Sequence record: OP557969.1 | Source of the DNA: Escherichia phage ph0011 | Length of the DNA stretch: 64,000 nt | Direction: 5' to 3' (one strand) | Part shown: one piece after another, positions 1 through 64,000 of the stretch | Layout of the letters: each line of letters starts with the position of its first letter | Numbering within the stretch: the stretch's first letter is position 1 | Program-made: the position numbers and the translations under genes | Notes under the pieces: model-generated | What the model was told of the DNA's origin: nothing | The model's input: only the letters and a program-made list of their open reading frames with translations | Databases searched by the model: none

Positions 1-16
1 CCTTTTCAAAAAACTG

Positions 17-265
17 ATGTATGTTAATGATAATAATTATAGTGTTAAATTATCATTCGATATTGTGTTGGATAAATTAACATTTACGGAATACACTACC
101 AATAAAACTTCATTTTTACACAAGTATAATAGAAAGGTATATAATCATATTTCTAGTTATTTAAATGAAGAATATTACTTTCAACAATCTACAATAGAAA
201 AAGTATTATTCAGTACTGAAGAATTAAAAGAATTATATTATTGGTATGAGAAATTTACATCTTGA
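17..265 (+). CDS. small protein, C-terminal EExFFQxST motif family
   Basis: ORF 82 aa; motif EEYYFQQSTIEKV. Confidence 0.5.
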   Translation: MYVNDNNYSVKLSFDIVLDKLTFTEYTTNKTSFLHKYNRKVYNHISSYLNEEYYFQQSTIEKVLFSTEELKELYYWYEKFTS

Positions 266-320
266 CATTATGGTGGTTTCATCTTACAATACAAGATAAT
301 GATGCGTTGAGGACAAATTC

Positions 321-731
321 ATGAGTATAGATTTACACAATGAACTACAATATTTTTTTGATTTGGATATATCACGTTTGAACAGACATGTCAATCATAT
401 ATCCAGAACTATATGGTGGTCTGATGAGGCTGATGAACCAAGGATTCAGATTTGTGATAATTTGTCAGTTTTAAGATTGTATGTTCTTGATACCGAAATG
501 AATATTATGATAACATACGTACCACCCACAAACAAACTTCTAATCAACACACTAAACCCAGATACAGTACTGAAAATTTTTGATTTGGATACGATACAGT
601 CAAGCGAAACACTATTCCAACGTTCATTGGTTGATGATCTAGGGGGTATTTCTTTTGACGATATATTAAAATTGAAGAAGATGTATAATGAATTATTAGA
701 GATTAAAAATACCGTTCTAATGGGGATTTAA
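321..731 (+). CDS. EExFFQxST motif family protein
   Basis: ORF 136 aa; motif SETLFQRSLVDDLGGISFDDI. Confidence 0.55.
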   Translation: MSIDLHNELQYFFDLDISRLNRHVNHISRTIWWSDEADEPRIQICDNLSVLRLYVLDTEMNIMITYVPPTNKLLINTLNPDTVLKIFDLDTIQSSETLFQRSLVDDLGGISFDDILKLKKMYNELLEIKNTVLMGI

Positions 732-732
732 T

Positions 733-1137
733 ATGGTAAGTTTATTAGATATTGATAATACTAGTCTGGTTCTGGTGAAAAAAGGATTAATTCCAAATTC
801 TAACAAGATTGATTATGCTGTTATTGAAACAAATATTGGGAATATCTGGTACGACTCTGAAAGAGACATTGTGTTTAGCTGTGTAGATAGTGATCGTTCT
901 GAGTGCTGTAGGGTTGGGCATGACGGACAATTTATTTTCGAATTTCGTTTCTGGAAAGATTCCAGATTTCACCAGGAGCATGTTTCAATTACAAATGTAA
1001 ATTGTAATGAAGAATCATTCTTCATGGAAAGTACTATTAATGATTTTGGCTCAGTTACTTTTGAGTACTATAAAAAAGTATATAACTTGTACAGAGAAGT
1101 AATTCGAATCATAAGAACCTCTGAGGGTCAAGATTAA
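733..1137 (+). CDS. EExFFQxST motif family protein
   Basis: ORF 134 aa; motif EESFFMESTINDFGSVTFE. Confidence 0.55.
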   Translation: MVSLLDIDNTSLVLVKKGLIPNSNKIDYAVIETNIGNIWYDSERDIVFSCVDSDRSECCRVGHDGQFIFEFRFWKDSRFHQEHVSITNVNCNEESFFMESTINDFGSVTFEYYKKVYNLYREVIRIIRTSEGQD

Positions 1138-1138
1138 T

Positions 1139-1516
1139 ATGACTACTACCATATATAATATTTTAGGTAACTTGAATAAAAACATAGATAATGATTTTGT
1201 TATAGTTGAAAACACTAAAAATATAATTCATCTACCATTGGGTACACCAGATAGGTTAATTTTTAACATATACGCTAACACACTGACATACATACACGAT
1301 GGTATGGTTATCGTTGTGCTTGATATTAAAGAAAATACAATACGATATGCATATGACTTTAACGTTTATTGGTCAAGAACTCATAGTATTGATATTGAGG
1401 AAGATGAACTTTTTCAATTATCGTTAATTGAGAAAAATGTAATAGGAGTTACCGAGATTGGTATTGTTAAAAAAGCTTTGGAATATGCAAATAAAAAAAT
1501 AAATGGCGAACTATGA
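1139..1516 (+). CDS. EExFFQxST motif family protein
   Basis: ORF 125 aa; motif EDELFQLSLIEKN; ATGA overlap with next gene. Confidence 0.5.
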   Translation: MTTTIYNILGNLNKNIDNDFVIVENTKNIIHLPLGTPDRLIFNIYANTLTYIHDGMVIVVLDIKENTIRYAYDFNVYWSRTHSIDIEEDELFQLSLIEKNVIGVTEIGIVKKALEYANKKINGEL

Positions 1517-1977
1517 TGAACATTGAGGAAATAAAAAATCATTTTGAAATTGCATTGTCTTGTGATTTTGATAGTTGTTATGTTACTGAACCAGAAGATA
1601 TAATTAGAATTTCCACATCGTTTTCAGAAGAATACAATATACTCATTGAGAAATCATATGACAGAACCGAACTCTCATTTTACAATAAGGATTTACGAAC
1701 AACATCATTTATATTATTATATAACACAACATCGGATATAATAGAGATTATAACAAGTAAAACAGGTAAAACAAGTAAAGATGTACATTATGAGACTATA
1801 CCAAATGTAAGTTATTGTTCAACAGAAGAAGGATACTTCCAGGAATCACTTATTAAAAATTTATCAGTTAGCTATTCTGATTTAAGCATTATAGTCAATT
1901 ATGTGGAAAAGTTAAATGATTTCGTTCTATCGATGTTTGATATCACTGAGCAAAAACCAAAGGAAATCAAATGTTAA
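1513..1977 (+). CDS. EExFFQxST motif family protein
   Basis: ORF 154 aa; motif EEGYFQESLIKNL. Confidence 0.55.
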   Translation: MMNIEEIKNHFEIALSCDFDSCYVTEPEDIIRISTSFSEEYNILIEKSYDRTELSFYNKDLRTTSFILLYNTTSDIIEIITSKTGKTSKDVHYETIPNVSYCSTEEGYFQESLIKNLSVSYSDLSIIVNYVEKLNDFVLSMFDITEQKPKEIKC

Positions 1978-2426
1978 ATCCTGGACATTTTTTTCATTTA
2001 CTGGACATTACACCTATACCCGATTTGATCAGCGAGACTAATCATTATCGTGATATTGGAATTGTATCAATGGAATATGATTCACCTGACTTTAAATGTT
2101 ACGTAACATACGATCAGGTGGCTTATGAGTCAGAGCCTGAGATTAAAAAACCATCATATATTTTTGTGTTCATATATAATGATTATAGTGGTGATGTACT
2201 GAATGATGTTCATATTGACACATTTGAAATATGTGGTAATATTATATCAGATGATTCAGCATCCACATTTGATTTGGAATTAAACAGTACTGAAGAGTCA
2301 CTTTTTCAGTTGAGTACTATATGTGATACTATATTAACTCTAGATGACATTGAGAAATTTAAAGAACAGCTTGACGCAGTTCGTGAGATGTTCTATAATC
2401 ATTATCCAGAAGTAGAGTTCAATTAA
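1971..2426 (+). CDS. EExFFQxST motif family protein
   Basis: ORF 151 aa; motif EESLFQLSTICDTILTLDDIEKF. Confidence 0.55.
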   Translation: MLNPGHFFHLLDITPIPDLISETNHYRDIGIVSMEYDSPDFKCYVTYDQVAYESEPEIKKPSYIFVFIYNDYSGDVLNDVHIDTFEICGNIISDDSASTFDLELNSTEESLFQLSTICDTILTLDDIEKFKEQLDAVREMFYNHYPEVEFN

Positions 2427-2440
2427 CTAAAGGTAATAAA

Positions 2441-2701
2441 ATGACAAAAGTAGTTCGTAAACGCCACATGATGAATATGGATGAATTTCGTACATTTGAC
2501 AAATATCGTACTATGTTTCGTATGCTGTCACAGGGTCGCCCAATCGTCATTGTAACAGAGAATTACATGTCACCTGAGATTATGTTTGGTAATTACGAAA
2601 AGGTCTTCATGTTGTACGTGAAGCGTGGATTGCTTACAATCAAGACATTAGCTGAAGCAACTGATGATGATATGGATGGAGATAATACCTTTACCATGTG
2701 A
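2441..2701 (+). CDS. hypothetical protein
   Basis: ORF 86 aa in + strand gene train. Confidence 0.4.
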   Translation: MTKVVRKRHMMNMDEFRTFDKYRTMFRMLSQGRPIVIVTENYMSPEIMFGNYEKVFMLYVKRGLLTIKTLAEATDDDMDGDNTFTM

Positions 2702-2740
2702 GGAAATATATGTCTGAAAAACCAAAAGAACCTTTAGATC

Positions 2741-3031
2741 GTGATGATGATTTTTATGACGAACGATATGGAGATGATAATGAGTAAAAATAGTGCGGTG
2801 CTTAAAAAGATTTTAAAGGAAATTGATGGTGAATTTAATGTCACAGAAGAAGAATATCAGCATTGGAAGAAAGATTTCGAACAACTAACCGAGTATGATA
2901 AAGTGTTCAATATGATTGGCGTAATTAGCCAGTACTTACTTGGTGGAGGACGTGCAAGTGCTTCAATTCTGGCATCTGCAATCATCTGCACATCACGATG
3001 GTGTGATGAAAAAAGTTTGGAAGATTTCTAA
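2741..3031 (+). CDS. hypothetical protein
   Basis: ORF 96 aa; start uncertain. Confidence 0.35.
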   Translation: MMMIFMTNDMEMIMSKNSAVLKKILKEIDGEFNVTEEEYQHWKKDFEQLTEYDKVFNMIGVISQYLLGGGRASASILASAIICTSRWCDEKSLEDF

Positions 3032-3083
3032 ATAAGATGCTATAATATATCAGAGTACCTTAACAATATAAAAAGGATTTTAT

Positions 3084-4964
3084 ATGAAACCTATCCGAGT
3101 ACTATCTCTTTTTAATGGAATGAGTGTAGGATACATGGCATTAAAAGATGCTGGTATCCCTGTTGAAAAATATTATTCATCCGAAATTGACAAATTTGCT
3201 ATAGCTGAATCCCAAGCTAACTTCCCCGATATAATCCAATTGGGTGATGTAACTAAGTGGAGAGAATGGGATATTGAATGGGACAAGATAGATCTACTGA
3301 TGGGTGGTTTTCCATGCTTCCCAGCAGGAACTATGATAATGACAAATAAAGGTCATAAAGATATAAAAGATATAAAAATTGGTGATATGGTTCTTACACA
3401 CACTGGACAGTACCAAAAAGTATTGAGTACTGGTGTTAAAAAGGCTCCCACTCGTATTATTACGGGTCAAGGTCACCTTCCAATTGAATGTACCGATAAT
3501 CATCCATTTTGGAGTAGGGAACGTCTAGCCAATAAATGGAATAATCAACGCCGAAGATATGATTCTGTGTTTTCTGAACCGCAATGGGTAAATGCTATAG
3601 ATCTTACTAAACAAAGTTATATTTGTAATGTTAAAAATATTACACATAATACTGTAAGTGATAAAGATGAAAAATATTGGTATTTTGTTGGTCGTTTTAT
3701 GGGTGATGGATGTGCTAGTGTATCTAATAACAAATACAGTATTACTATTGTAGATTCATTAGATAAAGTTGATGAATTGAAAAAATGCTTTGATGATTTT
3801 GGATACAAATACACATTAGCTATTAAAGATAATCATGTAAGATGTGATATATATAGCAAAAAGCTTTATGATGAATTAATATGTATTGGGCATAAATCAC
3901 AAAACAAATGTTTACCACCTGAAATATTCAATGAAACTATCAATAACAAAGAAGCATTTATTAAAGGATACATGGATGCAGATGGTTGTGAGGATAAACA
4001 CAATAAAAAATACAAATTTACCACCACAAGTTATAAAATAGTTCTTGGTATGCAACAGTTAATCTTAGATACTTATCAAAGTCATTGTACTATTAGCCAA
4101 ACTGTTCCAAAAACAAAAAAATATATAAAAAATAAGTTGGTTAATCAGCTTCCGTATTGGAATGTTCATTTTAGCTATAATAAAATTAAAAGAGATGATG
4201 TAATATATGATGAAATTTATATATGGAATCGTGGTGTAAAAAGTAATGTACCAACCGGAGAATGGAAAACCGTTTACAATATTGAAGTTGCAGTAGATAA
4301 CACATATACAGCGAACAATATTGTAGTTCATAACTGCCAAGCGTGGTCAGTTGCAGGTAAACAGGGTGGAATAAATGATCCTCGTGGTATGTTATTCCAT
4401 ACAATGGTTGATATTTACCAGCACATAAAAAGTCTCAATCCAGACTTGAAAGTACTGTTCGAGAATGTTAAAATGAAAGAAGATTTCAAGCAATACATTA
4501 ATAGTGTTCTTGAGATGACACCAGTACTGATAAATTCCCAGCATTATACGCCTCACTTCAGGCAGCGATATTACTGGTACAGTACTGATAAACTTTTTAT
4601 ACCACCTGCATTATCCAATGCACCTAAACTTCAAGATATTATTGAAGATGGTTGGTACACTGACAGAACCGCTTCGTACTGTATAGATGCTAACTATTTT
4701 AAGGGTGGTGATTGTAACCAGTACTTTAATAAATCAAGAAGACAAATTGTTTTCAAAGAACCTGATATCGATAGGGATTTCCTTCTTGAACATGGTAAGC
4801 GAAATGTGGACTATCGTCATTTAACAGTACAAGAGTGTTGCATGTTGCAAGGAATTGATGTAAACTACTTCAAAGTTAGTAGTTCAACACAAGCATACAA
4901 AATGCTTGGGAATGGATGGACTATGCCAGTTATATCACACTTACTACGAGATATATTCTTTTGA
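3084..4964 (+). CDS. DNA C5-cytosine methyltransferase, intein-containing precursor
   Basis: 626-aa ORF. Exteins carry C5-MTase motifs: LSLFNGMSVGYMAL (motif I-like), GGFP|CQAWSVAGK (motif IV Pro-Cys split by the insert), DPRGMLF, VLFENV (motif VI), LTVQECCMLQGI, MLGNGWTMPV. Spliced product predicted ~286 aa. Confidence 0.85.
   Translation: MKPIRVLSLFNGMSVGYMALKDAGIPVEKYYSSEIDKFAIAESQANFPDIIQLGDVTKWREWDIEWDKIDLLMGGFPCFPAGTMIMTNKGHKDIKDIKIGDMVLTHTGQYQKVLSTGVKKAPTRIITGQGHLPIECTDNHPFWSRERLANKWNNQRRRYDSVFSEPQWVNAIDLTKQSYICNVKNITHNTVSDKDEKYWYFVGRFMGDGCASVSNNKYSITIVDSLDKVDELKKCFDDFGYKYTLAIKDNHVRCDIYSKKLYDELICIGHKSQNKCLPPEIFNETINNKEAFIKGYMDADGCEDKHNKKYKFTTTSYKIVLGMQQLILDTYQSHCTISQTVPKTKKYIKNKLVNQLPYWNVHFSYNKIKRDDVIYDEIYIWNRGVKSNVPTGEWKTVYNIEVAVDNTYTANNIVVHNCQAWSVAGKQGGINDPRGMLFHTMVDIYQHIKSLNPDLKVLFENVKMKEDFKQYINSVLEMTPVLINSQHYTPHFRQRYYWYSTDKLFIPPALSNAPKLQDIIEDGWYTDRTASYCIDANYFKGGDCNQYFNKSRRQIVFKEPDIDRDFLLEHGKRNVDYRHLTVQECCMLQGIDVNYFKVSSSTQAYKMLGNGWTMPVISHLLRDIFF
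3315..4334 (+). mobile_element. intein with LAGLIDADG homing endonuclease domain inside the C5-MTase gene
   Basis: Starts Cys (CFPAGTMIMT, block A), block B TDNHPF, two LAGLIDADG motifs (FVGRFMGDGC, FIKGYMDADGCE), ends IVVHN followed by +1 Cys of CQAWS; in frame, 340 aa. Confidence 0.8.
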
Positions 4965-4966
4965 AC

Positions 4967-5446
4967 ATGAACAACTACCCCACTTATACAGAACGTGCAA
5001 TGGAATTTAAACGTCAGTTAGCCAAGGATGAATTAGAATTTAATTTGTATTATCCTAATATTGGTGATGAGGTATTGTATAGTTCTCATGCTAAGAATGG
5101 AACTTTACTTCATTCCGGTAAAGGTATTGTTGTGGATATGATTAGTACGTTTAAAGGAAAACTTAATGTAATGTACAAAGTACAAGATTCAAGTACTAAG
5201 TGTATTCATGAAGTGATGCATAATATACCTACATACCCAAAAGATTTTGTTGAGCTAATATCTCGAAGGGAGAAACCTATGTTCTATTGTGGTTACGACA
5301 AATTAACCAAACAAATTATTCCTAATACTATGGGAAAATTTAAAAGTGATGTAAAATCTGAACTTAATAAGAAATTAGGTTCTTCATGGGAAACTGAAAA
5401 CGAGTTTATCGAAATTCGTTTAATTGAAGTTACTATTCTTGATTAA
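4967..5446 (+). CDS. hypothetical protein
   Basis: ORF; start set at first ATG after MTase stop (MNNYPTYTERAMEF). Confidence 0.45.
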   Translation: MNNYPTYTERAMEFKRQLAKDELEFNLYYPNIGDEVLYSSHAKNGTLLHSGKGIVVDMISTFKGKLNVMYKVQDSSTKCIHEVMHNIPTYPKDFVELISRREKPMFYCGYDKLTKQIIPNTMGKFKSDVKSELNKKLGSSWETENEFIEIRLIEVTILD

Positions 5447-5447
5447 T

Positions 5448-5480
5448 TATAAATCCACGCATTGCGTGGATTTTTTCATA
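5448..5480 (+). terminator. rho-independent terminator hairpin
   Basis: AAATCCACGCATTGCGTGGATTTTTT. Confidence 0.6.
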
Positions 5481-5489
5481 GGTGCATAT

Positions 5490-6005
5490 ATGACAGTTCC
5501 GTATGTTAAAATTATTAACAATATCCTTGATTTATGGGAAGATGTTATTACCGGTAAAAAGAATCCAATACCAGTACACGTACTAACTGGAAGACTACAA
5601 TTCAGAATGTCTAACAAAACTGAAACGTTTAATAATCATGATATTTGTATTACATTAAAAACACCTGTTAGTATTGTAATTAAAAAAAATAAAGATGATG
5701 AATTGTCATTATCTATTGGTCGTGATAAAATTATTTTAAGTAATTTGTCTGAAGAAGAATTCTTTCAAAGAAGTACTATCATCGACATGAAAGATTTCAC
5801 ATATGAATCATTAGTAGAACTCAATACACGTTTTGATGATATTCAGGAACGATTGCGACCAATACTCCGTAGAGAAGAAGAAGCCTGGATTGAAAGTATG
5901 AAGAAGATGCAAGAAATGTTAAAAGAAAATATTAACAATCTTGGTAAAACAACAATGGAAATTGGTAAAACTTTAAAACTCAACTTTTCAAAGGATCGTA
6001 AATGA
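5490..6005 (+). CDS. EExFFQxST motif family protein
   Basis: start moved to MTVPYVKII after terminator; motif EEEFFQRSTIIDM. Confidence 0.5.
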   Translation: MTVPYVKIINNILDLWEDVITGKKNPIPVHVLTGRLQFRMSNKTETFNNHDICITLKTPVSIVIKKNKDDELSLSIGRDKIILSNLSEEEFFQRSTIIDMKDFTYESLVELNTRFDDIQERLRPILRREEEAWIESMKKMQEMLKENINNLGKTTMEIGKTLKLNFSKDRK

Positions 6006-6454
6006 AAATCGATGAACTGATTTATATTTTAGGTAACTTGCACAAAATATTGTTACATCGCAACGAGATGAATAAACTAGGGTATAATATAACTAATTTA
6101 AATGAAACATCATTTAAATATAACTCAATCACTGGTGGAAATTATAATATTGTGTATTGTCATGAAACTGACCCTGACTGCTATCAACTTACGTTATACT
6201 TTTATCCAACAAACCCTACCATTGTTCAAGACATATCATCAATATCACTTGACCCAGATGGTGAAATGAGTATAGAATATAGCTATGATTCTAAAAAAGA
6301 ATGTTACGTTGAAGATATGAAAAATATGTTTAACGATGCATATGTGTTCCAGCTAAGTACTGTACATGATGTTGGAAGTACTAATGGGCAATTTTGGAAT
6401 ACATGCTATTATCATATGATTGGAATTTGTAAATTACTAAAAGGCGATGATTAA
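6002..6454 (+). CDS. EExFFQxST motif family protein (divergent)
   Basis: ORF 150 aa; motif DAYVFQLSTVHDVG. Confidence 0.5.
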   Translation: MKIDELIYILGNLHKILLHRNEMNKLGYNITNLNETSFKYNSITGGNYNIVYCHETDPDCYQLTLYFYPTNPTIVQDISSISLDPDGEMSIEYSYDSKKECYVEDMKNMFNDAYVFQLSTVHDVGSTNGQFWNTCYYHMIGICKLLKGDD

Positions 6455-6837
6455 TGAAATACAGCATTGAAGTACATTACACTACTGGTGATACTGAAAA
6501 TCAATATAACATAGTTAAGACCATTGATGTTCAATGGGATACTAAAGAGGAAGCAGTTGCTGCTTTACAGTGTCTAAAAGAGCATTGGGTGTTTTATATG
6601 AAGCAAGATAATTGCCATACAAAAGAACGCGAAACTATCGTTAAAAATGCTAAACAAAAAGAGTGGTTTGACCCAATTTCACCAGAATATTCATTTTTGG
6701 TTAAAGTTGGTGGCGTGACAGTACCCTTACGAACACCGTGGAACGGCTACTTTGAAACTCTTCATAATGCACGAGTTGTCGCTGTTGACAATCCTGAACA
6801 AATCGATTTTGATTCATTGGACTGGAAAAAATTATGA
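6454..6837 (+). CDS. hypothetical protein
   Basis: ORF 127 aa, ATGA-coupled. Confidence 0.45.
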   Translation: MKYSIEVHYTTGDTENQYNIVKTIDVQWDTKEEAVAALQCLKEHWVFYMKQDNCHTKERETIVKNAKQKEWFDPISPEYSFLVKVGGVTVPLRTPWNGYFETLHNARVVAVDNPEQIDFDSLDWKKL

Positions 6838-7277
6838 CAGTACTGCACCAATTGAAGAAGGTTAAGCATCCAGTTGTATATGAGGACTGGAAACGTCAGA
6901 AGCTGATGGGTGACTTTTATTACCCAAAATCTAAAGTTCTTGCGAATTCAAGATGTACATATATCAAACATAACGATAAAGATACAGTATTTGTTGAAAT
7001 GGGGTTCAATCCATCAAATACAATGTTCAGTACTAACCAAACATTTTACAAATTTCATATCCAAAAAGATGTATTTTCTATTAAAATTATAAAACATTTA
7101 GTTGAAGATCTGGTATACAGTGAAGAAAGAGTTCCTTTATCATTAGTGGATATTCCTTATAATAATTTAGAGGAAATGTACTTCCAACAGTTGACAGTAC
7201 AAGAAAACTTTGGTATGATAGGACTTCAAGAGTTAGAGATGATTAAGCAAATTCGTGATATCTACTTTAAGGGGTAA
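6834..7277 (+). CDS. EExFFQxST motif family protein (divergent)
   Basis: ORF 147 aa; motif EEMYFQQLTVQENFGMIGLQELE. Confidence 0.5.
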   Translation: MTVLHQLKKVKHPVVYEDWKRQKLMGDFYYPKSKVLANSRCTYIKHNDKDTVFVEMGFNPSNTMFSTNQTFYKFHIQKDVFSIKIIKHLVEDLVYSEERVPLSLVDIPYNNLEEMYFQQLTVQENFGMIGLQELEMIKQIRDIYFKG

Positions 7278-7279
7278 CT

Positions 7280-7423
7280 ATGCCAGTACGTAACAGTACT
7301 TCACGCTTTACGCTTCAACAGAAAGCAGATCTTTTGAATATGGCAAACAAAGATTCTAATTATTACTATCTAGTACTCGGTGGTTCAGTTGAAAAGATTG
7401 ACCTACGTGCGTGTATGAAATAA
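7280..7423 (+). CDS. small hypothetical protein
   Basis: 47-aa ORF read from sequence (MPVRNSTSRF...). Confidence 0.3.
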   Translation: MPVRNSTSRFTLQQKADLLNMANKDSNYYYLVLGGSVEKIDLRACMK

Positions 7424-7436
7424 CAAAGGGGATAAA

Positions 7437-7607
7437 ATGAGCTTACGTGAATCATGGGAACAATTTAAAGAAGAGATTGGTTATCGTGGTGTTAAGATTG
7501 AACAAATCAATCGTACTGAAAGCATCAAAGCTAGTACTAATGGAACTACCTATGATCGTTATGATGAAAAGTATGGTTTACATTCTAAACCAAAGGATAC
7601 TGAATAA
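7437..7607 (+). CDS. small hypothetical protein
   Basis: 56-aa ORF (MSLRESWEQFKEE...), GGGG upstream. Confidence 0.3.
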   Translation: MSLRESWEQFKEEIGYRGVKIEQINRTESIKASTNGTTYDRYDEKYGLHSKPKDTE

Positions 7608-7750
7608 TGGTGTATACTAACATTTTTACTGGTATTATGCGTAAGTTTGTTAATGGTATTGGATATGTATCCAATGACAACGGTAGTACATGGGTAAAAA
7701 ATAATACGTCCGAATCTTTAGTGAAAAGTCTTCCGTATTATAAAGCTTGA
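7607..7750 (+). CDS. small hypothetical protein
   Basis: 47-aa ORF (MVYTNIFTGIM...). Confidence 0.3.
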   Translation: MVYTNIFTGIMRKFVNGIGYVSNDNGSTWVKNNTSESLVKSLPYYKA

Positions 7751-7775
7751 CACATGAAAATGGAGTATGTATAAT
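7746..7775 (+). promoter_or_regulatory. sigma70-type early promoter
   Basis: TTGACA (7746-7751), 18-nt spacer, TATAAT (7770-7775). Confidence 0.55.
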
Positions 7776-7810
7776 ACTCCAATATTAATCAAATGAGGAT
7801 ATGCGAAATG

Positions 7811-8380
7811 GCTGGTGTTGATAAAATTTGTGAATTCAGTGGCGATTATGAAGGTTACGAAATGTACAAGTCCAAGCGTAATCACATTCAAGTACTGTCA
7901 AAATATCGAAAACATTTTCGTGGACATAAAGCAACATTGTATATTTTTGAGAATGGATATTCTGAAGTTTTCACAAGTGGTGGGTACAGTACAGCTAATA
8001 TGGCACATATCAACCCAAACCCAACTGAAGATGATTGGAATAGTGGTAATGCTTTTCGTATTTCAATTTTGAATAAAATGAATCGATACGACCGTTATTG
8101 TACATTCTTTGAAAATATTTCAGAATACAAGCAAGCATTAAAGAAATATAATCAACGCTTACTAATGAATTATGATTACATTCTTCATGTACCTACTGTT
8201 CCAGGTCAGGTTAATGGTCTGTACACGAACAGTACACATGATTTAACTGCGGTGAAGCGTCGTCTTAAACGTATGTTGGGTCATGGAAAACTAACTATCA
8301 AGATTATGCGTAATGAATCTATGTATAACTTTTTAAATGTTCTTCATTACACATTAAAGGATAAAAATGGAAGCGATTAA
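7811..8380 (+). CDS. hypothetical protein
   Basis: ORF; start 7793 or 7811. Confidence 0.45.
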   Translation, partial: AGVDKICEFSGDYEGYEMYKSKRNHIQVLSKYRKHFRGHKATLYIFENGYSEVFTSGGYSTANMAHINPNPTEDDWNSGNAFRISILNKMNRYDRYCTFFENISEYKQALKKYNQRLLMNYDYILHVPTVPGQVNGLYTNSTHDLTAVKRRLKRMLGHGKLTIKIMRNESMYNFLNVLHYTLKDKNGSD

Positions 8381-8564
8381 GTTTATTTTTGAGGTACTTA
8401 TTGCATTCATCGTATGTACTGTATCTATTGCTATTTCTTTAATCCCAGTCATCATTTACCAAGTCTATGGTGGCACAGACCAAACAATTGATATGCTTCT
8501 TCGTTGTTTTGGTTTCTGTATATGGTTGATTATGTTTATGTACTATATGCATATTGAGGACTGA
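8367..8564 (+). CDS. small membrane protein
   Basis: 65 aa, hydrophobic. Confidence 0.4.
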   Translation: MEAIKFIFEVLIAFIVCTVSIAISLIPVIIYQVYGGTDQTIDMLLRCFGFCIWLIMFMYYMHIED

Positions 8565-8566
8565 TT

Positions 8567-9397
8567 ATGTCATTGGAAAAATTAATCATTTCCGAATTCC
8601 GAAAGTACATCATGGATTGTGATAGAGATATCCAGCGTAAATTCAATGAGTATCTTGACAAATATCCATATTTGATGTTTAATCCATTTGAAACTCAAAC
8701 CGATGTTAAACTTGGATTTTACATTGGGTTTACTCAACGAATTCTACAACAATATGAGATGAAACAGGCAGAGGTTTGGGTAGAAACTGATTCGAATGAG
8801 ACGAATGTTTTTTACCTGTACTCTTATTATGCGGAAATTGTTAGTTCAATGACACTAGAAGGGTATCTATTCGTCAAAACATCTGATATTGAAAAAATAT
8901 ACATAGAACCTGTATCTTTGGATATGGTTGCCCAGCTTCCGACTATCCAGCAAATGGATGCGAATGAATTGACATATTCAGTATTTGAGTACCTTAATAG
9001 AGATGATTTAACTCAAGAAATTGAGAATATGGTTGCATCATATACTTCAACTCTTATATCTAATGGTTCACTTAGAATAGAACTGATTTACGACGATACT
9101 AGTACTAATGCAGTACGAGGTACTCGAATTGGAAAAGTTACTATACGTGTTGTCCACAATGATGTAGTACTTGGTTATATTTCGAAACGTGGTCATGACT
9201 TGTGTATGATTAACGCATATGTTATTGACCGAAAAGAATGGAACGATTTAATGCAAAAAATCGTAGACGGAAGTGGAATTCGTGATATAATGAGTAATGA
9301 AACAGTGATAATTAATCCTGATATTGACTGTGATGTATATTTTCCAGTTCCTGGATTTACACTACGTAATTTTGGTAAATTAAAGGATACAAAATGA
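8567..9397 (+). CDS. hypothetical protein
   Basis: ORF 276 aa. Confidence 0.5.
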   Translation: MSLEKLIISEFRKYIMDCDRDIQRKFNEYLDKYPYLMFNPFETQTDVKLGFYIGFTQRILQQYEMKQAEVWVETDSNETNVFYLYSYYAEIVSSMTLEGYLFVKTSDIEKIYIEPVSLDMVAQLPTIQQMDANELTYSVFEYLNRDDLTQEIENMVASYTSTLISNGSLRIELIYDDTSTNAVRGTRIGKVTIRVVHNDVVLGYISKRGHDLCMINAYVIDRKEWNDLMQKIVDGSGIRDIMSNETVIINPDIDCDVYFPVPGFTLRNFGKLKDTK

Positions 9398-9684
9398 AAA
9401 TTTTAGAAGTTTTACTTGAAAAAGATGCATCTGGTACTCTTTATGTTGGTAATGATTTCAGTCCTGATCCAATTGATATGATACAGCGTATTCAATCACT
9501 GACCCAATCAATTTCAGTTAAACAACCTTTCCTAAAAGAATTGGAAATTCATTGCGATAAAGACATGGAGCAGCATGATAATGTTATTTCTGATATCAAA
9601 AATCTGTTGACAAAGAATGGATATGTGGAGTATAATCCTCCTATCGTAATCGTTATCCCTGACTTCATGAGAGGAACATTGTAA
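9394..9684 (+). CDS. hypothetical protein
   Basis: ORF 96 aa ATGA-coupled. Confidence 0.45.
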   Translation: MKILEVLLEKDASGTLYVGNDFSPDPIDMIQRIQSLTQSISVKQPFLKELEIHCDKDMEQHDNVISDIKNLLTKNGYVEYNPPIVIVIPDFMRGTL

Positions 9685-9953
9685 TGACGAAAGAAGAAAT
9701 GAAATCTCGCTTAAGCGAACTGAAGAAAGAACGCAAACTAGTCCGTTTGGACTGGGACATTCTTAACAAAAAAGATGAGCAATCATATGCTAACTGGAGT
9801 TCTGATAAAGTTCGCAATGAACGTAGTAAAGAAGACAACAAACAGTTTATGGCACTGTCCAAGCGTTTATCTTCATTGAACAGTGAGATTACTGGTCTTC
9901 AAAAGGAAATTATTTCAATTCTTCGAGCGGAAATTAACTCACTATATGAATAA
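9684..9953 (+). CDS. hypothetical coiled-coil protein
   Basis: 89 aa, K/E-rich heptad-like. Confidence 0.45.
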   Translation: MTKEEMKSRLSELKKERKLVRLDWDILNKKDEQSYANWSSDKVRNERSKEDNKQFMALSKRLSSLNSEITGLQKEIISILRAEINSLYE

Positions 9954-10242
9954 ACATGAAGTATTAGTATTAGATAATAAATTCTATGTACCAAATGATG
10001 ATAGTACTGAAACATATTATCTAATTAATAAAATTATGACTGAAACTAATACTTGTTGTCGTCAAATCCCAGGAAAATATGAGTTCAGTCAGTCTATTGG
10101 CTATTATCGTTATAATCCATTGGAATCATTTACAATTGACGTGTTGAAAATCATTGACATTCTTGTACAGAATGGGTATAATGAAAAACATGTAAATAAC
10201 TCAGAGTTACCAGTTTCAAAAATCGTTATTTCTAATAATTAG
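9946..10242 (+). CDS. hypothetical protein
   Basis: start at MNKHEVLVL overlapping previous stop. Confidence 0.4.
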   Translation: MNKHEVLVLDNKFYVPNDDSTETYYLINKIMTETNTCCRQIPGKYEFSQSIGYYRYNPLESFTIDVLKIIDILVQNGYNEKHVNNSELPVSKIVISNN

Positions 10243-10244
10243 AA

Positions 10245-10273
10245 TTGGATAATAACAGATGATGTGATATAAT
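10245..10273 (+). promoter_or_regulatory. candidate promoter
   Basis: TTGGAT-N17-TATAAT. Confidence 0.35.
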
Positions 10274-10356
10274 GTTTTTATCGGCAGATGTTAAAATGCA
10301 AACCATTCCTCAATGATGAGGGTTTTTTCATTAAAAAGAAATAAAAGGGTATTAAA

Positions 10357-10566
10357 ATGGCTAAAGAAATTCACGCACAAGTACTAGATATCACCGACTT
10401 CGACCGCACTGTGAACTACATTCAATTCCAGATTCATCAAGCTGAAGAAGCTCTTGCTGCATTCCATGGTACTGGTGCAAGGCCAATCCGTTTTGCTCAC
10501 CTAGTTGCATGGAAGAAAAGTCTACAAGAAGAACTGTCTGAAATGCGTAAAGCAAATCGTAAGTAA
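10357..10566 (+). CDS. small hypothetical protein (GC-richer than neighbours)
   Basis: 69-aa ORF between two hairpins, AAGGG RBS. Confidence 0.45.
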   Translation: MAKEIHAQVLDITDFDRTVNYIQFQIHQAEEALAAFHGTGARPIRFAHLVAWKKSLQEELSEMRKANRK

Positions 10567-10574
10567 TCTGTTTT

Positions 10575-10605
10575 CGCCCCATCAATTTTGGTGGGGCATT
10601 TTAAT
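10575..10605 (+). terminator. rho-independent terminator
   Basis: GCCCCATCAATTTTGGTGGGGCATTTT. Confidence 0.6.
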
Positions 10606-10629
10606 CACATAAATCAAGAGGATTAACAC

Positions 10630-11136
10630 ATGAGTATCGAGTATTGGTTTTTGTTTGTGTGTATTGGAACACTTGCATTAATTACAATTGGATTAATTTT
10701 TAATACAATGATTACTGGAAGTAAGTACTTTAAAACATTCCAGCTTTTAATGTCAGCTATGCCATATAGTGCAGAAGCCGAAAAAACAATTTCTCTAATT
10801 TTAGATAAGTTCGATGCAAATCTGTTAGTTGCGAAAATTTCGGATTGTAATACAAATATGGTATTTTATTCTACCGTCGATGAATCAGGTACAAAATATG
10901 ACAAATGTACATCTCCTATAGTTGCTGAAATTTTTATTGGTTCAAAATATTATGCTTACGGGTATGTAAGAAAATATTATTCTGAAGCAAAAGCTGAGTT
11001 AACGAAGAAACGCCCATCGGTAAAAACATTAAAACGTATCATTGCGTTGGAAAATAAACTTCGTGGCGAAATTAATACAAATGAACCACCATCAGTAATT
11101 AAATCAAAAAATAATATTGTCGTGGAGTTAGAATGA
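10630..11136 (+). CDS. membrane-anchored hypothetical protein
   Basis: 168 aa, N-terminal TM. Confidence 0.5.
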   Translation: MSIEYWFLFVCIGTLALITIGLIFNTMITGSKYFKTFQLLMSAMPYSAEAEKTISLILDKFDANLLVAKISDCNTNMVFYSTVDESGTKYDKCTSPIVAEIFIGSKYYAYGYVRKYYSEAKAELTKKRPSVKTLKRIIALENKLRGEINTNEPPSVIKSKNNIVVELE

Positions 11137-11137
11137 G

Positions 11138-11425
11138 ATGCACCCTGAAAAATCAAAACAAATCCTTATTGATGTACAAGCTAAATTATTAGATGTTATG
11201 AAAATCATCGATGAGTTACCACAGGGTTATAAGTACAAAGTTCGTGAGATGTTATCGTGTGCCGAAACTGTTGTTTCTATGTATGATGATGTACAGAACG
11301 GAATTATTCCTGATATTTTAAACGATGATGTTAATAATACCGAAGTGAAAGAGACTATCACAGAAACAGAAAATGTATCTAATAAAAAAGTTCTTGATAT
11401 TAGTGGTATAAAAATTAATATCTAA
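11138..11425 (+). CDS. hypothetical protein
   Basis: ORF 95 aa. Confidence 0.45.
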   Translation: MHPEKSKQILIDVQAKLLDVMKIIDELPQGYKYKVREMLSCAETVVSMYDDVQNGIIPDILNDDVNNTEVKETITETENVSNKKVLDISGIKINI

Positions 11426-11553
11426 AATATTCAATAAGAGAATTAATGAATTATTAAATAGTTAGATATCAAAACACATACATTCGTAGTTACGTCCAAA
11501 AAATCACTTTATGTTACCCAGTCATGTACTGGGTATTTTTTTAAGGAAATAAA

Positions 11554-11946
11554 ATGACTGAATCAGAACTACATGAAATGATAGATTTCATTTATGAAAT
11601 GATACAAGATAAAAATATCATTAATACAATTACTTCTGGTCCAAGACAAATTGGTAATCAAATGACATATTCTTTATCTTTATGGATAAACCAGAACTAC
11701 AAAGTTGATTGTTTGTATTTCCGTCCTGATATTGATGCTTATTATTTTGTCAATCATGATGCATTAATGAAACCACATAAGCGTCCAGTTGATGATAACT
11801 TTGTGACACACCCATTTTACCTTGCTGAATCAGAGGAAGATGAGTTTCAAAAGAACACAACGTTAAGCCCAGGTGAAATTTGCATCCCTTACACACTAAA
11901 AGATAAAATGATTTACATCACAGAAGTTATGAAAACATGCTGGTAA
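11554..11946 (+). CDS. EExFQ motif family protein (divergent)
   Basis: motif EDEFQKNTTLSPGEI. Confidence 0.45.
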   Translation: MTESELHEMIDFIYEMIQDKNIINTITSGPRQIGNQMTYSLSLWINQNYKVDCLYFRPDIDAYYFVNHDALMKPHKRPVDDNFVTHPFYLAESEEDEFQKNTTLSPGEICIPYTLKDKMIYITEVMKTCW

Positions 11947-11993
11947 GTGCAATGAAACTCAGATATAATACTATGACTTACTAAGGAGAACAT

Positions 11994-12563
11994 ATGAACT
12001 TTATTAAATTCAACACATCTGAGTCAGAAGCATACTTTAATACAAATAATAAATTTAATATTATTCTTAAAGACGGAACGGTTGTTATCGGAGTATCATT
12101 GCTTTCATTTGATGGCGAAAAACTCGAAACTGTTTATAAATTCACCAATCTTGATGGTGATTATTGGGATACATCAGATGTATCTAAAATTTGCACACAT
12201 TATGTATTTGAATCTATTGAAGTTGGTGATGGCTGGGCATTGACCTGCAATGGTAATAAAGTATTTTCTGGTAACATATTTGGGGTAATTTCCAGTAAAG
12301 AAATAGTAGACCATCATCTTCATGTTCTCAATAATAACGCCAACACTTATACACCTGATAATATCAAAATTCACGATATTGTAACATATATTGATTATAA
12401 TGGTTTCAGACATAAAGCAATTGTAACTGAAATTAAAAAACCAAAAAATTATTTCGATCACGGTTTGATTGAAGTATATATGGTAGGTGGCGAAAAACAA
12501 TACTTTGAACATTTCACTTATACTGGTTGGGATAGATTCCTAACCGTTATTGAGGAATACTAA
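11994..12563 (+). CDS. hypothetical protein
   Basis: ORF 189 aa, AGGAG RBS. Confidence 0.5.
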   Translation: MNFIKFNTSESEAYFNTNNKFNIILKDGTVVIGVSLLSFDGEKLETVYKFTNLDGDYWDTSDVSKICTHYVFESIEVGDGWALTCNGNKVFSGNIFGVISSKEIVDHHLHVLNNNANTYTPDNIKIHDIVTYIDYNGFRHKAIVTEIKKPKNYFDHGLIEVYMVGGEKQYFEHFTYTGWDRFLTVIEEY

Positions 12564-12564
12564 C

Positions 12565-13053
12565 ATGCCGATTCGTGGTGTACCAGACCCAATACGTGAA
12601 ATTCTTAAGCACATTCGCATTGAAACACTAGAAGTTAACATGCGTCGTTATAATATATATTACTTTAAAACTTCCGAAATGAGTTCTGTACAGATTGTCA
12701 TTGGTACATCTATTAAGATTACTCGTGTACTTGATGGCAGTACTGACTTTGTTGAATACAACGTACTTACTAATAAAGTAACACATACATATAAATGGAG
12801 TGGATATAAAACTATTAAATATGAGTTTGACTTAGCTAGAACCGAAGAAGAACGATTCATGTTGAGTACTATAAATCCAGAAAACTATCCTGACATTGAT
12901 ACATTTTTGCTAATTTTAAAATTGTATAATAAAGCAAATGAGAAAGCTAAAGAGTACAATAGAATCATGTATGAACGCAAAAAAGAACGTGTACAAAAAA
13001 GTTATGATCTGTATGATAACCCATACGTGAAATATAGTAAGGGAAAGAAATGA
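12565..13053 (+). CDS. EExFFQxST motif family protein
   Basis: motif EERFMLSTINPEN; start at MPIRGV. Confidence 0.5.
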   Translation: MPIRGVPDPIREILKHIRIETLEVNMRRYNIYYFKTSEMSSVQIVIGTSIKITRVLDGSTDFVEYNVLTNKVTHTYKWSGYKTIKYEFDLARTEEERFMLSTINPENYPDIDTFLLILKLYNKANEKAKEYNRIMYERKKERVQKSYDLYDNPYVKYSKGKK

Positions 13054-13454
13054 ATAATGAAGTTCAAATTATCATTACTCCACCTATACAAAGTCTGGAT
13101 GTAACCATTAGCGATTTTTTGGAAAAATACTATGAATGGTTTAATGAAGATTCAGTCATTTATAACCATTCATTAACGGATGGTTTTGTTGAGCTTATTG
13201 AATTAAATTCCAAATCGCTATATTTCTGTGTCGAATACAATGATTATATGACCGATGAAGCATATCGCTTTCGTTGTACATTATATCCTAACCATTTTTC
13301 TATTGGTTATAAAGACTATCAGTACTGTACCACTAACTATAGTGAAGAGGAAGAATTTCAGTACAATTTACTTTATCCAGATTTGGATTATACTATCGCA
13401 GTACTGTTGTCTAAAATCATGGATTTTTATAAAGGTAAATGTAATGCAACCTAA
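13050..13454 (+). CDS. EExFQ motif family protein (divergent)
   Basis: motif EEEFQYNLLYPDLDY. Confidence 0.45.
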   Translation: MNNEVQIIITPPIQSLDVTISDFLEKYYEWFNEDSVIYNHSLTDGFVELIELNSKSLYFCVEYNDYMTDEAYRFRCTLYPNHFSIGYKDYQYCTTNYSEEEEFQYNLLYPDLDYTIAVLLSKIMDFYKGKCNAT

Positions 13455-13625
13455 AACATTCGATGAGTGGTATCAAATACATTACAATATAAATGCAGCA
13501 GATATATACTATTTTAAGCTTGAATTGTATATATCATTGCGTGACCCAGTTGAGTACTATAACAACATTATCAATTGTGATGATTTTGGTACATATTTTA
13601 GCATTGCAGTTATGGATAAAATAAG

Positions 13626-13808
13626 ATGACACACAAAGAATGGTTAGATGAACTAAAGTTCAAACATGATCATTTTGGTCTTGGTATACGCCAGGGTCAT
13701 TATGATGTGTTAAAAGATAAACAACTTTTCAAATCATTTGTACTTGATGAGGATAGTAATCACTGGTACATCTATGAGCTTGCGGTTAGAGACAAAAAAA
13801 TTGACTAG
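13626..13808 (+). CDS. MTHxEW small-protein family member
   Basis: MTHKEWLDELKF...YIYELAVRD; paralog of 14354/15611/15772/15933. Confidence 0.5.
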   Translation: MTHKEWLDELKFKHDHFGLGIRQGHYDVLKDKQLFKSFVLDEDSNHWYIYELAVRDKKID

Positions 13809-13853
13809 TACTGATATATATGCTATTGTTTTGTTTTAAACAGGAGAACAATA

Positions 13854-14357
13854 ATGCTCATTACGCATGTACCGGAAAGTATTACTGAGATTTTAAGTAA
13901 AATTAATGTTAATGAATTTGAACGAACAGTTCGAAAACAAGGTACTTATCACTATAAGCACAAAGATGGTGAACATCAAATAAGCTTAGATCAGAATTAT
14001 CAAACTCTAACAATTAAAATGGTTACTCGCTGGAATTTTATTCGTAAAGATACTATTATCTGTGATTTTGGTAAAAGACTACTTAGAAAATGTTTCTCTG
14101 AAACAAATGGTATCTATCCAAACCCGAATAGAATTTTCACATATAAATACATCACAGATGAAGATGTACATTTTCAAGAGAGTTTGGTATGTGATAATAA
14201 GTACTTTCCCGCATTTTCAGATAATTTGAAGTTAAAAGAACTATATAACTATTTCTTAAACGACAATATTCAGTGGGATGAAGAATTAAAACAACGACAG
14301 ATAGAACGTGAAAAGAAAAAAGTCTGGACTGGTTCACATTGGATGCAACGTAAATGA
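13854..14357 (+). CDS. EExFFQxS motif family protein (divergent)
   Basis: motif DVHFQESLVCDNKYF. Confidence 0.45.
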   Translation: MLITHVPESITEILSKINVNEFERTVRKQGTYHYKHKDGEHQISLDQNYQTLTIKMVTRWNFIRKDTIICDFGKRLLRKCFSETNGIYPNPNRIFTYKYITDEDVHFQESLVCDNKYFPAFSDNLKLKELYNYFLNDNIQWDEELKQRQIEREKKKVWTGSHWMQRK

Positions 14358-14524
14358 CACATGAAGAATGGATGTCTATTATGAAAGAACGATATGATCT
14401 GTTTGGGAATGGATTTCGTGATGGTCATTACGATATTTTACGAGACAAACAACAGTTCGATTTATATGTACTAGATGAGGATGGAAATCGATGGTTCATA
14501 TATGAGCTTGCATTTAGGGAATAG
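14354..14524 (+). CDS. MTHxEW small-protein family member
   Basis: MTHEEWMSIMKERYDLFGNGFRDGHYDILRDKQQF...FIYELAFRE. Confidence 0.5.
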   Translation: MTHEEWMSIMKERYDLFGNGFRDGHYDILRDKQQFDLYVLDEDGNRWFIYELAFRE

Positions 14525-14534
14525 AAGATATATT

Positions 14535-14827
<293 letters not shown>

Positions 14828-14834
14828 TTTTTCA

Positions 14835-14862
14835 TTGACAACCTCAGTATATTTGCTATAAT
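14835..14862 (+). promoter_or_regulatory. sigma70-type early promoter
   Basis: TTGACA-N16-TATAAT. Confidence 0.55.
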
Positions 14863-14897
14863 CACTTCAGATGAATAAATCCACGAGGTATCCAAAA

Positions 14898-15098
14898 ATG
14901 ACCAAAGCAGAACTTGTTGCATTATTGGAATCATACCCTGATGATGCATGTATTGAAGTTGTACATACTGCACGACATTTTGACATTGAAGATGTAGTAC
15001 GTTATAATGATAAAGGTGTACCAATAATGGAACTGTGTATTGGTGAAGTGAAAACTGTACCTGAATCGGAAAAACGTAAAAAAATTAATCAGGAGTAA
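14898..15098 (+). CDS. hypothetical protein
   Basis: ORF from MTKAELVALLE. Confidence 0.45.
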   Translation: MTKAELVALLESYPDDACIEVVHTARHFDIEDVVRYNDKGVPIMELCIGEVKTVPESEKRKKINQE

Positions 15099-15102
15099 TA
15101 TT

Positions 15103-15375
15103 ATGCATTTTGAAAAATTCAACACAAGTCGTGACACACGCATTGATGCTCTTTATGAAACCCAAGACTCAATTAGTATTCGTACATGTAGTGGTGATGT
15201 ATATCATGACTGTACTATTGGTTGGGAACAGGGAAGAACACGTAGTGCAGAATTCGATAACTATCGCTTCTACCAAGGGGACACCACAATCTGGCCTGAA
15301 GACGTAGAAGATATTGCAATTGAAGATGAACATAAAGATGAATTTATCAAATTTAATCCCGAAACCGAATCATAA
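15103..15375 (+). CDS. hypothetical protein
   Basis: ORF 90 aa, GGAG RBS. Confidence 0.45.
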   Translation: MHFEKFNTSRDTRIDALYETQDSISIRTCSGDVYHDCTIGWEQGRTRSAEFDNYRFYQGDTTIWPEDVEDIAIEDEHKDEFIKFNPETES

Positions 15376-15389
15376 ATAACGGGACAACA

Positions 15390-15506
<117 letters not shown>

Positions 15507-15511
15507 AAAAG

Positions 15512-15585
15512 ACGGGGTATAGCACAATTGGATAGTGCAAGAGAATTCTAATCTCTAGGTTGGGGGTTCAAGTCCCTCTACCTCG
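15512..15585 (+). tRNA. tRNA-Arg (anticodon TCT)
   Basis: acceptor CGGGGTA/TACCTCG (one G-U), D stem GCAC/GTGC, anticodon stem AGAGA/TCTCT loop ATTCTAA, T arm GGGGG-TTCAAGT-CCCTC. Confidence 0.7.
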
Positions 15586-15610
15586 GCCTACTTTAATTAA
15601 AGGTTAAACC

Positions 15611-15775
15611 ATGACGCATGAAGAATGGATGAATGACATTAATTTTAGATATGCAGGTATCGGTAACTGGAGAAAGTATCATTGGGAAATCATATCAGAC
15701 CCAGCAGAATACGATAAACTTATGAATCATGAAGTGTATCCGTGGTTCTTTATTGAAATAATGGTACGATTATGA
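15611..15775 (+). CDS. MTHxEW small-protein family member
   Basis: MTHEEWMNDINFRYAGIGNWRKYHWEI...; ATGA overlap. Confidence 0.45.
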   Translation: MTHEEWMNDINFRYAGIGNWRKYHWEIISDPAEYDKLMNHEVYPWFFIEIMVRL

Positions 15776-15932
15776 CACATGAAGAATGGATGAATGACAT
15801 TAATTTTAGATATTCGGGTATCGGTAAATGGCTAAAGTATCATTGGGAATTCATTTCAGAGCCACATCTGTATGATAAACTTATCAACGATTCTGCATAT
15901 AAAATGTACTTAATTGAACTACTGGTACGAAT

Positions 15933-15936
<4 letters not shown>
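15772..15936 (+). CDS. MTHxEW small-protein family member
   Basis: MTHEEWMNDINFRYSGIGKWLKYHWEF... Confidence 0.45.
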
Positions 15937-16105
<169 letters not shown>

Positions 16106-16108
16106 AAG

Positions 16109-16553
<445 letters not shown>

Positions 16554-16581
16554 GTATCTTAATAACAGAAGGTATATTGAA

Positions 16582-16821
16582 ATGAGTAAGTATTTTGTGA
16601 GTTATAGTTATAATGTATCACGAAAGATTCCACGTGGTGACGGAATGGGATGGTCTTATGATGCATATACTTTAAATGAGTCATGTATCATCGAATTAAA
16701 AGAAAAAGACCTTGACATTTTAAAAATCAAACAATATATTCTTGATGTTGAATTGGCACATCGTACTGATATCTATCCAGATGTAAATAACATCAGCATC
16801 TTAGTACTAACCAAAGTATAA
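16582..16821 (+). CDS. hypothetical protein
   Basis: start MSKYFVSY after AAGG. Confidence 0.45.
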   Translation: MSKYFVSYSYNVSRKIPRGDGMGWSYDAYTLNESCIIELKEKDLDILKIKQYILDVELAHRTDIYPDVNNISILVLTKV

Positions 16822-16827
16822 GATAAA

Positions 16828-16861
<34 letters not shown>

Positions 16862-17215
16862 GAATTCCACAATCAGACGTATATGGTGTAAGTTACGTCG
16901 ATGCAATCCAGAACAAGATCTCTGGTACTCTAGGAAGTGGTTAATGTTAACCTAGACGGGTTTGATAATTGGACGATAGGCAATTATTACTTGACTAGCA
17001 GGTTTAAACTAGAGGTGACTATCCTTCACCAAACTGGAAAACCGGATGGACTTTTATTTAAAAGGGTAAGGCGTGGAAATATGTTTACAGTAGTTGCTTT
17101 TAGTAGCCTGTACGCCCCACGTCAAGGTAGCCGAAAGGCAAGTTAAAACGGGTGGTTATAAAGCTGAATTAACAGCGGCGTTTAAAAGCGTCACCATCCA
17201 TTTTTTTTAATTAAA
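16862..17215 (+). ncRNA. candidate structured stable RNA(s), unclassified
   Basis: ~350 nt directly downstream of an early promoter, ending in a T-run, with no RBS-associated ORF and locally higher GC; sits in the tRNA cluster. Confidence 0.35.
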
Positions 17216-17224
17216 GTTGGTGAT

Positions 17225-17863
<639 letters not shown>

Positions 17864-17882
17864 CTTTTTAATTTAAAAGTAC

Positions 17883-17910
17883 TTTACTGTAGTGTTTAGT
17901 ACCGTATAAT
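17883..17910 (+). promoter_or_regulatory. candidate early promoter
   Basis: TTTACT-N16-TATAAT. Confidence 0.45.
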
Positions 17911-17936
17911 GTAAACAAAAGGATAAAATAAAACTC

Positions 17937-18461
<525 letters not shown>

Positions 18462-18483
18462 TTAAAAAATCAGTACTTTATTA

Positions 18484-18697
<214 letters not shown>

Positions 18698-18720
18698 TCA
18701 TTGCACTCTTCTCTTGTAAT

Positions 18721-18868
<148 letters not shown>

Positions 18869-18889
18869 TTCACATGATATAGGGTACAC

Positions 18890-19147
<258 letters not shown>

Positions 19148-19163
19148 ATAAAAAGAACGAAAA

Positions 19164-19205
<42 letters not shown>

Positions 19206-19215
19206 GATTCCCGAT

Positions 19216-19342
<127 letters not shown>

Positions 19343-19361
19343 AGAGGTACTTCGAGTATGC

Positions 19362-19417
<56 letters not shown>

Positions 19418-19436
19418 AACTACTTTTTAATTGACG

Positions 19437-19487
<51 letters not shown>

Positions 19488-19504
19488 TACAACCGACAAT
19501 GACT

Positions 19505-19571
<67 letters not shown>

Positions 19572-19746
19572 GAAGAAACTGCTAAACAGCTTGAAGAACT
19601 TTGTAGTGCTGCACCGATGCCGACTCTTGGCTTAATCAAGTTGATGCGTCGAAATAAGAAAAATTTAAAATAATACAGTAAGATGGCCTCCCCTCCATAT
19701 CATGAGAGTATAGAGACTTGTTGGTTATCTTACTTTTAAACAAACT

Positions 19747-19820
19747 GCCTCAATAGCAAAATTGGTAATGCACACGTTTTGTAAGCGTGAGATTTTTCCG
19801 TTCGAGTCGGAATTGGGGCA
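19747..19820 (+). tRNA. candidate tRNA-Thr (anticodon TGT)
   Basis: acceptor GCCTCAA/TTGGGGC (one U-G), anticodon stem CACGT/GCGTG loop TTTGTAA, T arm TTCCG-TTCGAGT-CGGAA; 6-nt variable loop is atypical. Confidence 0.5.
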
Positions 19821-19837
19821 CAAAATAAAGGCACACT

Positions 19838-20254
19838 ATGACATACAATATTGTTAAAATGGTGAACTATGTATTAAAAAACAACTCATGGTCACTGCAT
19901 GATGTACAATTAGAAGATATTGGTGAAGTTAGAGTATTTTGCTATGATGAAGAATTGAATGAAACCACTGATTTGAATAAATGTTTTAATATTTTTCTTG
20001 GTTATGAAATCAATGATCATTTTTATTCATTTGATGTGTATTTTGAAAAAGTTAAAATCAGAATTTCTAATGTAAATAGTGATTATTTTGACACTAGAAT
20101 TGAATTGAATTTTGACGATATTGATACTGAAGAAAAATTCTTTCAGTACTGCCTCGTAAACGACCTAAATGGCTTGACATTTGAGGACATTAGTGCTATA
20201 CTTAAAGTTCAAAGATTGATTCCAGAAGAGGTTTCAAATCCGTTTAATGACTAG
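19838..20254 (+). CDS. EExFFQxST motif family protein
   Basis: motif EEKFFQYCLVNDLNGLTFEDI. Confidence 0.55.
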   Translation: MTYNIVKMVNYVLKNNSWSLHDVQLEDIGEVRVFCYDEELNETTDLNKCFNIFLGYEINDHFYSFDVYFEKVKIRISNVNSDYFDTRIELNFDDIDTEEKFFQYCLVNDLNGLTFEDISAILKVQRLIPEEVSNPFND

Positions 20255-20612
20255 TTTAATAACTCGTATAATGCAAGATGTTCATAGGAATCTTTATACT
20301 GGTAATTTTGATGATCCTAACATAAAAATATTATGTTATGATGGGTTCACACTAGTACACCCATTAGAATCTAATAATATATACATAGCATATAATTCAC
20401 CTAATCTTTTGTATCAATTTGATTTATATAGTACATTAGCGAAAGTAATCTTAGATGTTTCTAAGGAGCCATTTTTTATTGCAGTACGTGATTTTGAGTA
20501 CACAGAAGAATCATTATTCCAGTACTCGATGATAAATGATATTGGTGACTTGACATTAGAAGAAATAAATGCAATAGTTGGTGTGTGTCGTTTGATTAAT
20601 ACCCACAATTAG
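20247..20612 (+). CDS. EExFFQxST motif family protein
   Basis: motif EESLFQYSMINDIGDLTLEEI. Confidence 0.55.
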   Translation: MTSLITRIMQDVHRNLYTGNFDDPNIKILCYDGFTLVHPLESNNIYIAYNSPNLLYQFDLYSTLAKVILDVSKEPFFIAVRDFEYTEESLFQYSMINDIGDLTLEEINAIVGVCRLINTHN

Positions 20613-20621
20613 GAGATTCAT

Positions 20622-20813
20622 ATGTTCTGGAATTTATTATGCTTGTTTGGTCGTACATTAGTTCTTGCAATTATTCATACACCTGGCATTCGTAATTATG
20701 TTTCTTATGAATTTAAGAAAAATTATCACAACAATACTGAAGATCGTGCAACTAAGATGTGCAAAGACTTCAATGTAGATGTTCCACCATTCAAGAAGTA
20801 CGAGGATGAATAA
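20622..20813 (+). CDS. small hypothetical protein
   Basis: ORF 63 aa. Confidence 0.35.
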   Translation: MFWNLLCLFGRTLVLAIIHTPGIRNYVSYEFKKNYHNNTEDRATKMCKDFNVDVPPFKKYEDE

Positions 20814-21097
20814 TGGAATTTATTGTTGCACCTGATGAACTAAAAACATTCACGTTCCGAGACAATAACAATTATCCTTATACAAATCATTCATTGAATT
20901 CATTACATGTTATTTCAATCATTGCATCTGAATACAGAGACAATCCATGTATTGATTTTAAAACCACTGATGGTGAATATACATGGGTGATCCCAAAAGA
21001 TAAATATAGTTATCAAGGGGCAGTAGAAATTCGCGACTCGATTCTACAGCAAATTGAAGATGGACATACTCATCCTAAACTAAACATTCAGTACTGA
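20813..21097 (+). CDS. hypothetical protein
   Basis: ORF 94 aa. Confidence 0.45.
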   Translation: MEFIVAPDELKTFTFRDNNNYPYTNHSLNSLHVISIIASEYRDNPCIDFKTTDGEYTWVIPKDKYSYQGAVEIRDSILQQIEDGHTHPKLNIQY

Positions 21098-21214
21098 AAT
21101 CGCTTATCAGAATAACTTCTAATAATAATTATTTTTCTCTACTATCTAACAGTATTTTACAAGAATTCTGTATTTTTGAAGTTGATTTTTGAACTTCTTA
21201 TATGTTATACTTAC

Positions 21215-21245
21215 GGCTGATTCAATTATGAATCAGCCTTTTTTC
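21215..21245 (+). terminator. rho-independent terminator
   Basis: GGCTGATTCAATTATGAATCAGCCTTTTTT. Confidence 0.6.
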
Positions 21246-21262
21246 TTATGAGGATTAATATA

Positions 21263-21679
21263 ATGAATAGAGAAGTTATTAGTTTAATGGATGAGTATAT
21301 AAACCAAACGCATCGTTTGATATTTTTAAATGAATTCGAGTCCAGAACAACGTATTATTCTGGAGAATATGAGATAACGACTGGTTCATTTCTGAACGGA
21401 TATATGGAGTTTTTTGAACAAAGCGATAATGTTTTTATTTCCATATCTGAAAAACATGGTGATGGTTGTGTTATTGATGTATGGCCCAATAAAGTAGAGA
21501 TTGATACTTCACACAAAATTGTAATTGATGTAGACGAATCATTATATGATTTAACTGAAGATATGTATATGCAGCTAAATTTTGTATATGACCTAACTAA
21601 TATAAGTTATTGTAATTTAAGTAAATTATTTTATATTTGTGGCGTATTACATAATAATACACAACAAAATAAAGGATAA
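21263..21679 (+). CDS. hypothetical protein
   Basis: start MNREVISL after GAGGA. Confidence 0.45.
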   Translation: MNREVISLMDEYINQTHRLIFLNEFESRTTYYSGEYEITTGSFLNGYMEFFEQSDNVFISISEKHGDGCVIDVWPNKVEIDTSHKIVIDVDESLYDLTEDMYMQLNFVYDLTNISYCNLSKLFYICGVLHNNTQQNKG

Positions 21680-21687
21680 ACATTTAA

Positions 21688-22092
21688 ATGTTGAAAATTC
21701 CACAACAGGCATTATCTATACTAATTGAAAATGGTGTAATATTTTCTGAAGGATGTAGTTCATTCTATACATGTGATGTGGACCAGTACACATTTGAATA
21801 CCGTTCATTTAAAAATACATTGAGTGTTTCATGTGAAGCTTCTGACAACATTGTACTTGTCGTTTCTTTCTATGGTGTACCAAAATTCTTCATTGATATA
21901 TATTATGATTCTTTTAAGATACAAACATACGACCATTTTCTTGGTGAAGTGCTCTTGCAAATGCCAATTGAACATGTTACTATAAATGAAGATATGTTCT
22001 TTCAGCTATCTACTGTATATGATATGTGTGGTTTGACATTTGACAACATTAATGGTATTTTTGAAATTGCCAGAACCCTACGAGGAAGATGA
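21688..22092 (+). CDS. EExFFQxST motif family protein
   Basis: motif EDMFFQLSTVYDMCGLTFDNI. Confidence 0.55.
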   Translation: MLKIPQQALSILIENGVIFSEGCSSFYTCDVDQYTFEYRSFKNTLSVSCEASDNIVLVVSFYGVPKFFIDIYYDSFKIQTYDHFLGEVLLQMPIEHVTINEDMFFQLSTVYDMCGLTFDNINGIFEIARTLRGR

Positions 22093-22093
22093 T

Positions 22094-22501
22094 ATGGTCA
22101 AAATTTTAAGTGACAATACAGTTGATATTGTTATTGATGTACTTGAAAACAGTAATACATTTGAGAAGAAACACAGTACTGTATACTTCGGTAAAGATTG
22201 TTGGCTGAACTATACATCTGATAGTTCATTTATAATTCATGTTGAAAAGGGTGATATTGGATTAACGATACATGCTTCCTATAATAAAACAATCACTGTT
22301 ATTGCCAACAAGCCAAGTACTTCTGATTTCTGGGATATAATTGATGATTGTGATCATTTCATGTCAACATTCTATAAAACAGAAGAAGAACATTTCATGG
22401 ATAGTACTGTTCGAGAATTACAAATTCCATTTAAATTAATGAAAGCGGTAAGGGATTTTATTTCAAAATACAAAAAAACAGGAGTATGTGATGCAATTTA
22501 A
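22094..22501 (+). CDS. EExFFQxST motif family protein (divergent)
   Basis: motif EEEHFMDSTVRELQ; start at MVKILSD. Confidence 0.45.
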   Translation: MVKILSDNTVDIVIDVLENSNTFEKKHSTVYFGKDCWLNYTSDSSFIIHVEKGDIGLTIHASYNKTITVIANKPSTSDFWDIIDDCDHFMSTFYKTEEEHFMDSTVRELQIPFKLMKAVRDFISKYKKTGVCDAI

Positions 22502-22952
22502 TGGTAATGTTTCTAAAGTTGCTTTAGTATTTGAAAATTGTGAGTGTGTGTATATTGATGTAAAAGATGTTTTATGGATGCATATTGGTGATGAGAAGAC
22601 ACTTTGTAGTCGTTTTTCGAATGGGCTGACAATTAGTACTGGTATTGGTGAGTTTGGTATTGCGTTGCGTAGTAATACCCCAGCGGATTTCATGGACAAC
22701 ACCACACTGTTGGAACGTTTAAAAATGCGTGACGTTACACATGTTTATCTATATGATAATCAAGACGTAGAACGTCATTATGTTGTTGAATGGTCAGATT
22801 ATAACATGAATGGGCAATATTCAGTAAACCAGCGTGTACAAATTACGCCAGGTGGTAATATTGTATTTGTTAGTACAACAGGTAAATTAATCAACGTAGA
22901 TGATAAAAATATCGATCTATTTACATCATACGATAGTTATAATTTGAGGTGA
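22488..22952 (+). CDS. hypothetical protein
   Basis: ORF 154 aa. Confidence 0.5.
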   Translation: MMQFNGNVSKVALVFENCECVYIDVKDVLWMHIGDEKTLCSRFSNGLTISTGIGEFGIALRSNTPADFMDNTTLLERLKMRDVTHVYLYDNQDVERHYVVEWSDYNMNGQYSVNQRVQITPGGNIVFVSTTGKLINVDDKNIDLFTSYDSYNLR

Positions 22953-22956
22953 TATT

Positions 22957-23319
22957 ATGAACTTGTGGATATTTACACTTATTTGTTGTATTACTATTGT
23001 ACTTTGTCGTCTAATTCATGTATACTCATATCATAAAGCGTTACGTATTGAGCAAGAGACTTACTTAAAAAAACAGCCACCGAAGAAGTTACCATCACCG
23101 TATGGGTTGAAACGTGAAATGCACTCCAAAAGCAAAGAGTGGGGATATGCAATCACAAAAAATGGGTATATTTACACAGCGAGTAATGGTTATTTTCAAA
23201 TTCACCACAAATTAGAGGTAGCAGTTAAGATTTTGTGGGAAATGGAGGATATTGGTGGTTATGAGCGTACTAAGTTTGAATACATATCAGATGATCCAGG
23301 AACTTCACGAGAAACATGA
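22957..23319 (+). CDS. membrane-anchored hypothetical protein
   Basis: N-terminal TM (LWIFTLICCITIVLC). Confidence 0.45.
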   Translation: MNLWIFTLICCITIVLCRLIHVYSYHKALRIEQETYLKKQPPKKLPSPYGLKREMHSKSKEWGYAITKNGYIYTASNGYFQIHHKLEVAVKILWEMEDIGGYERTKFEYISDDPGTSRET

Positions 23320-23466
23320 TATAATTATCGATGTTAAGAAGAAGGAAGTTGTTATGAAAAAACAAGAATATCGCATATTAGATCACTTCCATCTAAAAGC
23401 ATTTATAATGAAGTTCTGTACAGATGAACATCTTACTGGACGAGTAATACGTAAGGAGTTGTAAAA

Positions 23467-23808
23467 ATGAACTTAAGTTCAACAATTCAGTTTTTGAGCA
23501 ATAACTTTGATAGGATCATATCTCGCGGTGGGATGATTGTACATCCTGATACAGACGAAATGTACATCATTGGATTTGATAAAAATTCTTATGATCAAGT
23601 GCTTGTAATTTCAAAGTTAGAAAGTTATAATGAAGTCGTTCAGTTTTGTTGTACCGAATTTGGTATATACATTAAAGATGCTGAAACAAATACGATTTCA
23701 CATTATTTTTATCACACACTGATGGGTACTAAAGACTTCGGATTAAAGTTTGATGATTTAGTACAATGTCATTATATGTTTAAAACCTTCCCTGTTAGTG
23801 GTCACTAA
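23467..23808 (+). CDS. hypothetical protein
   Basis: ORF 113 aa. Confidence 0.45.
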   Translation: MNLSSTIQFLSNNFDRIISRGGMIVHPDTDEMYIIGFDKNSYDQVLVISKLESYNEVVQFCCTEFGIYIKDAETNTISHYFYHTLMGTKDFGLKFDDLVQCHYMFKTFPVSGH

Positions 23809-23822
23809 GGAGTGTATCAAAT

Positions 23823-24608
23823 ATGAACAACATTTTCTTCAAAACTATTTCTTTCAAAAAAGAATCTTACTCATATTCCTATGTTGATGGTAATGTGCTT
23901 AATATTGTTCTGAATGGGGTAGATGTTCCTGTGAAATTCGACTCACATGAAGAAGCAGTCGATGGGGCAAAAGAATTGAATTCAATTCTCAATGGTGAAG
24001 ATAGTCAAAAACAAAAGGTAAAATCAGATTTAGATGCACTTTTGGAAAAAATCAAAAGTGGTGAAGTTCTTGAAATTTTAGAAAACTGTAATGAAAAACT
24101 ACGTAAAGTAGTCAATGATGTTCATGACCAGATTCAAGAAAAAGCACTAGACCAAGCCTTTAAGCATGTATCTAAAAAAGCTGAATCACGTATTGATAAT
24201 ATGGTCAAAAACATTGATGATGTACTTTCACATCTCTTTACCAAAGAATACGAATGTGACACAGACGAGCCAGTTACTGAATCTAAAAAAGAAAAACGCA
24301 ACTTTGGTTCAAGTGATGATGTATTTGGTTTTTCTAATGTACGAACAAGTGCAGATGAACCAAAGGAAATCAGTGAGATGCTCATTGGTGACATGACAAC
24401 AAAGCAACTTCGTAATGAAATTGACAAGTTTGTTACTACATCTATCAAATCTGAACGTGCACAAAATATGTTCAAAAGTATCAGTGCTAATTTTGGTACT
24501 GAAGCCACCGAACAAGCACTAAATGCATTTAAAGAATTGATTTATAATGTTGCCATTCGCAATCCAGAAAAAACACTCGAAGAAGTCCTACGAGAAAATT
24601 TCAAATAA
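23823..24608 (+). CDS. hypothetical protein
   Basis: ORF 261 aa followed by terminator. Confidence 0.5.
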   Translation: MNNIFFKTISFKKESYSYSYVDGNVLNIVLNGVDVPVKFDSHEEAVDGAKELNSILNGEDSQKQKVKSDLDALLEKIKSGEVLEILENCNEKLRKVVNDVHDQIQEKALDQAFKHVSKKAESRIDNMVKNIDDVLSHLFTKEYECDTDEPVTESKKEKRNFGSSDDVFGFSNVRTSADEPKEISEMLIGDMTTKQLRNEIDKFVTTSIKSERAQNMFKSISANFGTEATEQALNAFKELIYNVAIRNPEKTLEEVLRENFK

Positions 24609-24620
24609 TTAGATAAAAGT

Positions 24621-24649
24621 AAAGCCACTACACTGTAGTGGCTTTTTTT
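24621..24649 (+). terminator. rho-independent terminator
   Basis: AAAGCCACTACACTGTAGTGGCTTTTTTT. Confidence 0.65.
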
Positions 24650-24816
24650 ATTATTCGTTGTAACCATCAAATACAGGTGAAATAATATTATCTATATCAT
24701 AAACGATAATACTACATCCACTAAGCTTATATCTTCCCCCGATATAATTGTTCTTGACATTTATTCCACCATTGGTATAATTATTATAACATATTTATTA
24801 GGTATAACAAAAAAGT

Positions 24817-24845
24817 GCTTGACTGGTGCATGACAAAATGCTACT
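24817..24845 (+). promoter_or_regulatory. candidate promoter
   Basis: TTGACT-N17-TACTAT. Confidence 0.4.
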
Positions 24846-24877
24846 ATATAGTGAATGAATAAATGAGGTGTTTTTTT

Positions 24878-25462
24878 ATGAATGTTATTGACGATAGACT
24901 AGTACTGAAAAATGGAAAAATGACTGTTAAGTTATATAAAGACGAAGCTGATTCATTCATGGCAAAAGCTATTGAAAAATCAGAACGATATAAATTATTA
25001 GCACCTGCTAGTAAATCACCGTATGGTTTTAATCATGCCCATAGTCATTTTGTAGGAATGGTTTGTGAACATGCATCTTTAGTTCTTTTTAATGAAATTG
25101 AAAATAATACTGGTATTAAACTTAATATTGATCCTGCATTTCAAAATGATGCACGCGATGGGGAGTGTGATATTAAGGTAAACAACCTTCGTATCGAAGT
25201 CAAAGGTATTAAGTATAAATCATGGACCGACTTTGGACCATGTGTCAGTACTCGACAGTTGAAAAATATCCAAAAAAAAGCTGACGTAATATTATGGGTA
25301 TTGTATAATGAGAAAAAACAAGAGTTCACTTTTGAGGGTTTCAACTATGTGAAAGATATTAGTTCTATCCCAGTTGTACTCACGGGTGTCCCAGGCAGAC
25401 CAATGATTGAAAATCATCCAGTACTGAGTATTATCAAACCACTTCAGGAGTTACCGTTATGA
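24878..25462 (+). CDS. hypothetical protein, possible PD-(D/E)xK-like nuclease
   Basis: GECDIKV...RIEVKG resembles D...E-x-K nuclease motif; weak. Confidence 0.35.
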   Translation: MNVIDDRLVLKNGKMTVKLYKDEADSFMAKAIEKSERYKLLAPASKSPYGFNHAHSHFVGMVCEHASLVLFNEIENNTGIKLNIDPAFQNDARDGECDIKVNNLRIEVKGIKYKSWTDFGPCVSTRQLKNIQKKADVILWVLYNEKKQEFTFEGFNYVKDISSIPVVLTGVPGRPMIENHPVLSIIKPLQELPL

Positions 25463-25686
25463 TTACAGCCACTGTATACCAAGATATCAATGAAAAGTTT
25501 AATTCCAAAATTGCATTTTTACAATTCCCAGTTATCCCACCAGTTGGGGCAACATTAAATCTAACCATTTGTGGGTTTGAAAAATATTACGAAATTCTAG
25601 ATATTGAGTACTGTGCTGATGTGTATTCATGTAATAGTGAATTTGCCATTCCGGTATCAATCGATATTATCGTTAAAGAGGTTTAA
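25459..25686 (+). CDS. hypothetical protein
   Basis: ORF 75 aa. Confidence 0.4.
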   Translation: MITATVYQDINEKFNSKIAFLQFPVIPPVGATLNLTICGFEKYYEILDIEYCADVYSCNSEFAIPVSIDIIVKEV

Positions 25687-25689
25687 AAT

Positions 25690-26145
25690 ATGTTTAAAAA
25701 TTTTATTGTTATTGTAGCAGTACTGTTTGGTGCATCATGTTTTATTACACCAGTACATGCAGAAGAACAACGTCAAACTATTAAAACTATTGGTACTGGT
25801 AAAACACCACCTAAACGTACTGCGGAAGAATACATGCCGGAAATCCGTGAGCGTTATCGTCAGACATACAGGGAAAAACATGCAAATGACAAACCAATCA
25901 AAAAGCACAAATGGGAAGTAGTTAAATCCCCTTCATTTTGTGCTGGTTATGCAAAGGTAAAGGTTGAACAACACAACAACCAGTACTATAAGGATATGTA
26001 TTACTTCTATGACTCCAGAATTTCTGACACTGATTTGATGGCAGGGAAGGTTGATAAAGAAGAATTTCTTCAAGGTTATGATATGATGGATGATGCTAAG
26101 ATCATGGAATGTGTAGATGTGTATGAAAAATATAGAGGGTTCTAA
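25690..26145 (+). CDS. secreted/periplasmic hypothetical protein
   Basis: signal peptide MFKNFIVIVAVLFGASCFITPVHA. Confidence 0.5.
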   Translation: MFKNFIVIVAVLFGASCFITPVHAEEQRQTIKTIGTGKTPPKRTAEEYMPEIRERYRQTYREKHANDKPIKKHKWEVVKSPSFCAGYAKVKVEQHNNQYYKDMYYFYDSRISDTDLMAGKVDKEEFLQGYDMMDDAKIMECVDVYEKYRGF

Positions 26146-26606
26146 TGATACTACTAGTATTATTATCAAGCCCGTTTGCTTATTTTATTCTGTATAATAT
26201 TTTTAGTAATGCTCATCATTTTAAATACGCACAAACAATTGCAAAACATGAAGGATGGTGGCATTATTTTCCAGCACTACTGTGTTCATATATGTTCAAT
26301 GAACGCTATTTTATTTTTCCAGAATATACAAAGCACTATTATGATACTAAAATAAATGGCATAATTGAGTACTGTCTACGTAATTATCTGAATAATACAG
26401 ATAATGTTAAAGTGAATTTATTAAATGGAAATTCACCAAGAATAGTCTGTACGTCTTACATAGAAGACCCCATTTACTTATATCTATATGATCATAGTAT
26501 TTCGGTTCGTTGTTCTATGCGTAGTAGTTGTGAGTACTTTATCTTACCACCTACACAAATAAGATTAATAGAAAAATACTTGAAATTGATTGACAAAAAA
26601 GATTAG
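26145..26606 (+). CDS. hypothetical protein
   Basis: ORF 153 aa. Confidence 0.4.
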   Translation: MILLVLLSSPFAYFILYNIFSNAHHFKYAQTIAKHEGWWHYFPALLCSYMFNERYFIFPEYTKHYYDTKINGIIEYCLRNYLNNTDNVKVNLLNGNSPRIVCTSYIEDPIYLYLYDHSISVRCSMRSSCEYFILPPTQIRLIEKYLKLIDKKD

Positions 26607-26650
26607 TAGTGTTATAATCACAAGACCAACCGATAAAAGAGGAACTGAAA

Positions 26651-27109
26651 ATGGACGTATTGGCTACCAATTTCAAACGTAACACAGAAGAGCGTGAAGG
26701 ATACCTTAGTATTAGTGATGTAGTTGCTGATAACTTCAAACAATACATTTTTAATAGTGCGATTAAGTTAAAATGCACAAAGGATGCTCCAGACCGTAGT
26801 TTTACTAAATGGATTGCATATTGGGAAGATTCACCAATTGCAATTGAAATGACAGTTATTACAACAGTTCTGGAAACGGGATATATCAAAGCTATTGTAG
26901 TTGATAAGAAAGTCAGATCTCTTGATGAAATTAACCCATATCCAGCCCGAAATTCTAAAGTTTTTGGGTTTTTGGTTGAAGGTAAGTTTATGATTGAAAA
27001 AGATGCAAAAGAATATGTAATTAATATGCTACAAACACCAACCGAGAAAAAAAAGGTCGTTGACCAGAATGCTATTGATTCAATCAAGAAAGCATGGGGA
27101 CTTAAGTAA
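26651..27109 (+). CDS. hypothetical protein
   Basis: ORF 152 aa, AGAGGAA RBS. Confidence 0.5.
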   Translation: MDVLATNFKRNTEEREGYLSISDVVADNFKQYIFNSAIKLKCTKDAPDRSFTKWIAYWEDSPIAIEMTVITTVLETGYIKAIVVDKKVRSLDEINPYPARNSKVFGFLVEGKFMIEKDAKEYVINMLQTPTEKKKVVDQNAIDSIKKAWGLK

Positions 27110-27110
27110 C

Positions 27111-27533
27111 ATGTTCACACTAAGTAATACAAAATATCTTTTTCTTATTAGTATTATTGGTTGGGTTATGGCTCCAGTGCTTAATGCACTGGGGATTCCA
27201 GAGGGACACAAACTTGTCAATATTTCAGGTTTAATCCAAGCTATTTCGTGGTATTCATTAATCATATTTTTTGTGTGTATTAACACATTTGCACGCGAGT
27301 ATCGACGCTTACTTTATTTTAAAGTTTTCGGAACTACATACTATAGTTTTCTTTATACATTTATTTTAGTTCCATGTGTAGTATATGCCTTTGTTTATGA
27401 TTACTATACATATATGTGGGTGTGTAGTACAATGTTTGTTATGTTAGAATATACAAGAACTGTTCAAAACTCATATGCAGAAGAGTTTCATGATCAAGAA
27501 GTTAAACGCAAATTAACGGAGCTAAACAAATGA
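27111..27533 (+). CDS. multi-pass membrane protein
   Basis: start MFTLSNTKYLFLISIIGW; several TM segments. Confidence 0.45.
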   Translation: MFTLSNTKYLFLISIIGWVMAPVLNALGIPEGHKLVNISGLIQAISWYSLIIFFVCINTFAREYRRLLYFKVFGTTYYSFLYTFILVPCVVYAFVYDYYTYMWVCSTMFVMLEYTRTVQNSYAEEFHDQEVKRKLTELNK

Positions 27534-27955
27534 GAGTATATAATAAAATTTGTATTTTTGTATTTTTAGTTTGTGCGTTCAATTCCTTTGGTTATTACTG
27601 CAACGAAAACAATATTTCATATGGATTAAATCCTTTGTGGTTTTCAATTTCAAATGTAGTTCAAATTGGTATTGCTATTATGTCTGCCCTTATGTTCTGT
27701 CCAATTGTCACAATGGATACTGATCATGAAAGGCTTGGATTTATCCGTGATACTGGTGACGAACCTTACAGTAGATTGATTGTGTTGTATCCATTTGTTG
27801 TTATATTAGGTACTAATATCCAACTTGGGTCTTTATCTAATAGTATTACTTCAGCAGCCATTACCATCTTTGCATTCACATTTTTTATTGTACACAAATC
27901 AGTACTTAAATGGTATATCACCCAATTGGCAGAGAAGGGTACGGAAATCAGTTGA
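27530..27955 (+). CDS. multi-pass membrane protein
   Basis: 141 aa, hydrophobic. Confidence 0.45.
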   Translation: MRVYNKICIFVFLVCAFNSFGYYCNENNISYGLNPLWFSISNVVQIGIAIMSALMFCPIVTMDTDHERLGFIRDTGDEPYSRLIVLYPFVVILGTNIQLGSLSNSITSAAITIFAFTFFIVHKSVLKWYITQLAEKGTEIS

Positions 27956-28014
27956 CGTGATGTATCGAGTCATATATAATTATTACATCAAAACGATCAA
28001 ATGGTAAGGAACTT

Positions 28015-28266
28015 ATGAACATTGATAAGGTCAAAGAACTTAGTGCAGCACTAATTAAGAACGAAGAAGTATGTGAAGAACTTCGCAGTACTATCAAAGT
28101 GGAGTATGCACGTCTTCAAGCTATGCTTCAGGAGTCAGAATGGGTTGTAACAAAATCTATCGAATCCATCTATAAGGATATCGAATCTCTTTTCAACAAG
28201 AAAAGTAAAATCGAATCTGATTCATATAACAAACGCAAAGAATTAAATTCAGTACTTGGAATCTAA
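28015..28266 (+). CDS. hypothetical coiled-coil protein
   Basis: ORF 83 aa. Confidence 0.45.
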   Translation: MNIDKVKELSAALIKNEEVCEELRSTIKVEYARLQAMLQESEWVVTKSIESIYKDIESLFNKKSKIESDSYNKRKELNSVLGI

Positions 28267-28342
28267 AAAAAGTAGTTGACATAAAACAAAATATGGAGTA
28301 CAGTGTGCTCCATAATTAATTATAAGATAAAAGGAAACCGTT

Positions 28343-28603
28343 ATGAAATCTATTCTCGTTGCAGTTAACCAGATTGCTTCTCCATCTTTCAACTTCAAAC
28401 AAGCTGTTGCTGATAAATTGAAGAAAATCTGCCCCAACGCTGAATTAACGTTCTGTGTGTTTGATTCTGAAAAAGTATCAACGGTTGATCTAAACTATAT
28501 CATCAACGACATTAAAAGCATTTCAGGTGAAAGTAATTTAAACTTACTAAATGAGATTGCTGATGATTATGATCATACACTAGTAATTTCGGAGAAATAT
28601 TAA
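28343..28603 (+). CDS. hypothetical protein
   Basis: ORF 86 aa, AAGGAAA RBS. Confidence 0.45.
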   Translation: MKSILVAVNQIASPSFNFKQAVADKLKKICPNAELTFCVFDSEKVSTVDLNYIINDIKSISGESNLNLLNEIADDYDHTLVISEKY

Positions 28604-28608
28604 ATTAA

Positions 28609-29028
28609 ATGATTAGATTAATTCAGTACTTAATCATTAAATTTTTTGGCTGTCATACAATTGAAGGAAAAGCTTCACTTGCACATAAAATTTTTGTAGC
28701 ATTGTGTACAGGTGATTATGACGTATTGAATAAGTACTGTAAATCTCAAGCATGTATTGATATAATGGCACTTCGTATCTATGAGTGTCAATTCAATAGA
28801 TATAATTTTTACCAGTACAGATATGATAAACAAGAATTTGATAGTTTTGAAATGTTAAAAAATTTATGCAACAATAAAAAGAATATGCATATATCTGAAT
28901 TTGTTGCTTTGTATTTTTATTTAAAAAGTTCATTGTTCATAACCACGAGTCAACTTTTTGATACTAGATTTAATGCATTCAAAGGTAAAGAATTTTACAT
29001 ATATGATAAATTCTTAGATAAGGTTTAA
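28609..29028 (+). CDS. hypothetical protein
   Basis: ORF 139 aa. Confidence 0.4.
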   Translation: MIRLIQYLIIKFFGCHTIEGKASLAHKIFVALCTGDYDVLNKYCKSQACIDIMALRIYECQFNRYNFYQYRYDKQEFDSFEMLKNLCNNKKNMHISEFVALYFYLKSSLFITTSQLFDTRFNAFKGKEFYIYDKFLDKV

Positions 29029-29029
29029 T

Positions 29030-29527
29030 ATGACAACAGTTTACATTGATAAACGATTAAATTTATTGATTACTGATTCTAGAGTTACATTAACCATACC
29101 ACGAAACTTATTTGGTATTTTCCCACTAAAACCAAAATATCAATATGGAGTTGTTAATCAAAAAACTTTATATGTACATGACCGTTTATTCAGTGCTAGT
29201 GGGGCAATAAGTGAAATTGATAAAGTACTGAATTGGTTAATTAACAAAGAACCTGTTATACCGCATAAAAAACTAGGTTGTCATTGTGTTCTACTATCCA
29301 AAGATTATATCATTCACATGAATATATCTAATGGTAAGTTCACTAAGAAACTTCAATATCTTCATAAAGACTATACTTTCTTTATGGGAAGTGGTGGAGA
29401 GTATATGGTAGATGCAGCAATACATGAAGACACTACGACTTTATGTAATAAAGTTTTTAGTACATTCATGGACGTTCATAACCATGATTCTTTTACCGAT
29501 AGCAATATTAATGTGTATAAATTTTAA
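29030..29527 (+). CDS. hypothetical protein
   Basis: ORF 165 aa. Confidence 0.45.
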   Translation: MTTVYIDKRLNLLITDSRVTLTIPRNLFGIFPLKPKYQYGVVNQKTLYVHDRLFSASGAISEIDKVLNWLINKEPVIPHKKLGCHCVLLSKDYIIHMNISNGKFTKKLQYLHKDYTFFMGSGGEYMVDAAIHEDTTTLCNKVFSTFMDVHNHDSFTDSNINVYKF

Positions 29528-29548
29528 TTTCGTCAATAGGAGAAGTAG

Positions 29549-30514
29549 GTGAAAAAACTTGATTTGAATACAATTGCAGATGAAGTTCTGGATGAATGCT
29601 TTGGTAATGAAGAAGTGAATACGCTGGATGCGTTAGAACCAGTTCAAGAAAAAGATAACATTGACGAGAAAAATAATGGTAATTTCAAGTTTAATATTAG
29701 TCTTAAGCGACCAGCAAATGTAACAAATGAAGATATTATTCGTGATATTCAAGCAGGTATTAACGTAAAGAAAAATACTGAACTATTAGTTCGTTATAAT
29801 TACGGCTTGATTATTGATGTTGCAAGTAAATGCACGTGTTATATTCCATTTGAAGATAAGATTTCATATGGTATCGAGGGATTCATGCGAGCATTAAAAA
29901 CATTTGACCTTAGTAAGAATGTAAAGTTCGCTACGTATGCATCGTCAAGTATCTATATGACTGTATACAATGAAAGTTCAGATGCTAATCATCTGGTCCA
30001 TTTCCCTCGTTACATGAGTGTTAATAAGATACAAGTGAAACGCTTCTGTCATAATTATGAGCGTCAGCATGGTTGCCGTCCTACACCAGAAATTATTTCT
30101 GAAGAGACTGGTATTGAAATCCAGCACGTTAAGAATTGTTTATTATTCCAAAGTGAATATACTTCACTGGATGCACCATTGGATGGTGTTTCTGATGGGA
30201 CGATGAGTGATATTCTGCATTCATCTGAAGGTGATTATAATCTTAATGTTGACAGTATTCGTGCACCGTTGCGTTATACCATCAACGAACTAACTAATGA
30301 GTTGAGTGCTAAGGAATGTGAGATTATTCAACGTGTTCATGGGTTAGGTGAATTTAATCCTGAAACACTACGTGAAATTGCTGATAGTGGTTTTATCGAT
30401 GACAACGGTAAGTGTGTAAAATCCAGATCTTCGGTTCATCGTAAATACAGTGATGCTCTTAAGAAACTCAAGAAATTAGTGCTTGCTAAAGGGTACGAAT
30501 ACGAAGATTTCTAA
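29549..30514 (+). CDS. sigma-70 family RNA polymerase sigma factor
   Basis: GTG start after AGGAG; region 2-like LVRYNYGLIIDVASK, GIEGFMRALKTFD...KFATYA; region 4-like C-terminal TLREIADSG...KYSDALKKLKKL. Confidence 0.7.
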   Translation: MKKLDLNTIADEVLDECFGNEEVNTLDALEPVQEKDNIDEKNNGNFKFNISLKRPANVTNEDIIRDIQAGINVKKNTELLVRYNYGLIIDVASKCTCYIPFEDKISYGIEGFMRALKTFDLSKNVKFATYASSSIYMTVYNESSDANHLVHFPRYMSVNKIQVKRFCHNYERQHGCRPTPEIISEETGIEIQHVKNCLLFQSEYTSLDAPLDGVSDGTMSDILHSSEGDYNLNVDSIRAPLRYTINELTNELSAKECEIIQRVHGLGEFNPETLREIADSGFIDDNGKCVKSRSSVHRKYSDALKKLKKLVLAKGYEYEDF

Positions 30515-30520
30515 ATTGTA

Positions 30521-30547
30521 AAGGTTGGCATATGCCAACCTTTTTTA
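30521..30547 (+). terminator. rho-independent terminator
   Basis: AAGGTTGGCATATGCCAACCTTTTTT. Confidence 0.65.
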
Positions 30548-31194
30548 TTGGGACAAAGCATAAATATATGATATAATAATTATGTACAATCCTGTTGAAT
30601 GCAGAAATGCATATAAATTAGAACCTGATCCTATCGAAAACGTAGATGGCAGATGAGCAGTTCAGCAGTGCGATGAGCAGAAGAAACCCGTCAGAAGTGG
30701 GCATAGTTTGAACCCCTCACGGCAATGCGGCTCAATAAAGAACTCCGATAAGCATACAGAGAGTTCCTAGATAGACATATAAGGAATCACACCTTACCAG
30801 ATTTGCTAAGGGAGTCTTGAAATAAGACAGCTTGAACTTTGATTGTATAGAGTTTCAAGTGAGTGCTGGGATGAAAAGACCAGTGACCGTTGCATATGAC
30901 CGTGATAGGGAGAAACAGAGCAACCCGCTTCCGTTTGTGATTGATCATTTTTACAATATAGATCCGTCCAAAATTCACGATACAATAATATCCGATGCCA
31001 TCAGCGTCAAGAAGAGACTTAATTGTCTCTTTTTTATTACTTTCATTCCCCTGTGGGGGATGAAATAGTCCTCAACAAATCCCGTCAAGTATTAAAAGTC
31101 CTAGACAGTTATGAAACATTCGCGTATAATACGTAGTATTAGAAGCGAACAGACATCTCGAAGAGATGGATGATTAACTATTAAGGAATATCCA
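30548..31194 (+). other. GC-elevated noncoding island, candidate large structured RNA or decayed foreign gene
   Basis: ~650 bp without a credible ORF; composition clearly less AT-rich than flanks; internal hairpin TTCATTCCCCTGTGGGGGATGAA. Confidence 0.3.
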
Positions 31195-31404
31195 ATGAAT
31201 TCAATCATATTTTTAGTAGTAGCTTTTTCTGTTAATTCCGGTGTACAAATAACCCCAATGAATTCCATGAATCAATGTATAGCAGTTCGTGATAGTACAT
31301 ACGAACAAGTAAACAAAAATATTAGAATGACAGTTAGTAAAGAACAAATGTGGTGTTACAATAGTAATACTAACGCAAAGCTTATTGTAGGACAAACTCA
31401 ATGA
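31195..31404 (+). CDS. small secreted/membrane hypothetical protein
   Basis: 69 aa, hydrophobic N-terminus. Confidence 0.4.
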   Translation: MNSIIFLVVAFSVNSGVQITPMNSMNQCIAVRDSTYEQVNKNIRMTVSKEQMWCYNSNTNAKLIVGQTQ

Positions 31405-31631
31405 GTTATGGTGTTCGTTTTGAGATTCGCTCTATTGTTATTAATGATAATAAGAAAGCATCGTTAGATAGTGACATACGTGAAATTTATCTATCATGTA
31501 TCCGTGCAAAATCTGAAGCAGATGCATTAGCACAAATGTATATTTTTAACTTTTCAAACGGATTTAATTTGGAACGAGTTATTGAAGTGAAAAAAGTACT
31601 TATAGGTTGTAGCATAGAAGGAATCGTGTAA
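31401..31631 (+). CDS. hypothetical protein
   Basis: ORF 76 aa. Confidence 0.4.
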   Translation: MSYGVRFEIRSIVINDNKKASLDSDIREIYLSCIRAKSEADALAQMYIFNFSNGFNLERVIEVKKVLIGCSIEGIV

Positions 31632-31632
31632 A

Positions 31633-32421
31633 ATGTGCACTATAGATGAATTAATTAGACGGAATTCAAAATACTACAAACCATCAGAAATTGTAGGCAA
31701 CATTACTAAATCAGAGTTCGGACCAAATACACGAAAACTCATTCATGTAATGTTACGTGATGGCTTTAAATGTGATTGTTGTGGTGAATCCAATGTGGTA
31801 TTCACTTTACATAAGCACAGTACTAAAGAACGTTATAAATTCAGACCTTATGTACTTAAAGGGAAACGCCTTGTACGCATGACGTTAGACCATAATGTAC
31901 TGGACTGTCTTCAGGGTGGTAATGACAAAGAAAACATGACTGCACTGTGTGAGGATTGCAATGCATTACGCCAGCATAAATTTGCTGAGTACAGTGAGTT
32001 TAAGTTCTGGTATCATAACGCAGATCGTTCCATTGAACCTGACGTTAACTACTGCTTTATTGAGTACATTAAGAATGCAAAAGATACATACATTCTTAAA
32101 TCAATGTCACCTATTACAGTGTTTCCTGAGAATCTATTCACTACATTAAAGAATAGTTTTATGGTAGGTGATATTGATGCATTCAAGTATTTTGACAAAG
32201 GTGCAAAACATTTTGAAGTTCAATGTCTTAGTACTGCACTATGTGAACTTATTAAAATTTACATAAAAGATTATTTGGGTATTGACAATGTACGCGTACC
32301 AGAGTATACTTTTTCTATTGATTTCGATTGTGAATCAATCAAAGAGTTTGGGATTCTTTTCAATAAACAAATAGAACTTGCAATTCAAAACGAAATCAAG
32401 TACTATAATACTAACATTTAA
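31633..32421 (+). CDS. HNH endonuclease domain protein
   Basis: CDCCGES...HKH...LDHNVLDCLQGGNDKENMTALCEDCNALRQH. Confidence 0.6.
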   Translation: MCTIDELIRRNSKYYKPSEIVGNITKSEFGPNTRKLIHVMLRDGFKCDCCGESNVVFTLHKHSTKERYKFRPYVLKGKRLVRMTLDHNVLDCLQGGNDKENMTALCEDCNALRQHKFAEYSEFKFWYHNADRSIEPDVNYCFIEYIKNAKDTYILKSMSPITVFPENLFTTLKNSFMVGDIDAFKYFDKGAKHFEVQCLSTALCELIKIYIKDYLGIDNVRVPEYTFSIDFDCESIKEFGILFNKQIELAIQNEIKYYNTNI

Positions 32422-32436
32422 TCAGAGGAAATTATT

Positions 32437-32619
32437 ATGCAAATCATCATTCTTATCGTAGGTATCATTCTTGGTGTATATGGTCACTCCTGGATGAACG
32501 AGAAGTTCCCTAATACCCGTCCTGAGTATTGCAGTACGAATGTATACCAGAATGGTGAGAAACCAAAGGAAAGTATTGGTAAAAAGCTGGACAAAGTACT
32601 TGACGTTATCAACGAATAA
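32437..32619 (+). CDS. small membrane protein
   Basis: 60 aa, N-terminal TM. Confidence 0.4.
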   Translation: MQIIILIVGIILGVYGHSWMNEKFPNTRPEYCSTNVYQNGEKPKESIGKKLDKVLDVINE

Positions 32620-32628
32620 GGGTAAAGT

Positions 32629-32829
32629 ATGTTTAAATCAAATACAAATGTTGGTAAGAAGGTTCAATTACTTGAGGATGTATCCACCTTGAGTGGAATT
32701 TTCCCAAGAGGTCACATCATGACTATTATTGCCGAAACATCCCGTGGCTGGGATTTGGAAGATGCTGATGGTAATCGCATCCTTGAGGCTGGATTCTATG
32801 GTCATCGTGAATATAAAATCATTGATTAA
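32629..32829 (+). CDS. hypothetical protein
   Basis: ORF 66 aa. Confidence 0.4.
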   Translation: MFKSNTNVGKKVQLLEDVSTLSGIFPRGHIMTIIAETSRGWDLEDADGNRILEAGFYGHREYKIID

Positions 32830-32838
32830 GGATGCAAC

Positions 32839-32922
32839 ATGACTTTAGAAATTGTCTTTGGTATTCTTAGCTTAGTAGTCTGTGTGGGTTGGTTTGGGTA
32901 TCTGATGATTTTTGGTGATTAA
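32839..32922 (+). CDS. 27-aa hydrophobic peptide
   Basis: MTLEIVFGILSLVVCVGWFGYLMIFGD read from sequence. Confidence 0.3.
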   Translation: MTLEIVFGILSLVVCVGWFGYLMIFGD

Positions 32923-32925
32923 TAC

Positions 32926-32952
32926 TTGACACAAGATATCAGTACTGTATAA
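32926..32952 (+). promoter_or_regulatory. early promoter
   Basis: TTGACACAAGATATCAGTACTGTATAATG. Confidence 0.65.
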
Positions 32953-33046
32953 TGTTTATATCAAAGGGAATGCAGTGAAAGGAAAGACAGCATAATCGTA
33001 CTCGTCACTGTGTTCCTGTACTTTTAAATTAAATGAGGAATTAACT

Positions 33047-33355
33047 ATGTTTCAAACTAACACTCAAGGTTTTGTAATCATTGATTTGAATCAAAACAGC
33101 GGTAATTGGATGAAACCTACTGACGCATGTATGCAGTTTGATTTCTTAGGTTACAGAATTAGTGTAAGTACTGGTGCTTCTGTACTGAGTGGTGGTTGTA
33201 TCGTCGAACATCTGGTAACTGATCCAGAAGGTCGTGAGTATGAAATTGCAGGTTCAGTACAAGATGCCATTATGTTTGTATGTCAGCGTGAAATGAATGG
33301 TTCGAATTCAAATGCACTGACTTATGCTCTTTCTCAAGAAGTGGAGATTCGTTAA
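33047..33355 (+). CDS. hypothetical protein
   Basis: ORF 102 aa. Confidence 0.5.
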   Translation: MFQTNTQGFVIIDLNQNSGNWMKPTDACMQFDFLGYRISVSTGASVLSGGCIVEHLVTDPEGREYEIAGSVQDAIMFVCQREMNGSNSNALTYALSQEVEIR

Positions 33356-33606
33356 TGAAATACATTGTAGCAGTACTCGTCGCATTTTTACTCACTGCAT
33401 GTGATGCTTCAACCAAAGAACGCACAAGTGATTTTATTCTCCCGACTGAATTAAAAGAAGCCGGATGTAAGATTTATCGTATGCAAAAGGACGGTGCTGA
33501 TGTAACCTTGTATACAGTCTATTGCCCTAATGCAAATACCAGTACTGGATACACTAGCGGTAAAACACGAGTCAATACTTCAGTGATTAATGGAGCACAA
33601 CAATGA
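33355..33606 (+). CDS. putative lipoprotein
   Basis: lipobox LLTAC in MKYIVAVLVAFLLTACDAS. Confidence 0.55.
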   Translation: MKYIVAVLVAFLLTACDASTKERTSDFILPTELKEAGCKIYRMQKDGADVTLYTVYCPNANTSTGYTSGKTRVNTSVINGAQQ

Positions 33607-33971
33607 GCCTTGATACAACCCGTACATCAGATTTATTAACTCGTCTGAATGATGAAGAATATCTTGCTGAAATAAAGTACAAGCTTGATAAACTGGTTCG
33701 AAGTGCTGAAGTAATTGAAGTTGAAGGTCACTTACCAATGGATCAATTCCATACGTTCAACGAAGATATGGTTTATTATCCTAATGAAATTTGGATTGAG
33801 TGGCAACATTGGACTGGTAAAACACTACGTATTGAAGGGTATTGTGTGAAGTATGAACGTGATCCTGGTTATGTGACAAAAACTTTGTCAATTTGGTGTA
33901 CAAAAACACATGAACTCGTTGAGGTGAATTTGAATTATATGAATGGCTTCCGTTGGGGTGATGTTCAATGA
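33603..33971 (+). CDS. hypothetical protein
   Basis: ORF 122 aa. Confidence 0.45.
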   Translation: MSLDTTRTSDLLTRLNDEEYLAEIKYKLDKLVRSAEVIEVEGHLPMDQFHTFNEDMVYYPNEIWIEWQHWTGKTLRIEGYCVKYERDPGYVTKTLSIWCTKTHELVEVNLNYMNGFRWGDVQ

Positions 33972-34243
33972 TTAAAAAACTATTGACAGTTGTCTTTGTA
34001 TTCTGTACAATGATTCTTACAGCATGTAATGATGACGGCAGGTTTAGTGCAAAAGACTTAGTTCGTCAGGATTGTACATTCACAGGTAAGTCTTTTATTA
34101 ACGAGTATGAAATATGTACACAATCAGGTCGTATCTGTGGTGGTTGGGAAAAACGTCAGGAGCGATTGTATGTATATGAATGCCCTGGACATCACAACAA
34201 AGTACTAAGCACACACAAACTTGTTTATGATAAGGTTGAATAA
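33968..34243 (+). CDS. putative Cys-rich lipoprotein
   Basis: lipobox ILTAC; 7 further Cys. Confidence 0.55.
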   Translation: MIKKLLTVVFVFCTMILTACNDDGRFSAKDLVRQDCTFTGKSFINEYEICTQSGRICGGWEKRQERLYVYECPGHHNKVLSTHKLVYDKVE

Positions 34244-34458
34244 TGACTACCAATGAAATGATGCAGGTTATTTGGGATAAAGGTTGTGATATTAAAATCA
34301 CTAGTACTGATGTTCGTGTATTCAAAACTGAATATATGGAATACTTGGACCTTGATACTTATAATAATATTGTATCAATTGAACACAAAGGTGCAGTACT
34401 TGAAACTATTGATGTGGTTCTGAAGAAAGCAACAGACCTATTAGGTGCGTCAGTGTGA
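34243..34458 (+). CDS. hypothetical protein
   Basis: ORF 71 aa. Confidence 0.4.
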   Translation: MTTNEMMQVIWDKGCDIKITSTDVRVFKTEYMEYLDLDTYNNIVSIEHKGAVLETIDVVLKKATDLLGASV

Positions 34459-34609
34459 ATAATAAAGAGTGGGAAGAATACCGAAAAAAATGCCGAGAGT
34501 TTGATAAAGAACTAACTGGTACTATTAATGCAGTAATGGGTGTATCTGTTTTTATTTCAGTTGTGTCATTATTTGCTGTTATTATTAATAAATTTTTATA
34601 GGAAATCCC

Positions 34610-34807
34610 ATGTTTACTTTATATCTCGCAGTGGTTCTTACTAATGGTGAAATCACTCGTACTATTGGTGAAGGTGTATATAAAACGCCTGAGCAATGTT
34701 ACTCTGCTACACATTGGCCTCGTGATAGTGATGATACTCGTACCGAATTCAAATGCATGAAAGTAAAAGGTGATTTTGTTAACCTTAAAGTTATTGAGGC
34801 TAAATGA
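34610..34807 (+). CDS. hypothetical protein
   Basis: ORF 65 aa. Confidence 0.4.
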   Translation: MFTLYLAVVLTNGEITRTIGEGVYKTPEQCYSATHWPRDSDDTRTEFKCMKVKGDFVNLKVIEAK

Positions 34808-35322
34808 TGAATATTAATGAGTTGTTAATATTATTGTTTAATCGTGGAAATGATGTAAGACGTACTATATATCAAGACAAAATACACATTGAAACTGATA
34901 AATGCTATGGTAAAACAACTCATGAGATTTTAAAACCAAACGGTAAGCGATATGCCGACGTATGTTTTCATGAACGTAGTGATGGTAGTGACATAATCAG
35001 TACTGATATTGTGTTTTATGCTAGGTCATCGGCAGAATCTTATGAAATCGAACTTGTATATTGCCCTAGTTCAAAAGCACACAATAAGCGTCAGATATTA
35101 TATGATGTTTATTCACCACCAGGTGTAGCTGAACATTTTGTTATCGATTACAGTACTGAAGAAAGTGTGTTTCAACAGAGTTTGATTCATAACTTCCAGT
35201 TGAACGATCCAAATGTACCAAAGATGTTCAATCTACTCGATGCAATTGATGTTGATTTTGAATTTGTTATGTGCATCAGAACTTCTTTAATCGATGAATT
35301 TATGGAACTACTTAATATATGA
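34804..35322 (+). CDS. EExFFQxS motif family protein
   Basis: motif EESVFQQSLIHNF. Confidence 0.5.
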   Translation: MMNINELLILLFNRGNDVRRTIYQDKIHIETDKCYGKTTHEILKPNGKRYADVCFHERSDGSDIISTDIVFYARSSAESYEIELVYCPSSKAHNKRQILYDVYSPPGVAEHFVIDYSTEESVFQQSLIHNFQLNDPNVPKMFNLLDAIDVDFEFVMCIRTSLIDEFMELLNI

Positions 35323-35540
35323 ATCGTTACTACATTGTTTATGAGCATGTATCTGAGTTTAATAATATACGTGGATATAAGAAAGAAGTTCAGAAGATTG
35401 ATGTATTTGTACGTGCTTTAAATCCTACTCATGCACTAATGAAACTTTTTGATGAAGTAACTAAGTACAACACACCGAAAACACAACGCTATGTTGAAAC
35501 TGTACATTGTGTAATGCTTACTGAATATGATGGAGAATGA
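35319..35540 (+). CDS. hypothetical protein
   Basis: ORF 73 aa. Confidence 0.4.
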   Translation: MNRYYIVYEHVSEFNNIRGYKKEVQKIDVFVRALNPTHALMKLFDEVTKYNTPKTQRYVETVHCVMLTEYDGE

Positions 35541-35543
35541 CAA

Positions 35544-35762
35544 ATGAATTTATATCTTGTTGAAGGGTCAGTGCAAGTGTACACCGTAGATGGTGAAGGT
35601 TATCGCTTTTCACATGTAGAAGATTTTAAGTACGTTGTACAAGCGGAAGGTCAGTATGACGCAGAAATTCAGGTTAAAGAATCATTCCGTAATAAGAATG
35701 CAATTGGAAAATTCAAATACCAGAACTTACAATTCATTGTATGGCCCAGCATTAATGACTAA
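35544..35762 (+). CDS. hypothetical protein
   Basis: ORF 72 aa. Confidence 0.4.
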   Translation: MNLYLVEGSVQVYTVDGEGYRFSHVEDFKYVVQAEGQYDAEIQVKESFRNKNAIGKFKYQNLQFIVWPSIND

Positions 35763-36001
35763 GATGTGGTGGTGTCATGGTGTCTATAACGTGTATGTAA
35801 ATGGTCGATATAAAATGTCTAGTACCTATGCTAGACGTGTTCATGCGAAGAATAAAGTTGATGCGGCGTGTGATATCATTGAGTGGTATGCTGGGTTTAA
35901 TACATTTGACTATATGTACGAAATAATCACAATAAATGTTGTACAAATTGACACGTCTTTGATATAATAACTTTATCAAAACAACTTCATCTGAGGATTT
36001 T

Positions 36002-36664
36002 ATGTTAGTAAATCTTAATTTCATCACATCTCCTGATTGGGCATTGCGTGGTGTTTCTTTGAACTTTAAAGAAACTAATTTCGACCACATTGGTGATTGT
36101 ACTTTAGTTAATGCTACATTTGATCCACATCATCCTTTTTGGGCTAAAATTCACGATCCAAATGTAAACAATAGTACATCAGTCATGACTATTGTTCAAA
36201 CGAAACATCCTGGTATTCTTGCAGGATACCGTCCTGAACATGCAATTGAACACTTCACTGATTACGATGTGGTTGATGAATATCCAATGATCCATGAAGA
36301 TGGAAGTTTATACACATCCGAAGACTTCCGTGCTATATTTAATAGTACTGATGATATTCTACCAAGTGGTCGTCCACGCCCTGAGACTTATTGTATGCAC
36401 ACATCATATGGTGTTGCAGATACACTTGAACAGATTTTAACGAAGTACAAGAACCTTATTGAAGGTCCAGAAGAAATTGTTTTATGCTATCATCCAGTAC
36501 TGAAGTCTGACCAACCAGAGAGTGGTGGGTGGCGTTGGCATAAGAATGGGGAGTACATCGGTACTAAGCGTAGTAAAGAACGCTTTGAGTACTTGTATGA
36601 TGAGCCAGATGTTGATGTTGTTTTGTGTTATAATTTTCTTAAGGTGAAAAAGAAATGTATCTAG
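36002..36664 (+). CDS. hypothetical protein
   Basis: ORF 220 aa, GAGGA RBS. Confidence 0.5.
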   Translation: MLVNLNFITSPDWALRGVSLNFKETNFDHIGDCTLVNATFDPHHPFWAKIHDPNVNNSTSVMTIVQTKHPGILAGYRPEHAIEHFTDYDVVDEYPMIHEDGSLYTSEDFRAIFNSTDDILPSGRPRPETYCMHTSYGVADTLEQILTKYKNLIEGPEEIVLCYHPVLKSDQPESGGWRWHKNGEYIGTKRSKERFEYLYDEPDVDVVLCYNFLKVKKKCI

Positions 36665-36879
36665 TATTGAATTTTGTAGTTGTGTTTTTGTTTATGTTCT
36701 ACCCTACACTAGTAGCATTAGCCACTAAACGAACATGGACACATATTATTACTGTTTTCTTTCTTAACGTTGTACTTGTATTTGTGTCTATTATTATTCC
36801 AATAAGCTTTACATATACTGACATTGTATTGGTATTCCTCTTTGTGTTCAGTTATCTTATGCTCATTGATGAAAAATAA
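36655..36879 (+). CDS. small membrane protein
   Basis: 74 aa, two TM. Confidence 0.4.
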   Translation: MYLVLNFVVVFLFMFYPTLVALATKRTWTHIITVFFLNVVLVFVSIIIPISFTYTDIVLVFLFVFSYLMLIDEK

Positions 36880-36882
36880 TAT

Positions 36883-36909
36883 TGACAAACGTTCTTAGAA
36901 CTGTATAAT
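36883..36909 (+). promoter_or_regulatory. early promoter
   Basis: TTGACAAACGTTCTTAGAACTGTATAATA. Confidence 0.6.
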
Positions 36910-36954
36910 AGCTACTGTAGTTTAAAAAAACACTTTATTTTGAGGATATGAAAT

Positions 36955-37275
36955 ATGTTATCAGTATTGTTTTCGATTCCATCCCTAGTTCTGATTTGGC
37001 TTATTGTTTACGAATTCTTTATCACTGATGTTAATGATAAAAAAGAGTTTGTACAGTTGTTTCTGCTAGATTCACCGATTGTCCGAATTTATTATACTAT
37101 CGTTTGTGTTTCAGTACTTGTATGGATTGTGAGTTTTATTTTCCCATTGGGTTCATTAGTATATACGTTGAATTTTATGGAAAATGTAGTTGCTATTCTA
37201 TGGCTAATTGCAGCATGGTATACAGGTAATGTTAGTATTTGGATTGATATTTTAAAATCTAAATTCACAAAATAA
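36955..37275 (+). CDS. membrane protein
   Basis: 106 aa. Confidence 0.45.
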   Translation: MLSVLFSIPSLVLIWLIVYEFFITDVNDKKEFVQLFLLDSPIVRIYYTIVCVSVLVWIVSFIFPLGSLVYTLNFMENVVAILWLIAAWYTGNVSIWIDILKSKFTK

Positions 37276-37358
37276 TATTTAATAGTAAAAAATACCCCCT
37301 ATGACATTAAATACTTCTATACTATATGTACAAATGTATTTTTCTATAGGGGTTTGTT

Positions 37359-37718
37359 ATGGGTAGATATATAAAATTAATAGCATTTGTTTGCTTATTA
37401 TTTTCATGTTTTAGTTATGGTTCGTCATCTGTAACACAATGTCGTAGTTCAAATGGAACTATATATTCATTGACAAACGATCCGAATAATGGTAAAAACA
37501 TTGTTATCAATGGTGTAACTTATCGTGTTAAAGCTCAGAGTACCATCGGTAATAAAAAGATAACGACTTATGTAAATGATTCTGGAACAATTGCGAATGT
37601 TATATTAATCGTTAACCCAATAACAGGTAATGGTGATATCTATATTGTGATTTATTTGGATACAGCATTACAACGAGAACTAAATTTGGATGAATTAAAT
37701 CTGCACTGCAAAATATAG
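37359..37718 (+). CDS. secreted protein or lipoprotein
   Basis: signal peptide MGRYIKLIAFVCLLFSCFSYG. Confidence 0.45.
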   Translation: MGRYIKLIAFVCLLFSCFSYGSSSVTQCRSSNGTIYSLTNDPNNGKNIVINGVTYRVKAQSTIGNKKITTYVNDSGTIANVILIVNPITGNGDIYIVIYLDTALQRELNLDELNLHCKI

Positions 37719-37728
37719 GATATAATAT

Positions 37729-38106
37729 ATGCTCAATTCTATTGTGATTTGGTTTTTAAGTATTCCAATTATTTTATCTTTTGTAATTTCTATTTGTATG
37801 ATTTTATATTTTATTTTTGCTGGGGTGTATTTTATTTTTACAAACAAAGATATTTTTATTTCTAAGCTTGATTCTATATTTGCATGTGAATCGTTAGCTT
37901 ATAATTTGTGGATAATTTGTTCTTGTATCATGGGCATGGCATTCCTACTACACGAATTTAATGTCATTGATGATAATGTTGTATATATTAGTACTGGGTT
38001 AGCATTATATCCAGCTACATGGTACTTGATTTATGTTGTCGATATATGGTATAGTACTTACAAAGAATACCATTGTAAAAAATCAGCAAAAGATGAGGGA
38101 AAGTGA
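37729..38106 (+). CDS. multi-pass membrane protein
   Basis: 125 aa. Confidence 0.45.
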   Translation: MLNSIVIWFLSIPIILSFVISICMILYFIFAGVYFIFTNKDIFISKLDSIFACESLAYNLWIICSCIMGMAFLLHEFNVIDDNVVYISTGLALYPATWYLIYVVDIWYSTYKEYHCKKSAKDEGK

Positions 38107-38459
38107 TAATGAAAATTATTTTGTTTTTTGTATCTATGTTAGTTTGTGGTTTAGTGTCAGCAGAACCGTTGGCAGGTGTTATTTGTACTGATGGAAATAC
38201 CAAACACACATATCAAGGTGATAGCTATGACCGCGATATCGTTTATATTGATGGTCAACAATACAGCTTTGTTAAAGAACATACCATTGGTGACATTAGC
38301 TTTACTGAGTACGCTAAAGATAAGAATCCGAAGGAATTAGCATTTATTGAAGTTGATTTGTATGAAGACAGTAATGGCTCTCAATATGCTAAACTTGTAT
38401 TGATGCGTCGTGGTGCAAAAGAAACAAGTTTTGGTGGTTTATGTAAATACAAGGACTAA
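38103..38459 (+). CDS. secreted hypothetical protein
   Basis: signal peptide MIMKIILFFVSMLVCGLVSAEP. Confidence 0.45.
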   Translation: MIMKIILFFVSMLVCGLVSAEPLAGVICTDGNTKHTYQGDSYDRDIVYIDGQQYSFVKEHTIGDISFTEYAKDKNPKELAFIEVDLYEDSNGSQYAKLVLMRRGAKETSFGGLCKYKD

Positions 38460-38464
38460 ATTTT

Positions 38465-38656
38465 ATGTTGATTTATCAATGTGACGGTATTCGTGTTCTA
38501 CAACATCCTTATCTTCAAATCTTTCATGTTCAGATGTTTATGGAAGGTGATAATCCGAGAACTTATGAACGCACATATGATTATTTCACGGTCAAAGAGT
38601 GCGACAATATCGATGAAGTACGACGATTAGTACATGAACTCCAAAACAAAGGTTGA
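38465..38656 (+). CDS. small hypothetical protein
   Basis: 63 aa; stop codon lies inside the PeSL-like element. Confidence 0.4.
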   Translation: MLIYQCDGIRVLQHPYLQIFHVQMFMEGDNPRTYERTYDYFTVKECDNIDEVRRLVHELQNKG

Positions 38657-38682
38657 CTTCGGTCAGCCTTTTTTGTTATAAT
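38649..38682 (+). promoter_or_regulatory. PeSL-like terminator-promoter module (copy 1)
   Basis: AGGTTGACTTCGGTCAGCCTTTTTT hairpin with UUCG loop containing TTGACT, then TATAAT 18 nt downstream. Confidence 0.7.
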
Positions 38683-38711
38683 TATTTTATATTCTAATGG
38701 AGTTTAAAATT

Positions 38712-39152
38712 ATGTTAGTATATCGTTTTGAACTTAAATTTAGTTACATTGAACCTGATTTGAAACCAGCAACAAATGTTGGTCCATTTGCACGGTATTC
38801 TTCAAAATACAGTACTAAAAATGGTTTTGACCGTTTGTATATGTCTACGCCTACTCAGTTCCAACCTGAACCAACTGATGATGGAATCTATTCAATCAAA
38901 TATGGATGGGCATTTGGCTGTCAAAGTTTGAATGATTTGTTTCGGTTCTTTACTATGGACTTGGGAAAATTACATCGTGCTGGGTTTGCTATTTCCGTAT
39001 ATGACGTACCTGATAATCATGTGGATATTGGTCGTAATCAGGTTCAGTACTATTGCGGTAGTGCAATATTGGTTCGTATCATGTCAGTTAAGGATGCAAA
39101 GGTGGTGAACCGTCAAAGTAAAAGAGTAATACATGAGGTTCTATATGGATAA
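38712..39152 (+). CDS. hypothetical protein
   Basis: start MLVYRFELKF after GGAG. Confidence 0.45.
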   Translation: MLVYRFELKFSYIEPDLKPATNVGPFARYSSKYSTKNGFDRLYMSTPTQFQPEPTDDGIYSIKYGWAFGCQSLNDLFRFFTMDLGKLHRAGFAISVYDVPDNHVDIGRNQVQYYCGSAILVRIMSVKDAKVVNRQSKRVIHEVLYG

Positions 39153-39489
39153 GACACAAATAGAATTGAAAAAATTTGTATCATTTTATCTACCAAATGA
39201 TCCACGTATGTCACAAAAAGATTTGGAATATTATAATATCCTAAGTAAACAGCTAATGAGAAAGTTTCAACAGTGTTTAAGTATATTCAATACTGATGGT
39301 AGACGTAGATACCGAATCATTTCAATGAATGATGAAAACGCAAACTACTTTGATTATGATGTTGTTTTTAGAGCATATAATGATGACCGAATTAAATTAA
39401 ATTATGATCAAATAATATTTGATCTAAGTGCTATATCTGTTATAATTACTCACATCGCCGAGATTAATGGTTTTAAAGAGTGGTATTGA
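39145..39489 (+). CDS. hypothetical protein
   Basis: start MDKTQIELKK. Confidence 0.4.
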   Translation: MDKTQIELKKFVSFYLPNDPRMSQKDLEYYNILSKQLMRKFQQCLSIFNTDGRRRYRIISMNDENANYFDYDVVFRAYNDDRIKLNYDQIIFDLSAISVIITHIAEINGFKEWY

Positions 39490-39503
39490 ATAGAGGACAA
39501 TAT

Positions 39504-39770
39504 ATGAAGCTTAAATTGCAATATAATGGATTTACTTTACGTAATGATACTGAGTTTGTCAATCGTTCACCTGGTGCTGAACTTTTTTTGCGAGAGATGA
39601 ACATTCCTTTCATTATCACTACTGTAGGGGATCGTGAAGTTTTACAATACGCAGAACATCCTATTATTGATGTTCCTTGGTACTCTGAACATATGTACAT
39701 GGATATGGCACGTCGCTACAACTGTAAGTTCATAGTAGAAGGTGATAAAATTACAGTACAATTTAAATGA
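39504..39770 (+). CDS. hypothetical protein
   Basis: start MKLKLQYNG after AGAGGA. Confidence 0.45.
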   Translation: MKLKLQYNGFTLRNDTEFVNRSPGAELFLREMNIPFIITTVGDREVLQYAEHPIIDVPWYSEHMYMDMARRYNCKFIVEGDKITVQFK

Positions 39771-39823
39771 TCATTTAAGCATCATTGCAAATGTAGAAAT
39801 GGTGTACATGAAGTATAATATAA

Positions 39824-39855
39824 AAAGGGAAATCATATATGGCTTCCCCTTTTTC
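39824..39855 (+). terminator. candidate rho-independent terminator
   Basis: AAAGGGAAATCATATATGGCTTCCCCTTTTTC. Confidence 0.45.
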
Positions 39856-39896
39856 TTATTACGTACAATTAAGTACATATATTAATTGGGGAAATT

Positions 39897-40469
39897 ATGA
39901 ATCGTAAAGGTCGTTTTAAGGTATCAAAGAAGAACAAAAGTTCTAGATTTAAGCCTATAGTTTTAACCGTTAAAGCCAAAGCGGAATTAACTGCACTTAG
40001 TAAAAAGATTATTTCATCTAAGATCAAAATATCATATATAAATTCAGTAAAATATCATAATGTCAAACCACGAGATCAACTTATTTCACTCATATTTAAA
40101 CGTAATGATTTTGAGATATCAGTGGATGATTATAGAGCCTATAATGCTGGTTTCATTAATGTTATTTGTACTACAGAACTAACTGAATTAGAACATTTGT
40201 CATGTATAGTAAATCTCGATAAAGGTGTAGTGAAATACCACTTTGTACATTTTACTAATATTAATGATGGAAAGGGTGTACAATCCAGAACTATAGTACC
40301 TACATGTGATGTGACTAAATTATCAAAGCTCAATGACGAAGAATATTTTCAAGAAAGTACTGTAACTGAATATATAGATGAAATTATAGCAACTTACAAA
40401 GAATGTATATGGGTTTTAAATGCAATGAAGCCTAAATTATGTTTGATGAATATTGTACGTGATTTATGA
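39897..40469 (+). CDS. EExFFQxST motif family protein
   Basis: motif DEEYFQESTVTEYIDE. Confidence 0.55.
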   Translation: MNRKGRFKVSKKNKSSRFKPIVLTVKAKAELTALSKKIISSKIKISYINSVKYHNVKPRDQLISLIFKRNDFEISVDDYRAYNAGFINVICTTELTELEHLSCIVNLDKGVVKYHFVHFTNINDGKGVQSRTIVPTCDVTKLSKLNDEEYFQESTVTEYIDEIIATYKECIWVLNAMKPKLCLMNIVRDL

Positions 40470-40482
40470 ATAAGGAATTGAA

Positions 40483-40926
40483 ATGTGTTGGGTAAATGTA
40501 AACAGTATTGAACTTAATGAAAAAGATATTTTTGCATTTGTAAATTTAACAAATAATACAGTTCTAAAAGGTCGATTGTTCAGTTCCAGTACTGGTGAAA
40601 AATGGATTTCATTGATGAATGATTGTGGTGAGATTTATAATGTGATGTCTTTACCACAATGGGTCTATAGTAACACTGCGGATGATGTTCTTGCAGCAGT
40701 TATGCGTGAGTTTGAAAAACTTCCCGGTGGTGATATCAAAAACAAAGTTTTTAATGCCGAGCGTAAAAATTATACAGCACAACAATTAGAATCACTCGCT
40801 ATTGCTGCATATCAAGCTGCTATTAAGAAGCCCGAATGTGTTATTCTTAAGTATATTCCAGACTTAAAACTCACGTTGGAAGATATGGACGCATTCATTT
40901 TTACATCTGAACTGGACCAGTACTGA
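40483..40926 (+). CDS. hypothetical protein
   Basis: ORF 147 aa. Confidence 0.5.
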   Translation: MCWVNVNSIELNEKDIFAFVNLTNNTVLKGRLFSSSTGEKWISLMNDCGEIYNVMSLPQWVYSNTADDVLAAVMREFEKLPGGDIKNKVFNAERKNYTAQQLESLAIAAYQAAIKKPECVILKYIPDLKLTLEDMDAFIFTSELDQY

Positions 40927-41039
40927 TTTAACTTTGGGACAAACCTTCCTATAATGATATAATTTTTTTGTCAGTTTATTTAAATGACATATGAAATATA
41001 AATATTATTGTAAAGTTTATCTCTTATAGGAGTTATAAA

Positions 41040-41423
41040 ATGGTTGATAAATGGAATAAGAAAGAACCATCTCATGATGTGGATATTTCTGACCTAGATA
41101 ATGAACATAAACACAAGTACCTAGATTCACTAGGTCTACTAAAGCCGGACCAAAGTATTGCACATGATCGTCCTTCACGTGAAAAAGCATTCAGTCTGGA
41201 ATCTCTAGGTCATGAGCTAAATCGTGTGTTTGAAGAACACCCAATCTATGTACGTGATATTATTGAGAAACTTAAAGTAACTCCTAAAGAGCACTTTAAA
41301 GCAACTGTACACTCTGCATTCAATGCATTACATGAAGCACTTAAGAAAACTCACAACCTTCGTAAGATTCATGATGATATTGTAAATGCAATTGAAAGTG
41401 AAAAACATAAATTCAAGAAGTAA
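41040..41423 (+). CDS. charged hypothetical protein, paralog of 41489..42760
   Basis: shares KYLDSLGLLKP and LKVTPKEHFKA-type motifs with next gene. Confidence 0.5.
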   Translation: MVDKWNKKEPSHDVDISDLDNEHKHKYLDSLGLLKPDQSIAHDRPSREKAFSLESLGHELNRVFEEHPIYVRDIIEKLKVTPKEHFKATVHSAFNALHEALKKTHNLRKIHDDIVNAIESEKHKFKK

Positions 41424-41431
41424 TAGAAAAG

Positions 41432-41466
41432 AGGTTGACTTCGGTCAGCCTTTTTTATATATTATA
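41432..41466 (+). promoter_or_regulatory. PeSL-like terminator-promoter module (copy 2)
   Basis: GAGGTTGACTTCGGTCAGCCTTTTTT + TATATT/TATAAA. Confidence 0.65.
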
Positions 41467-41488
41467 AATATAGTCATAGAGAAAAAAC

Positions 41489-42760
41489 ATGAAATCTATG
41501 GAGAGAAATCAAATGCCAAGTAATTTTACTGATAAAAATGGTGGTAACATGGCAGGTCACTCGGATAAATGGAGTGAACGCAACCGCCGCCCAAATAGTT
41601 ACCAAGCAGGTCAAGGTTCCCGTGGCTCCAGAAACCAAGGAACTGGTCTAGCTGGTAAAGCAAATGCTGAACCAGGTGAAGTTAAAAGTACTGAGAACAT
41701 GACTGAGCTAGAAAAGCTACGTTATGTTAATTCATTAGGACTTCTTAATGCTACACAAAAACAACGTCTAGCTGATATGGAACGCGAAGAAAAAGAAAAA
41801 ACGACTGCTAAAGAAGAACCAAAACAGGAAGCACCGAAGCCGTCTAATCCTGTCAAAGAACTGTCTGATAAGTTAGGTAAGATCTTTGCAAATAAACCCC
41901 AACTTATTCAAGGTATTGTCAAAGAATTGCAATCTGTACCTAAAGAAGAATTAAAAGTCAAAGCACAAGCTGTTCTGGATGCAATGAAAGGAAATACCAG
42001 CACTGAGCCAACTGAAGTGTTCAGCACTATTATGCGTGCACTGGAAGGTAAACAACAAGGTGAAGAACGTGGTGATGAAGTAAGTCTTGAACGTGTTCTT
42101 AAAACATTTGATAGTATTGGGAAAGAAGACCGTGTTAATGCACAACAGGTTAAAAATGTACTAGCAAAATTGGAAAACCGTCTAGAAGGTAAAGATGATA
42201 AGATTAAATTGGTATCTGATGCAGTTGACAATGCACTTAAATCTTATGTACAAGGTGAAAAGAGTCGTTTTGTGACCGCGATGGATGTAGCATTCAATAC
42301 AATGAAAAAGTATGAAGCTGACCATGGTGAGAAGGTTACACCTGATGGTTATCTGATGCGTGATGATGAAGAAGGTGCAGTAGAACAGAATGATGTTCAT
42401 TCTGACGAAGATATTGATGATATGGAAGCTGAACTGTCACAAGATCGCCAAATGACTGAAAAATCACACAACGAACTAAAGAAATTAATGCAGTGGGTCG
42501 CTGATGTTGGAGAAAAAGCGGGTGCTGATAAGAAAAGTATAAACCGAAATCTTAGTTGGATTAAAGATAAAGTAGGTAACAACGCTCGTAAACTACAAAA
42601 AGCATGGACTGATGTAGTGAATGGTGCAGTAGATATTGACGTTGAATCTGGTGAAGCATATGATTATGCATTGACTACACTTGATGATTCTTTTCGTGAC
42701 TACGAAAAAGGAAACGTAACTCCTTGGGAAAAGGACATAATGAGCAAATACGGCAAATGA
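41489..42760 (+). CDS. large K/E-rich hypothetical protein
   Basis: 423 aa; LRYVNSLGLLNATQ, ELQSVPKEELKVKAQ motifs. Confidence 0.55.
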   Translation: MKSMERNQMPSNFTDKNGGNMAGHSDKWSERNRRPNSYQAGQGSRGSRNQGTGLAGKANAEPGEVKSTENMTELEKLRYVNSLGLLNATQKQRLADMEREEKEKTTAKEEPKQEAPKPSNPVKELSDKLGKIFANKPQLIQGIVKELQSVPKEELKVKAQAVLDAMKGNTSTEPTEVFSTIMRALEGKQQGEERGDEVSLERVLKTFDSIGKEDRVNAQQVKNVLAKLENRLEGKDDKIKLVSDAVDNALKSYVQGEKSRFVTAMDVAFNTMKKYEADHGEKVTPDGYLMRDDEEGAVEQNDVHSDEDIDDMEAELSQDRQMTEKSHNELKKLMQWVADVGEKAGADKKSINRNLSWIKDKVGNNARKLQKAWTDVVNGAVDIDVESGEAYDYALTTLDDSFRDYEKGNVTPWEKDIMSKYGK

Positions 42761-42768
42761 TAACAAAA

Positions 42769-42801
42769 AGGTTGACTTCGGTCAGCCTTTTTTGTTATGA
42801 T
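42769..42801 (+). promoter_or_regulatory. PeSL-like terminator-promoter module (copy 3)
   Basis: AAGGTTGACTTCGGTCAGCCTTTTTT + TATGAT. Confidence 0.65.
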
Positions 42802-42829
42802 GGTGCTATCCACTATTGAGGCCAGAGAG

Positions 42830-43453
42830 ATGACCAAGCAAGAAATATTCAAAACTTTAATTGATATATTACGTCCATCTAAATTACGGTGTGCAATGGA
42901 GTTTGATATTCCTTATGCTGAACAGGTAATCTTTCCACAAGTGAAATCAGCAGGACTTACGTTGCTTGGTATGGGAATGTACTCTGTTGTAGTTGAACAT
43001 GAAAACTATCCTGGGCGAGCATTTAAAGTGACAACATCACGCTGGGATGGCTTTCGTGCATATGCAAAGTACTGCATTGAAAACGCAGGAACTAAATTTC
43101 TTCCTGTTATATACAGTGCAAATGAGCAAGGAAACTTCGGCTGGTATGAGATGGATAAGTATTACCCTATAATTAAACAAAAAAATAATTACGATGATTT
43201 TGTGAGTACTAAAATTGGTGATTTATATTCGTATGCACATGCTGGACAGTATGCTTCATCACTATCTACTATGTGTGGTAGCCCAGAAGAAATTGCTATT
43301 GCAACAGTTGTTGCGAACATAATGAAAGAGTTTCATGGTCGTTTTGTACCAGACATTCATTCCAGAAATGTAATGATGGACAAAGATGGCAACGTATACA
43401 TCACAGATCCTATTTCATGTGATGTACGGCGAGAAATACCAATCACACAATAA
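42830..43453 (+). CDS. hypothetical protein
   Basis: start MTKQEIFK, downstream of the module -10 (track ATG 42797 lies inside the -10). Confidence 0.45.
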   Translation: MTKQEIFKTLIDILRPSKLRCAMEFDIPYAEQVIFPQVKSAGLTLLGMGMYSVVVEHENYPGRAFKVTTSRWDGFRAYAKYCIENAGTKFLPVIYSANEQGNFGWYEMDKYYPIIKQKNNYDDFVSTKIGDLYSYAHAGQYASSLSTMCGSPEEIAIATVVANIMKEFHGRFVPDIHSRNVMMDKDGNVYITDPISCDVRREIPITQ

Positions 43454-43467
43454 GACCCAGTTTTTTG

Positions 43468-43496
43468 TTGACAGAACTTTAATACTGTTATATTAT
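43468..43496 (+). promoter_or_regulatory. candidate promoter
   Basis: TTGACA ... TATATT/TATTAT. Confidence 0.4.
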
Positions 43497-43534
43497 TTAA
43501 AAATGATAAACGAATTACATCTAAGGGTAAAATC

Positions 43535-43816
43535 ATGCGTTCATTTGAAAACTTAATCGGAAAAAACCGTTTAGCAGAAATTGAAGCAGATGTAAAAGAA
43601 TTGTCACAATCAAAAAGTTATATTCACTTAGATGAACTTTTTATTAAGTACGGTGAAATTGGATTTAAGACGTTATTTGTTTTTACTTTTAAAGTTCACA
43701 GTTTAAAGTACTTCGATTTAAGTTATAAAAATGGTCAACCGAATCTATATCATATGTATTATCTCAAGAATATAGAAGAGGCTCATTCCTTATTTTCTGA
43801 ATATCTGAAGGTATAA
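43535..43816 (+). CDS. hypothetical protein
   Basis: ORF 93 aa. Confidence 0.45.
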   Translation: MRSFENLIGKNRLAEIEADVKELSQSKSYIHLDELFIKYGEIGFKTLFVFTFKVHSLKYFDLSYKNGQPNLYHMYYLKNIEEAHSLFSEYLKV

Positions 43817-43817
43817 A

Positions 43818-44156
43818 ATGGAACAATATTTTGAATTAATTAATAAAGTGTCATTCTATGTAGTGTCATTGACGTGGGTTTATTTCATGTTTTGCTACAT
43901 TATTGCATTCTTCCGATATACTACTTTATATGAACGTATCTATTATGATGCACCAATTTCATTCTTGGTGTTCTGTGCATGTACGTGGGGAATATTAGAA
44001 GTACTGATATGTGGATATAGAACTGATGAATTAAATCTGGTATCGGTATTGACTGGGTTATCACTTGGTGTTATGATATCTTTCTTTCCAGTATGGTTGT
44101 TCTTTGAACTGATCCATCGCATTGATGTATGGCGTTCTAATATCCCTGAAAAATAA
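43818..44156 (+). CDS. small membrane protein family A, member 1
   Basis: TM-rich; C-terminal IHRIDVWRSNIPEK. Confidence 0.5.
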   Translation: MEQYFELINKVSFYVVSLTWVYFMFCYIIAFFRYTTLYERIYYDAPISFLVFCACTWGILEVLICGYRTDELNLVSVLTGLSLGVMISFFPVWLFFELIHRIDVWRSNIPEK

Positions 44157-44159
44157 GGA

Positions 44160-44507
44160 TTGATAATGATTTTCTACACTAATTCGTTTGCTTATGCTAT
44201 TGCATCAATCTACATTGTGTACTTCTTATTTGGTGGAGTACTGTACTTCTTTAAGTACAAAACATTGTTTAACAGAATGTATCCAAATCACCCAATTGTA
44301 GTAGTACTTTTGATAATTTCTGTTGCTCATATCATTGTAGAAACAATAATGGGTATCAGTGCAGTACATTACAGTCTAGGTACTATTGTAATTATTACTA
44401 TGATCATAGCATACATTTTAGTAATGGGTTCTGGTTTATTTGGGAATGTAGCAATGAAAATGTATAATCGAATCAAAACATTACGTGATAATCTACCGGA
44501 GCGTTGA
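44160..44507 (+). CDS. small membrane protein family A, member 2
   Basis: C-terminal KTLRDNLPER. Confidence 0.5.
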   Translation: MIMIFYTNSFAYAIASIYIVYFLFGGVLYFFKYKTLFNRMYPNHPIVVVLLIISVAHIIVETIMGISAVHYSLGTIVIITMIIAYILVMGSGLFGNVAMKMYNRIKTLRDNLPER

Positions 44508-44508
44508 G

Positions 44509-44853
44509 TTGTATAATTTAAATTTAATATCATATATCATAACAACAATGTTTACTTTCTATGCCTTTGTTGGTATAATCCTACTGTACTTTAAATTTTA
44601 TAAAGTCTTTGACCGTTTATTTCCATCATTGGAACATGAATTCTTATTGGTGATGTACATCTGTTTAACGTGTATGTCTACATTTTTCACTGTATTTGAT
44701 GGTATCATTGGTATTAAAGCTGAATATCCAAATGGAAGTACACTTGTTGCCTTTATACTGGTAGGATTCTTCGGTACTTATATCACTTTCATTTCAACAT
44801 GGTCTGTGGTTGATTATCTCATTAGATTACGAAATAAAATGCCAAATCGATAG
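44509..44853 (+). CDS. small membrane protein family A, member 3
   Basis: C-terminal IRLRNKMPNR; start uncertain (TTG 44509 after GGAG, or ATG 44548). Confidence 0.4.
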   Translation: MYNLNLISYIITTMFTFYAFVGIILLYFKFYKVFDRLFPSLEHEFLLVMYICLTCMSTFFTVFDGIIGIKAEYPNGSTLVAFILVGFFGTYITFISTWSVVDYLIRLRNKMPNR

Positions 44854-44862
44854 GGGATTGCT

Positions 44863-45120
44863 ATGTTTGCATTGCGTAATAAAAATACAAAAGAGATTCT
44901 ATGTATCTCAGCAGTATGGGATTGTGCAGGAAGTGAAATGATCCTCGAAGAAGGTTCAGGTGATTGTGTTTATGTTGTTCAGGATCGTCGTGAACTTGAA
45001 TCATTACTTGATGAATTTAATGCTGGTGGTAATCCTAAAAGTACTGAATTCCCTGTGATTATTAATCCAGCATCACCTGGTTCTTATGAAATTCTACAAC
45101 TGTGGGAGATGGATAAGTAA
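44863..45120 (+). CDS. hypothetical protein
   Basis: ORF 85 aa. Confidence 0.45.
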   Translation: MFALRNKNTKEILCISAVWDCAGSEMILEEGSGDCVYVVQDRRELESLLDEFNAGGNPKSTEFPVIINPASPGSYEILQLWEMDK

Positions 45121-45500
45121 TGCGTCAAATGTACAAAGTAACCGAGCTAAACAAGCGTCTGATTAAACAATCAATGTTCGAGGACAAAGAGTCTTATTAT
45201 AACTTTAAACGTGCTGTAGAGGCTGCTATCCATATCCAGAAGCTTAAAGATAGTGGTTGTATTATTCTCGAAAATGGTTCTGATGTTGTAACGGATGACT
45301 TTAGTGTAGCGTTTGATGTTTCACCAGATGGCACACTATCAATGCCACGATTAGGAACTGGAAACATGACTGTTTGGGTCGGCTTCACTATGGGTAATGT
45401 ACCAGACACGGTGTATGTAGATGATATTGAGTTGAAAGAAAGCTTCAAAAACTTATCTTATCTTGAACCACAATACGCACATGAAATGAATTTATTTTGA
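45120..45500 (+). CDS. hypothetical protein
   Basis: ORF 126 aa. Confidence 0.45.
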   Translation: MRQMYKVTELNKRLIKQSMFEDKESYYNFKRAVEAAIHIQKLKDSGCIILENGSDVVTDDFSVAFDVSPDGTLSMPRLGTGNMTVWVGFTMGNVPDTVYVDDIELKESFKNLSYLEPQYAHEMNLF

Positions 45501-45501
45501 G

Positions 45502-45529
45502 TTGACAAACAGATTTAGTACTGTATAAT
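45502..45529 (+). promoter_or_regulatory. early promoter
   Basis: TTGACAAACAGATTTAGTACTGTATAATG. Confidence 0.65.
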
Positions 45530-45576
45530 GTTTACCAACGGGATGAATTTCCCATCCCTACTATCGAGGAATTACC

Positions 45577-46131
45577 ATGATTACTTTTAAGAAAACAGCT
45601 AACCATATCCATGAAATTTACATTAACGGTCATAAAGCTGGGCTTCTTCGCTTACTGGCACATCATCCTAATGTAGACGTATCTGATAATGAACCTAAAG
45701 ATTGGCGTGTCTTTTTCTTTGGAAAGTACAGTGATTTTCAAGTATCAAATCTGAAGAATATTCGTTCAGTATGCACGTTAACTGAAATTAAAGAAAAGTT
45801 AGCAGAAGCACTGAAAACCAATCCAAATGGAATCCTTCCTCCTGATAACTTTGTAGATAAAGGTTATGCTTTAGCTCATTTCAAAGATGGTACTATTCAA
45901 TCTATTAGTACTGAATATGAATATCACTGGACTGAGTACTTCACTTATGGCTCACCTAATACATTGATGGCTTCACGTAGTAAATTGGAAGAAGTACTGA
46001 CGCGTATTAATGAACGCGAGCGTCAGTTCTATGACAAACCAGAAATGTGGAGTTCAACTTACATTGACCGTATTGACTATGTTATTATGACTCCAATCTT
46101 TAACACTGCTTACTATGATTCTTTGAAATAA
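45577..46131 (+). CDS. hypothetical protein
   Basis: ORF 184 aa. Confidence 0.5.
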   Translation: MITFKKTANHIHEIYINGHKAGLLRLLAHHPNVDVSDNEPKDWRVFFFGKYSDFQVSNLKNIRSVCTLTEIKEKLAEALKTNPNGILPPDNFVDKGYALAHFKDGTIQSISTEYEYHWTEYFTYGSPNTLMASRSKLEEVLTRINERERQFYDKPEMWSSTYIDRIDYVIMTPIFNTAYYDSLK

Positions 46132-46142
46132 GGATAACTTAT

Positions 46143-46319
46143 ATGAAACTACGTACTCGTAATCGCCTGATGGATGCACTGTATCATGAACAGTATTCAT
46201 TAAATGAAGTAAAGCGTCAGCTAATGTATACATATCAGTTACCAGCCCGTACTGCGAAACAGCGTGCTAAAGAATTACTGAAAGAAGCTATCGAGTACTG
46301 GGAATCCGATTCGTATTAA
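46143..46319 (+). CDS. small basic hypothetical protein
   Basis: 58-aa ORF read from sequence (MKLRTRNRLMDALYHE...). Confidence 0.35.
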   Translation: MKLRTRNRLMDALYHEQYSLNEVKRQLMYTYQLPARTAKQRAKELLKEAIEYWESDSY

Positions 46320-46358
46320 TATTACGTGATATGTCACATTAATTAAGTGAGACGATAA

Positions 46359-46610
46359 ATGAAAATTTTATTAGTTCTAATACTACTAATTGTTTTACCA
46401 TTTACTTTAGTATCTCCTGAACTTGCATGGAATGTGTTTGTGTACTTGGTATGTACTATTGCGGTAAATGGTATCTTGTTCTTAGTTCTATTCATAAATG
46501 GAATAGGACACGGTGGTGGATGGACCAGTACTGCTAATATTGTACATAAAACCACTATGTCTTTATTTGTAGTGTGGAATTTATTCTGGACTTGGTTTGT
46601 GTTCTTCTAA
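46359..46610 (+). CDS. small membrane protein
   Basis: 83 aa. Confidence 0.45.
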   Translation: MKILLVLILLIVLPFTLVSPELAWNVFVYLVCTIAVNGILFLVLFINGIGHGGGWTSTANIVHKTTMSLFVVWNLFWTWFVFF

Positions 46611-46618
46611 TTAAAAAT

Positions 46619-46990
46619 ATGAATATAGATTTGAAAGGTTCAACACGAACTGTTATCCTTATTGGTGATTATGCTATTAAGATTCCAACCTTTAAAAGTT
46701 GGAAGTTATTCCTAACTGGAATGATAGCGAACCTCAATGAACGTTCATGGATGCAGTACTCCAATCGTAGTGATAGTGGAATATCCCCTACGCTGTGGTC
46801 CTCTCGTACTGGTTTAATAACAGTACAGAAACGTTGTAAACCTGTACAACATAGGGGTTTATTTTGGGTTGAGTTGTGTGCGTTGGCATCAAAATCAGAG
46901 TTGAATACTGACTTCTTCTATTCAGATGCGAAGCCAGAAAACTTTGGGTATCTGTGTGGTAAGTTGGTTAAACTTGATTATGGAGATTAA
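46619..46990 (+). CDS. hypothetical protein
   Basis: start MNIDLKGSTR. Confidence 0.4.
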   Translation: MNIDLKGSTRTVILIGDYAIKIPTFKSWKLFLTGMIANLNERSWMQYSNRSDSGISPTLWSSRTGLITVQKRCKPVQHRGLFWVELCALASKSELNTDFFYSDAKPENFGYLCGKLVKLDYGD

Positions 46991-46991
46991 T

Positions 46992-47261
46992 ATGTACGCA
47001 TTGTATAATAAAGAAAAGAAACGATTTGCTAAGGTTGAAATTTCGATTGATACATTTGACATGTTGGAGTACTGTATTGTAACGGATTTATATGCTAACT
47101 TGTATTACGTTCTTGATGACGTATCAGTACTGCAACGATTGCTTGAGAATTCCAAAAGTCAATGCCAGGGCATCTATGATGGTTCATCTTATGAAACACC
47201 TGAGTGTTCCTACGGCTATCTGGACGGGTATGAGATTGTAAAGTTGGGGATTGTTGAATAA
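46992..47261 (+). CDS. hypothetical protein
   Basis: start MYALYNKEKK. Confidence 0.4.
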   Translation: MYALYNKEKKRFAKVEISIDTFDMLEYCIVTDLYANLYYVLDDVSVLQRLLENSKSQCQGIYDGSSYETPECSYGYLDGYEIVKLGIVE

Positions 47262-47273
47262 ATTGATTAAACA

Positions 47274-47687
47274 ATGAAGAAGTGTATCGCATGTAATATT
47301 GAAAAAGACATTAGTGAATTTGGTATAAGAAAAGATACTGGGAAACATAGAAATACATGCAAAGGTTGTAGTAATATTACCAGTAAGAAAACCAGAAATA
47401 AAAAAACTGATGTCAAAAAGCTTGAAGAAATCAAAAGAAAAAATAAAGATTTCATGACCAGAGTTAAATCATTTTATGGATGTAGTATTTGTGCGATGAA
47501 GTATCCAGAATGTTTAGACTTTCACCATCTTGACCCTAATACTAAAGAACATACACCAAGTTCTATGTTCAGTAAAAGTCGAGATGCTATCAAAGATGAA
47601 ATTCGAAAGTGTATGATTCTTTGTTCTAATCATCATCGCATGGTCCATTCTGGAAGACTATGTTTAATTGAAAGAAAAAAGGGTTGA
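47274..47687 (+). CDS. HNH endonuclease with zinc ribbons
   Basis: CIACN...CKGC; CSICAMKYPECLDFHHLDPNTKEH...CMILCSNHHRMVH. Confidence 0.65.
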   Translation: MKKCIACNIEKDISEFGIRKDTGKHRNTCKGCSNITSKKTRNKKTDVKKLEEIKRKNKDFMTRVKSFYGCSICAMKYPECLDFHHLDPNTKEHTPSSMFSKSRDAIKDEIRKCMILCSNHHRMVHSGRLCLIERKKG

Positions 47688-47713
47688 CTTCTGTCAGCCC
47701 TTTTTGTTATAAT
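47680..47713 (+). promoter_or_regulatory. PeSL-like terminator-promoter module (copy 4)
   Basis: GGGTTGACTTCTGTCAGCCCTTTTT + TATAAT; HNH stop codon inside. Confidence 0.7.
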
Positions 47714-47743
47714 CATTTCATCGAAGCTTGAGGATATTAAAAA

Positions 47744-48226
47744 ATGAACTACTTAGATTTGATTAACTCATATGTAATTAGCCCATATATTAACGATGAA
47801 AGTATTAAATGTGTAGTATCAGTTGAGGATCACCCAACTGGTGCATTAAAACTATTTGGTGCAGGTCAAATTAACAACCGCAACGGGTATACATTTGAAT
47901 ATTTACCATCAAGTGATAAGTTTGGATGTTATGACCACGAAACAAATAAGGGATATATTTGGGGAACACACTTAAGTATTGCACAATCTTCGCTTTTCGA
48001 AGACCATAATGGGTATATGTGGCGATATTTGGGTGCAGTACTGCTTGATATCGCCCGTAGGTATAAGAAGTGTATAACATTAACTTATACTCATACAAAT
48101 GAATATAAAAACGAAGTTCAAGTTAATGATGAGGAATTTTTTAAAAATATTCCTTATATTGATTTTAACTGTCAAAATGGTTATGCTACATACCCAGCAA
48201 GTTTTGAAGGTGAAAGATACTTTTAA
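47744..48226 (+). CDS. hypothetical protein
   Basis: ORF 160 aa. Confidence 0.5.
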   Translation: MNYLDLINSYVISPYINDESIKCVVSVEDHPTGALKLFGAGQINNRNGYTFEYLPSSDKFGCYDHETNKGYIWGTHLSIAQSSLFEDHNGYMWRYLGAVLLDIARRYKKCITLTYTHTNEYKNEVQVNDEEFFKNIPYIDFNCQNGYATYPASFEGERYF

Positions 48227-48319
48227 AAAAGAGTTGATTTAAAATGTATAAGTGATATACTTATCATATCAAGACGAAACAACAACCAACATGTAAACGC
48301 TACTAATTAGGAGACACAC

Positions 48320-48730
48320 ATGATCAACAAACATTTCGCAGTTTCCAAAACTGTAACCATCGATAATGAATGGGAAATTACCATTCTAAATGATACGGCT
48401 CGTGGACTACTGGCAGAGAATATTCTCCAGAAGTATATTGACTGTGAATCTGAGTTGATCATTCATGAACGCACTAAATTTCTTCTAATTGGTGGAAAGA
48501 AATGTAAAGTTCTGGTATTCACTGACAAAATGACCCGTGCAGATATCATTACTAAATTGGTTAGTTCTTCACGTCATCGTCCAGGTGTTAATAGATCAAT
48601 CGATGAGATTAAAGAAATGAAGCCAGGTGATTTATTCATTGTCGCGGGGTTTGATTCAAAAACGAGAAAAATGAGTATTTCAGAAATGTATACTAATGCT
48701 GAAATGCGTAATAAATTCTTTTCTAACTAA
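48320..48730 (+). CDS. hypothetical protein
   Basis: ORF 136 aa, AGGAGA RBS. Confidence 0.5.
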   Translation: MINKHFAVSKTVTIDNEWEITILNDTARGLLAENILQKYIDCESELIIHERTKFLLIGGKKCKVLVFTDKMTRADIITKLVSSSRHRPGVNRSIDEIKEMKPGDLFIVAGFDSKTRKMSISEMYTNAEMRNKFFSN

Positions 48731-48776
48731 TCAACCCGTGTAGTGTAATTTTATACACATTTTAGATGGATAAAAT

Positions 48777-49982
48777 ATGATCTTCGAAACTGAAAAAACA
48801 TTACTTGAAACTTACACTTTGGATAATCTAGTTAAACTTAACCTTGAACGACCAGATATCCAACGCAATTGGCAATGGAAAAATAATAACCAAAACAATC
48901 TTATTATTTCTATTCTAAAGAATTCTCCAATTGGTCAATTTTTGGTATGGAATGAAACTAGCTCGAATACTATGTACATCACTGATGGTCGTCATCGCTA
49001 TACAGTAATTTCAAACTTCATGAACAATAAATTTCCAGTCACTGTTAGAACTGAAGATGGGACTAAGGATTATTATTATGGTTCTGATGATCCAGTAGAA
49101 GAAGAAAACATTTCACTGAAACTTGGTGGAAAACGTAAAACATGGGATTTTTTATCTAAAGAAGAGCGTGATGCGTTTCGTGCAAAGGAAGTATCAGTAA
49201 CATTCGTTCATACCGACGATGCTGAAAAGATTTCAGATATGTTTATTGCAATTAATACTGCATCATCTAATCTATGTAAAGTGGATTTGTTAGTATGTAA
49301 GCACCACACAAATACATATATGAAACGTATTGATAAGCTATTTTCAATTGAGTTTGGTAAAGATGAACCCATGGCATCATTAGTTAGTGATTTTTACCGT
49401 GCAATCGGTCATTGTTGTGTTAATGGTAATCATGAGAAACACTTATCAAAGCTTAAAGCTAACCCTAAAGTACAGAAGCGTGAATTTTTTGAAATGTTCT
49501 TTATGGTCAAAGCGTTCGCGAAATTATGTGCTAGTGCACTAGATGGTAAGCTAAACTCATACCGTATGCCAAAGATGAACCAACAAATTGAAGAAGCAAT
49601 TATTAGTACTGAATCTCTTAGTGAGAAACATGCTGATGCTGATTTTGTTCAGTTTGTTAATGCAGTTCGTGAGATGAATTTAGTATCACCTGTAAAATCT
49701 GCACAAAAATTTCAATTTATCCATGAAGATATGAAGAATACCTTTAATAAGAGACTCTTTTGTATTTTGATGGGATTGTTTTATGCTTATGGTACAAGAT
49801 TGCCATTACATTTTCGTGATGTATGGGGTGACATTTATAATGAAATGTCAGAAAAAAGTTCAGAACTACCTACTAATGGAACCGATAGTCCTTCCGCAAT
49901 TTTAGCTGGCATTGAAATGATTGAACCATACTTTAGTTCAGCATTCAATAATATTCCATTGAGTGCTTACGTGGGAAAGTGA
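48777..49982 (+). CDS. DUF262-like (ParB/Srx-fold, GmrSD N-domain type) protein
   Basis: RPDIQRNWQW...LIISILKNSPIGQFLVW...YITDGRHRYTVISNF matches DUF262 pattern (P-x-FQR...W, DGQQR-like). Confidence 0.6.
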   Translation: MIFETEKTLLETYTLDNLVKLNLERPDIQRNWQWKNNNQNNLIISILKNSPIGQFLVWNETSSNTMYITDGRHRYTVISNFMNNKFPVTVRTEDGTKDYYYGSDDPVEEENISLKLGGKRKTWDFLSKEERDAFRAKEVSVTFVHTDDAEKISDMFIAINTASSNLCKVDLLVCKHHTNTYMKRIDKLFSIEFGKDEPMASLVSDFYRAIGHCCVNGNHEKHLSKLKANPKVQKREFFEMFFMVKAFAKLCASALDGKLNSYRMPKMNQQIEEAIISTESLSEKHADADFVQFVNAVREMNLVSPVKSAQKFQFIHEDMKNTFNKRLFCILMGLFYAYGTRLPLHFRDVWGDIYNEMSEKSSELPTNGTDSPSAILAGIEMIEPYFSSAFNNIPLSAYVGK

Positions 49983-50191
49983 AAAAACGTGGTGTACTAA
50001 ATACACTACAAAAACAATATCTTTTGAAAAGATATTCTTTGTGTTATCTTTGTGGACAGAAGATATCGGATTCAGATATACTACATTTTGACCATGTTCA
50101 ATCATTAAAAGATGGTGGTAGTAATGAATTAAGTAATATACGACCAACGCACTCCATTTGTAATTTACGTAAAGGTGCTAAGAGTATGTAA
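49979..50191 (+). CDS. small HNH nuclease
   Basis: CYLCGQK...HFDHVQSLKDGGSNELSNIRPTHSICNLRKG; ATGA-coupled to DUF262 gene. Confidence 0.65.
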   Translation: MKKRGVLNTLQKQYLLKRYSLCYLCGQKISDSDILHFDHVQSLKDGGSNELSNIRPTHSICNLRKGAKSM

Positions 50192-50240
50192 AGCTAATAC
50201 TCCCCAAAGATGGGGAGTATATATAATTAAAGGGATTTAT

Positions 50241-51077
50241 ATGAGTATTAAAAATAAATTAGATCAGTATTATACAAATCCAGAGTATGCTAAAAAATGT
50301 TATACTAAATCATTAGAGTTTATTTCGTCTCGAATGGACATTAATTCATCTTATTATATGGAGCCTTGTGTTGGGACTGGTTCGTTTTATCTACAGTTTC
50401 CTGAATCCCGTCGATTTGGGTGTGACATTGATCCGGTACATCTTGATGAAAATGTTATCCATTCCGATTTTTTACTTGAATTTGGTATCAATGCAAGAAG
50501 TAAAGGTGAACCAATACTTGTTATAAGTAATCCACCTTTTGGAAAAATTTCTTCTTTAGCCATTAAGTTTTTTAATAAATGTGCATCAATGCCTGAAGTG
50601 AAATATATTTGTTTTATTGTCCCTATGACATTTCGAAAAGCAGCAACACAAAATAAACTCAATGAGATGTTTCACCTGGTATTGGATGAAGATTCTCCAA
50701 ATGACGCTTTTATACTGCACGGAGAACCACATCATGTACCATGCGTGTTTCAGATATGGGAACGTAGGGATACAGTTCGTGAGAAACATGAGATTAAGAA
50801 CAAATCAGACTATTTCGATTATTGTACTAAGGAAGAGGCTGATGTTTTTATAAAACGTGTAGGAACCAAAGCAGGTGAGTATGCCGAGCCAGGGAAAGAA
50901 CACAAAGATGCAAGTATGTACTACATCAAAACTAAGTATGTTGATGAAATCATTAAGGTTTTGAAAAGTAAAGATTACCTTGATGAGATAAAACGTATAC
51001 GTAAAACCACAGCAGGGGTATACTGTGTGTCCAAATCTGAAATCGTTCTTAATATTGAAAAACGTTTGAATCTTTGA
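50241..51077 (+). CDS. DNA N6-adenine methyltransferase (gamma-class motif order), N4-cytosine not excluded
   Basis: YYTNPEYA (motif X-like), EPCVGTGSF (motif I), ISNPPFG (motif IV); start at MSIKNKLDQ. Confidence 0.6.
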   Translation: MSIKNKLDQYYTNPEYAKKCYTKSLEFISSRMDINSSYYMEPCVGTGSFYLQFPESRRFGCDIDPVHLDENVIHSDFLLEFGINARSKGEPILVISNPPFGKISSLAIKFFNKCASMPEVKYICFIVPMTFRKAATQNKLNEMFHLVLDEDSPNDAFILHGEPHHVPCVFQIWERRDTVREKHEIKNKSDYFDYCTKEEADVFIKRVGTKAGEYAEPGKEHKDASMYYIKTKYVDEIIKVLKSKDYLDEIKRIRKTTAGVYCVSKSEIVLNIEKRLNL

Positions 51078-51084
51078 AAATTAT

Positions 51085-51117
51085 AGGTTGACTTCGGTCA
51101 GCCTTTATTGTTATAAT
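51085..51117 (+). promoter_or_regulatory. PeSL-like terminator-promoter module (copy 5)
   Basis: AGGTTGACTTCGGTCAGCCTTTATTG + TATAAT. Confidence 0.7.
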
Positions 51118-51145
51118 CATTTTATATAAACAAGAGGATGATTAC

Positions 51146-51649
51146 ATGACACGCATTAATTTAGTACACGTTAAAGAGCTTGCTGACCAACATTTGATGG
51201 CTGAATATCGTGAACTTCCACGGGTGTTCGGTGCTGTACAAAAACACGTCCAAGCACGTAAGAGTGTCCGTAATTTCAAAATTAACAGTACTTATCTGTT
51301 AGGTTCAGGTCATGTGACATTTTTCTACGACAAGTTACTGTACTTACAAAAGCGTCATGTTGAGATTGTCAACGAATGTTTGCGTCGTGGTATGAAGATT
51401 CAAAACACAGAAGTAAACGACATTAGCAGCTTCCCTGATGAGTTTTGTAATGACTACGTACCTTCGGAGTCAGAGATTAAAATGTCTCGTGACCGTTTGA
51501 TTGAGAAGCTCCAGATGAAGCCTAAGTGGTATAAGTTTACTGCTGTTGAAATTCCACAGTACGTTAAAGATATGCAGAACGTAAAATCTAGTACTGATAT
51601 GTTCGAAGAAATTGAAGAGCAAATCAAAGATGAAATGAATAATTATTAA
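51146..51649 (+). CDS. denV: endonuclease V, pyrimidine-dimer DNA glycosylase
   Basis: [31 protein letters not shown]...[12 protein letters not shown] matches my recollection of T4 DenV nearly residue for residue over the N-terminal half. Confidence 0.85.
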
Positions 51650-51654
51650 AGGTA

Positions 51655-51688
51655 AGGGTTGACTTCGGTCAACCCTTTTTGCTATAAT
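51655..51688 (+). promoter_or_regulatory. PeSL-like terminator-promoter module (copy 6)
   Basis: AAGGGTTGACTTCGGTCAACCCTTTTT + TATAAT. Confidence 0.7.
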
Positions 51689-51716
51689 CATTTCATCAAC
51701 TACAGAGGGTAACGAA

Positions 51717-52490
51717 ATGAACCGTACAGAAAAAGCACTTCAAATCGAAAAAAACTTCAACTCTATGATGGCAGCACTGGAATGTCTTCTGGATACACAA
51801 ACCAACTCCATCAATTCTTTGATTGTATCAGGAAAAGGTGGTGTTGGTAAAACTTACAACGTTGACCAGCGTTTACGGAAAGCGGATGATAACTTTGAAA
51901 TTGACTACAAAAAAATCAGTGGTAAAGTAACTACTGTGGGTCTGTACGAAGCACTGTATCGTTCACGTCATGCTGCTTCTGTACTGTTGCTGGATGATGT
52001 TGATATCTTCTCTGATGAGACTAACATTGACTTACTCAAAGCTGTATTGGATACATCTGAAAAGCGTGTAGTATCATATGCAACATCTGCTAAGTACCTT
52101 GAACAGCAGGGTATTCCTAAGCAGTTTGAATTCCGTGGTAAGGTTATCTTCCTGACGAACAAAAACCTGTCACAGATTGCTAAAGGTAAAAGTAGTTTAG
52201 CACCACACATCGATGCACTTATTACTCGTAGCATCTTTGTTGACCTGCAACTGTTTACAAATGAAGAAGTAATGATTCACATTGAAAACATTATGAACAA
52301 AACAAACATCCTTGAAAACAATGGTGTTAACAAAAATGGTTGCAAAGCAATTCTGAATTGGATGCTGAACAATGAAGATCGTCTGCGTAGCCCATCACTG
52401 CGTATGCCAGTACTGATCGCTGGTTTGTATAATAAATTCCCATACGACTGGGAGTCAATGGCAGAGAATATGTTCCTTGAGAAAATTTAA
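51717..52490 (+). CDS. P-loop NTPase
   Basis: Walker A SGKGGVGKT, Walker B-like VLLLDDVD. Confidence 0.55.
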   Translation: MNRTEKALQIEKNFNSMMAALECLLDTQTNSINSLIVSGKGGVGKTYNVDQRLRKADDNFEIDYKKISGKVTTVGLYEALYRSRHAASVLLLDDVDIFSDETNIDLLKAVLDTSEKRVVSYATSAKYLEQQGIPKQFEFRGKVIFLTNKNLSQIAKGKSSLAPHIDALITRSIFVDLQLFTNEEVMIHIENIMNKTNILENNGVNKNGCKAILNWMLNNEDRLRSPSLRMPVLIAGLYNKFPYDWESMAENMFLEKI

Positions 52491-52552
52491 TTATATGTGT
52501 TGACGATTCTACTATAGTGTAGTACTATAATACTTCATTCTGGAGATACGAT

Positions 52553-52894
52553 ATGCTTGAGTTTTTTAATTCAAATACAATGCTTGGTATTACTTTAATT
52601 TACATGTTTGTATTTTTGTTTTATCATTCAATTGTAATTAGCCTGTGGTATTTTAAAAGGAAAGTTGTTTTTAAATTGTATTCGTATGATAATGTATTCT
52701 TAGTTGTATATAGTATTGTACAAGGTGGGTTTATTTTATTTGGTATTATGACTTATTTCATTTATCGATTGGAAATTGATAATACACCACACATTACACA
52801 ATATGTTGTGTTTTCTGGACTAATCGTGTGGTTGTTGACATGTGTCGTGTACTTTATTATTAAAGCTCGTGACAAAATTAAAGGGGAATTCTAA
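52553..52894 (+). CDS. small membrane protein family A, member 4
   Basis: LWYFKRK after TM1; C-terminal ARDKIKGEF. Confidence 0.5.
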   Translation: MLEFFNSNTMLGITLIYMFVFLFYHSIVISLWYFKRKVVFKLYSYDNVFLVVYSIVQGGFILFGIMTYFIYRLEIDNTPHITQYVVFSGLIVWLLTCVVYFIIKARDKIKGEF

Positions 52895-53232
52895 TGTTAA
52901 CATTTTTTCAGTCAGATACAATGATTAGTATTACGTTGATTTATCTGTTTGGATTTTTCTTTTATCATGCACTAGTTGTAGTACTATGGTATTTTAAAAA
53001 GAATATAGTTTTCAAACTGTATCCTAAAGGAAACGTTTCATTACTTCTTTTCACTATTATCCAAGGTATCTTTGCAATTTTTGGTATTACTGCACATTTA
53101 ATTTATTGTGCTAATCCACATTTGAACTCAATATCACAATACATTGTATTTTTTGGATTACTAATTTGGGTACTAATATACGTAACTAATCTCATCATTA
53201 ATGGTAGAGCTAAAATTCACGGAGACTTTTAA
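52894..53232 (+). CDS. small membrane protein family A, member 5
   Basis: close paralog of 52553 (MLTFFQSDTMISITLIY...). Confidence 0.5.
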   Translation: MLTFFQSDTMISITLIYLFGFFFYHALVVVLWYFKKNIVFKLYPKGNVSLLLFTIIQGIFAIFGITAHLIYCANPHLNSISQYIVFFGLLIWVLIYVTNLIINGRAKIHGDF

Positions 53233-53579
53233 TGTTTGAATCTTATCTTGACTTTTTAAGGAATAGTCCAGTAGCACACTCACTTGCTGGGATTGTTCTA
53301 TCAGGCTATATCACATTTTGGGTAGTTATGTTTCTAGGATGGTATTTTAAACGACAATTCTATAAGCGTAACGGTGAAGATTTTATGAATTCTGCTATTA
53401 ATCAATCGTTGTTTGCATCAACATTGATAGCATCAATTGTAGCAACACTCACTGGTGCAGTTCTATCAGCATTCGCCGCAGTTTACGGCACACTTGGAGT
53501 GGTATGTTTATCTTTAATATTGATCATTAAACTTTGTTGTGTTATGATTGAACTTCGAAATAAGATACCGGAGGAATGA
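53232..53579 (+). CDS. small membrane protein family A, member 6
   Basis: GWYFKRQ; C-terminal ELRNKIPEE. Confidence 0.5.
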   Translation: MFESYLDFLRNSPVAHSLAGIVLSGYITFWVVMFLGWYFKRQFYKRNGEDFMNSAINQSLFASTLIASIVATLTGAVLSAFAAVYGTLGVVCLSLILIIKLCCVMIELRNKIPEE

Positions 53580-53914
53580 TGGAGTATTTTATTGATTTAC
53601 TGCCGTGGTATATGAAAGTGAGTATTTTATACTATATTATTAGTACTGGATTCTACTTCCTGATGTGGTTTTTTAAACGACCAATTTCAGTGTACATTGC
53701 TGATAACATGCTGCAATTAAAATTACAAGCATGGTTTTATATGGCGATGTTTATGCCTATTATTCACTATTCAATGATTAGTCTAGGTTTACGTTCTAAT
53801 GGTGAACCAATTGTATTAGTATTCTATTGGACTTCAACTCTAGTATATGTCGGTTTGTTGTTATACCCAATCGTTCATATATTACGTGCTAAAGTTCCTG
53901 ATGCGAGGTACTAA
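53576..53914 (+). CDS. small membrane protein family A, member 7
   Basis: WFFKRP; C-terminal LRAKVPDARY. Confidence 0.5.
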   Translation: MMEYFIDLLPWYMKVSILYYIISTGFYFLMWFFKRPISVYIADNMLQLKLQAWFYMAMFMPIIHYSMISLGLRSNGEPIVLVFYWTSTLVYVGLLLYPIVHILRAKVPDARY

Positions 53915-54228
53915 TGGATATAGTAACATTGATTTACACGTTGTATTCATTCTATTTTATTATGTGTTGGATTGGATTTTTATTTGTACTGAAGACGTTT
54001 GATTATGTTGAAAGACAGATAAAAGAATTTTGTATTCCTTTTATTGGGTCAACCATAATTAGTATTACTTGTTTGTATTATTTGGTATGTGATCCACCAG
54101 ATAACACTGCAATGATTGACTTTATGTTAGCACCAACTACTGTTATTTTTTTATGTAGTCTGCTGCCACCTATTAGTCGTGGGTTAGCAGAATTTAGACG
54201 CAAACAAAAGCTTAAACGAGGGATGTAA
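53914..54228 (+). CDS. small membrane protein family A, member 8
   Basis: tandem position, TM-rich, basic C-terminus. Confidence 0.45.
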   Translation: MDIVTLIYTLYSFYFIMCWIGFLFVLKTFDYVERQIKEFCIPFIGSTIISITCLYYLVCDPPDNTAMIDFMLAPTTVIFLCSLLPPISRGLAEFRRKQKLKRGM

Positions 54229-54596
54229 TGGAAATCACACTTATTATATTAACTTCTATGTTGTTTATTAGTACAGTTGTTATTATTGGCAAGTTCTTCT
54301 GTGTATCCTTCTTGGAAACCGTATATGATGAAATTGCAGATGATTATGAATTAGAAGCAGGATTTTTTATTACGTATTGGGTTAGTTTATTACTGCTTAT
54401 CACAGTATGGGTTTTGCATATATTCCAATGGGGTATGGTTGGTGATGATCCATTACTGGGAATTATTTGTGCGACATTTGGGCTACTGACTGGTGCTGCC
54501 CACAATCTGATAGTAATTGTGCAAACTATAAAATGCGTATTAGTTCCACATTTTCAGAGAATGCACCAAAACATTAAACGCCGCAAACGAGGTTAA
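54228..54596 (+). CDS. small membrane protein family A, member 9
   Basis: tandem position, TM-rich, basic C-terminus. Confidence 0.45.
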   Translation: MEITLIILTSMLFISTVVIIGKFFCVSFLETVYDEIADDYELEAGFFITYWVSLLLLITVWVLHIFQWGMVGDDPLLGIICATFGLLTGAAHNLIVIVQTIKCVLVPHFQRMHQNIKRRKRG

Positions 54597-54597
54597 T

Positions 54598-54960
54598 ATG
54601 AACGGGATAGAGTTATCTGTGTTTGGTCAATCACTAATAATTATTAATACTTTCTTTTTCTCACTTAATTCATTTATGTGTATTGGGAAGTATTTTCATA
54701 AACGACCATTATCAAATATATATGATGTAATTCAAACGAGATATAGTCCAGCATATACTATAGTTATTAGCAGTTTCAATTTTGGTTTTGTTTTATTAGT
54801 AATTGGAATGTTAACATCAACGTTGAATATCATCACATTCGGTCTTATGATATGTTCATTGGCATTAACATTAGTTATATGTTGTTTAGTACTACACCTT
54901 ATGGTTCTATTATATTTAAAGATATATGAAATTCACCACCGCTTAGGTACGAGGAAATGA
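54598..54960 (+). CDS. small membrane protein family A, member 10
   Basis: GKYFHKRP; TM-rich. Confidence 0.45.
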   Translation: MNGIELSVFGQSLIIINTFFFSLNSFMCIGKYFHKRPLSNIYDVIQTRYSPAYTIVISSFNFGFVLLVIGMLTSTLNIITFGLMICSLALTLVICCLVLHLMVLLYLKIYEIHHRLGTRK

Positions 54961-54961
54961 T

Positions 54962-55333
54962 ATGAGTTATCGTGAAGTATTTTCTATAATTTCAATTATT
55001 ATGTTCAGTGCTGGAACATTGATTTGGTTACTATACTTTTTCTGTATTAATCCAGTGTATAATATGTTATGCAATATTAAATCAAGTACTGGCTATATGA
55101 CTTTTATGATCTTTATGGGATATTATTGTCTAAGCATTTTAGGTGTTTTTTTTGTTGTTATATTTGATATAGGGCCAAACAAGGACGGTCTACAAATGTA
55201 TGAGTTAATAACTATGTTTGGGTGTATGATACCAACCGCACTAATGTTTGTAGCTATTGGTTCTGGATGTATAAAGTTATACAATTATTTAAAATCCATT
55301 CATCATTACATTCATAATAAACGTATGTCCTAA
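54962..55333 (+). CDS. small membrane protein family A, member 11
   Basis: tandem position, TM-rich. Confidence 0.45.
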   Translation: MSYREVFSIISIIMFSAGTLIWLLYFFCINPVYNMLCNIKSSTGYMTFMIFMGYYCLSILGVFFVVIFDIGPNKDGLQMYELITMFGCMIPTALMFVAIGSGCIKLYNYLKSIHHYIHNKRMS

Positions 55334-55337
55334 TAAA

Positions 55338-55370
55338 AATCCAGTACTGAATAGTACTGGATTATTTGAG
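55338..55370 (+). terminator. rho-independent terminator
   Basis: AATCCAGTACTGAATAGTACTGGATTATTT. Confidence 0.55.
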
Positions 55371-55378
55371 GTAGAGCA

Positions 55379-56026
55379 ATGAAATCGAAATTAGGTTTGT
55401 TTTACAGTAATTATTTTGTTAAGCAGCGTAAATTTATAAAGAAATACTTCTCCACAGAGAAGTCCGGTCCTATTATTTTTAAAAGATCAAAATATCATAC
55501 TTACTTAGCTGGTGTTAAACAGTCTAAAAAATTTATTGCTCTATTAAATAAAAATAAAGTGAAAGCTTCTTATGTTGAAACCAGAAAGAATTCCCCTATA
55601 ACTCCTAGTGATTTTATTGAGTACGGGTGTTTTTATATTGAGAATAATGGTAACACCTATTTTATGGATATTGATTGTAATACATCGAATCTTTTTAACA
55701 TTGTAATAAAACCATCAAAACAATATAATATTTATGGTGATGCTATTATCAAATTGATCAAAAACAAAGATTGGTTTGATTTTGAAATAAATGTTTTAGA
55801 TGAAAATTTTGATGAAGTACCCATTAACCCTGAAATTTGTGATATTCTAAATAGTTTAAAAGGTAGTAGCTACAATATAACATCTGATTTAATGTTTCAG
55901 TACTCTTTAATACATAAAGATATTGAAGATTATATTGTGTGTGCTAAAATCTTGAATTATCTGTATGATGAATTTAAAAAGAGTTCTAAAATCACAGCAT
56001 TCACCCTTTATAATATTTCTGTATAA
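55379..56026 (+). CDS. hypothetical protein, distant EExFFQxST-family relative
   Basis: C-terminal SDLMFQYSLIHKDIEDY. Confidence 0.45.
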   Translation: MKSKLGLFYSNYFVKQRKFIKKYFSTEKSGPIIFKRSKYHTYLAGVKQSKKFIALLNKNKVKASYVETRKNSPITPSDFIEYGCFYIENNGNTYFMDIDCNTSNLFNIVIKPSKQYNIYGDAIIKLIKNKDWFDFEINVLDENFDEVPINPEICDILNSLKGSSYNITSDLMFQYSLIHKDIEDYIVCAKILNYLYDEFKKSSKITAFTLYNISV

Positions 56027-56037
56027 TTTAAAATATT

Positions 56038-56063
56038 AAAGCCAGTGCTCTCGTACTGGCTTT
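56038..56063. terminator. bidirectional terminator hairpin between convergent genes
   Basis: AAAGCCAGTGCTCTCGTACTGGCTTT. Confidence 0.55.
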
Positions 56064-56067
56064 AATA

Positions 56068-57213
56068 TTATTTTTTCCAAGGAAGTAACGAAGTTGGAAT
56101 TTTGATAGGTATATTTGATGAAACAACATCAGGAAAATTTGCATCCCCACAAACATACAAATTATCGTCTTCGTCTATCAACAATATATAGTTGTAACTT
56201 CTACAAAACCCATTTAAACTTCTTCCCTCTAATGCAGATAAATTTATTTCAGTGAATTGTGTTATATATGTTTCATTTGAACCAACACCACATTGACCAT
56301 TAGCATTTATACCACAAGTAAGCAATTTATTATTGTTTTGAATTATACATGATGGTCCAGCAAGGTTCGTACCTAGTTCACCTACAACATTAACCTCACC
56401 TTGTAATGATAAATTTGGAATCACTGTACTCATTGGGACACGAGATGTATTTCCAACACCGGCTTGACCTGAACCATTAGTGGATGCTACTTTAACAGTA
56501 CCGTCATTAAGAAAAATATAAGATGTTTCGATTGTATTAACTGCTTGAGTAGCTGATGTTATTGACGTATCCTGTTTGAAACTAAGTACATTTGTTGTTG
56601 TCGAACCAGAGATAAATGTAGCACCTGCGTACCAATATGTTCCATCCTGGAGTACTAAACCAGTACTTCTAATTGAACACCCAGCACTTCGAACATTTTC
56701 TATATGACTATATGTAAAGGTTGATACAATTGAAGATTCACCATTACCGAATACCCCACCAGTACCTGCACCACAGAAAAACCATTTGCCGTTTTTCAAA
56801 AATACACGCATACAAGCAGAAATAACCACACTATCAATATCACTTGCAGTTACACCAAAATCGGTAAAGAAATGAGTTATATCAATCCAATTGCCACCAG
56901 TATTTGATGGGAGATGTGGAATTACCACTCTAGTCCCTGTGTACCAGATTGTATCATCATCTTTAATAACAAGCGTACCTTGAACACCACCCCAATACCT
57001 GATTACATTAGTATTAACAAGTGTCCACTCAGTAGATGATTCCGTTGAGCCATTACCACCTTGACCATATGATGATGAACCACACCAGTATAAATCGCCA
57101 TTTTTATTTAAATAAAATTTTGCATCAGCCGAACATTGTAATCTGTATTTGAATACTGTTTTTGGTGCTGGTGCAATATTTGCATACTTAATCATTCTTC
57201 CAAAAGGTATCAT
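56068..57213 (-). CDS. beta-propeller (RCC1-like repeat) protein, MLPFGRM family paralog 5
   Basis: start MIPFGRMIKYANIAP after GGAGG; repeats like DLYWCGSSSYGQGGNG. Confidence 0.55.
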   Translation of the reverse strand: MIPFGRMIKYANIAPAPKTVFKYRLQCSADAKFYLNKNGDLYWCGSSSYGQGGNGSTESSTEWTLVNTNVIRYWGGVQGTLVIKDDDTIWYTGTRVVIPHLPSNTGGNWIDITHFFTDFGVTASDIDSVVISACMRVFLKNGKWFFCGAGTGGVFGNGESSIVSTFTYSHIENVRSAGCSIRSTGLVLQDGTYWYAGATFISGSTTTNVLSFKQDTSITSATQAVNTIETSYIFLNDGTVKVASTNGSGQAGVGNTSRVPMSTVIPNLSLQGEVNVVGELGTNLAGPSCIIQNNNKLLTCGINANGQCGVGSNETYITQFTEINLSALEGRSLNGFCRSYNYILLIDEDDNLYVCGDANFPDVVSSNIPIKIPTSLLPWKK

Positions 57214-57284
57214 ATTTCCTCCTTTATCCATTGTACTGTATTTAATCCAAATTAGAAAAGCCAGTATCAAGTACTGGCATTGTA

Positions 57285-58634
57285 TTATTGTAATGGAATT
57301 TCAGTGAGTGTTTTATATGTACTTCCGTTATACACCCCTCTCCAATATACTTTACCATCAGTGCTAATCACTAATAATCCATATGTTGTAAACCCAAGAG
57401 TACCACCAACATACATAGCATCTTTGATTCTAATACCAATGTCTTCATATGTAAATGACGCGACCGCACCCGCTTGCCATGAAGGACTAGCGTAGTAATC
57501 ACTATAAACACCATGTGCTTTATATATTGATGTTGTTCCTGGTTCAAAAATTACAGTTCCACAGTAGTTCATTCGTATTTTAGTACTGGATGACGTTGGT
57601 ACATTTATACCCACGTCATCTTTTATCCCTGTGGTTAGAACGTTAAAACCCCCCGCCACACGGTTGACATCATTCTCACCGATTGAATACATACCAACGT
57701 TGTAGCCCATATAATACACACTAGAACTTCCATTCCAGAAAGAAAAACCACCACCATTACCACAGCGATATAGTTGTGAATTTGAGCAGTACATCATACC
57801 TTCGTTTGTTGCATCAAATTCATCTGCTGTTCCGATCACAGCCACTGTAGTCCATGTTTTAATCACTTGGTTTGCACTAGCGGGTTTTTGAATACCATAT
57901 CGTATATTATATCCTTTACCGACTATTGTACCATCTTCTAATTTGGCATAAAGTACAGGTCTATTACCAACAAAATACATATTATTGTGTGACATGTCTA
58001 TTGTACGTCTTAATGAAACTACTTTTTTTGTCAATTGATTATCTTTAGTAAAAGACGTAAAGTAGTAATCCGATGTTGAATTGTTTATTAAACCTTGTAT
58101 TGACAACCCCATATACCAGATTTCTCCCTTACTATTCAAAGCTGCCAAAATACAACTATATTTTGAAGTGTATGTTGGGTTTACTGAAGTTGCTGGTCCT
58201 TTGTCATATCCACCACAGAATACCATCTCCACAACTTCACCTACGTTAGCAAAATAAGAAGATACGTTGATAAAACCATTTGTTATAAAAGGTGCTGTAT
58301 TTATACTTGAATGTGTGAATATCCCATTTGCATATACACCACAAAAATGATATGAACCATCATTATCTTGGACTATTATCCCATTTGATAGTAACCAAAA
58401 ATTGTTTACATTTTTTCTTACTAATTCGATTCCTGCCCCATTAGTTGGTGTTATACCAAAAGAAACATATTTTGTTTGACCAATTCCATATAAATTTCCA
58501 TTTGATGCTAATATTGCACCAAACCAATTACCACCACCATTCTTGTTATGACCCATGCCGATAGAATCGAATTTCTTAACAGTAGGAATTTGTACTTTAT
58601 TTCCATAATTCATCATCCTTCCAAAAGGTAACAT
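57285..58634 (-). CDS. beta-propeller-like repeat protein, MLPFGRM family paralog 4
   Basis: MLPFGRMMNYGNKV; GGAGG RBS; repeats NLYGIGQTKY, QLYRCGNGGG. Confidence 0.55.
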   Translation of the reverse strand: MLPFGRMMNYGNKVQIPTVKKFDSIGMGHNKNGGGNWFGAILASNGNLYGIGQTKYVSFGITPTNGAGIELVRKNVNNFWLLSNGIIVQDNDGSYHFCGVYANGIFTHSSINTAPFITNGFINVSSYFANVGEVVEMVFCGGYDKGPATSVNPTYTSKYSCILAALNSKGEIWYMGLSIQGLINNSTSDYYFTSFTKDNQLTKKVVSLRRTIDMSHNNMYFVGNRPVLYAKLEDGTIVGKGYNIRYGIQKPASANQVIKTWTTVAVIGTADEFDATNEGMMYCSNSQLYRCGNGGGFSFWNGSSSVYYMGYNVGMYSIGENDVNRVAGGFNVLTTGIKDDVGINVPTSSSTKIRMNYCGTVIFEPGTTSIYKAHGVYSDYYASPSWQAGAVASFTYEDIGIRIKDAMYVGGTLGFTTYGLLVISTDGKVYWRGVYNGSTYKTLTEIPLQ

Positions 58635-58705
58635 ACTTCCTCCTTATTCATCATACTATATTTAATACAAATAAGAAAAGCCAGTATCAAGTACTGGCTT
58701 TTACA

Positions 58706-59896
58706 TTACAATTGTCTAGGTGTATCCAGAACATATCTATTTGTTTTAGGACCACCATCATCATAAGTTCCGGTTGAATATATATTTTTCATATCAGCAG
58801 TTAGGAAAGTACGCAACGAACCGCGATATATTTTTATTTTATCATACATAGAATATGTTATTTCTGACGGCAATGGACATGCAGTAAATTTACCAATGGT
58901 AGCATCATAACCAACACCCAATGTGCCAGCATAACTACTCGCATTTAAACCAGTTGCATATACACCTGCACTCGTAACTAGTATACTAGATTGTGCTGGG
59001 TATCCAGTATGGATTGAATAATAAGTACCGGGTGGTAATGTAGCACTATTATTTCCTAAAACTCCATTAACATTGCTAGATGTAGTTTTATTTCCCCATG
59101 CTCCATTATTAGCTAATCCACCAACTAGAAACTGACGTGCTCCTGTACTTGGATTCTCTACTAAAGCACTGACAGCACCAAATGAACAAACAGTATATTG
59201 TAATGTTTTTGTATATGTGGTACTTGGCTGATATAAAGTATATTCATTAAATGGTGTCCATGTGGTACTAGTACTTATGCCAGATGTACTACCACCAATA
59301 TATAAATTATTTTGTGTATCAAAAAACATTGCACAGTAATTTGTTGACTGTATTTGTGCAATATCTACATCTGGTGTTACCGCTTTAACAAATGAACCAT
59401 CTGATATTTGATAAGTAGTTCCTGTACCATCTGCGAATTGTCTAGCACTATTCCACCCTGTACTCCATATTGTATTATTATCCATTAAGAAAGTAAACCA
59501 CGTAGTACCTGCATACATTTGTTTAATTGAAGTACTTGAACTTTGTTTGTACAAATTTTCAATATATTGGTTATAACTTAAAAACGTAGTAGTACTAGTT
59601 TCTAAACCAATATGACTACCATATCCACAATAAAAATAATTTAAGTCATTATCTTGAACTAACAAAGTTCCTTGTGTCATCCAGCAATCTTTGACATTTT
59701 CTCTAATTAATGTCCACGACCTTACTGCATTATTATTTCCTCTACCAAACTTCCCCCAACTATTACTGCCTCGTGCGTATAGTTGACCGTCGGTATAAAG
59801 TACAACAACCTCAGTATCAGTTGGTATTATTTTCTTAATTTGAAGTGGGACGGGTACAATATTCCCGTACTTAACTATTCTCCCAAAAGGTAACAT
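58706..59896 (-). CDS. beta-propeller (RCC1-like repeat) protein, MLPFGRM family paralog 3
   Basis: MLPFGRIVKYGNIVP; repeats QLYARGSNSWGKFGRGNNN. Confidence 0.55.
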   Translation of the reverse strand: MLPFGRIVKYGNIVPVPLQIKKIIPTDTEVVVLYTDGQLYARGSNSWGKFGRGNNNAVRSWTLIRENVKDCWMTQGTLLVQDNDLNYFYCGYGSHIGLETSTTTFLSYNQYIENLYKQSSSTSIKQMYAGTTWFTFLMDNNTIWSTGWNSARQFADGTGTTYQISDGSFVKAVTPDVDIAQIQSTNYCAMFFDTQNNLYIGGSTSGISTSTTWTPFNEYTLYQPSTTYTKTLQYTVCSFGAVSALVENPSTGARQFLVGGLANNGAWGNKTTSSNVNGVLGNNSATLPPGTYYSIHTGYPAQSSILVTSAGVYATGLNASSYAGTLGVGYDATIGKFTACPLPSEITYSMYDKIKIYRGSLRTFLTADMKNIYSTGTYDDGGPKTNRYVLDTPRQL

Positions 59897-59966
59897 ATTC
59901 CCTCCTTATTCATTATACTATATTTAATACAAATAATAAAAGCCAGTATCAAGTACTGGCCTATAT

Positions 59967-61136
59967 TTAAACTGGCGAATCTAATATAAATTCTAAACTA
60001 CTAATGCCACCATATGTGACATCTGTTCCCGTGCTATATACAAAATTACCATCAGTTATATAAGTTCGGTTATAACTACCTGCCATCTGTGACTTACTAT
60101 AATCAAACCCATCAGGTACGATTGCTTTGGTATATACTAATGCATTAGTAGATGTACCAATACCTAACATACCAGCTTGTGTAGATTGATTGTAGCCGCA
60201 ACAATATATACCATCTGTTGTAGCAATAACTTGGTTATAATTTGAAGTATTGTTAGCAATGCTTACTACATCACCAGGTGGCATTAGTGATGCTGTTTGT
60301 ACATCAAATGCTCTATAATCTTTGAGAGAACCATCTTTCCCATCTGCTTGTGCACCAAATATTCTTGAACCACCATTTGCGATGATAGTTTTACCAGTGG
60401 GATCAGTGCCTATTGCCATTGCCATTGAAGTACCATTATTCACATAGTACTTTATATTAATTGTATTACTTAAGCTGGTAGGAGCACCATAATATATATT
60501 ATATAACTTACTTCCTGAACTTGTAACTGCATTGACTCTTCCTGTATAAAATAACCATCCTTGGCTTGTAACATAACCGTGCATTAAATTACTTGCAAAC
60601 AATTTAACAGGTAATTGATTTGCTGCGGTAGGAACAGTACTTTTGACGAATCTACCAGAAACATTGTTAATTGTTGTCCCATCACCCAACTGACCATCCG
60701 ACCCTACTCCAGTACTCCATATTGTTTGGTCTGATAGTAACACACTTGTAGTCTGATAACTAACGGCTATATCTAATATTGGTAATGTTAATGTATTGAA
60801 TATAGGCATAGCAGATGTCCATATTGATACTCCTGACCCTTTCATACCAACAGTTGTTGAACTTCCACTGTACCATATTTCATTATTGCTTTTCTTAACA
60901 ACTATCGACGTGGCTCCCATCCAAAAATCTTCAACACCAGAAGTACTAAAAGTCCATGTAGTAACAGTATTTTTGTGACCTAAACCCAAAATACCATATG
61001 CATTATCACCACGCACATATAAATCACCACTGTTTGTTAAAACAGCAACATTATAGTTGTTAGCAAGTATTTTTTTAATATTTGGTTTAGCAGGTGCAAT
61101 ATTCCCGTACTTAACCATCCTCGCAAAAGGTAACAA
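59967..61136 (-). CDS. beta-propeller (RCC1-like repeat) protein, MLPFGRM family paralog 2 (TTG start)
   Basis: (M)LPFARMVKYGNIAP; initiation codon is TTG where paralogs have ATG; repeats DLYVRGDNAYGILGLGHKN. Confidence 0.5.
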   Translation of the reverse strand: MLPFARMVKYGNIAPAKPNIKKILANNYNVAVLTNSGDLYVRGDNAYGILGLGHKNTVTTWTFSTSGVEDFWMGATSIVVKKSNNEIWYSGSSTTVGMKGSGVSIWTSAMPIFNTLTLPILDIAVSYQTTSVLLSDQTIWSTGVGSDGQLGDGTTINNVSGRFVKSTVPTAANQLPVKLFASNLMHGYVTSQGWLFYTGRVNAVTSSGSKLYNIYYGAPTSLSNTINIKYYVNNGTSMAMAIGTDPTGKTIIANGGSRIFGAQADGKDGSLKDYRAFDVQTASLMPPGDVVSIANNTSNYNQVIATTDGIYCCGYNQSTQAGMLGIGTSTNALVYTKAIVPDGFDYSKSQMAGSYNRTYITDGNFVYSTGTDVTYGGISSLEFILDSPV

Positions 61137-61213
61137 AATTAAATCTCCAAAATTAAAATAATTATATAGTATTTACAAAAAATACTAGTACATATTTCAG
61201 TACTGGCCTATTA

Positions 61214-62335
61214 TTAAAAGGGCAACGGTAACTCAGTAAAAGTACTTACGTCCGGTAAACCATACATTGAATTAGCATCACCACAGTAATACCACTTCGT
61301 AGAATCATGTACCACCGATAAACGCTGTGCACATAACACTTCCTGTATGTCATTAAACACCATCGGGACTAACTCATATGTATCCGCAAATGAAGATACA
61401 CCACCACTCGCATGAAAAGTATTCGTCCCAGCATAAAATAACTGATTAGTGTTCTTACCCACAGCAAATGTCATCAAATCCCCATCATTCTCCCATAAAG
61501 AAGAAAACTTATCAACACTACCAGAAAGCTCTGTGTAAGTACTCGTAATGGCATTCGCCGCCGCCGCATTACCCATCTGTTTATTCAAGTTCTGTCCAGC
61601 AATAAAATATCTCGTTCGTGCACTAGAATCAGTATATAATAACCCAGTGTTCGTAGTCATCATTCCAATGTCCTTAATCGTCATACCAGTCTGTGAATAA
61701 CTTAGATACGAAGTTAAATTAACATTATTACCCAACGAACCGTTAGAACTCATACCACAACGATGTAATATACCACTTGTATCAACGTAGATAGTACTAA
61801 CTAAACTCGTATACAACTCTTGTACATTATTCGCAATAAACACAGCAGTCGCCTTATTACTAACCCCACCAAATGATAGGTTATTATCAAATCCCTTAGC
61901 GTATAATTGATTATTAGTAGTCAATAATCCAATCGTGTAATAAGACATTTTCATATCCCTTACTGTACTCAAATCTACTGCCCCAAATTGATACGTAACA
62001 TCTGTCCATTTGAAAATCTGTGCACTACCAACACCACCCGTTTCAAACCATTTGTCACCACAGTACAATATGCGATTATCCTTAGTAAAGATAACTGTTA
62101 ACAATCCACTACCACACGCAAACTTTACATCACTTCTAACCTTCGTCCAATCACGTACATAGGTAGTGGTGTTATTACCTATACCTAACTTGCCATAACG
62201 GTTATAACCACGCACCCATAAATCACCACTCTTAGTAATTAATAGTAATGCGTCTCCTGTACTTATTATTCGAAATCCCGATCTAGGATCAGGTACAATA
62301 TTCCCGTACTTAACCATTCTCCCAAAAGGTAACAT
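61214..62335 (-). CDS. beta-propeller (RCC1-like repeat) protein, MLPFGRM family paralog 1
   Basis: MLPFGRMVKYGNIVP; repeats DLWVRGYNRYGKLGIGNNTT. Confidence 0.55.
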   Translation of the reverse strand: MLPFGRMVKYGNIVPDPRSGFRIISTGDALLLITKSGDLWVRGYNRYGKLGIGNNTTTYVRDWTKVRSDVKFACGSGLLTVIFTKDNRILYCGDKWFETGGVGSAQIFKWTDVTYQFGAVDLSTVRDMKMSYYTIGLLTTNNQLYAKGFDNNLSFGGVSNKATAVFIANNVQELYTSLVSTIYVDTSGILHRCGMSSNGSLGNNVNLTSYLSYSQTGMTIKDIGMMTTNTGLLYTDSSARTRYFIAGQNLNKQMGNAAAANAITSTYTELSGSVDKFSSLWENDGDLMTFAVGKNTNQLFYAGTNTFHASGGVSSFADTYELVPMVFNDIQEVLCAQRLSVVHDSTKWYYCGDANSMYGLPDVSTFTELPLPF

Positions 62336-62384
62336 ATTTCCCTCCTTTATTCATCATCTCATATTTACCCCATAAAGAAAACAC

Positions 62385-62413
62385 TTGACACCCTTTCAGT
62401 ACTGTTGTACAAT
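62385..62413 (+). promoter_or_regulatory. candidate promoter
   Basis: TTGACA-N17-TACAAT; + strand resumes after the minus-strand island. Confidence 0.5.
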
Positions 62414-62438
62414 AGAAGGAATATAAGGAGAACTACAC

Positions 62439-62666
62439 ATGACAAATACACTTAAGTACTACATTAATACTCTGTCCGACCTAGAGTACGCGAAGTTTCT
62501 CGCGGATAGTTCGTGGTTGATTGGACTAAAAACACATAACAGCCCCGGATGCACCCTTATGATGTACAATGCTATTGATACCCTTATAGTGAGTATTTTA
62601 CATAGCAACATCTACGGGGATAACAATAAACAATTATCAAAAATCTTAGTACTGCTATCTCTATGA
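62439..62666 (+). CDS. small protein family B member
   Basis: YYINTLSDLEYAKF. Confidence 0.45.
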   Translation: MTNTLKYYINTLSDLEYAKFLADSSWLIGLKTHNSPGCTLMMYNAIDTLIVSILHSNIYGDNNKQLSKILVLLSL

Positions 62667-62875
62667 ACACTATGAGCACTGAACAGTTCTACATCAATGC
62701 ACTACCAACTAAAAGTCTTCAAGAAAGCCTACTGTATACACAAAAGAATCTTAAAAACTTCAAACATTGCCCTAAACTACTGAACTCGTACAGAAATAAT
62801 ATCATAAGTAATGTTTTACAAGGAGAAGAAAGTATGCAATACTATCACATCCTTATCCTTATATTGGAGTACTAA
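62663..62875 (+). CDS. small protein family B member
   Basis: FYINALPTKSLQESL...NVLQGEE. Confidence 0.45.
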   Translation: MNTMSTEQFYINALPTKSLQESLLYTQKNLKNFKHCPKLLNSYRNNIISNVLQGEESMQYYHILILILEY

Positions 62876-62876
62876 T

Positions 62877-63062
62877 ATGTATAAAGATTTCTATTGCAGT
62901 AAACTACACAAGCAATACAGGGATACATTCCCTAAAGAACCTATGCAAATGAATAGTCCCTTTTATAAATTTGACTTCAGACTGGAGACACGTTATGCAA
63001 TAGAACATCAATTCCATGAAACTAAGTACTTATCTATCATGAACCTCATCTTTAAGTTCTAA
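62877..63062 (+). CDS. small hypothetical protein
   Basis: start MYKDFYCSKLHK. Confidence 0.35.
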   Translation: MYKDFYCSKLHKQYRDTFPKEPMQMNSPFYKFDFRLETRYAIEHQFHETKYLSIMNLIFKF

Positions 63063-63073
63063 AAGAGTACTAT

Positions 63074-63286
63074 ATGAAAACTATGAACATACACCAGTAC
63101 TACTTAGATATTCTCCCTAAAGATGTACAGTTCATCCTTAAACAAGAATACAGTACTTTAAAAAACCTTAAAAGAACCGCACCGAATGCATTAATCCTGC
63201 ACCAAAAAAATGTAGTTGATAATATTCTACAAGGTGTACCAGGGACCGAGTACTTTAACATAATAAGGCTAATTACATTACCATGA
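63074..63286 (+). CDS. small protein family B member
   Basis: YYLDILPKDVQFIL...NILQGVPG. Confidence 0.45.
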   Translation: MKTMNIHQYYLDILPKDVQFILKQEYSTLKNLKRTAPNALILHQKNVVDNILQGVPGTEYFNIIRLITLP

Positions 63287-63468
63287 ATCATATATTATAC
63301 TATTACCAAAATCTATCCGACAGGGACAAGTACACCCACAACTCCAATGTATGGTACTACAAACGCGGTAGTATAAGAGACAAACAACATTACTTCTGTA
63401 TTGCTATAAAAGAAGCACTAACAACTAAGTACACGTACAGAGCAGTACTGAAACTTATTGATATGTAA
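63283..63468 (+). CDS. small protein family C member
   Basis: C-terminal KYTYRAVLKLIDM. Confidence 0.45.
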   Translation: MNHILYYYQNLSDRDKYTHNSNVWYYKRGSIRDKQHYFCIAIKEALTTKYTYRAVLKLIDM

Positions 63469-63478
63469 AGAGAATAAT

Positions 63479-63661
63479 ATGAGCATTGAATTGTACTTAA
63501 GTAAATTACAGCCTGGCGATAGATTCATCTACAATAAGTTCGAATCCAACTACAAGAACGGGAGCAACAAATATCGTCGAGGATACCTATATACAAGCAC
63601 AAGAGATGCACAAAACGAAAAGTACACATACAGAGAAGTACTAAAACTTATCTCTATATAA
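63479..63661 (+). CDS. small protein family C member
   Basis: C-terminal KYTYREVLKLISI. Confidence 0.45.
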   Translation: MSIELYLSKLQPGDRFIYNKFESNYKNGSNKYRRGYLYTSTRDAQNEKYTYREVLKLISI

Positions 63662-63669
63662 GGTAATAT

Positions 63670-63855
63670 ATGAACAATTTTGAGTACTATACCAATAAAC
63701 TATCTATGCCTGAAAGATCTCATCTCTATGTGTGGAGAAATGCGTATAAAAACGGAAATAAACTTATACAAAGAAATTCCCTTACAGTGTGTACCAATTT
63801 AATTAAAGCAGAGTACCGTACATATATTGAAGTACTGAAACTTATCTCTATCTAA
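63670..63855 (+). CDS. small protein family C member
   Basis: C-terminal YRTYIEVLKLISI. Confidence 0.45.
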   Translation: MNNFEYYTNKLSMPERSHLYVWRNAYKNGNKLIQRNSLTVCTNLIKAEYRTYIEVLKLISI

Positions 63856-63864
63856 GGTACTCTA

Positions 63865-64000
63865 TGCAAGAATTCTATATCTATAATCTCCAGCACAAAG
63901 ATAGATACAACTATAATCAATTCCAAAGGTACTACACAGTCGGGAACATCAAAGATAAAAAACGATACCTGTTATCATGTACTGTAGATGCACAAAACAA
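63865..64000 (+). CDS. small protein family C member (partial at window end)
   Basis: MQEFYIYNLQHKDRY...SCTVDAQN parallels 63479 protein. Confidence 0.35.

Follow-up and report, generated by a model that had tools for sequence, protein, structure and literature searches.

Inteins placed at catalytic residues are the rule and not the exception. PI-SceI (S. cerevisiae VMA1) and the VMA inteins, which use Cys1, His-Asn, and Cys+1 chemistry, are inserted in the active-site region of the host enzyme. Inteins in 'DNA methylases' of actinophages and mycobacteriophages have been described as DNMT-1/2 (Kelley et al. 2016, PMC5050341) and as the Dorothy_75 family (Gosselin et al. 2023, PMC9957025). In the literature searched, an intein of a C5-methyltransferase is described only as a catalogue line on Propionibacterium phage B22 (bioRxiv 10.1101/2025.01.02.630785), and the main text and supplementary passages of this preprint mention neither the insertion site nor its relation to the catalytic cysteine. 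Other co-occurrences in the literature, concerning Thermus phages, C. thermocellum, B. thuringiensis phage BMBphi, phage CB7, phage CBB, and Salmonella UPWr phages, were unrelated. The element considered here, positions 3315..4334 of a 64,000-nucleotide stretch of DNA from Escherichia phage ph0011 (OP557969.1; the window), is very probably a canonical class-1 intein with a two-motif LAGLIDADG homing endonuclease, splicing and homing in the C5 methyltransferase gene of an Asteriusvirus phage.

The interrupted methyltransferase gene and its insert

The 626-aa open reading frame at 3084..4964 (+) reads as a C5 DNA methyltransferase with an in-frame insert, and its product has the same sequence as WAE77301.1 from Escherichia phage ph0011, an Asteriusvirus jumbo coliphage. 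Searched against Pfam, the 626-aa protein gives a PF00145 match (E 4.6e-29) that is interrupted by the insert and covers residues 4-79 at the N-extein, Pro77 being the -1 residue. The parts of the gene are as follows.

3017..3046, + strand: promoter-like site (TTGGAA, 18 nt, TG-n-TATAAT), 38 nt 5' of the ATG; a candidate on weak evidence
3084..3314, + strand: N-extein, codons 1-77, from motif I (LFNGMSVG) to the first half of motif IV (GGFP)
3315..4334, + strand: class-1 intein with embedded LAGLIDADG homing endonuclease, 340 aa, 1020 nt, 39.5 kDa
3315..3317, + strand: Cys1 (block A, CFPAGT), N-terminal splicing nucleophile; codon 78, TGC
3492..3503, + strand: block B, T60-D-N-H63 (TxxH), within TDNHPF at 3492-3509
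3684..3713, + strand: LAGLIDADG motif 1 (FVGRFMGDGC), catalytic Asp131 codon at 3705-3707; helix 119-131 in the model
3957..3989, + strand: LAGLIDADG motif 2 (FIKGYMDADGC), catalytic Asp223 codon at 3981-3983; helix 209-223 in the model
4272..4334, + strand: blocks F and G (VYNIEVAVDNTYTANNIVVHN) with Asp328, His339, and terminal Asn340
4335..4337, + strand: Cys+1, codon 418, TGC; C-extein nucleophile and, after splicing, catalytic cysteine of GGFP-C-QAWS
4335..4964, + strand: C-extein including the stop codon, with the remainder of motif IV and motifs VI (ENV), VIII (RQR), IX (RHLTVQE), and X (GNG)

The insert, which keeps the frame and contains no stop codon, separates Pro77 from the catalytic Cys of motif IV and ends in the His-Asn of codons 416-417 (CAT AAC, 4329-4334), and its removal gives GGFPCQAWSVAGK, with motif IV restored as GGFP/CQAWS. 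Since a TGC opens the insert and another TGC follows it, the boundary is ambiguous by 3 nt at the DNA level (3315-4334 or 3318-4337), and the former was chosen by protein-splicing convention. When the ph0011 protein is aligned with its intein-less orthologue, gp91 of phage 121Q (286 aa), the only difference in length is a single clean 340-residue gap exactly at Pro/Cys. The initial annotation had placed a 340-aa insert at these coordinates in a 626-aa frame, which is borne out to the base with all the motifs it quoted, and its claim that excision restores motif IV is upheld by the 121Q alignment; its estimates of ~33 kDa for the spliced enzyme and ~39 kDa for the intein likewise agree with the predicted masses of 33.4 and 39.5 kDa, the precursor being predicted at 72.9 kDa. 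A six-frame regular-expression scan of the 64-kb window turned up no further C-terminal block resembling that of an intein. A promoter and terminator scan of the region gave promoter-like sites no more numerous than in shuffled sequence, the site at 3017..3046 scoring highest there, with 10 of 12 matches and an extended -10.

The order of motifs I, IV (PC), VI (ENV), VIII, IX, and X in the spliced sequence is canonical, whereas motif IV is split in the precursor. The spliced protein matches the catalytic domains of DNMT3A/3B (E 2e-24) and M.HhaI (E 5e-17), and Cys418 aligns with the PC-motif cysteine of both DNMT3A/3B (GGSPC in DNMT3A) and M.HhaI, in keeping with the earlier proposal that the +1 nucleophile of the intein is the catalytic cysteine of the methyltransferase itself. 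By family and motif order the host enzyme is a C5 DNA cytosine methyltransferase with predicted methylation activity, and ph0011 is a clear case of an intein occupying the one residue that its host enzyme can least do without.

Relatives of the insert were collected by exhaustive search of a library of 1.84 billion proteins and by tblastn against phage genomes. Among 152 same-site relatives, Cys1, the block-B Thr and His, and the terminal Asn are each conserved in all 152, the block-F Asp in 146, and the penultimate His in 138. Hint_2 is matched with E 3.7e-8 by the whole protein and 7.7e-8 by the insert alone (33-34 bits against a gathering cut-off of 28.4), and LAGLIDADG_3 (PF14528) also lies above its gathering cut-off (E 1.8e-10 and 3.4e-11, respectively); Pfam Intein_splicing falls below its threshold (22-25 versus 35.8 bits). 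The AlphaFold2 model of the insert (pLDDT 93.4, pTM 0.90) retrieves PI-SceI (E 2e-18), the TliVMA intein (TM 0.74), PI-PfuI, and I-DmoI (E 5e-7) in Foldseek. The split PF00145 match, Hint_2 and LAGLIDADG_3 above their cut-offs, and the PI-SceI fold match exclude an intein reading by chance. With an in-frame insertion, blocks A, B, F, and G, a +1 Cys, and a HINT fold, the insert is a class-1 intein, the anatomy, catalytic-residue conservation, and fold of which are established. The intein hallmarks and two LAGLIDADG motifs read earlier from the DNA are confirmed by these domain matches together with the residue conservation and the PI-SceI fold, and in the profile comparison, which had been proposed as a check, PF00145 was split around the insert, Hint_2 and LAGLIDADG_3 came out above their cut-offs, and Intein_splicing below.

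The endonuclease domain has, by its modelled secondary structure (H119-131, E, E, H149-162, E, E ... H209-223, E, E, H240-254, E), the two-motif architecture of a monomeric LAGLIDADG enzyme with a pseudo-symmetric alpha-beta-beta-alpha-beta-beta-alpha fold. Both LAGLIDADG Asp residues are intact in ph0011, as are the conserved Gly residues and Lys198; across the 152 aligned relatives, Asp stands in the Asp131 column in 138, with ten sequences gapped there, and in the Asp223 column in 139, with eight gapped.

On the established class-1 pathway, translation would yield the 72.9-kDa precursor as a single chain. With the catalytic loop divided and the catalytic Cys serving as the +1 residue of the intein, this chain would be unable to methylate DNA. 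Cys78 (Cys1) would perform an N-to-S acyl shift at the Pro77-Cys78 bond, trans-thioesterification would move the N-extein onto Cys418 (+1), cyclisation of Asn417 would release the intein, and an S-to-N shift would create the Pro-Cys peptide bond, remaking motif IV (GGFPCQAWS) in an active 33.4-kDa methyltransferase. The freed 39.5-kDa intein would then cleave the intein-less alleles of co-infecting phages site-specifically, with a predicted cut around ...GGNTTYCCA/TGYCAAGC..., a target that has synonymous variants, and repair from the intein-bearing allele would copy the intein together with ~100-200 nt of 3' flank. Splicing, cleavage, and methylation are predicted activities of the ph0011 products.

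The step at Pro77 deserves attention. Pro at -1 is reported to block or impair most inteins tested (PMC6486613), and since this residue is usually inhibitory, efficient splicing of the ph0011 precursor is not assumable from sequence alone. The model of the precursor (pLDDT 81, pTM 0.58) is of low confidence at two places in particular, residues 75-78 and 419-429, which fits two domains joined via a flexible catalytic loop and is uninformative on splicing competence. The inhibitory proline, together with a relative in Mannheimia phage 587AP2 that has a decayed C-extein, could suggest a domain of intein origin that has lost splicing, in which case the methyltransferase would be either a pseudogene or a fusion protein serving some other function. 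This is very unlikely given that the 152 relatives, diverged as they are, show no or almost no variation at the splicing residues and that the extein reading frame is intact, with all methyltransferase motifs kept, in all five Asteriusvirus intein alleles; moreover, mini-inteins that lack the endonuclease retain the splicing blocks, which is a signature of selection for excision. If this intein family does splice efficiently with Pro(-1), it would answer a known limitation of intein tools.

Filled and empty alleles in Asteriusvirus

Intein alleles occur in five independent genomes, those of ph0011, UE-S1 (Pakistan), TH47 (USA), JNE01 (China), and A4 (Ireland), and ~34 sister Asteriusvirus phages such as 121Q and G17 carry an uninterrupted 286-aa gene reading GGFP/CQAWS. 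Empty sites and three intein variants are found within one genus. The existence of both filled and empty alleles is thus established. In the deposited annotations the intein gene is a plain 'methyltransferase' or 'hypothetical protein' (ph0011, UE-S1, JNE01, A4) or is unannotated (TH47), and the UE-S1 genome paper does not mention an intein; flagging the element corrects, for Asteriusvirus, how the gene is modelled and how large the mature enzyme is. A structure of a bacterial intein-like (BIL) domain (2lwy) is among the weak sequence matches of the insert (E 0.023). The insert might be taken for a BIL domain, for an assembly chimera, or for a group I intron or free-standing endonuclease mistaken for coding sequence. 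These readings have next to no probability and are refuted by the alleles: the invariant Asn340 with a conserved Cys+1, the placement in a highly conserved motif, and the empty-site alleles are unlike BILs, which are Hint domains of variable proteins in which the +1 nucleophile is not paired with a C-terminal Asn as in true inteins, and a continuous reading frame in the frame of the host, with the same structure in five independently sequenced genomes, is at odds with an intron or a chimera.

Two further features describe how the intein alleles of Asteriusvirus are related.

3430..4251, + strand: central cassette (part of the Hint insertion and the whole endonuclease domain), unrelated at the DNA level to the cassettes of A4, TH47, and JNE01
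4335..4517, + strand: 3' flank common to the intein alleles (co-conversion tract), reaching ~4436 in JNE01 and ~4517 in TH47

The intein termini are common to ph0011 and A4/TH47/JNE01 despite their unrelated central cassettes. Between ph0011 and A4 there are four mismatches in 3315-3429 and one in 4252-4334, with ~43-67% nucleotide identity per block in between, a pattern with sharp boundaries that is read from the alignments as an endonuclease-cassette swap between intein alleles. The ph0011 type of cassette was found in two genomes only (ph0011 and UE-S1), and its GC content is 29% compared with 36-37% in the exteins. At the protein level, the ph0011 endonuclease domain shares 38-41% identity with those of JNE01, TH47, and A4, its nearest relatives, and 27-36% with others; at 38-41% identity, its specificity and even its activity could differ from those of the JNE01, TH47, and A4 enzymes.

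Co-conversion was analysed on an alignment of intein-excised exteins. JNE01 is 98.7% identical to the intein-less phage Turkey5 in the N-extein, 98.5% in the middle of the C-extein, and 99.0% in its distal part, and 27 of their 36 mismatches fall within the 109 nt directly 3' of the junction (Fisher p ~1e-18). Over a tract of ~105 nt 3' of the intein the bases of JNE01 are of the TH47/ph0011 type, and TH47 itself has a donor-type tract of ~185 nt in a BF17/121Q-like background. Such tracts are established for these alleles, and they are 3'-biased, since on the 5' side there is essentially no co-conversion, with JNE01 showing donor-type bases at positions -4 and -1 only. For the variant carried by ph0011, the footprint takes another form: ph0011 and UE-S1 differ at nine positions over ~1.6 kb (3300-4900), compared with ~4-15% divergence downstream (200-nt bins, 4900-6500) and ~2-6% upstream (bins 2300-3299), and this near-identical island around the intein in diverged flanks suggests a recent transfer. 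The co-conversion signal is strongest for the TH47/JNE01-type intein, the ph0011 variant presenting the ph0011/UE-S1 identity island only.

These patterns bear on whether the ph0011 endonuclease is still at work. Its cassette, 3430-4251, could be inactive or degenerating in an intein that splices but is inherited vertically or moved by general recombination, as might be argued from the divergence of the cassette from its relatives, its AT-richness, and its presence in two genomes only, as well as from degenerate and mini versions in the same intein family (13 of 152 same-site relatives are shorter than 300 aa, the closely related P0001 has 264 aa, and mini-inteins of 140-154 aa occur in P0023, P0025, and P0026). 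This explanation is unlikely, although it carries some weight; against it stand the intact residues listed above (both Asp, the conserved Gly residues, and Lys198), the confident model of the endonuclease domain, and the ph0011/UE-S1 island with its suggestion of recent transfer.

Conditional splicing is documented for other inteins, and the ph0011 intein might likewise have been co-opted as a post-translational switch that times genome methylation, for instance by way of DNA binding or of a redox-sensitive disulfide between Cys1 and Cys+1. These two residues lie on either side of the junction, and methyltransferase activity is strictly splicing-dependent because the +1 Cys is the nucleophile of the enzyme. 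However, the ~34 sister phages do without the intein, the patchy distribution, co-conversion tracts, and endonuclease conservation fit a selfish element, and there is no specific pointer to regulation, all of which makes a regulatory role improbable. The ph0011 intein is a standard kind of selfish element with traces of recent spread. In the empty sites, three variants, tracts, and cassette swap of Asteriusvirus, nature has recorded the homing cycle within a small compass, and intein crosses are feasible because Asteriusvirus phages grow on E. coli.

Same-site inteins in other phages

Among the best 150 of 6016 matches, 131 are inserted at the Pro/Cys junction of diverse C5-methyltransferases, and Pro at -1 is nearly invariant, being found in 136 of 154 junctions examined. 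The inteins of phages B22, Nyseid, 587AP2, and EBPR siphovirus 2 occupy this same site, and in GenBank at least five unrelated phage lineages have an intein at the Pro/Cys site of a C5-methyltransferase. The initial annotation had considered the site not commonly described, which holds for the literature, where the single B22 catalogue entry was found, but does not extend to sequence data, given the share of top relatives at the same position; the site is seldom found in papers and is very common in sequence data. Because the landing pad is a motif common to all C5 enzymes, a lineage targeting it could pass from one methyltransferase subfamily or phage lineage to another that is unrelated. It can be proposed tentatively, with a little less than even confidence, that the ph0011 intein belongs to a very large, essentially uncharacterised lineage that targets the C5 Pro-Cys, with splicing adapted to Pro(-1), movement across subfamilies, and exchange of endonuclease cassettes. 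If this were true, the culturable intein-plus and intein-minus isolates of Asteriusvirus would offer a homing model in E. coli and a source of Pro-tolerant splicing tools.

Comparison with described inteins

The principles by which inteins are understood are unchanged by ph0011. The best structural matches are PI-SceI and the TliVMA/PhoVMA inteins (TM 0.60-0.74), which share the Hint and double-LAGLIDADG architecture; in contrast to ph0011, with which they have 13-17% sequence identity, their host is V-ATPase subunit A, and the -1 residue of ph0011 is Pro. The ph0011 intein is also smaller than PI-SceI (340 versus 454 aa). The best sequence match among solved structures is the cyanophage-like gp41-1 mini-intein (PDB 6qaz), the similarity of which is to the N-terminal splicing region (residues 5-67, E 3e-4); unlike the ph0011 intein, gp41-1 is a mini/split intein of 128 aa that lacks an endonuclease, and it resides in a different host protein.

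Closer in biology are the phage 'DNA methylase' inteins of Kelley et al. and Gosselin et al., which like that of ph0011 are class-1 LAGLIDADG inteins in phage orphan DNA methylases, with patchy distribution and recent transfer between divergent hosts, and the domains of which are homologous to those of ph0011 over the full length (~24% identity). Their hosts, however, are N6/N4 methylases (PF01555) with another insertion site and without a catalytic cysteine, whereas the ph0011 host belongs to PF00145. The intein of B22 gp50, entered as 'DNA methylase, C-5' in supplementary file 8 of the preprint, shares with ph0011 a PF00145/IPR001525 host and, as checked on the B22 sequence, the same insertion point (GGSP/CFVAGT...VVHN/CQDLSMAG). 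It has the same class-1 and LAGLIDADG architecture and is 27% identical to the ph0011 intein, B22 being a small temperate-type actinophage and ph0011 a jumbo coliphage.

The interrupted methyltransferase and its insert

The ORF at 3084..4964 on the + strand encodes 626 aa, matches exactly the sequence quoted in the initial annotation, and yields a protein identical to WAE77301.1, 'DNA cytosine methyltransferase [Escherichia phage ph0011]'. The insert is 1020 nt long (340 codons), keeps the reading frame and contains zero stop codons (slashes mark junctions here and below).

3315-3317, + strand: codon 78 (TGC), directly after ...DLLMGGFP
4329-4337, + strand: codons 416-418 (CAT AAC TGC), encoding ...NNIVVHN/CQAWSVAGK

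The insert had been read as an intein that harbours a LAGLIDADG homing endonuclease; class-1 blocks, both motifs, Pfam matches and fold all agree with this. When aligned to intein and C5-methyltransferase profiles, the C5 DNA-methylase domain (PF00145, E 4.6e-29) is split by the insert, in which Hint_2 and LAGLIDADG_3 both exceed the Pfam gathering cut-offs and Intein_splicing, Hom_end_hint and Hom_end give sub-threshold matches; NCBIfam matches in the region are to intein-bearing proteins only (GyrA_w_intein, DnaB, RNA polymerase A'' and V-ATPase A). The complete set of class-1 intein hallmarks was found.

Table. Splicing blocks and endonuclease motifs of the window intein
Block A nucleophile: Cys1 (CFPAGT)
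Block B: T60-D-N-H63
Block F Asp: Asp328
Block G: His339-Asn340
+1 nucleophile: Cys+1
LAGLIDADG motif 1: FVGRFMGD131G
LAGLIDADG motif 2: FIKGYMDAD223G

Modelling of the insert with AlphaFold2, using 29 homologues, gave very high confidence (pLDDT 93.4, pTM 0.90), and the model's top PDB matches are homing-endonuclease inteins, namely PI-SceI (E 2e-18), the TliVMA intein (TM 0.74), PhoVMA, PI-PfuI and PI-PkoII, with free-standing LAGLIDADG enzymes such as I-DmoI ranking after them. An alignment of 152 inteins from the same Pro/Cys junction has no exception (152/152) at Cys1, at Thr and His of block B or at the final Asn, and keeps the block-F Asp in 146/152; the LAGLIDADG Asp residues of motifs 1 and 2 are found in 138/152 and 139/152, these columns being gapped in 10 and 8 sequences, respectively. 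The conservation of splicing residues extends to mini-inteins without an endonuclease, a pattern that, at the level of sequence, is the signature of selection for excision. The window element belongs to the canonical class-1 inteins, carries a LAGLIDADG homing endonuclease and would work by the textbook mechanism; splicing, cleavage and methylation are inferred.

The enzyme spliced in silico has 286 aa (33.4 kDa) and carries motifs I, IV, VI, VIII, IX and X in canonical order. Among solved structures, this protein (window 3084-3314 joined to 4335-4961) best matches mammalian DNMT3A/3B in their catalytic domains (E about 2e-24, length similar), with the bacterial M.HhaI and M.HaeIII ranking behind, and its GGFPC aligns to GGSPC of DNMT3A. 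In C5 methyltransferases, the Cys of the PC motif is the nucleophile that attacks cytosine C6, and we take the aligned Cys to be the catalytic nucleophile of the window enzyme, equivalent to Cys81 in M.HhaI. The proposal that the +1 splicing nucleophile is the methyltransferase's own catalytic cysteine is therefore correct, and the precursor must be inactive before splicing. The model of the precursor has low confidence exactly at residues 75-78 and 419-429, covering the two junctions and the catalytic loop, which is consistent with two units folded separately.

Filled and empty alleles in Asteriusvirus

The window belongs to the genome of an Asteriusvirus jumbo coliphage (121Q/PBECO4 group). 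A first search with a 4-kb query matched the locus in 36 phage records, UE-S1 covering 100% of the query and most others about 75%, the expectation if exactly 1020 nt are absent; 121Q gp91 (286 aa) aligns to the window protein with one 340-residue gap, across which GGFP-CQAWSVAGK reads. Mapping the positions of both extein halves in each genome located the insert in four deposited genomes, UE-S1 (340 aa), TH47 (343 aa), JNE01 (343 aa) and A4 (346 aa); intein annotation is absent from all four records, and the word 'intein' occurs nowhere in the UE-S1 genome paper. Elsewhere, the window holds a cluster of seven tRNA genes, one of them an unusual call, tRNA-Ser with the anticodon ACT.

15419-19821: tRNA cluster, Ser-TGA, Arg-TCT, Ser-GCT, Ser-ACT, Met-CAT, Asn-GTT, Thr-TGT

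Twelve alleles with their inteins excised were compared segment by segment for marks of homing, which are clearest between intein-plus JNE01 and intein-minus Turkey5.

Table. Identity of JNE01 to Turkey5 by segment
N-extein: 98.7%
First 226 nt after the junction: 87.6%
C-mid: 98.5%
C-distal: 99.0%

Within the 226-nt segment JNE01 is 91.6% identical to both TH47 and the window. Of its differences from Turkey5, 27/36 lie within 109 nt directly 3' of the junction (Fisher p about 1e-18), and two further ones at -4 and -1. Judged from these alignments, the JNE01 3' flank is a classical co-conversion tract, in which the intein and about 105 nt of donor flank would have entered a Turkey5-like gene; TH47 has the same pattern, its donor tract measuring about 185 nt in a BF17/121Q-like background. 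Only 9 differences separate the window from UE-S1 in 3300-4900, set against divergence (200-nt bins) of ~2-6% just upstream (2300-3299) and ~4-15% downstream (4900-6500). Among all records, identity to the window over the 226 nt after the junction is 86-100% in intein-plus and 81-84% in intein-minus Asteriusvirus genomes, and the N-extein displays no such split. The window-type element, too, shows probable traces of recent homing.

Two further Asteriusvirus genomes, those of Salmonella phages SD-6_S16 (locus L006, 1177-1200) and SD-1_S14, have a ~65-nt deletion whose start lies 15 nt to the 3' side of the intein's insertion point (…TGCCAAGCCTGGTCA|TTTTTGATCAT…). The deletion frameshifts the methyltransferase into two ORFs; it could stem from an endonuclease cut that was repaired imprecisely, from plain loss of the gene or from misassembly.

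Mosaic inteins and a patchwork gene

Three intein variants occupy this one site within the genus. Those of TH47 and JNE01 share 94% nucleotide identity, that of A4 is 75% identical to both, and the window/UE-S1 variant has a sharply different centre. Compared with A4, the window intein has 4 mismatches in 3315-3429 and 1 in 4252-4334, so that its termini are nearly identical, and between them (3430-4251) single blocks share only about 43-67%. In amino-acid sequence, the Hint parts of the window intein share 77-91% with their TH47, JNE01 and A4 counterparts, and the endonuclease domain 38-41%; the TH47 endonuclease domain is closer to those of inteins in two unrelated methyltransferases (56% to P0005, 52% to P0046) than to that of the window (42%). 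Because the breakpoints are sharp and Hint and endonuclease parts incongruent, neither of which gradual divergence would give, these comparisons point to exchange of the endonuclease cassette by recombination or, conversely, to homogenised termini.

The C-distal methyltransferase (window about 4742-4900, also in UE-S1) is 88.6% identical to A4 and only ~74% to 121Q, TH47 and BF17, and the methyltransferase gene is therefore itself a patchwork, with 4742-4900 a separate recombination patch. The closest relative outside Asteriusvirus, P0001 (extein about 54% identical overall), has the same junction as the window (GGFP/C…HN/CQAWSVAGK) and a 264-aa intein with a shortened endonuclease region, which looks like a degenerating stage of the homing cycle.

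Breadth of the site and comparison with known inteins

A word-indexed search with the intein query returned 31 proteins, 27/31 with PF00145, with junctions SP/CF...HN/CQ and intein lengths of 140 to 367 aa. Searched exhaustively, 1.84 billion cluster representatives contained 6016 matches at E<=1e-3, of which 295 reached E<=1e-30. Among the best 150 of the 6016, 5 inteins lie at a second site, ENV/C in motif VI, and 4 proteins carry inteins at both sites; in some C5 methyltransferases (P0033, P0036, P0044, P0060 and P0084), a related intein directly follows motif VI (…ENV/CF…HN/CGAFSS). The Pro/Cys junction recurs in the GenBank phages Propionibacterium phage B22 (gp50), Lactobacillus phage Nyseid, EBPR siphovirus 2 (gp44) and Mannheimia phage 587AP2, and in metagenomic P0016, whose gene lies inside a phage-like replication module. 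In Mannheimia phage vB_MhS_587AP2 (L009, 964-3284) the C-extein has decayed, with a stop 20 codons past the junction, motifs IX-X in a separate ORF and an HNH homing-endonuclease gene immediately downstream. On the P0016 contig (L017, 6001-8351), a 575-aa intein-containing product is followed by two tiny ORFs and a 101-aa ORF matching PF00145; this gene may be interrupted twice, the second time by an intron or other insertion.

Phage DNA-methylase inteins are known in N6/N4 enzymes (Kelley 2016, PMC5050341; Gosselin 2023, PMC9957025). Such intein-bearing methylases are misnamed 'anaerobic ribonucleoside reductase large subunit' or 'DNA helicase' in several RefSeq/GenBank mycobacteriophage records (for example NC_026588 Squirty gene 68 and NC_031262 Brocalys gene 61), names apparently transferred via the shared intein and not the host protein. 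In a 2025 actinophage-intein preprint (bioRxiv 10.1101/2025.01.02.630785), the host 'DNA methylase, C-5 (IPR001525)' has a single entry, B22 gene 50 (class 1, LAGLIDADG), and the main text and the supplementary passages covered contain no discussion of the insertion site. The only inteins mentioned in a paper on CBB, a related jumbo phage, are those of the RaK2 and K64-1 terminases, and full-text literature outside subscription journals yielded no paper describing the Pro/Cys site, how widespread it is or its occurrence in Asteriusvirus. The initial annotation's view that the site is not commonly described thus holds for the literature and not for sequence data: the window element is unannotated and its Pro/Cys site almost undescribed, yet abundant, with 131/150 of the best relatives (of 6016) carrying an intein between Pro and Cys of C5-methyltransferase motif IV.

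The only chemically unusual feature is the -1 residue, Pro in 136/154 junctions examined. With Pro at -1, natural and engineered inteins reportedly fail or splice poorly in general, one exception being the engineered Ssp DnaX intein (PMC6486613); the strict conservation of splicing residues argues that the Pro/Cys-site lineage probably does splice in its native Pro context.

What the first reader, a model, noticed from the sequence alone, without database searches (positions are those of the whole stretch)
3084..4964. C5-cytosine methyltransferase in a T4-type genome context
T4 itself encodes Dam (N6-adenine) and replaces cytosine with glucosyl-hmC; here an early-region gene encodes a Dcm/SPbeta-like C5-MTase. 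This suggests the phage uses 5-methylcytosine, perhaps with relaxed specificity, to evade host restriction, or that the enzyme is an acquired orphan MTase.
Basis: inference. Interest (0 to 1): 0.45.

Follow-up and report, generated by a model that had tools for sequence, protein, structure and literature searches.

The report
Intein-split cytosine methyltransferase, jumbo phage
The gene does encode a C5-cytosine DNA methyltransferase, an ordinary conserved gene of the 121Q/RaK2 jumbo coliphages rather than of T4, but here its catalytic motif is split by a mobile self-splicing intein that must excise before the enzyme can work.

Summary
The ORF at 3084-4964 (+, 626 aa) is real. Only 286 of its residues are methyltransferase. 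Residues 78-417 (window 3315-4334) are a canonical class-1 intein carrying a LAGLIDADG homing endonuclease. It sits between the Pro and the catalytic Cys of motif IV (GGFP|C...HN|CQAWS). Removing it gives a 286-aa enzyme the same length as 121Q gp91, with motif IV restored uninterrupted.

The window is an Asteriusvirus jumbo phage. The ORF is 626/626 identical to WAE77301.1 of Escherichia phage ph0011. This group is only a distant relative of T4. The fully annotated relative 121Q has a true thymidylate synthase but no dCMP hydroxymethylase, glucosyltransferase or dCTPase, so ordinary cytosine is available for methylation.

The methyltransferase is conserved and syntenic across the RaK2-like group and is under purifying selection. 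It has no nuclease neighbour, so it is an old solitary enzyme, not a recent acquisition. It is compact and closest to the DNMT3 catalytic domain, not Dcm- or SPbeta-like.

The intein is sporadic: 4 of about 36 related phage records carry it. It shows homing footprints. It belongs to a large lineage (246 clusters; 119 of the best 120 in C5-MTases) at this same site.

I found no paper describing such inteins. Methylation, splicing and target sequence are untested. Verdict: ordinary gene; the intein is a new member of a known kind.

The parts
3084..4964 (+). Precursor ORF (626 aa): C5-cytosine DNA methyltransferase interrupted by an intein. It is identical to WAE77301.1 (Escherichia phage ph0011).
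3084..3314 (+). N-extein (aa 1-77). It holds motif I (LSLFNGMSVG, SAM binding), the motif II region (SEID) and the first half of motif IV, ending GGFP.
   Evidence: Pfam stretch 4-79. Alignment to DNMT3A motif I and motif IV. omega is 0.016-0.03.
3315..4334 (+). Class-1 intein (340 aa). It has Cys1 (CFPAGT), block B TDNH, blocks F and G (VYNIEVAVDNTYTANNIVVHN), and a nested LAGLIDADG homing endonuclease with two motifs (VGRFMGDG and KGYMDADG, roughly window 3860-4250).
   Evidence: invariant C1, H63, N340. (intein blocks mostly pLDDT 71-94). (PI-SceI, TliVMA and PI-PfuI inteins; I-DmoI). The insert is precisely absent from 121Q and others.
4335..4964 (+). C-extein (aa 418-626). The +1 Cys418 is the catalytic Cys of motif IV (CQAWS). 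It also holds motif VI (LFENV), motif VIII (HFRQRYYW), a short and poorly modelled TRD (about aa 507-551), and motif X (LGNGWTMPV).
   Evidence: (invariant C418, E460, N461; nearly invariant R493, R495).
3017..3046 (+). Candidate sigma-70-type promoter (TTGGAA-18-TATAAT with an extended-10 TG), 38 nt upstream of the start codon. An AAGGA Shine-Dalgarno-like sequence lies at about 3073-3077.
   Evidence: This is a consensus match only; the count does not exceed shuffles.
2250..4968 (.). Tract of near-identity with phage UE-S1. Identity is at least 93% from about 2250 and 99.4-99.5% across the intein and C-extein. The breakpoint is sharp at the 3' end of the gene. I read it as a recombination or homing co-conversion tract.

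Best explanation
The ORF encodes the precursor of a solitary phage C5-cytosine DNA methyltransferase. A 340-aa class-1 intein with a LAGLIDADG homing endonuclease is inserted between Pro77 and the catalytic cysteine of motif IV.

After translation, the intein's Cys1 and the downstream Cys418 carry out protein splicing. This step is inferred from conserved residues. Splicing releases two products.

1. A 286-aa methyltransferase with motif IV restored (GGFPCQAWS). Like its uninterrupted orthologue 121Q gp91, it is expected to use SAM to methylate C5 of cytosines at a short, still unknown target in replicated phage DNA. That would shield the DNA from cytosine-sensitive host restriction enzymes. 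This lineage has ordinary cytosine, so the substrate exists.

2. A free intein endonuclease. During co-infection it is expected to cut intein-free copies of the same gene in related phages and be copied in by recombinational repair (homing), dragging flanking extein sequence with it.

The unspliced precursor should be inactive, because the catalytic loop is split at the nucleophile. Shown here: the anatomy, the exact boundaries, conservation, selection, the patchy distribution and the recombination footprints. Inferred: splicing, endonuclease activity, methylation and the anti-restriction role.
For: Anatomy. Pfam finds DNA_methylase, Hint_2 and LAGLIDADG_3. The boundaries are GGFP|CFPAGT...VVHN|CQAWS. 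121Q, WPEC3, Turkey5, EJP2 and GAP32 read GGFPCQAWS without interruption, and 121Q gp91 is 286 aa like the predicted spliced product.

Conserved residues. Across 24 homologues the invariant positions include C78, H140, N417, C418, E460 and N461.

Structure. The AF2 model has mean pLDDT 79.8. It matches PI-SceI at 3e-18 and the TliVMA intein with target-normalised TM 0.67. The two MTase halves together match the DNMT3A catalytic domain with target-normalised TM about 0.70. By sequence the spliced enzyme hits DNMT3A/B at 2e-24, M.HhaI at 5e-17 and M.HaeIII at 3e-16.

Functional constraint. Extein omega is 0.03-0.19. The HE domain between TH47 and JNE01 has omega 0.077.

Mobility.
- The intein is in 4 of about 36 Asteriusvirus records (UE-S1, TH47, JNE01, A4).
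- Window and UE-S1 are 99.4-99.5% identical over the intein and C-extein, against 87.6% just downstream, with a sharp break at about 4965-4969.
- TH47 versus JNE01: intein dS is 0.18-0.39 while extein dS is 1.35-1.49.
- The proximal C-extein travels with the intein (window versus JNE01 dS 0.34, against 1.64 for the N-extein).
- The homing site is nearly intact in intein-free alleles.

Not an intron. The frame is continuous and there is no Rfam intron hit.

Substrate. 121Q lacks gp42, beta-gt and gp56 homologues and has a bona fide ThyA (343 bits, cutoff 327; the T4 gp42 control scores 49).

Solitary. The neighbours have no nuclease domains.
Against: No experimental data exist for splicing, endonuclease cleavage or 5mC in this phage group. 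I found none in the papers I could search.

The target sequence is unknown, and the TRD is modelled at low confidence (pLDDT below 50 at 507-551).

For the window's own intein variant, endonuclease activity is supported only by intact LAGLIDADG motifs and the UE-S1 tract. Window and UE-S1 are too similar for a selection test. Against variant 2, HE omega is 0.43-0.67 with saturated dS.

These genomes are mosaic everywhere, so the UE-S1 tract could be ordinary recombination rather than homing.

Some hosts of this phage group are E. coli K-12. From my own knowledge, K-12 carries McrBC and McrA, which attack some 5mC-containing DNA. Extensive 5mC could therefore be a liability, which makes the simple anti-restriction story incomplete.

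Absence of the hmC pathway was tested in 121Q, not in the 284 kb of this phage that lie outside the window.
Confidence: 0.8

Rival explanations
1. First reader's reading. A T4-type phage replaced the glucosyl-hmC strategy with 5-methylcytosine, using a Dcm- or SPbeta-like, possibly relaxed-specificity or recently acquired orphan MTase.
For: It is a C5-MTase and it is solitary. The wider lineage keeps distant T4-like core genes. No hmC genes are found in the relatives (PMC5259590).
Against: The lineage is Asteriusvirus, RaK2-like, outside the Tevenvirinae. I found no sign that it ever had an hmC pathway to replace. The enzyme fails the Dcm subfamily model (25 bits, cutoff 710). It is a compact 286-aa enzyme that aligns end to end with the DNMT3B catalytic domain, unlike the large multispecific SPbeta-type enzymes (the latter point is from my own knowledge). 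The gene is conserved at the same position across the Asteriusvirus records, with matching MTase genes in the wider RaK2-like group, so it was not recently acquired.
Confidence: 0.15
2. The interrupted gene is a dead allele. The intein no longer splices, so this phage lacks a working C5-MTase and carries the insert as junk.
For: Splicing is untested. The intein sits at the catalytic nucleophile, so any splicing defect abolishes the enzyme. In Mannheimia phage 587AP2 a same-site intein is followed by a frameshifted C-extein, showing that such alleles can decay.
Against: All splicing residues are present: Cys1, block B T..H, penultimate His, terminal Asn and +1 Cys. The 1,878-nt frame is intact in five phage lineages. 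Exteins of intein-bearing alleles remain under strong purifying selection (window versus TH47: N-extein omega 0.016, proximal C-extein omega 0.04).
Confidence: 0.07
3. The intein is now only vertically inherited. Its endonuclease is inactive, and the patchy distribution and identity tracts reflect ordinary phage mosaic recombination and loss, not homing.
For: The identity profile is mosaic along the whole 8 kb. Mini-inteins without an endonuclease occur at the same site in other MTases (18 of 124). One close relative (P0001) has a shortened, degenerate HE region.
Against: Both LAGLIDADG motifs keep their acidic residues. The HE domain is under purifying selection between TH47 and JNE01 (omega 0.077). 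Intein dS is several-fold lower than extein dS for the same phage pair. The proximal C-extein allele is shared among intein-bearing phages whose flanks are only about 55% identical.
Confidence: 0.15
4. The enzyme methylates RNA (DNMT2-like tRNA C38 methylation) rather than phage DNA.
For: One relative is annotated 'DNMT2' (Turkey5). The phage carries its own tRNA cluster. DNMT2 structures are hit at 1e-8.
Against: Hits to DNA enzymes are far stronger: DNMT3A/B 2e-24, M.HhaI 5e-17, M.HaeIII 3e-16. PADLOC's best matches are Type II and orphan DNA MTase models.
Confidence: 0.03

Closest known systems
121Q gp91 (YP_009101685.1), PBECO4, G17, RaK2, GAP32 and CBB 'DNA-cytosine methyltransferase' (orthologues in RaK2-like jumbo phages)
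   Same: Same gene at the same genomic position in the Asteriusvirus records, with the same 286-aa length after intein removal and the same motifs. Nucleotide identity of the exteins to 121Q-type alleles is about 85-86%.
   Different: Those alleles are uninterrupted. Here the gene carries a 1,020-bp intein at motif IV. The proximal C-extein is of the EJP2/GAP32 type (NDPRGMLFHTM), not the 121Q type (NDIRGQLFLVM).
UE-S1 UES1_076 (UTS53451.1), ph0011 WAE77301.1 and E. coli-assembly WP_170998953.1
   Same: Same intein-containing allele. ph0011 is 626/626 identical. The cluster holding UE-S1 and WP_170998953.1 differs by about 3 aa.
   Different: Nothing of substance. These records call the protein simply 'DNA cytosine methyltransferase'. 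The UE-S1 and ph0011 papers do not mention an intein.
Canonical class-1 inteins with a LAGLIDADG homing endonuclease (PI-SceI of yeast VMA1, TliVMA/PhoVMA, PI-PfuI)
   Same: Cys1, block B TxxH, terminal HN and a +1 Cys. The HINT fold has a nested two-motif LAGLIDADG domain. Foldseek gives E=3e-18 to 2e-10. Insertion is in a catalytic motif of a nucleic-acid enzyme.
   Different: The host protein is different (a C5-MTase), and sequence identity is only 13-16%. Splicing and cleavage have not been tested here.
Inteins in actinophage and mycobacteriophage DNA methylases (Kelley 2016, PMC5050341; Gosselin 2023, PMC9957025)
   Same: Mobile LAGLIDADG inteins in solitary phage methylases, with patchy distribution and within-gene recombination. 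tblastn links this intein to the F-cluster mycobacteriophage 'DNA methylase' inteins at about 24% identity.
   Different: Kelley et al. classify their mycobacteriophage methylases as N6_N4_Mtase-family enzymes, which is a different fold order and a different insertion site. Here the host is a C5-MTase and the +1 residue is the enzyme's own catalytic cysteine.
Same-site inteins in other C5-MTases (P1-like RCS47 Dmt, Mannheimia phage 587AP2, many metagenomic proteins)
   Same: The insertion point is identical, xP|C...HN|CQ. There are 246 clusters at E<=1e-10, and 119 of the best 120 carry PF00145.
   Different: Intein identity is only 23-35%. The host MTases are very divergent. Some are mini-inteins lacking the endonuclease.
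Mammalian DNMT3A/DNMT3B catalytic domain
   Same: Best solved-structure match by sequence (E=2e-24). The N-terminal KPIRVLSLF stretch is identical, the size is the same (about 285 aa), and the alignment to DNMT3B runs end to end. Target-normalised TM is about 0.70.
   Different: BLAST-level identity is modest. The phage enzyme has no PWWP or ADD regulatory domains. Specificity is unknown, and nothing here shows CpG targeting.

Membership tests
C5-cytosine DNA methyltransferase (PF00145 / TIGR00675) | Profile match above the curated cutoffs | tested here: met
   PF00145 gives 102.3 bits (cutoff 22) on the precursor. TIGR00675 gives 115.1 bits (cutoff 100.65) on the spliced sequence.
C5-cytosine DNA methyltransferase (PF00145 / TIGR00675) | Motif I (FxGxG, SAM binding), motif IV (PCQ with the catalytic Cys), motif VI (ENV), motif VIII (RxR) and motif X (GNG), in the canonical order | tested here: met
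   LFNGMSVG; GGFP|CQ, restored only after intein removal; LFENV; FRQRYYW; LGNGW. These align with the DNMT3A motifs. C418, E460 and N461 are invariant, and R493 and R495 nearly invariant, across 24 homologues.
C5-cytosine DNA methyltransferase (PF00145 / TIGR00675) | Transfers a methyl group to C5 of cytosine in DNA at a defined sequence | not testable with these tools
   This needs a methylome or an enzyme assay. I found no published data for Asteriusvirus.
E. coli Dcm subfamily | Match to the NCBIfam Dcm subfamily model NF007772 | tested here: not met
   25.4 bits against a cutoff of 710, covering only the C-terminal motif.
Class-1 intein | N-terminal nucleophile (Cys or Ser at position 1) and block B TxxH | tested here: met
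   Cys78 (CFPAGT) and T137-D-N-H140. C1 and H63 are invariant and T60 is nearly invariant in the intein alignment.
Class-1 intein | C-terminal His-Asn followed by a +1 Cys, Ser or Thr on the C-extein | tested here: met
   ...NNIVVHN|C418. N417 and C418 are invariant.
Class-1 intein | HINT fold | tested here: met
   Hint_2 scores 34.3 bits (cutoff 28.4). The AF2 model matches PI-SceI, TliVMA and PI-PfuI inteins.
Class-1 intein | In-frame insertion that is precisely absent from orthologues, leaving an intact host protein | tested here: met
   The 1,020-bp insert is absent from about 30 Asteriusvirus records. The orthologue examined in full, 121Q gp91, is 286 aa and reads GGFPCQAWS.
Class-1 intein | Autocatalytic protein splicing demonstrated | not testable with these tools
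   This needs expression and analysis of the protein products.
LAGLIDADG homing endonuclease (intein-nested) | Two LAGLIDADG motifs with conserved acidic residues in a single chain | tested here: met
   VGRFMGDG and KGYMDADG. LAGLIDADG_3 scores 41.4 bits (cutoff 22.5). I-DmoI is matched with target-normalised TM about 0.63.
LAGLIDADG homing endonuclease (intein-nested) | Evidence of homing: sporadic distribution, element more similar than its host gene, co-conversion of flanks | tested here: met
   The evidence is indirect, and cleavage itself was not tested.
T4-type (Tevenvirinae) phage with hmC DNA | dCMP hydroxymethylase (gp42), dCTPase (gp56) and glucosyltransferases | tested here: not met
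   tblastn of T4 gp42, beta-gt and gp56 against the whole 121Q genome and the window finds only a 1e-4 graze of ThyA. 121Q gp568 is a true thymidylate synthase. The test covers 121Q and this window, not the rest of this phage's genome.
T4-type (Tevenvirinae) phage with hmC DNA | Close homology of core replication and morphogenesis genes to T4 | tested here: not met
   Identity to T4 gp43, gp41 and UvsX is only 26-31%. The taxonomy is Caudoviricetes; Asteriusvirus. The group is described as distant relatives outside the Tevenvirinae (PMC5259590).

The most novel reading that the evidence does not exclude
The intein belongs to a large and, as far as I could find, undescribed lineage of inteins that target one spot in C5-cytosine methyltransferases: the peptide bond before the catalytic cysteine. 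That cysteine would serve first as the splicing nucleophile and then as the methyl-transfer nucleophile.

This arrangement could be more than parasitism. Splicing might act as a post-translational gate on phage DNA methylation. One possibility is a time delay. Another is a redox-sensitive Cys1/Cys+1 switch of the kind reported for conditional protein splicing in other inteins. In addition, the endonuclease could act as a weapon that cuts the MTase gene of co-infecting relatives and so favours the linked alleles.
Probability: 0.12. Interest if true: 0.6.

Novelty: new member of a known kind. Interest (0 to 1): 0.35.

Why it matters
For the question asked, the result is mostly deflationary. A C5-MTase is not an anomaly in this phage group. 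The lineage has plain cytosine and has carried this solitary enzyme for a long time.

Three things are still of practical value.

1. Annotation. The ph0011, UE-S1 and RefSeq records call a 626-aa protein 'DNA cytosine methyltransferase'. The A4 record has a shifted start, JNE01 calls it hypothetical, and Mannheimia phage 587AP2 splits a same-site case into three CDS. None of these product names mentions an intein.

2. Intein biology. The catalytic motif IV of C5-MTases appears to be a major intein insertion site (246 clusters) that the surveys I could read do not mention. It offers a natural system in which the +1 splice nucleophile is also the enzyme's catalytic nucleophile.

3. Phage biology and therapy. 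Asteriusvirus phages are being developed as therapeutics. Their methylation status, their sensitivity to McrBC-type defences, and endonuclease-driven marker exclusion in cocktails of related phages all become directly testable.

Tried and rejected
- Group I/II intron instead of an intein. Rejected: the frame is continuous, the intein blocks are canonical, and Rfam finds no intron in 2500-5500. The only hit is a sub-threshold Leu_leader match at 5369-5477.
- Recently acquired MTase. Rejected by conservation across RaK2-like phages.
- Dcm-like. Rejected by NF007772.
- hmC pathway in the lineage. Searched the whole 121Q genome with T4 gp42, beta-gt, gp56 and Dam, with gp43, gp41 and UvsX as positive controls. 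Nothing was found.
- Cognate restriction enzyme next to the gene. Seven neighbouring ORFs were scanned against Pfam and PHROGs. All are of unknown function.
- The idea that the intein-linked C-extein variant (NDPRGMLFHTM) was created by the intein. Rejected because intein-free EJP2 and GAP32 have it too. It is an imported allele type.
- Promoter evidence for 'early' expression. Inconclusive.
- Intein DNA in complete E. coli genomes. No match.
- Exact-protein contig look-ups. Nothing on record. Provenance came from the cluster look-up instead.
- Literature searches for a natural intein in a C5-MTase. Five term sets and the Novikova 2016 survey found none. That paper's supplements were not available. 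InBase-type databases could not be consulted, so 'undescribed' is provisional.
- Predicting the target sequence. Not attempted beyond noting the short TRD, which is modelled at low confidence.
Full report
**1. What is at the coordinates**

Window 3084-4964 holds one uninterrupted + strand ORF of 626 aa. Pfam finds C-5 cytosine DNA methylase (PF00145, E=4.6e-29) in three separate stretches. Between them it finds Hint_2 (34.3 bits, cutoff 28.4) and LAGLIDADG_3 (41.4 bits, cutoff 22.5).

The translation reads ...DLLMGGFP|CFPAGTMIMT...YTANNIVVHN|CQAWSVAGKQ.... Residues 78-417 (340 aa; window 3315-4334) therefore have the signature of a class-1 intein:
- Cys1;
- block B T137-D-N-H140;
- terminal His-Asn;
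- a +1 Cys.

A two-motif LAGLIDADG endonuclease (VGRFMGDG and KGYMDADG) is nested inside.

Removing the intein leaves 77 + 209 = 286 aa and restores motif IV as GGFPCQAWS. The +1 splice nucleophile, Cys418, is the methyltransferase's own catalytic cysteine.

**2. What genome this is**

The first 12 kb and the 30-55 kb stretch match only Asteriusvirus jumbo coliphages (UE-S1, TH47, 121Q, PBECO4, G17, Sharanji and others). Identity is about 86-88%.

The ORF's product is 626/626 identical to WAE77301.1, 'DNA cytosine methyltransferase [Escherichia phage ph0011]'. It differs by three residues from a cluster that includes UE-S1 UTS53451.1 and the RefSeq protein WP_170998953.1, found on contigs of about 345-357 kb in E. 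coli assemblies. The window therefore most likely comes from ph0011 or a near-identical phage.

One discrepancy remains. The ph0011 paper's table gives 45% GC, while the window is about 33%.

**3. Is the context T4-type?**

Only at a distance.

The RefSeq record of 121Q labels many genes as T4 gp-like. In my own tblastn, T4 gp43, gp41 and UvsX find 121Q homologues at 1e-21 to 1e-22, but with only 26-31% identity.

The CBB paper states that RaK2-like phages share about 41 homologues with T4, lack several core genes and fall outside the Tevenvirinae. It also reports that CBB has adenine and cytosine methylases but no genes for glucosyl-hmC (PMC5259590).

I tested this directly on 121Q:
- T4 gp42 only grazes the thymidylate synthase gene (1e-4).
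- beta-glucosyltransferase, gp56 dCTPase and T4 Dam find nothing.
- 121Q gp568 passes the thymidylate synthase equivalog (342.9 bits, cutoff 327), whereas the T4 gp42 control scores 48.6 bits.

So this lineage should have ordinary cytosine in its DNA, which is the substrate a C5-MTase needs. The supposed paradox in the finding disappears.

This check covers 121Q and the window. It does not cover the rest of this phage's genome.

**4. The methyltransferase**

The spliced sequence passes TIGR00675 (115.1 bits, cutoff 100.65). It fails the E. coli Dcm subfamily model (25 bits, cutoff 710).

Its best solved-structure relatives by sequence are:
- the DNMT3A/3B catalytic domains (E=2e-24, with an identical KPIRVLSLF stretch and an end-to-end alignment to DNMT3B);
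- M.HhaI (5e-17);
- M.HaeIII (3e-16);
- DNMT2, far behind at 1e-8.

Motifs I, IV, VI, VIII and X are all present. C418, E460 and N461 are invariant, and R493 and R495 nearly invariant, across 24 homologues.

The gene sits at the same position in about 36 Asteriusvirus records. Nucleotide-level matches to annotated MTase genes extend to GAP32, CBB, RaK2, XbC2 and Erwinia jumbo phages. Between the window and 121Q the exteins have omega 0.03-0.19. Seven flanking ORFs have no recognisable domain, nuclease or otherwise.

It is therefore an old, conserved, solitary MTase. The region between motifs VIII and IX is short and poorly modelled. A short recognition sequence is plausible, but that is inference only.

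**5. The intein**

*Precise absence.* 121Q, WPEC3, Turkey5, EJP2 and GAP32 read GGFPCQAWS without interruption, and 121Q gp91 is 286 aa. About 30 Asteriusvirus records show the exact 1,020-bp gap.

*Presence.* UE-S1 carries the same variant (99.7% aa). TH47, JNE01 and A4 carry a second variant at the same site. In that variant the endonuclease domain is strongly diverged, with 53-54% aa identity overall.

*Structure.* An AlphaFold2 model of the precursor has mean pLDDT 79.8, with the intein blocks mostly 71-94 and the two junctions below 50. It matches PI-SceI (3e-18), the TliVMA and PhoVMA inteins, PI-PfuI and I-DmoI. The two MTase halves together superpose on the DNMT3A catalytic domain, with target-normalised TM about 0.70.

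*Not an intron.* No RNA intron model matches.

**6. Evidence that the intein moves**

a) Window versus UE-S1. There are 6 differences in the 1,020-nt intein (99.4%) and 3 in the 630-nt C-extein (99.5%). None fall in the last 255 nt of the gene. Then 24 differences occur within 60 nt, starting at 4969. The next 500 nt are 87.6% identical, and the far left flank is 63-87%.

b) TH47 versus JNE01. Intein dS is 0.18-0.39, against extein dS of 1.35-1.49. The endonuclease domain has omega 0.077, which indicates purifying selection.

c) Co-travelling flank. The roughly 150 nt just 3' of the intein are 94% identical between the window and JNE01, although their flanks are about 55% identical. For that pair, dS is 0.34 in the proximal C-extein, 1.64 in the N-extein and 1.29 in the distal C-extein. 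This allele type (NDPRGMLFHTM) also occurs in intein-free EJP2 and GAP32. It was therefore imported with the intein, not created by it.

d) Two variants in similar backgrounds. The window's left flank is closer to TH47 (about 85-91%) than to UE-S1, yet the window and TH47 carry different intein variants.

e) Target still available. Intein-free alleles differ from the joined exteins only at synonymous positions within about 20 nt of the insertion point. The target is probably still cleavable.

One caveat applies to all of this. These genomes are mosaic everywhere, so generic recombination contributes as well.

**7. A wider lineage**

A single-sequence search with the intein returned 31 proteins. 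In 24 of the 26 with both junctions readable, the intein lies at xP|C...N|C(Q/K/T) inside a C5-MTase.

A profile of 14 such inteins returned 246 clusters at E<=1e-10. Of the best 120, 119 carry PF00145. Among all 138 retrieved proteins, 124 have both junctions readable. Of these, 119 end the N-extein in Pro and 107 start the C-extein with Cys followed by Q, T, K or Y. Eighteen are mini-inteins.

Named phages have it too. The P1-like RCS47 Dmt reads GGTP|CFTAGH...VVHN|CQAFS. Mannheimia phage 587AP2 has the same site, but its C-extein is frameshifted and the gene is annotated as three CDS. tblastn also links the intein to annotated cytosine methylase or methyltransferase genes in Lactobacillus phage Nyseid, Pseudomonas phage Lana and Erwinia phage pEa_SNUABM_5. 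I did not read the splice junctions in those three.

The closest inteins outside methylases are in Aeromonas phage PS1 ThyA and Lactococcus phage 949 NrdD, at about 28-30% identity.

**8. Literature**

The UE-S1, Sharanji and ph0011 papers do not mention an intein. UE-S1 simply lists two methyltransferases. In RaK2-like phages, inteins had been noted only in the large terminase of RaK2 and K64-1.

Published phage methylase inteins are in actinophages. Kelley et al. classify their mycobacteriophage hosts as N6_N4_Mtase-family enzymes (PMC5050341). The methylase family studied by Gosselin et al. (PMC9957025) is not assigned to a class in the text I searched.

Five term sets and the main text of the Novikova 2016 intein survey turned up no natural intein in a C5-MTase. 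I could not consult InBase or REBASE, so 'undescribed' is provisional.

**9. Mechanism, and how sure I am**

Shown here: the anatomy, the boundaries, conservation, selection, the distribution and the recombination footprints.

Inferred:
- The precursor is inactive because the catalytic loop is split at the nucleophile.
- The intein splices, through Cys1 thioester formation, transfer to Cys418, Asn417 cyclisation and an S-to-N shift. This yields a 286-aa MTase.
- That enzyme methylates cytosine C5 at a short motif in phage DNA and protects it from restriction.
- The released endonuclease homes into intein-free alleles during co-infection.

I put about 0.8 on this overall picture, above 0.95 on the anatomy, and about 0.6 on the anti-restriction role specifically.

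One open tension concerns the host. Some hosts of this phage group are E. coli K-12. From my own knowledge, K-12 carries McrBC and McrA, which attack some 5mC-containing DNA. The motif, or a counter-defence, must accommodate that.

**10. Verdict**

It is wrong on the T4 framing and the recent-acquisition idea, and the Dcm/SPbeta-like label is not supported.

The methyltransferase itself is already known and annotated. The intein is a new member of a known kind, sitting in what appears to be a large, overlooked, site-specific lineage. Interest is modest.

Noticed in passing
window 321-731, 733-1137, 1139-1516, 1513-1977, 1971-2426, 5490-6005, 6002-6454, 6834-7277, 21688-22092, 34804-35322, 39897-40469 (+): At least 11 small ORFs (125-190 aa), many of them flanking the MTase, share a [FYLV][FM]Q.S[TL][IVL] motif about 90-150 residues in. 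They look like a very divergent paralogous family. BLAST links only a few of them. PHROG families exist for those tested, all of unknown function.
   Followed up: partly
window 50175-51077 (+) and 48777-49982 (+): A second DNA methyltransferase. It matches the PADLOC MTase_II model at 7e-34 and has motifs EPCVGTGSF and NPPF, which I read as an N6-adenine, gamma-class enzyme. It has no Pfam or NCBIfam hit. Next to it is a DUF262/GmrSD_N protein with a DGRHR motif (Pfam 1e-17; PADLOC 'NsnA' 2e-15). This could be a phage-borne modification/nuclease pair or an anti-competitor system.
   Followed up: partly
window 15419-19821 (+): A cluster of 7 tRNA genes. It includes a 92-nt tRNA-Ser with the unusual anticodon ACT (18523-18614). 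The same gene is annotated in 121Q.
   Followed up: no
window 56068-62335 (-): A tandem array of at least five RCC1-repeat paralogues (373-449 aa) on the opposite strand. The start of the array coincides with a GC-skew sign change at about 56 kb. 121Q has about 15 such genes, annotated 'regulator of chromosome condensation'.
   Followed up: no
window 31633-32421 (+): A free-standing HNH endonuclease (phrog_35175, 6e-183), conserved in 121Q as gp170. It is another mobile-element candidate in the same region.
   Followed up: no
L019 (Mannheimia phage vB_MhS_587AP2, NC_028743) 1264-3100: A C5-MTase with an intein at the same motif IV site is annotated as three separate 'DNA methyltransferase' CDS. 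The C-extein shifts frame right after ...VVHN|CQS, so it is either a decayed allele or a sequencing or annotation problem.
   Followed up: partly
L020 (P1-like phage RCS47, NC_042128) 2270-5557: The 1,095-aa Dmt of this P1-like plasmid-prophage carries a same-site intein in its C5-MTase domain (GGTP|CFTAGH...VVHN|CQAFS). tblastn shows the same intein match in two other P1-like records.
   Followed up: partly
spliced product of window 3084-4964: By sequence the phage enzyme is closer to the mammalian DNMT3A/3B catalytic domain (E=2e-24; identical KPIRVLSLF stretch; same roughly 285-aa size) than to M.HhaI or M.HaeIII. Relatives are variously auto-annotated as HaeIII, HpaII, Dcm or DNMT2, which are mutually inconsistent labels.
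   Followed up: partly
window as a whole versus PMC9692438: The ORF is identical to a ph0011 protein. However, the ph0011 paper's table lists 45% GC, whereas the window averages about 33%. Either the table is wrong or the window is from a near-identical but different phage. No record in the local phage collection exceeded about 88% nucleotide identity.
   Followed up: no
L007 (Escherichia phage CMSTMSU, MH494197) 533-1300: The orthologous MTase is frameshifted and truncated in this 'UNVERIFIED_ORG' record, and it reads CQARS in place of CQAWS. This is probably a matter of sequence quality rather than biology.
   Followed up: no

Follow-up and report, generated by a model that had tools for sequence, protein, structure and literature searches.

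Stable RNAs encoded in the tRNA clusters of bacteriophages T4 and T5 have been known for decades, and to our knowledge nobody knows what they do. The rnaC and rnaD genes of T4, annotated as 'small, stable RNA', lie in the tRNA cluster on the tRNA strand, directly behind a tRNA gene (tRNA-Arg, rnaD, rnaC). RNAI, RNAIII, RNAIV, RNA1, RNA2, RNA2H, RNA3 and RNAX of T5, which the sequence record annotates as 'stable RNA with unknown functions', are likewise interspersed with tRNA genes. ROOL RNAs are approximately 580 nt long. ROOL and GOLLD, the latter often exceeding 800 nt, are multi-pseudoknotted RNAs of phages and prophages, often near tRNA islands, for which neither a protein partner nor a function is known (PMC12286853). 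HDV-like theta ribozymes are pseudoknotted elements directly beside phage tRNA genes (PMC10879173).

The locus considered here, positions 16862-17215 of a 64-kb window (the whole 64,000-nt stretch of jumbo-phage DNA that was analysed), lies on the + strand, as do the tRNAs of the window (15419-15588 and 17627-19821). An earlier note had suggested that it could be a single stable RNA of about 350 nt driven by a promoter in front of it. The comparison below indicates, with a probability of roughly 0.8, that it carries genes for structured non-coding RNAs, of a new family and co-expressed with tRNAs. The single-RNA part of that interpretation has to be given up, since the 354 nt consist of two or three separable modules. 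The segment holds two RNA genes, A and B, that are independent of each other, as shown by the order promoter-A-tRNA-Ser in EJP2 and the order promoter-B-terminator in JNE01 and RaK2; here they are fused in one predicted transcription unit. The features are as follows.

16833..16861, + strand: sigma-70-type promoter, -35 TTGACT (16833-16838) and -10 TATAAT (16856-16861)
16862..17051, + strand: module A, conserved structured RNA of ~185-190 nt comprising P2-P5, an H-type pseudoknot, P7 and a loop-to-3'-tail pseudoknot
16876..16899, + strand: P2 hairpin, GACGUA (16876-16881) / UACGUC (16894-16899), 6/6 pairs compensatory across lineages
16908..16925, + strand: P3 hairpin, CCAGA / UCUGG, loop variable, 4/5 pairs compensatory
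16929..16956, + strand: P4 hairpin, UCUAGG / CCUAGA closing a loop of 16 nt, 6/6 pairs compensatory and 99% of cells paired
16937..17146, + strand: 69-aa GTG ORF, judged spurious
16957-16960, + strand: junction CGGG, 3' of P4; C16957, G16958 and G16959 invariant, G16960 in 19/20
16964..16988, + strand: P5 hairpin, GAUAAUUG / CAAUUAUU, 7/8 pairs compensatory
16989..17012, + strand: H-type pseudoknot, S1 formed by ACUUG (16989-16993) / CAGGU (16999-17003)
17014..17051, + strand: P7 hairpin, GGUGA (17014-17018) / UCACC (17026-17030), with the second pseudoknot
17052..17066, + strand: A/U-rich spacer separating module A from module B, occupied by a promoter in relatives
about 17067-17210, + strand: module B, which combines a long hairpin with a GAAA hairpin and a Y-shaped terminator element that recurs; with its own promoter in relatives
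17070..17123, + strand: module B1, long hairpin (predicted fold) with outer stem GGCGUGG/CCACGUC, then ACAG/CUGU and GUUGCU/AGUAGC
17130..17139, + strand: GCC-GAAA-GGC tetraloop hairpin, which travels with B2
17150..17210, + strand: module B2, Y-shaped element with an outer stem, UAUAAAKCUGAAUURACAG (invariant) and a second hairpin that varies

The 29-mer TTGACTAAATAGTTCAGTACTGATATAAT, which the earlier note had read as a copy of an early promoter, is present at 16833-16861 and agrees with the sigma-70 consensus at 11/12 positions; its spacer is 17 nt long and includes an extended -10 TG. A second perfect copy is found at 18484-18512, and the copy at 17592-17620 differs by one mismatch (chance expectation 0). 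Because the copies at 17592-17620 and 18484-18512 lie 6 and 10 nt 5' of the tRNA-Ser genes at 17627 and 18523, respectively, this promoter variant appears to drive RNA genes. The same promoter stands 5' of module A in EJP2 and 5' of module B in JNE01. The transcription start in the present phage is predicted near 16868-16869. The raised GC content that had been pointed out amounts to 0.39-0.43 across 16900-17199 against 0.29-0.32 in the flanks and resembles that of tRNA genes. The potential stems also hold up; the + strand folds to a minimum free energy of -95.1 kcal/mol (z = -2.59; 0/100 shuffles as good), whereas the - strand does not fold better than shuffles (z = -1.15).

The fold of module A is carried by covariation. 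Covariance model R1 scores 240.7 bits on module A and 72-243 bits on its homologues, and the module measures 185-208 nt in 20/20 members. Over the 48 proposed pairs, the alignment of 20 distinct homologues from about 8 independent phage lineages has 96.2% of its cells paired, compared with 77.5% in shuffles and 29-42% in slid controls; in the enteric group, which is sampled best, several helices are nearly invariant. Compensatory changes occur at 34 of the 48 pairs (21.0 in shuffles), and the covariation score is 0.507 (0.177 in shuffles). The divergent members were aligned by the covariance model, which favours the modelled helices; this bias is mitigated by the pseudoknot helices, both of which covary though they were left out of the model, and by RNAalifold, which independently recovers five helices (P2, P4, P5, S1 and P7). 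Because RNAalifold is unreliable in the misaligned 5' half of the raw MAFFT alignment, the alignment guided by the covariance model was used. The P2 loop contains a conserved GGYG-like motif, and the P5 loop motif GACGAUA (16972-16978) is invariant in 20/20 sequences. The lower value for P3 (83% paired) is an artefact of the mis-registered Aeromonas alignment, where CCAG/CUGG does pair.

Both pseudoknots belong to the 3' half of module A. In the H-type pseudoknot, S1 is 99% paired with CG<->GC<->AU changes, and its loop CUAG (16995-16998) pairs with CUAG at 17009-17012 to form the proposed helix Y, which lies outside the model and is 100% paired with UA<->AU and AU<->GC changes; an alternative helix Z competes with helix Y. 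P7 is also 100% paired, and its loop NNCC (17021-17024) forms the second pseudoknot with the 3'-tail AUGGNN (GGAC, 17048-17051), likewise outside the model and 97% paired, with variable pairs GC/AU/UA/GU and UA/CG/UG. G-U pairs are frequent on the + strand (e.g. GU 15/20, UG 19/20), where the opposite strand would have C-A. Since these pairs are valid on the + strand alone, the selected molecule is the + strand RNA. Two further pairings were rejected: the closing helix P1 (UUCCA/UGGAA), which is invariant in the enteric group only, is absent elsewhere, was dropped from the second model and, by the predicted start, probably lies outside the transcript; and a third long-range pairing between GGUUU (J4/5) and AAACC (tail), which shows no compensation in PM2, Aeromonas and KP13. 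Judged from these alignments, module A is a structured RNA of a family so far undescribed.

The whole segment is 97-99% identical among 121Q-like phages, and Klebsiella RaK2-like phages keep the segment only, not its flanks. Module A alone recurs at 83-88% identity in Bragavirus and Novosibvirus and at ~59-64% in Aeromonas, KP13-16 and IMG/VR lineages; it is common to at least six taxonomic groups of phages, the hosts being Escherichia, Klebsiella, Salmonella, Proteus, Morganella, Shigella and Aeromonas. It lies exactly between two tRNA genes, on the tRNA strand, in the T4-like Bragavirus, the T5-like Novosibvirus, T4-like Aeromonas phages and a Stephanstirmvirinae phage; the phages with module A between two tRNA genes include KP13-16. 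The layouts seen are Gly-A-Asp, Leu-A-Ser (Novosibvirus: tRNA-Leu, module A, tRNA-Ser), Pro-A-Thr and A-Arg-A, and in five lineages the unannotated copies start 0-3 nt 3' of the CCA end of the upstream tRNA. A pattern scan of genome contigs gave 0 matches to module A in 185,579 prokaryotic genomes, and blastn against 5,426 genomes of E. coli and against 72,556 plasmids gave none. As far as these sequences go, module A is phage-restricted and found in virulent phage genomes and metagenomes only. Two weak candidates were discarded as chance matches, one at 60042-60187 on the - strand (covariance model R2, 14 bits, E 0.017), which falls inside a 389-aa ORF and is without 74 central positions, and one at an IMG/VR locus found by a relaxed pattern scan (L028), which has no covariance model match.

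Module B is of low sequence diversity, so that its fold rests on few compensatory changes. Kuravirus phages have a copy of B1 that is 81% identical and whose outer stem shows compensating changes, and B1 begins directly 3' of a promoter in JNE01 and RaK2. RaK2 and the metagenome contig L021 carry between A and B a 40-50-nt insert bearing TTGAAC-17 nt-TATAAT; the corresponding spacer of the present phage (17052..17066) is a likely candidate for an endonucleolytic processing site. In EJP2, the tetraloop hairpin and B2 lie together between tRNA-Ser and tRNA-Arg. The 7-bp outer stem of B2, GGGUGGU/ACCAUCC (17150-17156 / 17193-17199), is followed by A and then by U8, and the T-run that had been placed at ~17205-17215 corresponds to these eight T at 17201-17208, 3' of the stem. 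Seven distinct copies of B2 are 97% paired, with 5/15 pairs compensatory, and the outer stem covaries. The element occurs three times in one RaK2-like contig, among other places directly 3' of tRNA-Arg, and RaK2-like genomes also have it 3' of tRNA-Arg and 5' of module A, the U-runs of these copies being weaker. A G+C-containing stem followed by a U-run is what is expected of an intrinsic terminator; a simple terminator scanner missed B2 because the outer stem encloses two hairpins. B2 is probably an intrinsic terminator and a 3'-end structure.

None of the known RNA families compared here accounts for the segment. Rfam 15 (4227 models, including tRNA, tmRNA, RNase P, 6S, ROOL, GOLLD, riboswitches and self-cleaving ribozymes) matched just 7 tRNAs in the whole window at gathering thresholds; at E<=10 the region 16700-17400 gave four chance-level matches (12-18 bits vs thresholds of 38-70), and at E<=0.1 nothing lay over module A in eight homologous loci. 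ARAGORN found no tRNA or tmRNA within the segment. The identities tmRNA, RNase P, 6S, Y RNA, riboswitch and ribozyme were rejected, no Rfam match being found at strict or permissive E-values. Among the checks that the earlier note had proposed, folding gave a + strand better than shuffles, and the Rfam scan gave no family over the segment. The analogy it had drawn to T4 species 1 and 2 (rnaC, rnaD) holds for the context, module A lying within a phage tRNA cluster on the tRNA strand, but similarity of sequence or structure to rnaC and rnaD was not found. Covariance models R1 and R2 had no match in T4 66000-75000, and blastn-short gave only chance matches of 8-9 nt (E>=0.8), which rules out homology. 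At its end, rnaC has a T-arm and acceptor like those of a tRNA, whereas module A has two pseudoknots and no tRNA-like part.

Some of the T5 RNAs have a promoter of their own and precede tRNAs, like promoter-A-tRNA in EJP2; RNA2H (172 nt), behind promoter P13b, is an example. Homology to the T5 stable RNAs was ruled out by model R2 of module A, the only one used here, which found nothing at E<=10 on either strand of the T5 tRNA region (24000-50000, 26 kb); T5 is also absent from all blastn match lists, and module A of Novosibvirus, between tRNA-Leu and tRNA-Ser, is at another position than the T5 stable RNAs. Module A shares with ROOL and GOLLD the association with phages and the proximity to tRNA genes. 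However, those RNAs are ~3-4 times larger, form nanocages and occur in prophages, whereas module A is ~190 nt, short of several hundred nt, and occurs in virulent phages and metagenomes only; the Rfam ROOL and GOLLD models do not match it. HDV-like theta ribozymes have nested P1/P1.1/P2/P3, whereas module A, three times larger, is without that topology or a conserved 5' helix and has no match to the Rfam HDV-type ribozymes. No description of the module A RNA was found in literature searches; a published list of over 10,000 unnamed candidate RNAs from phages, 29-151 nt long (PMC10690425), could include a fragment of it. On the sequence comparisons, module A is a further RNA family of phage tRNA clusters, probably of the stable kind, unrelated to those of T4 and T5.

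Module A might instead be a cis-acting processing element or self-cleaving ribozyme that matures the neighbouring tRNAs, like the HDV-like theta ribozymes, and PMC10879173 offers a precedent for ribozymes beside phage tRNAs. The start 0-3 nt after the CCA of the upstream tRNA would suit this explanation, as would a highly conserved, pseudoknotted core in which unpaired nucleotides are invariant; the P7 hairpin, the next strand and the loop-tail pairing also resemble P3/P1/P1.1 of HDV. An HDV-like topology was rejected, as no P2 3' strand follows the loop-tail pseudoknot, the strand before P7 pairs upstream in helix Y, and conservation of the 5' helix P1 is confined to the enteric group. Furthermore, even at the permissive E<=10 none of the Rfam ribozyme families gives a match, and a promoter and not a tRNA precedes module A in this window, EJP2 and contig L020. 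CCA is encoded in the flanking tRNAs, whose short A/U spacers are of the usual kind that host enzymes process. We therefore regard this explanation as unlikely. Very unlikely is a cis-regulatory leader (riboswitch or attenuator) that would act through the B2 terminator on the 124-aa gene at 17225-17599. A terminator-like stem with U8 does end just 14 nt 5' of the start region of that ORF, and an H-type pseudoknot with an invariant core is aptamer-like, but a tRNA gene and not an ORF lies 3' of module A in all other lineages, A and B are separable and each has its own promoter, and the place of B2 after tRNA-Arg and before module A in RaK2-like genomes is the behaviour of a general terminator.

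It is extremely improbable that the 69-aa ORF, or another small ORF, is real and that coding constraint explains why the nucleotides are conserved. The reading frame stays open in both the window and 121Q, and a 'hypothetical protein' is annotated here in several GenBank records. However, its sole purine-rich stretch, AGGA (16932-16935), is 1 nt from the GTG and so provides no usable ribosome-binding site, as had been claimed; the frame contains an in-frame TAA in RaK2 and L021, where the A-B insert also shifts it; and the ORF is cut short in EJP2, JNE01 and every tRNA-flanked copy. The stop codon in RaK2 and L021 arises from a change compensatory for helix P5, in line with substitutions that track base-pairing and not codon structure. 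No Pfam or PHROG family matches the ORF, whereas the neighbouring ORFs do have PHROG families. Judged by its sequence, the ORF is spurious, and the view that the segment encodes RNA rather than protein is sustained by the covarying first 190 nt, the homologues between tRNA genes and the lack of conservation of the ORF. Hardly conceivable, too, is a conserved block that acts as DNA (a homing-endonuclease target, recombination hotspot or selfish cassette) with an incidental RNA structure. The patchy spread across unrelated phage families at 83-93% identity, which points to recent horizontal transfer, and the HNH/Seg-type endonuclease genes in the same tRNA clusters (17937-18461 in the window; the segD-like SdyM_006) agree with it. 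Yet the helices are kept by compensatory changes, including G-U pairs valid only in the + strand RNA, the orientation is always that of the tRNAs, and the fold is kept at ~60% identity, which a DNA target site would not need.

Maturation of the RNAs, as suggested by gene layout and established tRNA processing, may proceed as follows. The strong sigma-70-type promoter would transcribe A (16862-17051) and B (about 17067-17210) together, and transcription would end at the Y-shaped B2 stem and U8. In this phage, module A would begin at its own promoter and be separated from B within the A/U-rich spacer. Where tRNAs flank it, module A may be released by tRNA maturation, with cleavage after the upstream tRNA and by RNase P at the downstream tRNA, and exonucleases may then trim it back to the 3' pseudoknot. 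The released RNA might, with low certainty, be stable, nuclease-resistant and trans-acting. The invariant, single-stranded CGGG junction and GACGAUA loop, with the pseudoknot core, form a candidate binding surface, whose partner could be a protein or small ligand with a link to tRNA or translation supply, or else with host defence. Module A may move between virulent phages within mobile tRNA-cluster cassettes.

Of the readings considered, a stable trans-acting RNA matured together with tRNAs is the most likely. A specific trans-acting binding or decoy role is a tentative proposal, possible rather than probable. It is unlikely that module A is an accessory gene made of RNA alone, biochemically active in its own right and traded among unrelated virulent phages to counter a host response; such a gene would be in keeping with the invariant pseudoknot core, the patchy high-identity spread and the lack of copies in cellular genomes. 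Candidate activities for it are an aptamer that would soak up a host immune signal with high affinity, a decoy for a tRNA-targeting defence nuclease or RNase and a new ribozyme class. The phages that would trade it, along with tRNA cassettes, are T4-like, T5-like, jumbo and phi92-like.

The 'hypothetical protein' annotations that lie over the segment in many jumbo-phage records should go, and module A and the B2 terminator element are candidates for RNA family databases. With a well-supported pseudoknot-rich fold, an invariant core, wide sharing among phages and absence from bacterial genomes and plasmids, module A offers, in tractable coliphages, a practical entry point to the question of the stable RNAs.

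The 354 nt at 16862-17215 are not inherited as one block, as sensitive blastn searches revealed. Bases 1-188 (16862-17049), which belong to a structured RNA at 16862-17051 termed module A, occur in unrelated phages with 84-93% blastn identity (83-88% in structural alignment), namely in Bragavirus (T4-like; Proteus PM2 and Pm5461, Morganella vB_Mm5 and Shigella SdyM_006) and Novosibvirus (T5-like; Proteus phages 1, 2 and M4H10_20). Klebsiella phage KP13-16 (Stephanstirmvirinae) and Aeromonas T4-like phages gave weaker blastn matches. The window belongs to a 121Q/PBECO4-type (Asteriusvirus) jumbo myovirus, and about 25 genomes of this type match the region around the segment at 97-99% identity. 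Asteriusvirus EJP2 has module A without the 3′ part, module B, in the order promoter, module A, tRNA-Ser, and Asteriusvirus JNE01 has module B without module A, directly behind the same promoter as in the window. In the Klebsiella phage RaK2 and a RaK2-like metagenomic contig (L021), the two modules are parted by a 40-50-nt insert containing TTGAAC-17 nt-TATAAT. Because the modules are found singly and have their own promoters in JNE01 and RaK2, they represent separate RNA genes; in the window the internal promoter has been lost and A and B are presumably co-transcribed. The earlier note had proposed a single non-coding RNA of about 350 nt, of which the non-coding nature stands and the unity does not.

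Features of the segment and its promoter
16833-16861: 29-bp promoter TTGACTAAATAGTTCAGTACTGATATAAT, near-consensus sigma-70 with an extended -10
16876-16899, + strand: hairpin P2
16908-16925, + strand: hairpin P3
16929-16956, + strand: hairpin P4
16937..17146, + strand: 69-aa GTG ORF; only purine-rich stretch AGGA, 1 nt from the start codon
16964-16988, + strand: hairpin P5
16989-16993 / 16999-17003: stem S1 of an H-type pseudoknot; its loop CUAG (16995-16998) pairs with 17009-17012 (helix Y)
17014-17030: hairpin P7, with loop NNCC paired to the 3′ tail AUGGNN (17048-17051)
about 17067 to the U-run, + strand: module B
17070-17123, + strand: B1, long hairpin
17130-17139, + strand: GAAA-tetraloop hairpin, which travels with B2
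17150-17199, + strand: B2, Y-shaped element with the invariant centre UAUAAAKCUGAAUURACAG
17201-17208, + strand: T-run, eight T

The signals on which the earlier note had relied, an early-promoter copy, raised GC, potential stems and a terminal T-run, are all present. Two further promoter copies lie in the window, an exact one at 18484-18512 and one with a single mismatch at 17592-17620 (chance would give none), and tRNA-Ser genes begin 10 and 6 nt downstream of them, respectively, which argues that this promoter variant serves RNA genes. Downstream of 16833-16861, GC climbs from about 0.30 to 0.39-0.43, and folding beats that of shuffled sequence on the + strand (z = -2.59) but not on the - strand (z = -1.15). 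The exact promoter copy drives a tRNA-Ser (18523-18614) whose anticodon, ACT, is unusual in having A as its wobble base; JNE01 and EJP2 have this tRNA as well. Promoter, RNA genes and a downstream 124-aa ORF are conserved in 121Q-like relatives, and a small ORF upstream of the promoter (16552-16821; query positions 1-125) is mostly not, so that the RNA cassette has a variable left neighbour.

Module A is a conserved, pseudoknotted + strand RNA fold. The structure was drafted by inspection on an alignment of closely related enteric-group sequences, which by themselves show 16 pairs with compensatory changes (4.2 in shuffles), and the covariance model built on it (R1) recovered and aligned all divergent homologues with 72-94 bits. 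In the R1-guided alignment of 20 distinct sequences, standard pairs fill 96.2% of cells (77.5% in 500 column shuffles), compensatory pairs number 34/48 (21.0 in shuffles) and the covariation score is 0.507 (0.177 in shuffles); none of these values was reached by any of the 500 shuffles, and sliding the partners by 1-3 columns lowers pairing to 29-42% of cells. The two pseudoknot helices, which are absent from the covariance model, are 100% and 97% paired with several pair types each, and RNAalifold independently recovered P2, P4, P5, S1 and P7. The 46 invariant columns cluster in the junction CGG (16957-16959), the P5 loop GACGAUA (16972-16978), the pseudoknot core and the tail AUGG. A closing helix, P1, is not general across lineages, helix Y has a competitor in an alternative helix Z, and in the covarying register the loop-tail pairing of the window copy contains one A-C mismatch.

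In less likely rival readings, the region would be a DNA-level element, a protein gene, a cis-regulatory leader or a processing ribozyme. G-U pairs are abundant on the + strand, and selection therefore acts on the RNA of that strand. As to the 69-aa ORF, the earlier note, which saw no credible ORF here and no ribosome-binding site for this one, was correct on both counts. In RaK2 and contig L021 the frame is broken by a TAA that arises from a compensatory change in helix P5, and the A-B insert throws it out of frame; the ORF cannot exist in EJP2, JNE01 or any copy flanked by tRNAs. Neither Pfam nor PHROG has a family that matches it, but PHROG families were found for the 124-aa and 54-aa ORFs next to it. 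Judged by sequence, the 69-aa ORF is spurious. The 54-aa ORFs are three tandem paralogues (MTHEEWMNDINFRY...; phrog_10970) with overlapping stop and start codons at 15611-16097, directly past tRNA-Arg, and JNE01 has this triplet annotated as well.

In every lineage, module A lacks annotation, shares the strand of the tRNAs and begins 0-3 nt past a tRNA CCA end or just past a promoter. The layouts are tRNA-Gly, A, tRNA-Asp (Bragavirus); tRNA-Leu, A, tRNA-Ser (Novosibvirus); tRNA-Leu, A (KP13-16); tRNA-Pro, A plus about 90 nt, tRNA-Thr (Aeromonas Ishigurovirus and Ceceduovirus); and, in metagenomic contig L022, a tRNA-Arg with a diverged copy on each side. HDV-like theta ribozymes adjoin phage tRNAs (PMC10879173), but module A does not fit their topology. 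The L022 paralogues (2100-2613; ERZ808232 NODE-1756) surround one tRNA-Arg(ACG), are each 72-84% identical to the window copy and are the sole duplication seen. The ~90-nt Aeromonas stretch between module A and tRNA-Thr (1585-1667 in the avDM6 locus L006, with equivalents in L012-L016) is conserved, non-coding and unrelated in sequence to module B, with two predicted hairpins.

A pattern made from the invariant core matched 7 IMG/VR contigs (six isolates already found and one new 120-kb virus), 4 metagenome contigs and none of 185,579 bacterial and archaeal species (one genome each); blastn found the element in none of 5,426 complete E. coli genomes or 72,556 plasmids. Given this lack of cellular and plasmid matches, module A is confined, as far as visible, to large virulent tRNA-array phages, across whose families it has spread horizontally. 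An HNH homing-endonuclease-like gene (NUMOD4 and HNH_3 domains; phrog_59) inside the tRNA/RNA gene cluster at 17937-18461 is comparable to T5 heg genes and to seg genes in T4-like clusters, and could plausibly mediate horizontal exchange of the RNA cassettes.

In the Infernal scan suggested earlier, neither the segment nor eight homologous loci matched any Rfam 15 family. The analogy drawn with the T4 stable RNAs holds for the setting (tRNA-Arg, rnaD, rnaC), but no homology of rnaD or rnaC to module A was found. Among its tRNAs the T5 record lists eight 'stable RNAs with unknown functions', one of them the promoter-driven 172-nt RNA2H, and model R2, built without P1, matches none of the eight. 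ROOL and GOLLD are likewise phage-borne and near tRNA islands (PMC12286853), but are several-fold larger, and their Rfam models are unmatched here. Stable RNAs of phage tRNA clusters are thus an old kind; the family and fold of module A appear undescribed, the unnamed candidates of PMC10690425 left aside.

RaK2-like phages and EJP2 carry several B2 copies per genome (loci L021 329-437, 721-829 and 1720-1828; L027 1196-1304; L007 1407-1515). Those of RaK2-like genomes follow a tRNA-Arg, precede module A or close module B, and EJP2 has the element flanked by tRNA-Ser and tRNA-Arg. Given these positions behind tRNA genes and ahead of module A, B2 behaves like a terminator or 3′-end cassette that can be reused. 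Seven distinct copies are 97% paired, with compensatory pairs at 5/15, and the simplest reading of B2, here with U8, is an elaborate, conserved intrinsic terminator and 3′-end structure for RNA-gene cassettes. Kuravirus podophages have an 81%-identical B1 copy with compensating outer-stem changes, inside 650 nt free of ORFs. In Escherichia phage vB-EcoP-XT18 (about 1150-1790 of L026), this ~650-nt hairpin-rich region precedes an 'endonuclease' gene, also holds a module-A-like GGACGAUAU loop, ends in a T-arm-like GUAGGUCCGAACCCUAC and gave no Rfam hit at E<=0.1; a further large, uncharacterised phage RNA may be encoded here.

By analogy with established tRNA processing, module A RNA in array transcripts would be freed by a cut past the upstream tRNA and by RNase P acting on the tRNA that follows, with exonucleolytic trimming limited by the 3′ pseudoknot. 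In the window phage the RNA would start at its own promoter and be split from B within the A/U-rich spacer. It might then work in trans, as a stable scaffold that binds a protein or ligand through its invariant unpaired nucleotides, with a partner possibly tied to tRNA or translation supply, or to host defence. The non-coding-RNA interpretation of the earlier note was essentially right, given the covarying fold and the spurious ORF. For RNA and phage biologists, the outcome is a new, well-supported structured-RNA family common to unrelated tRNA-rich virulent phages.
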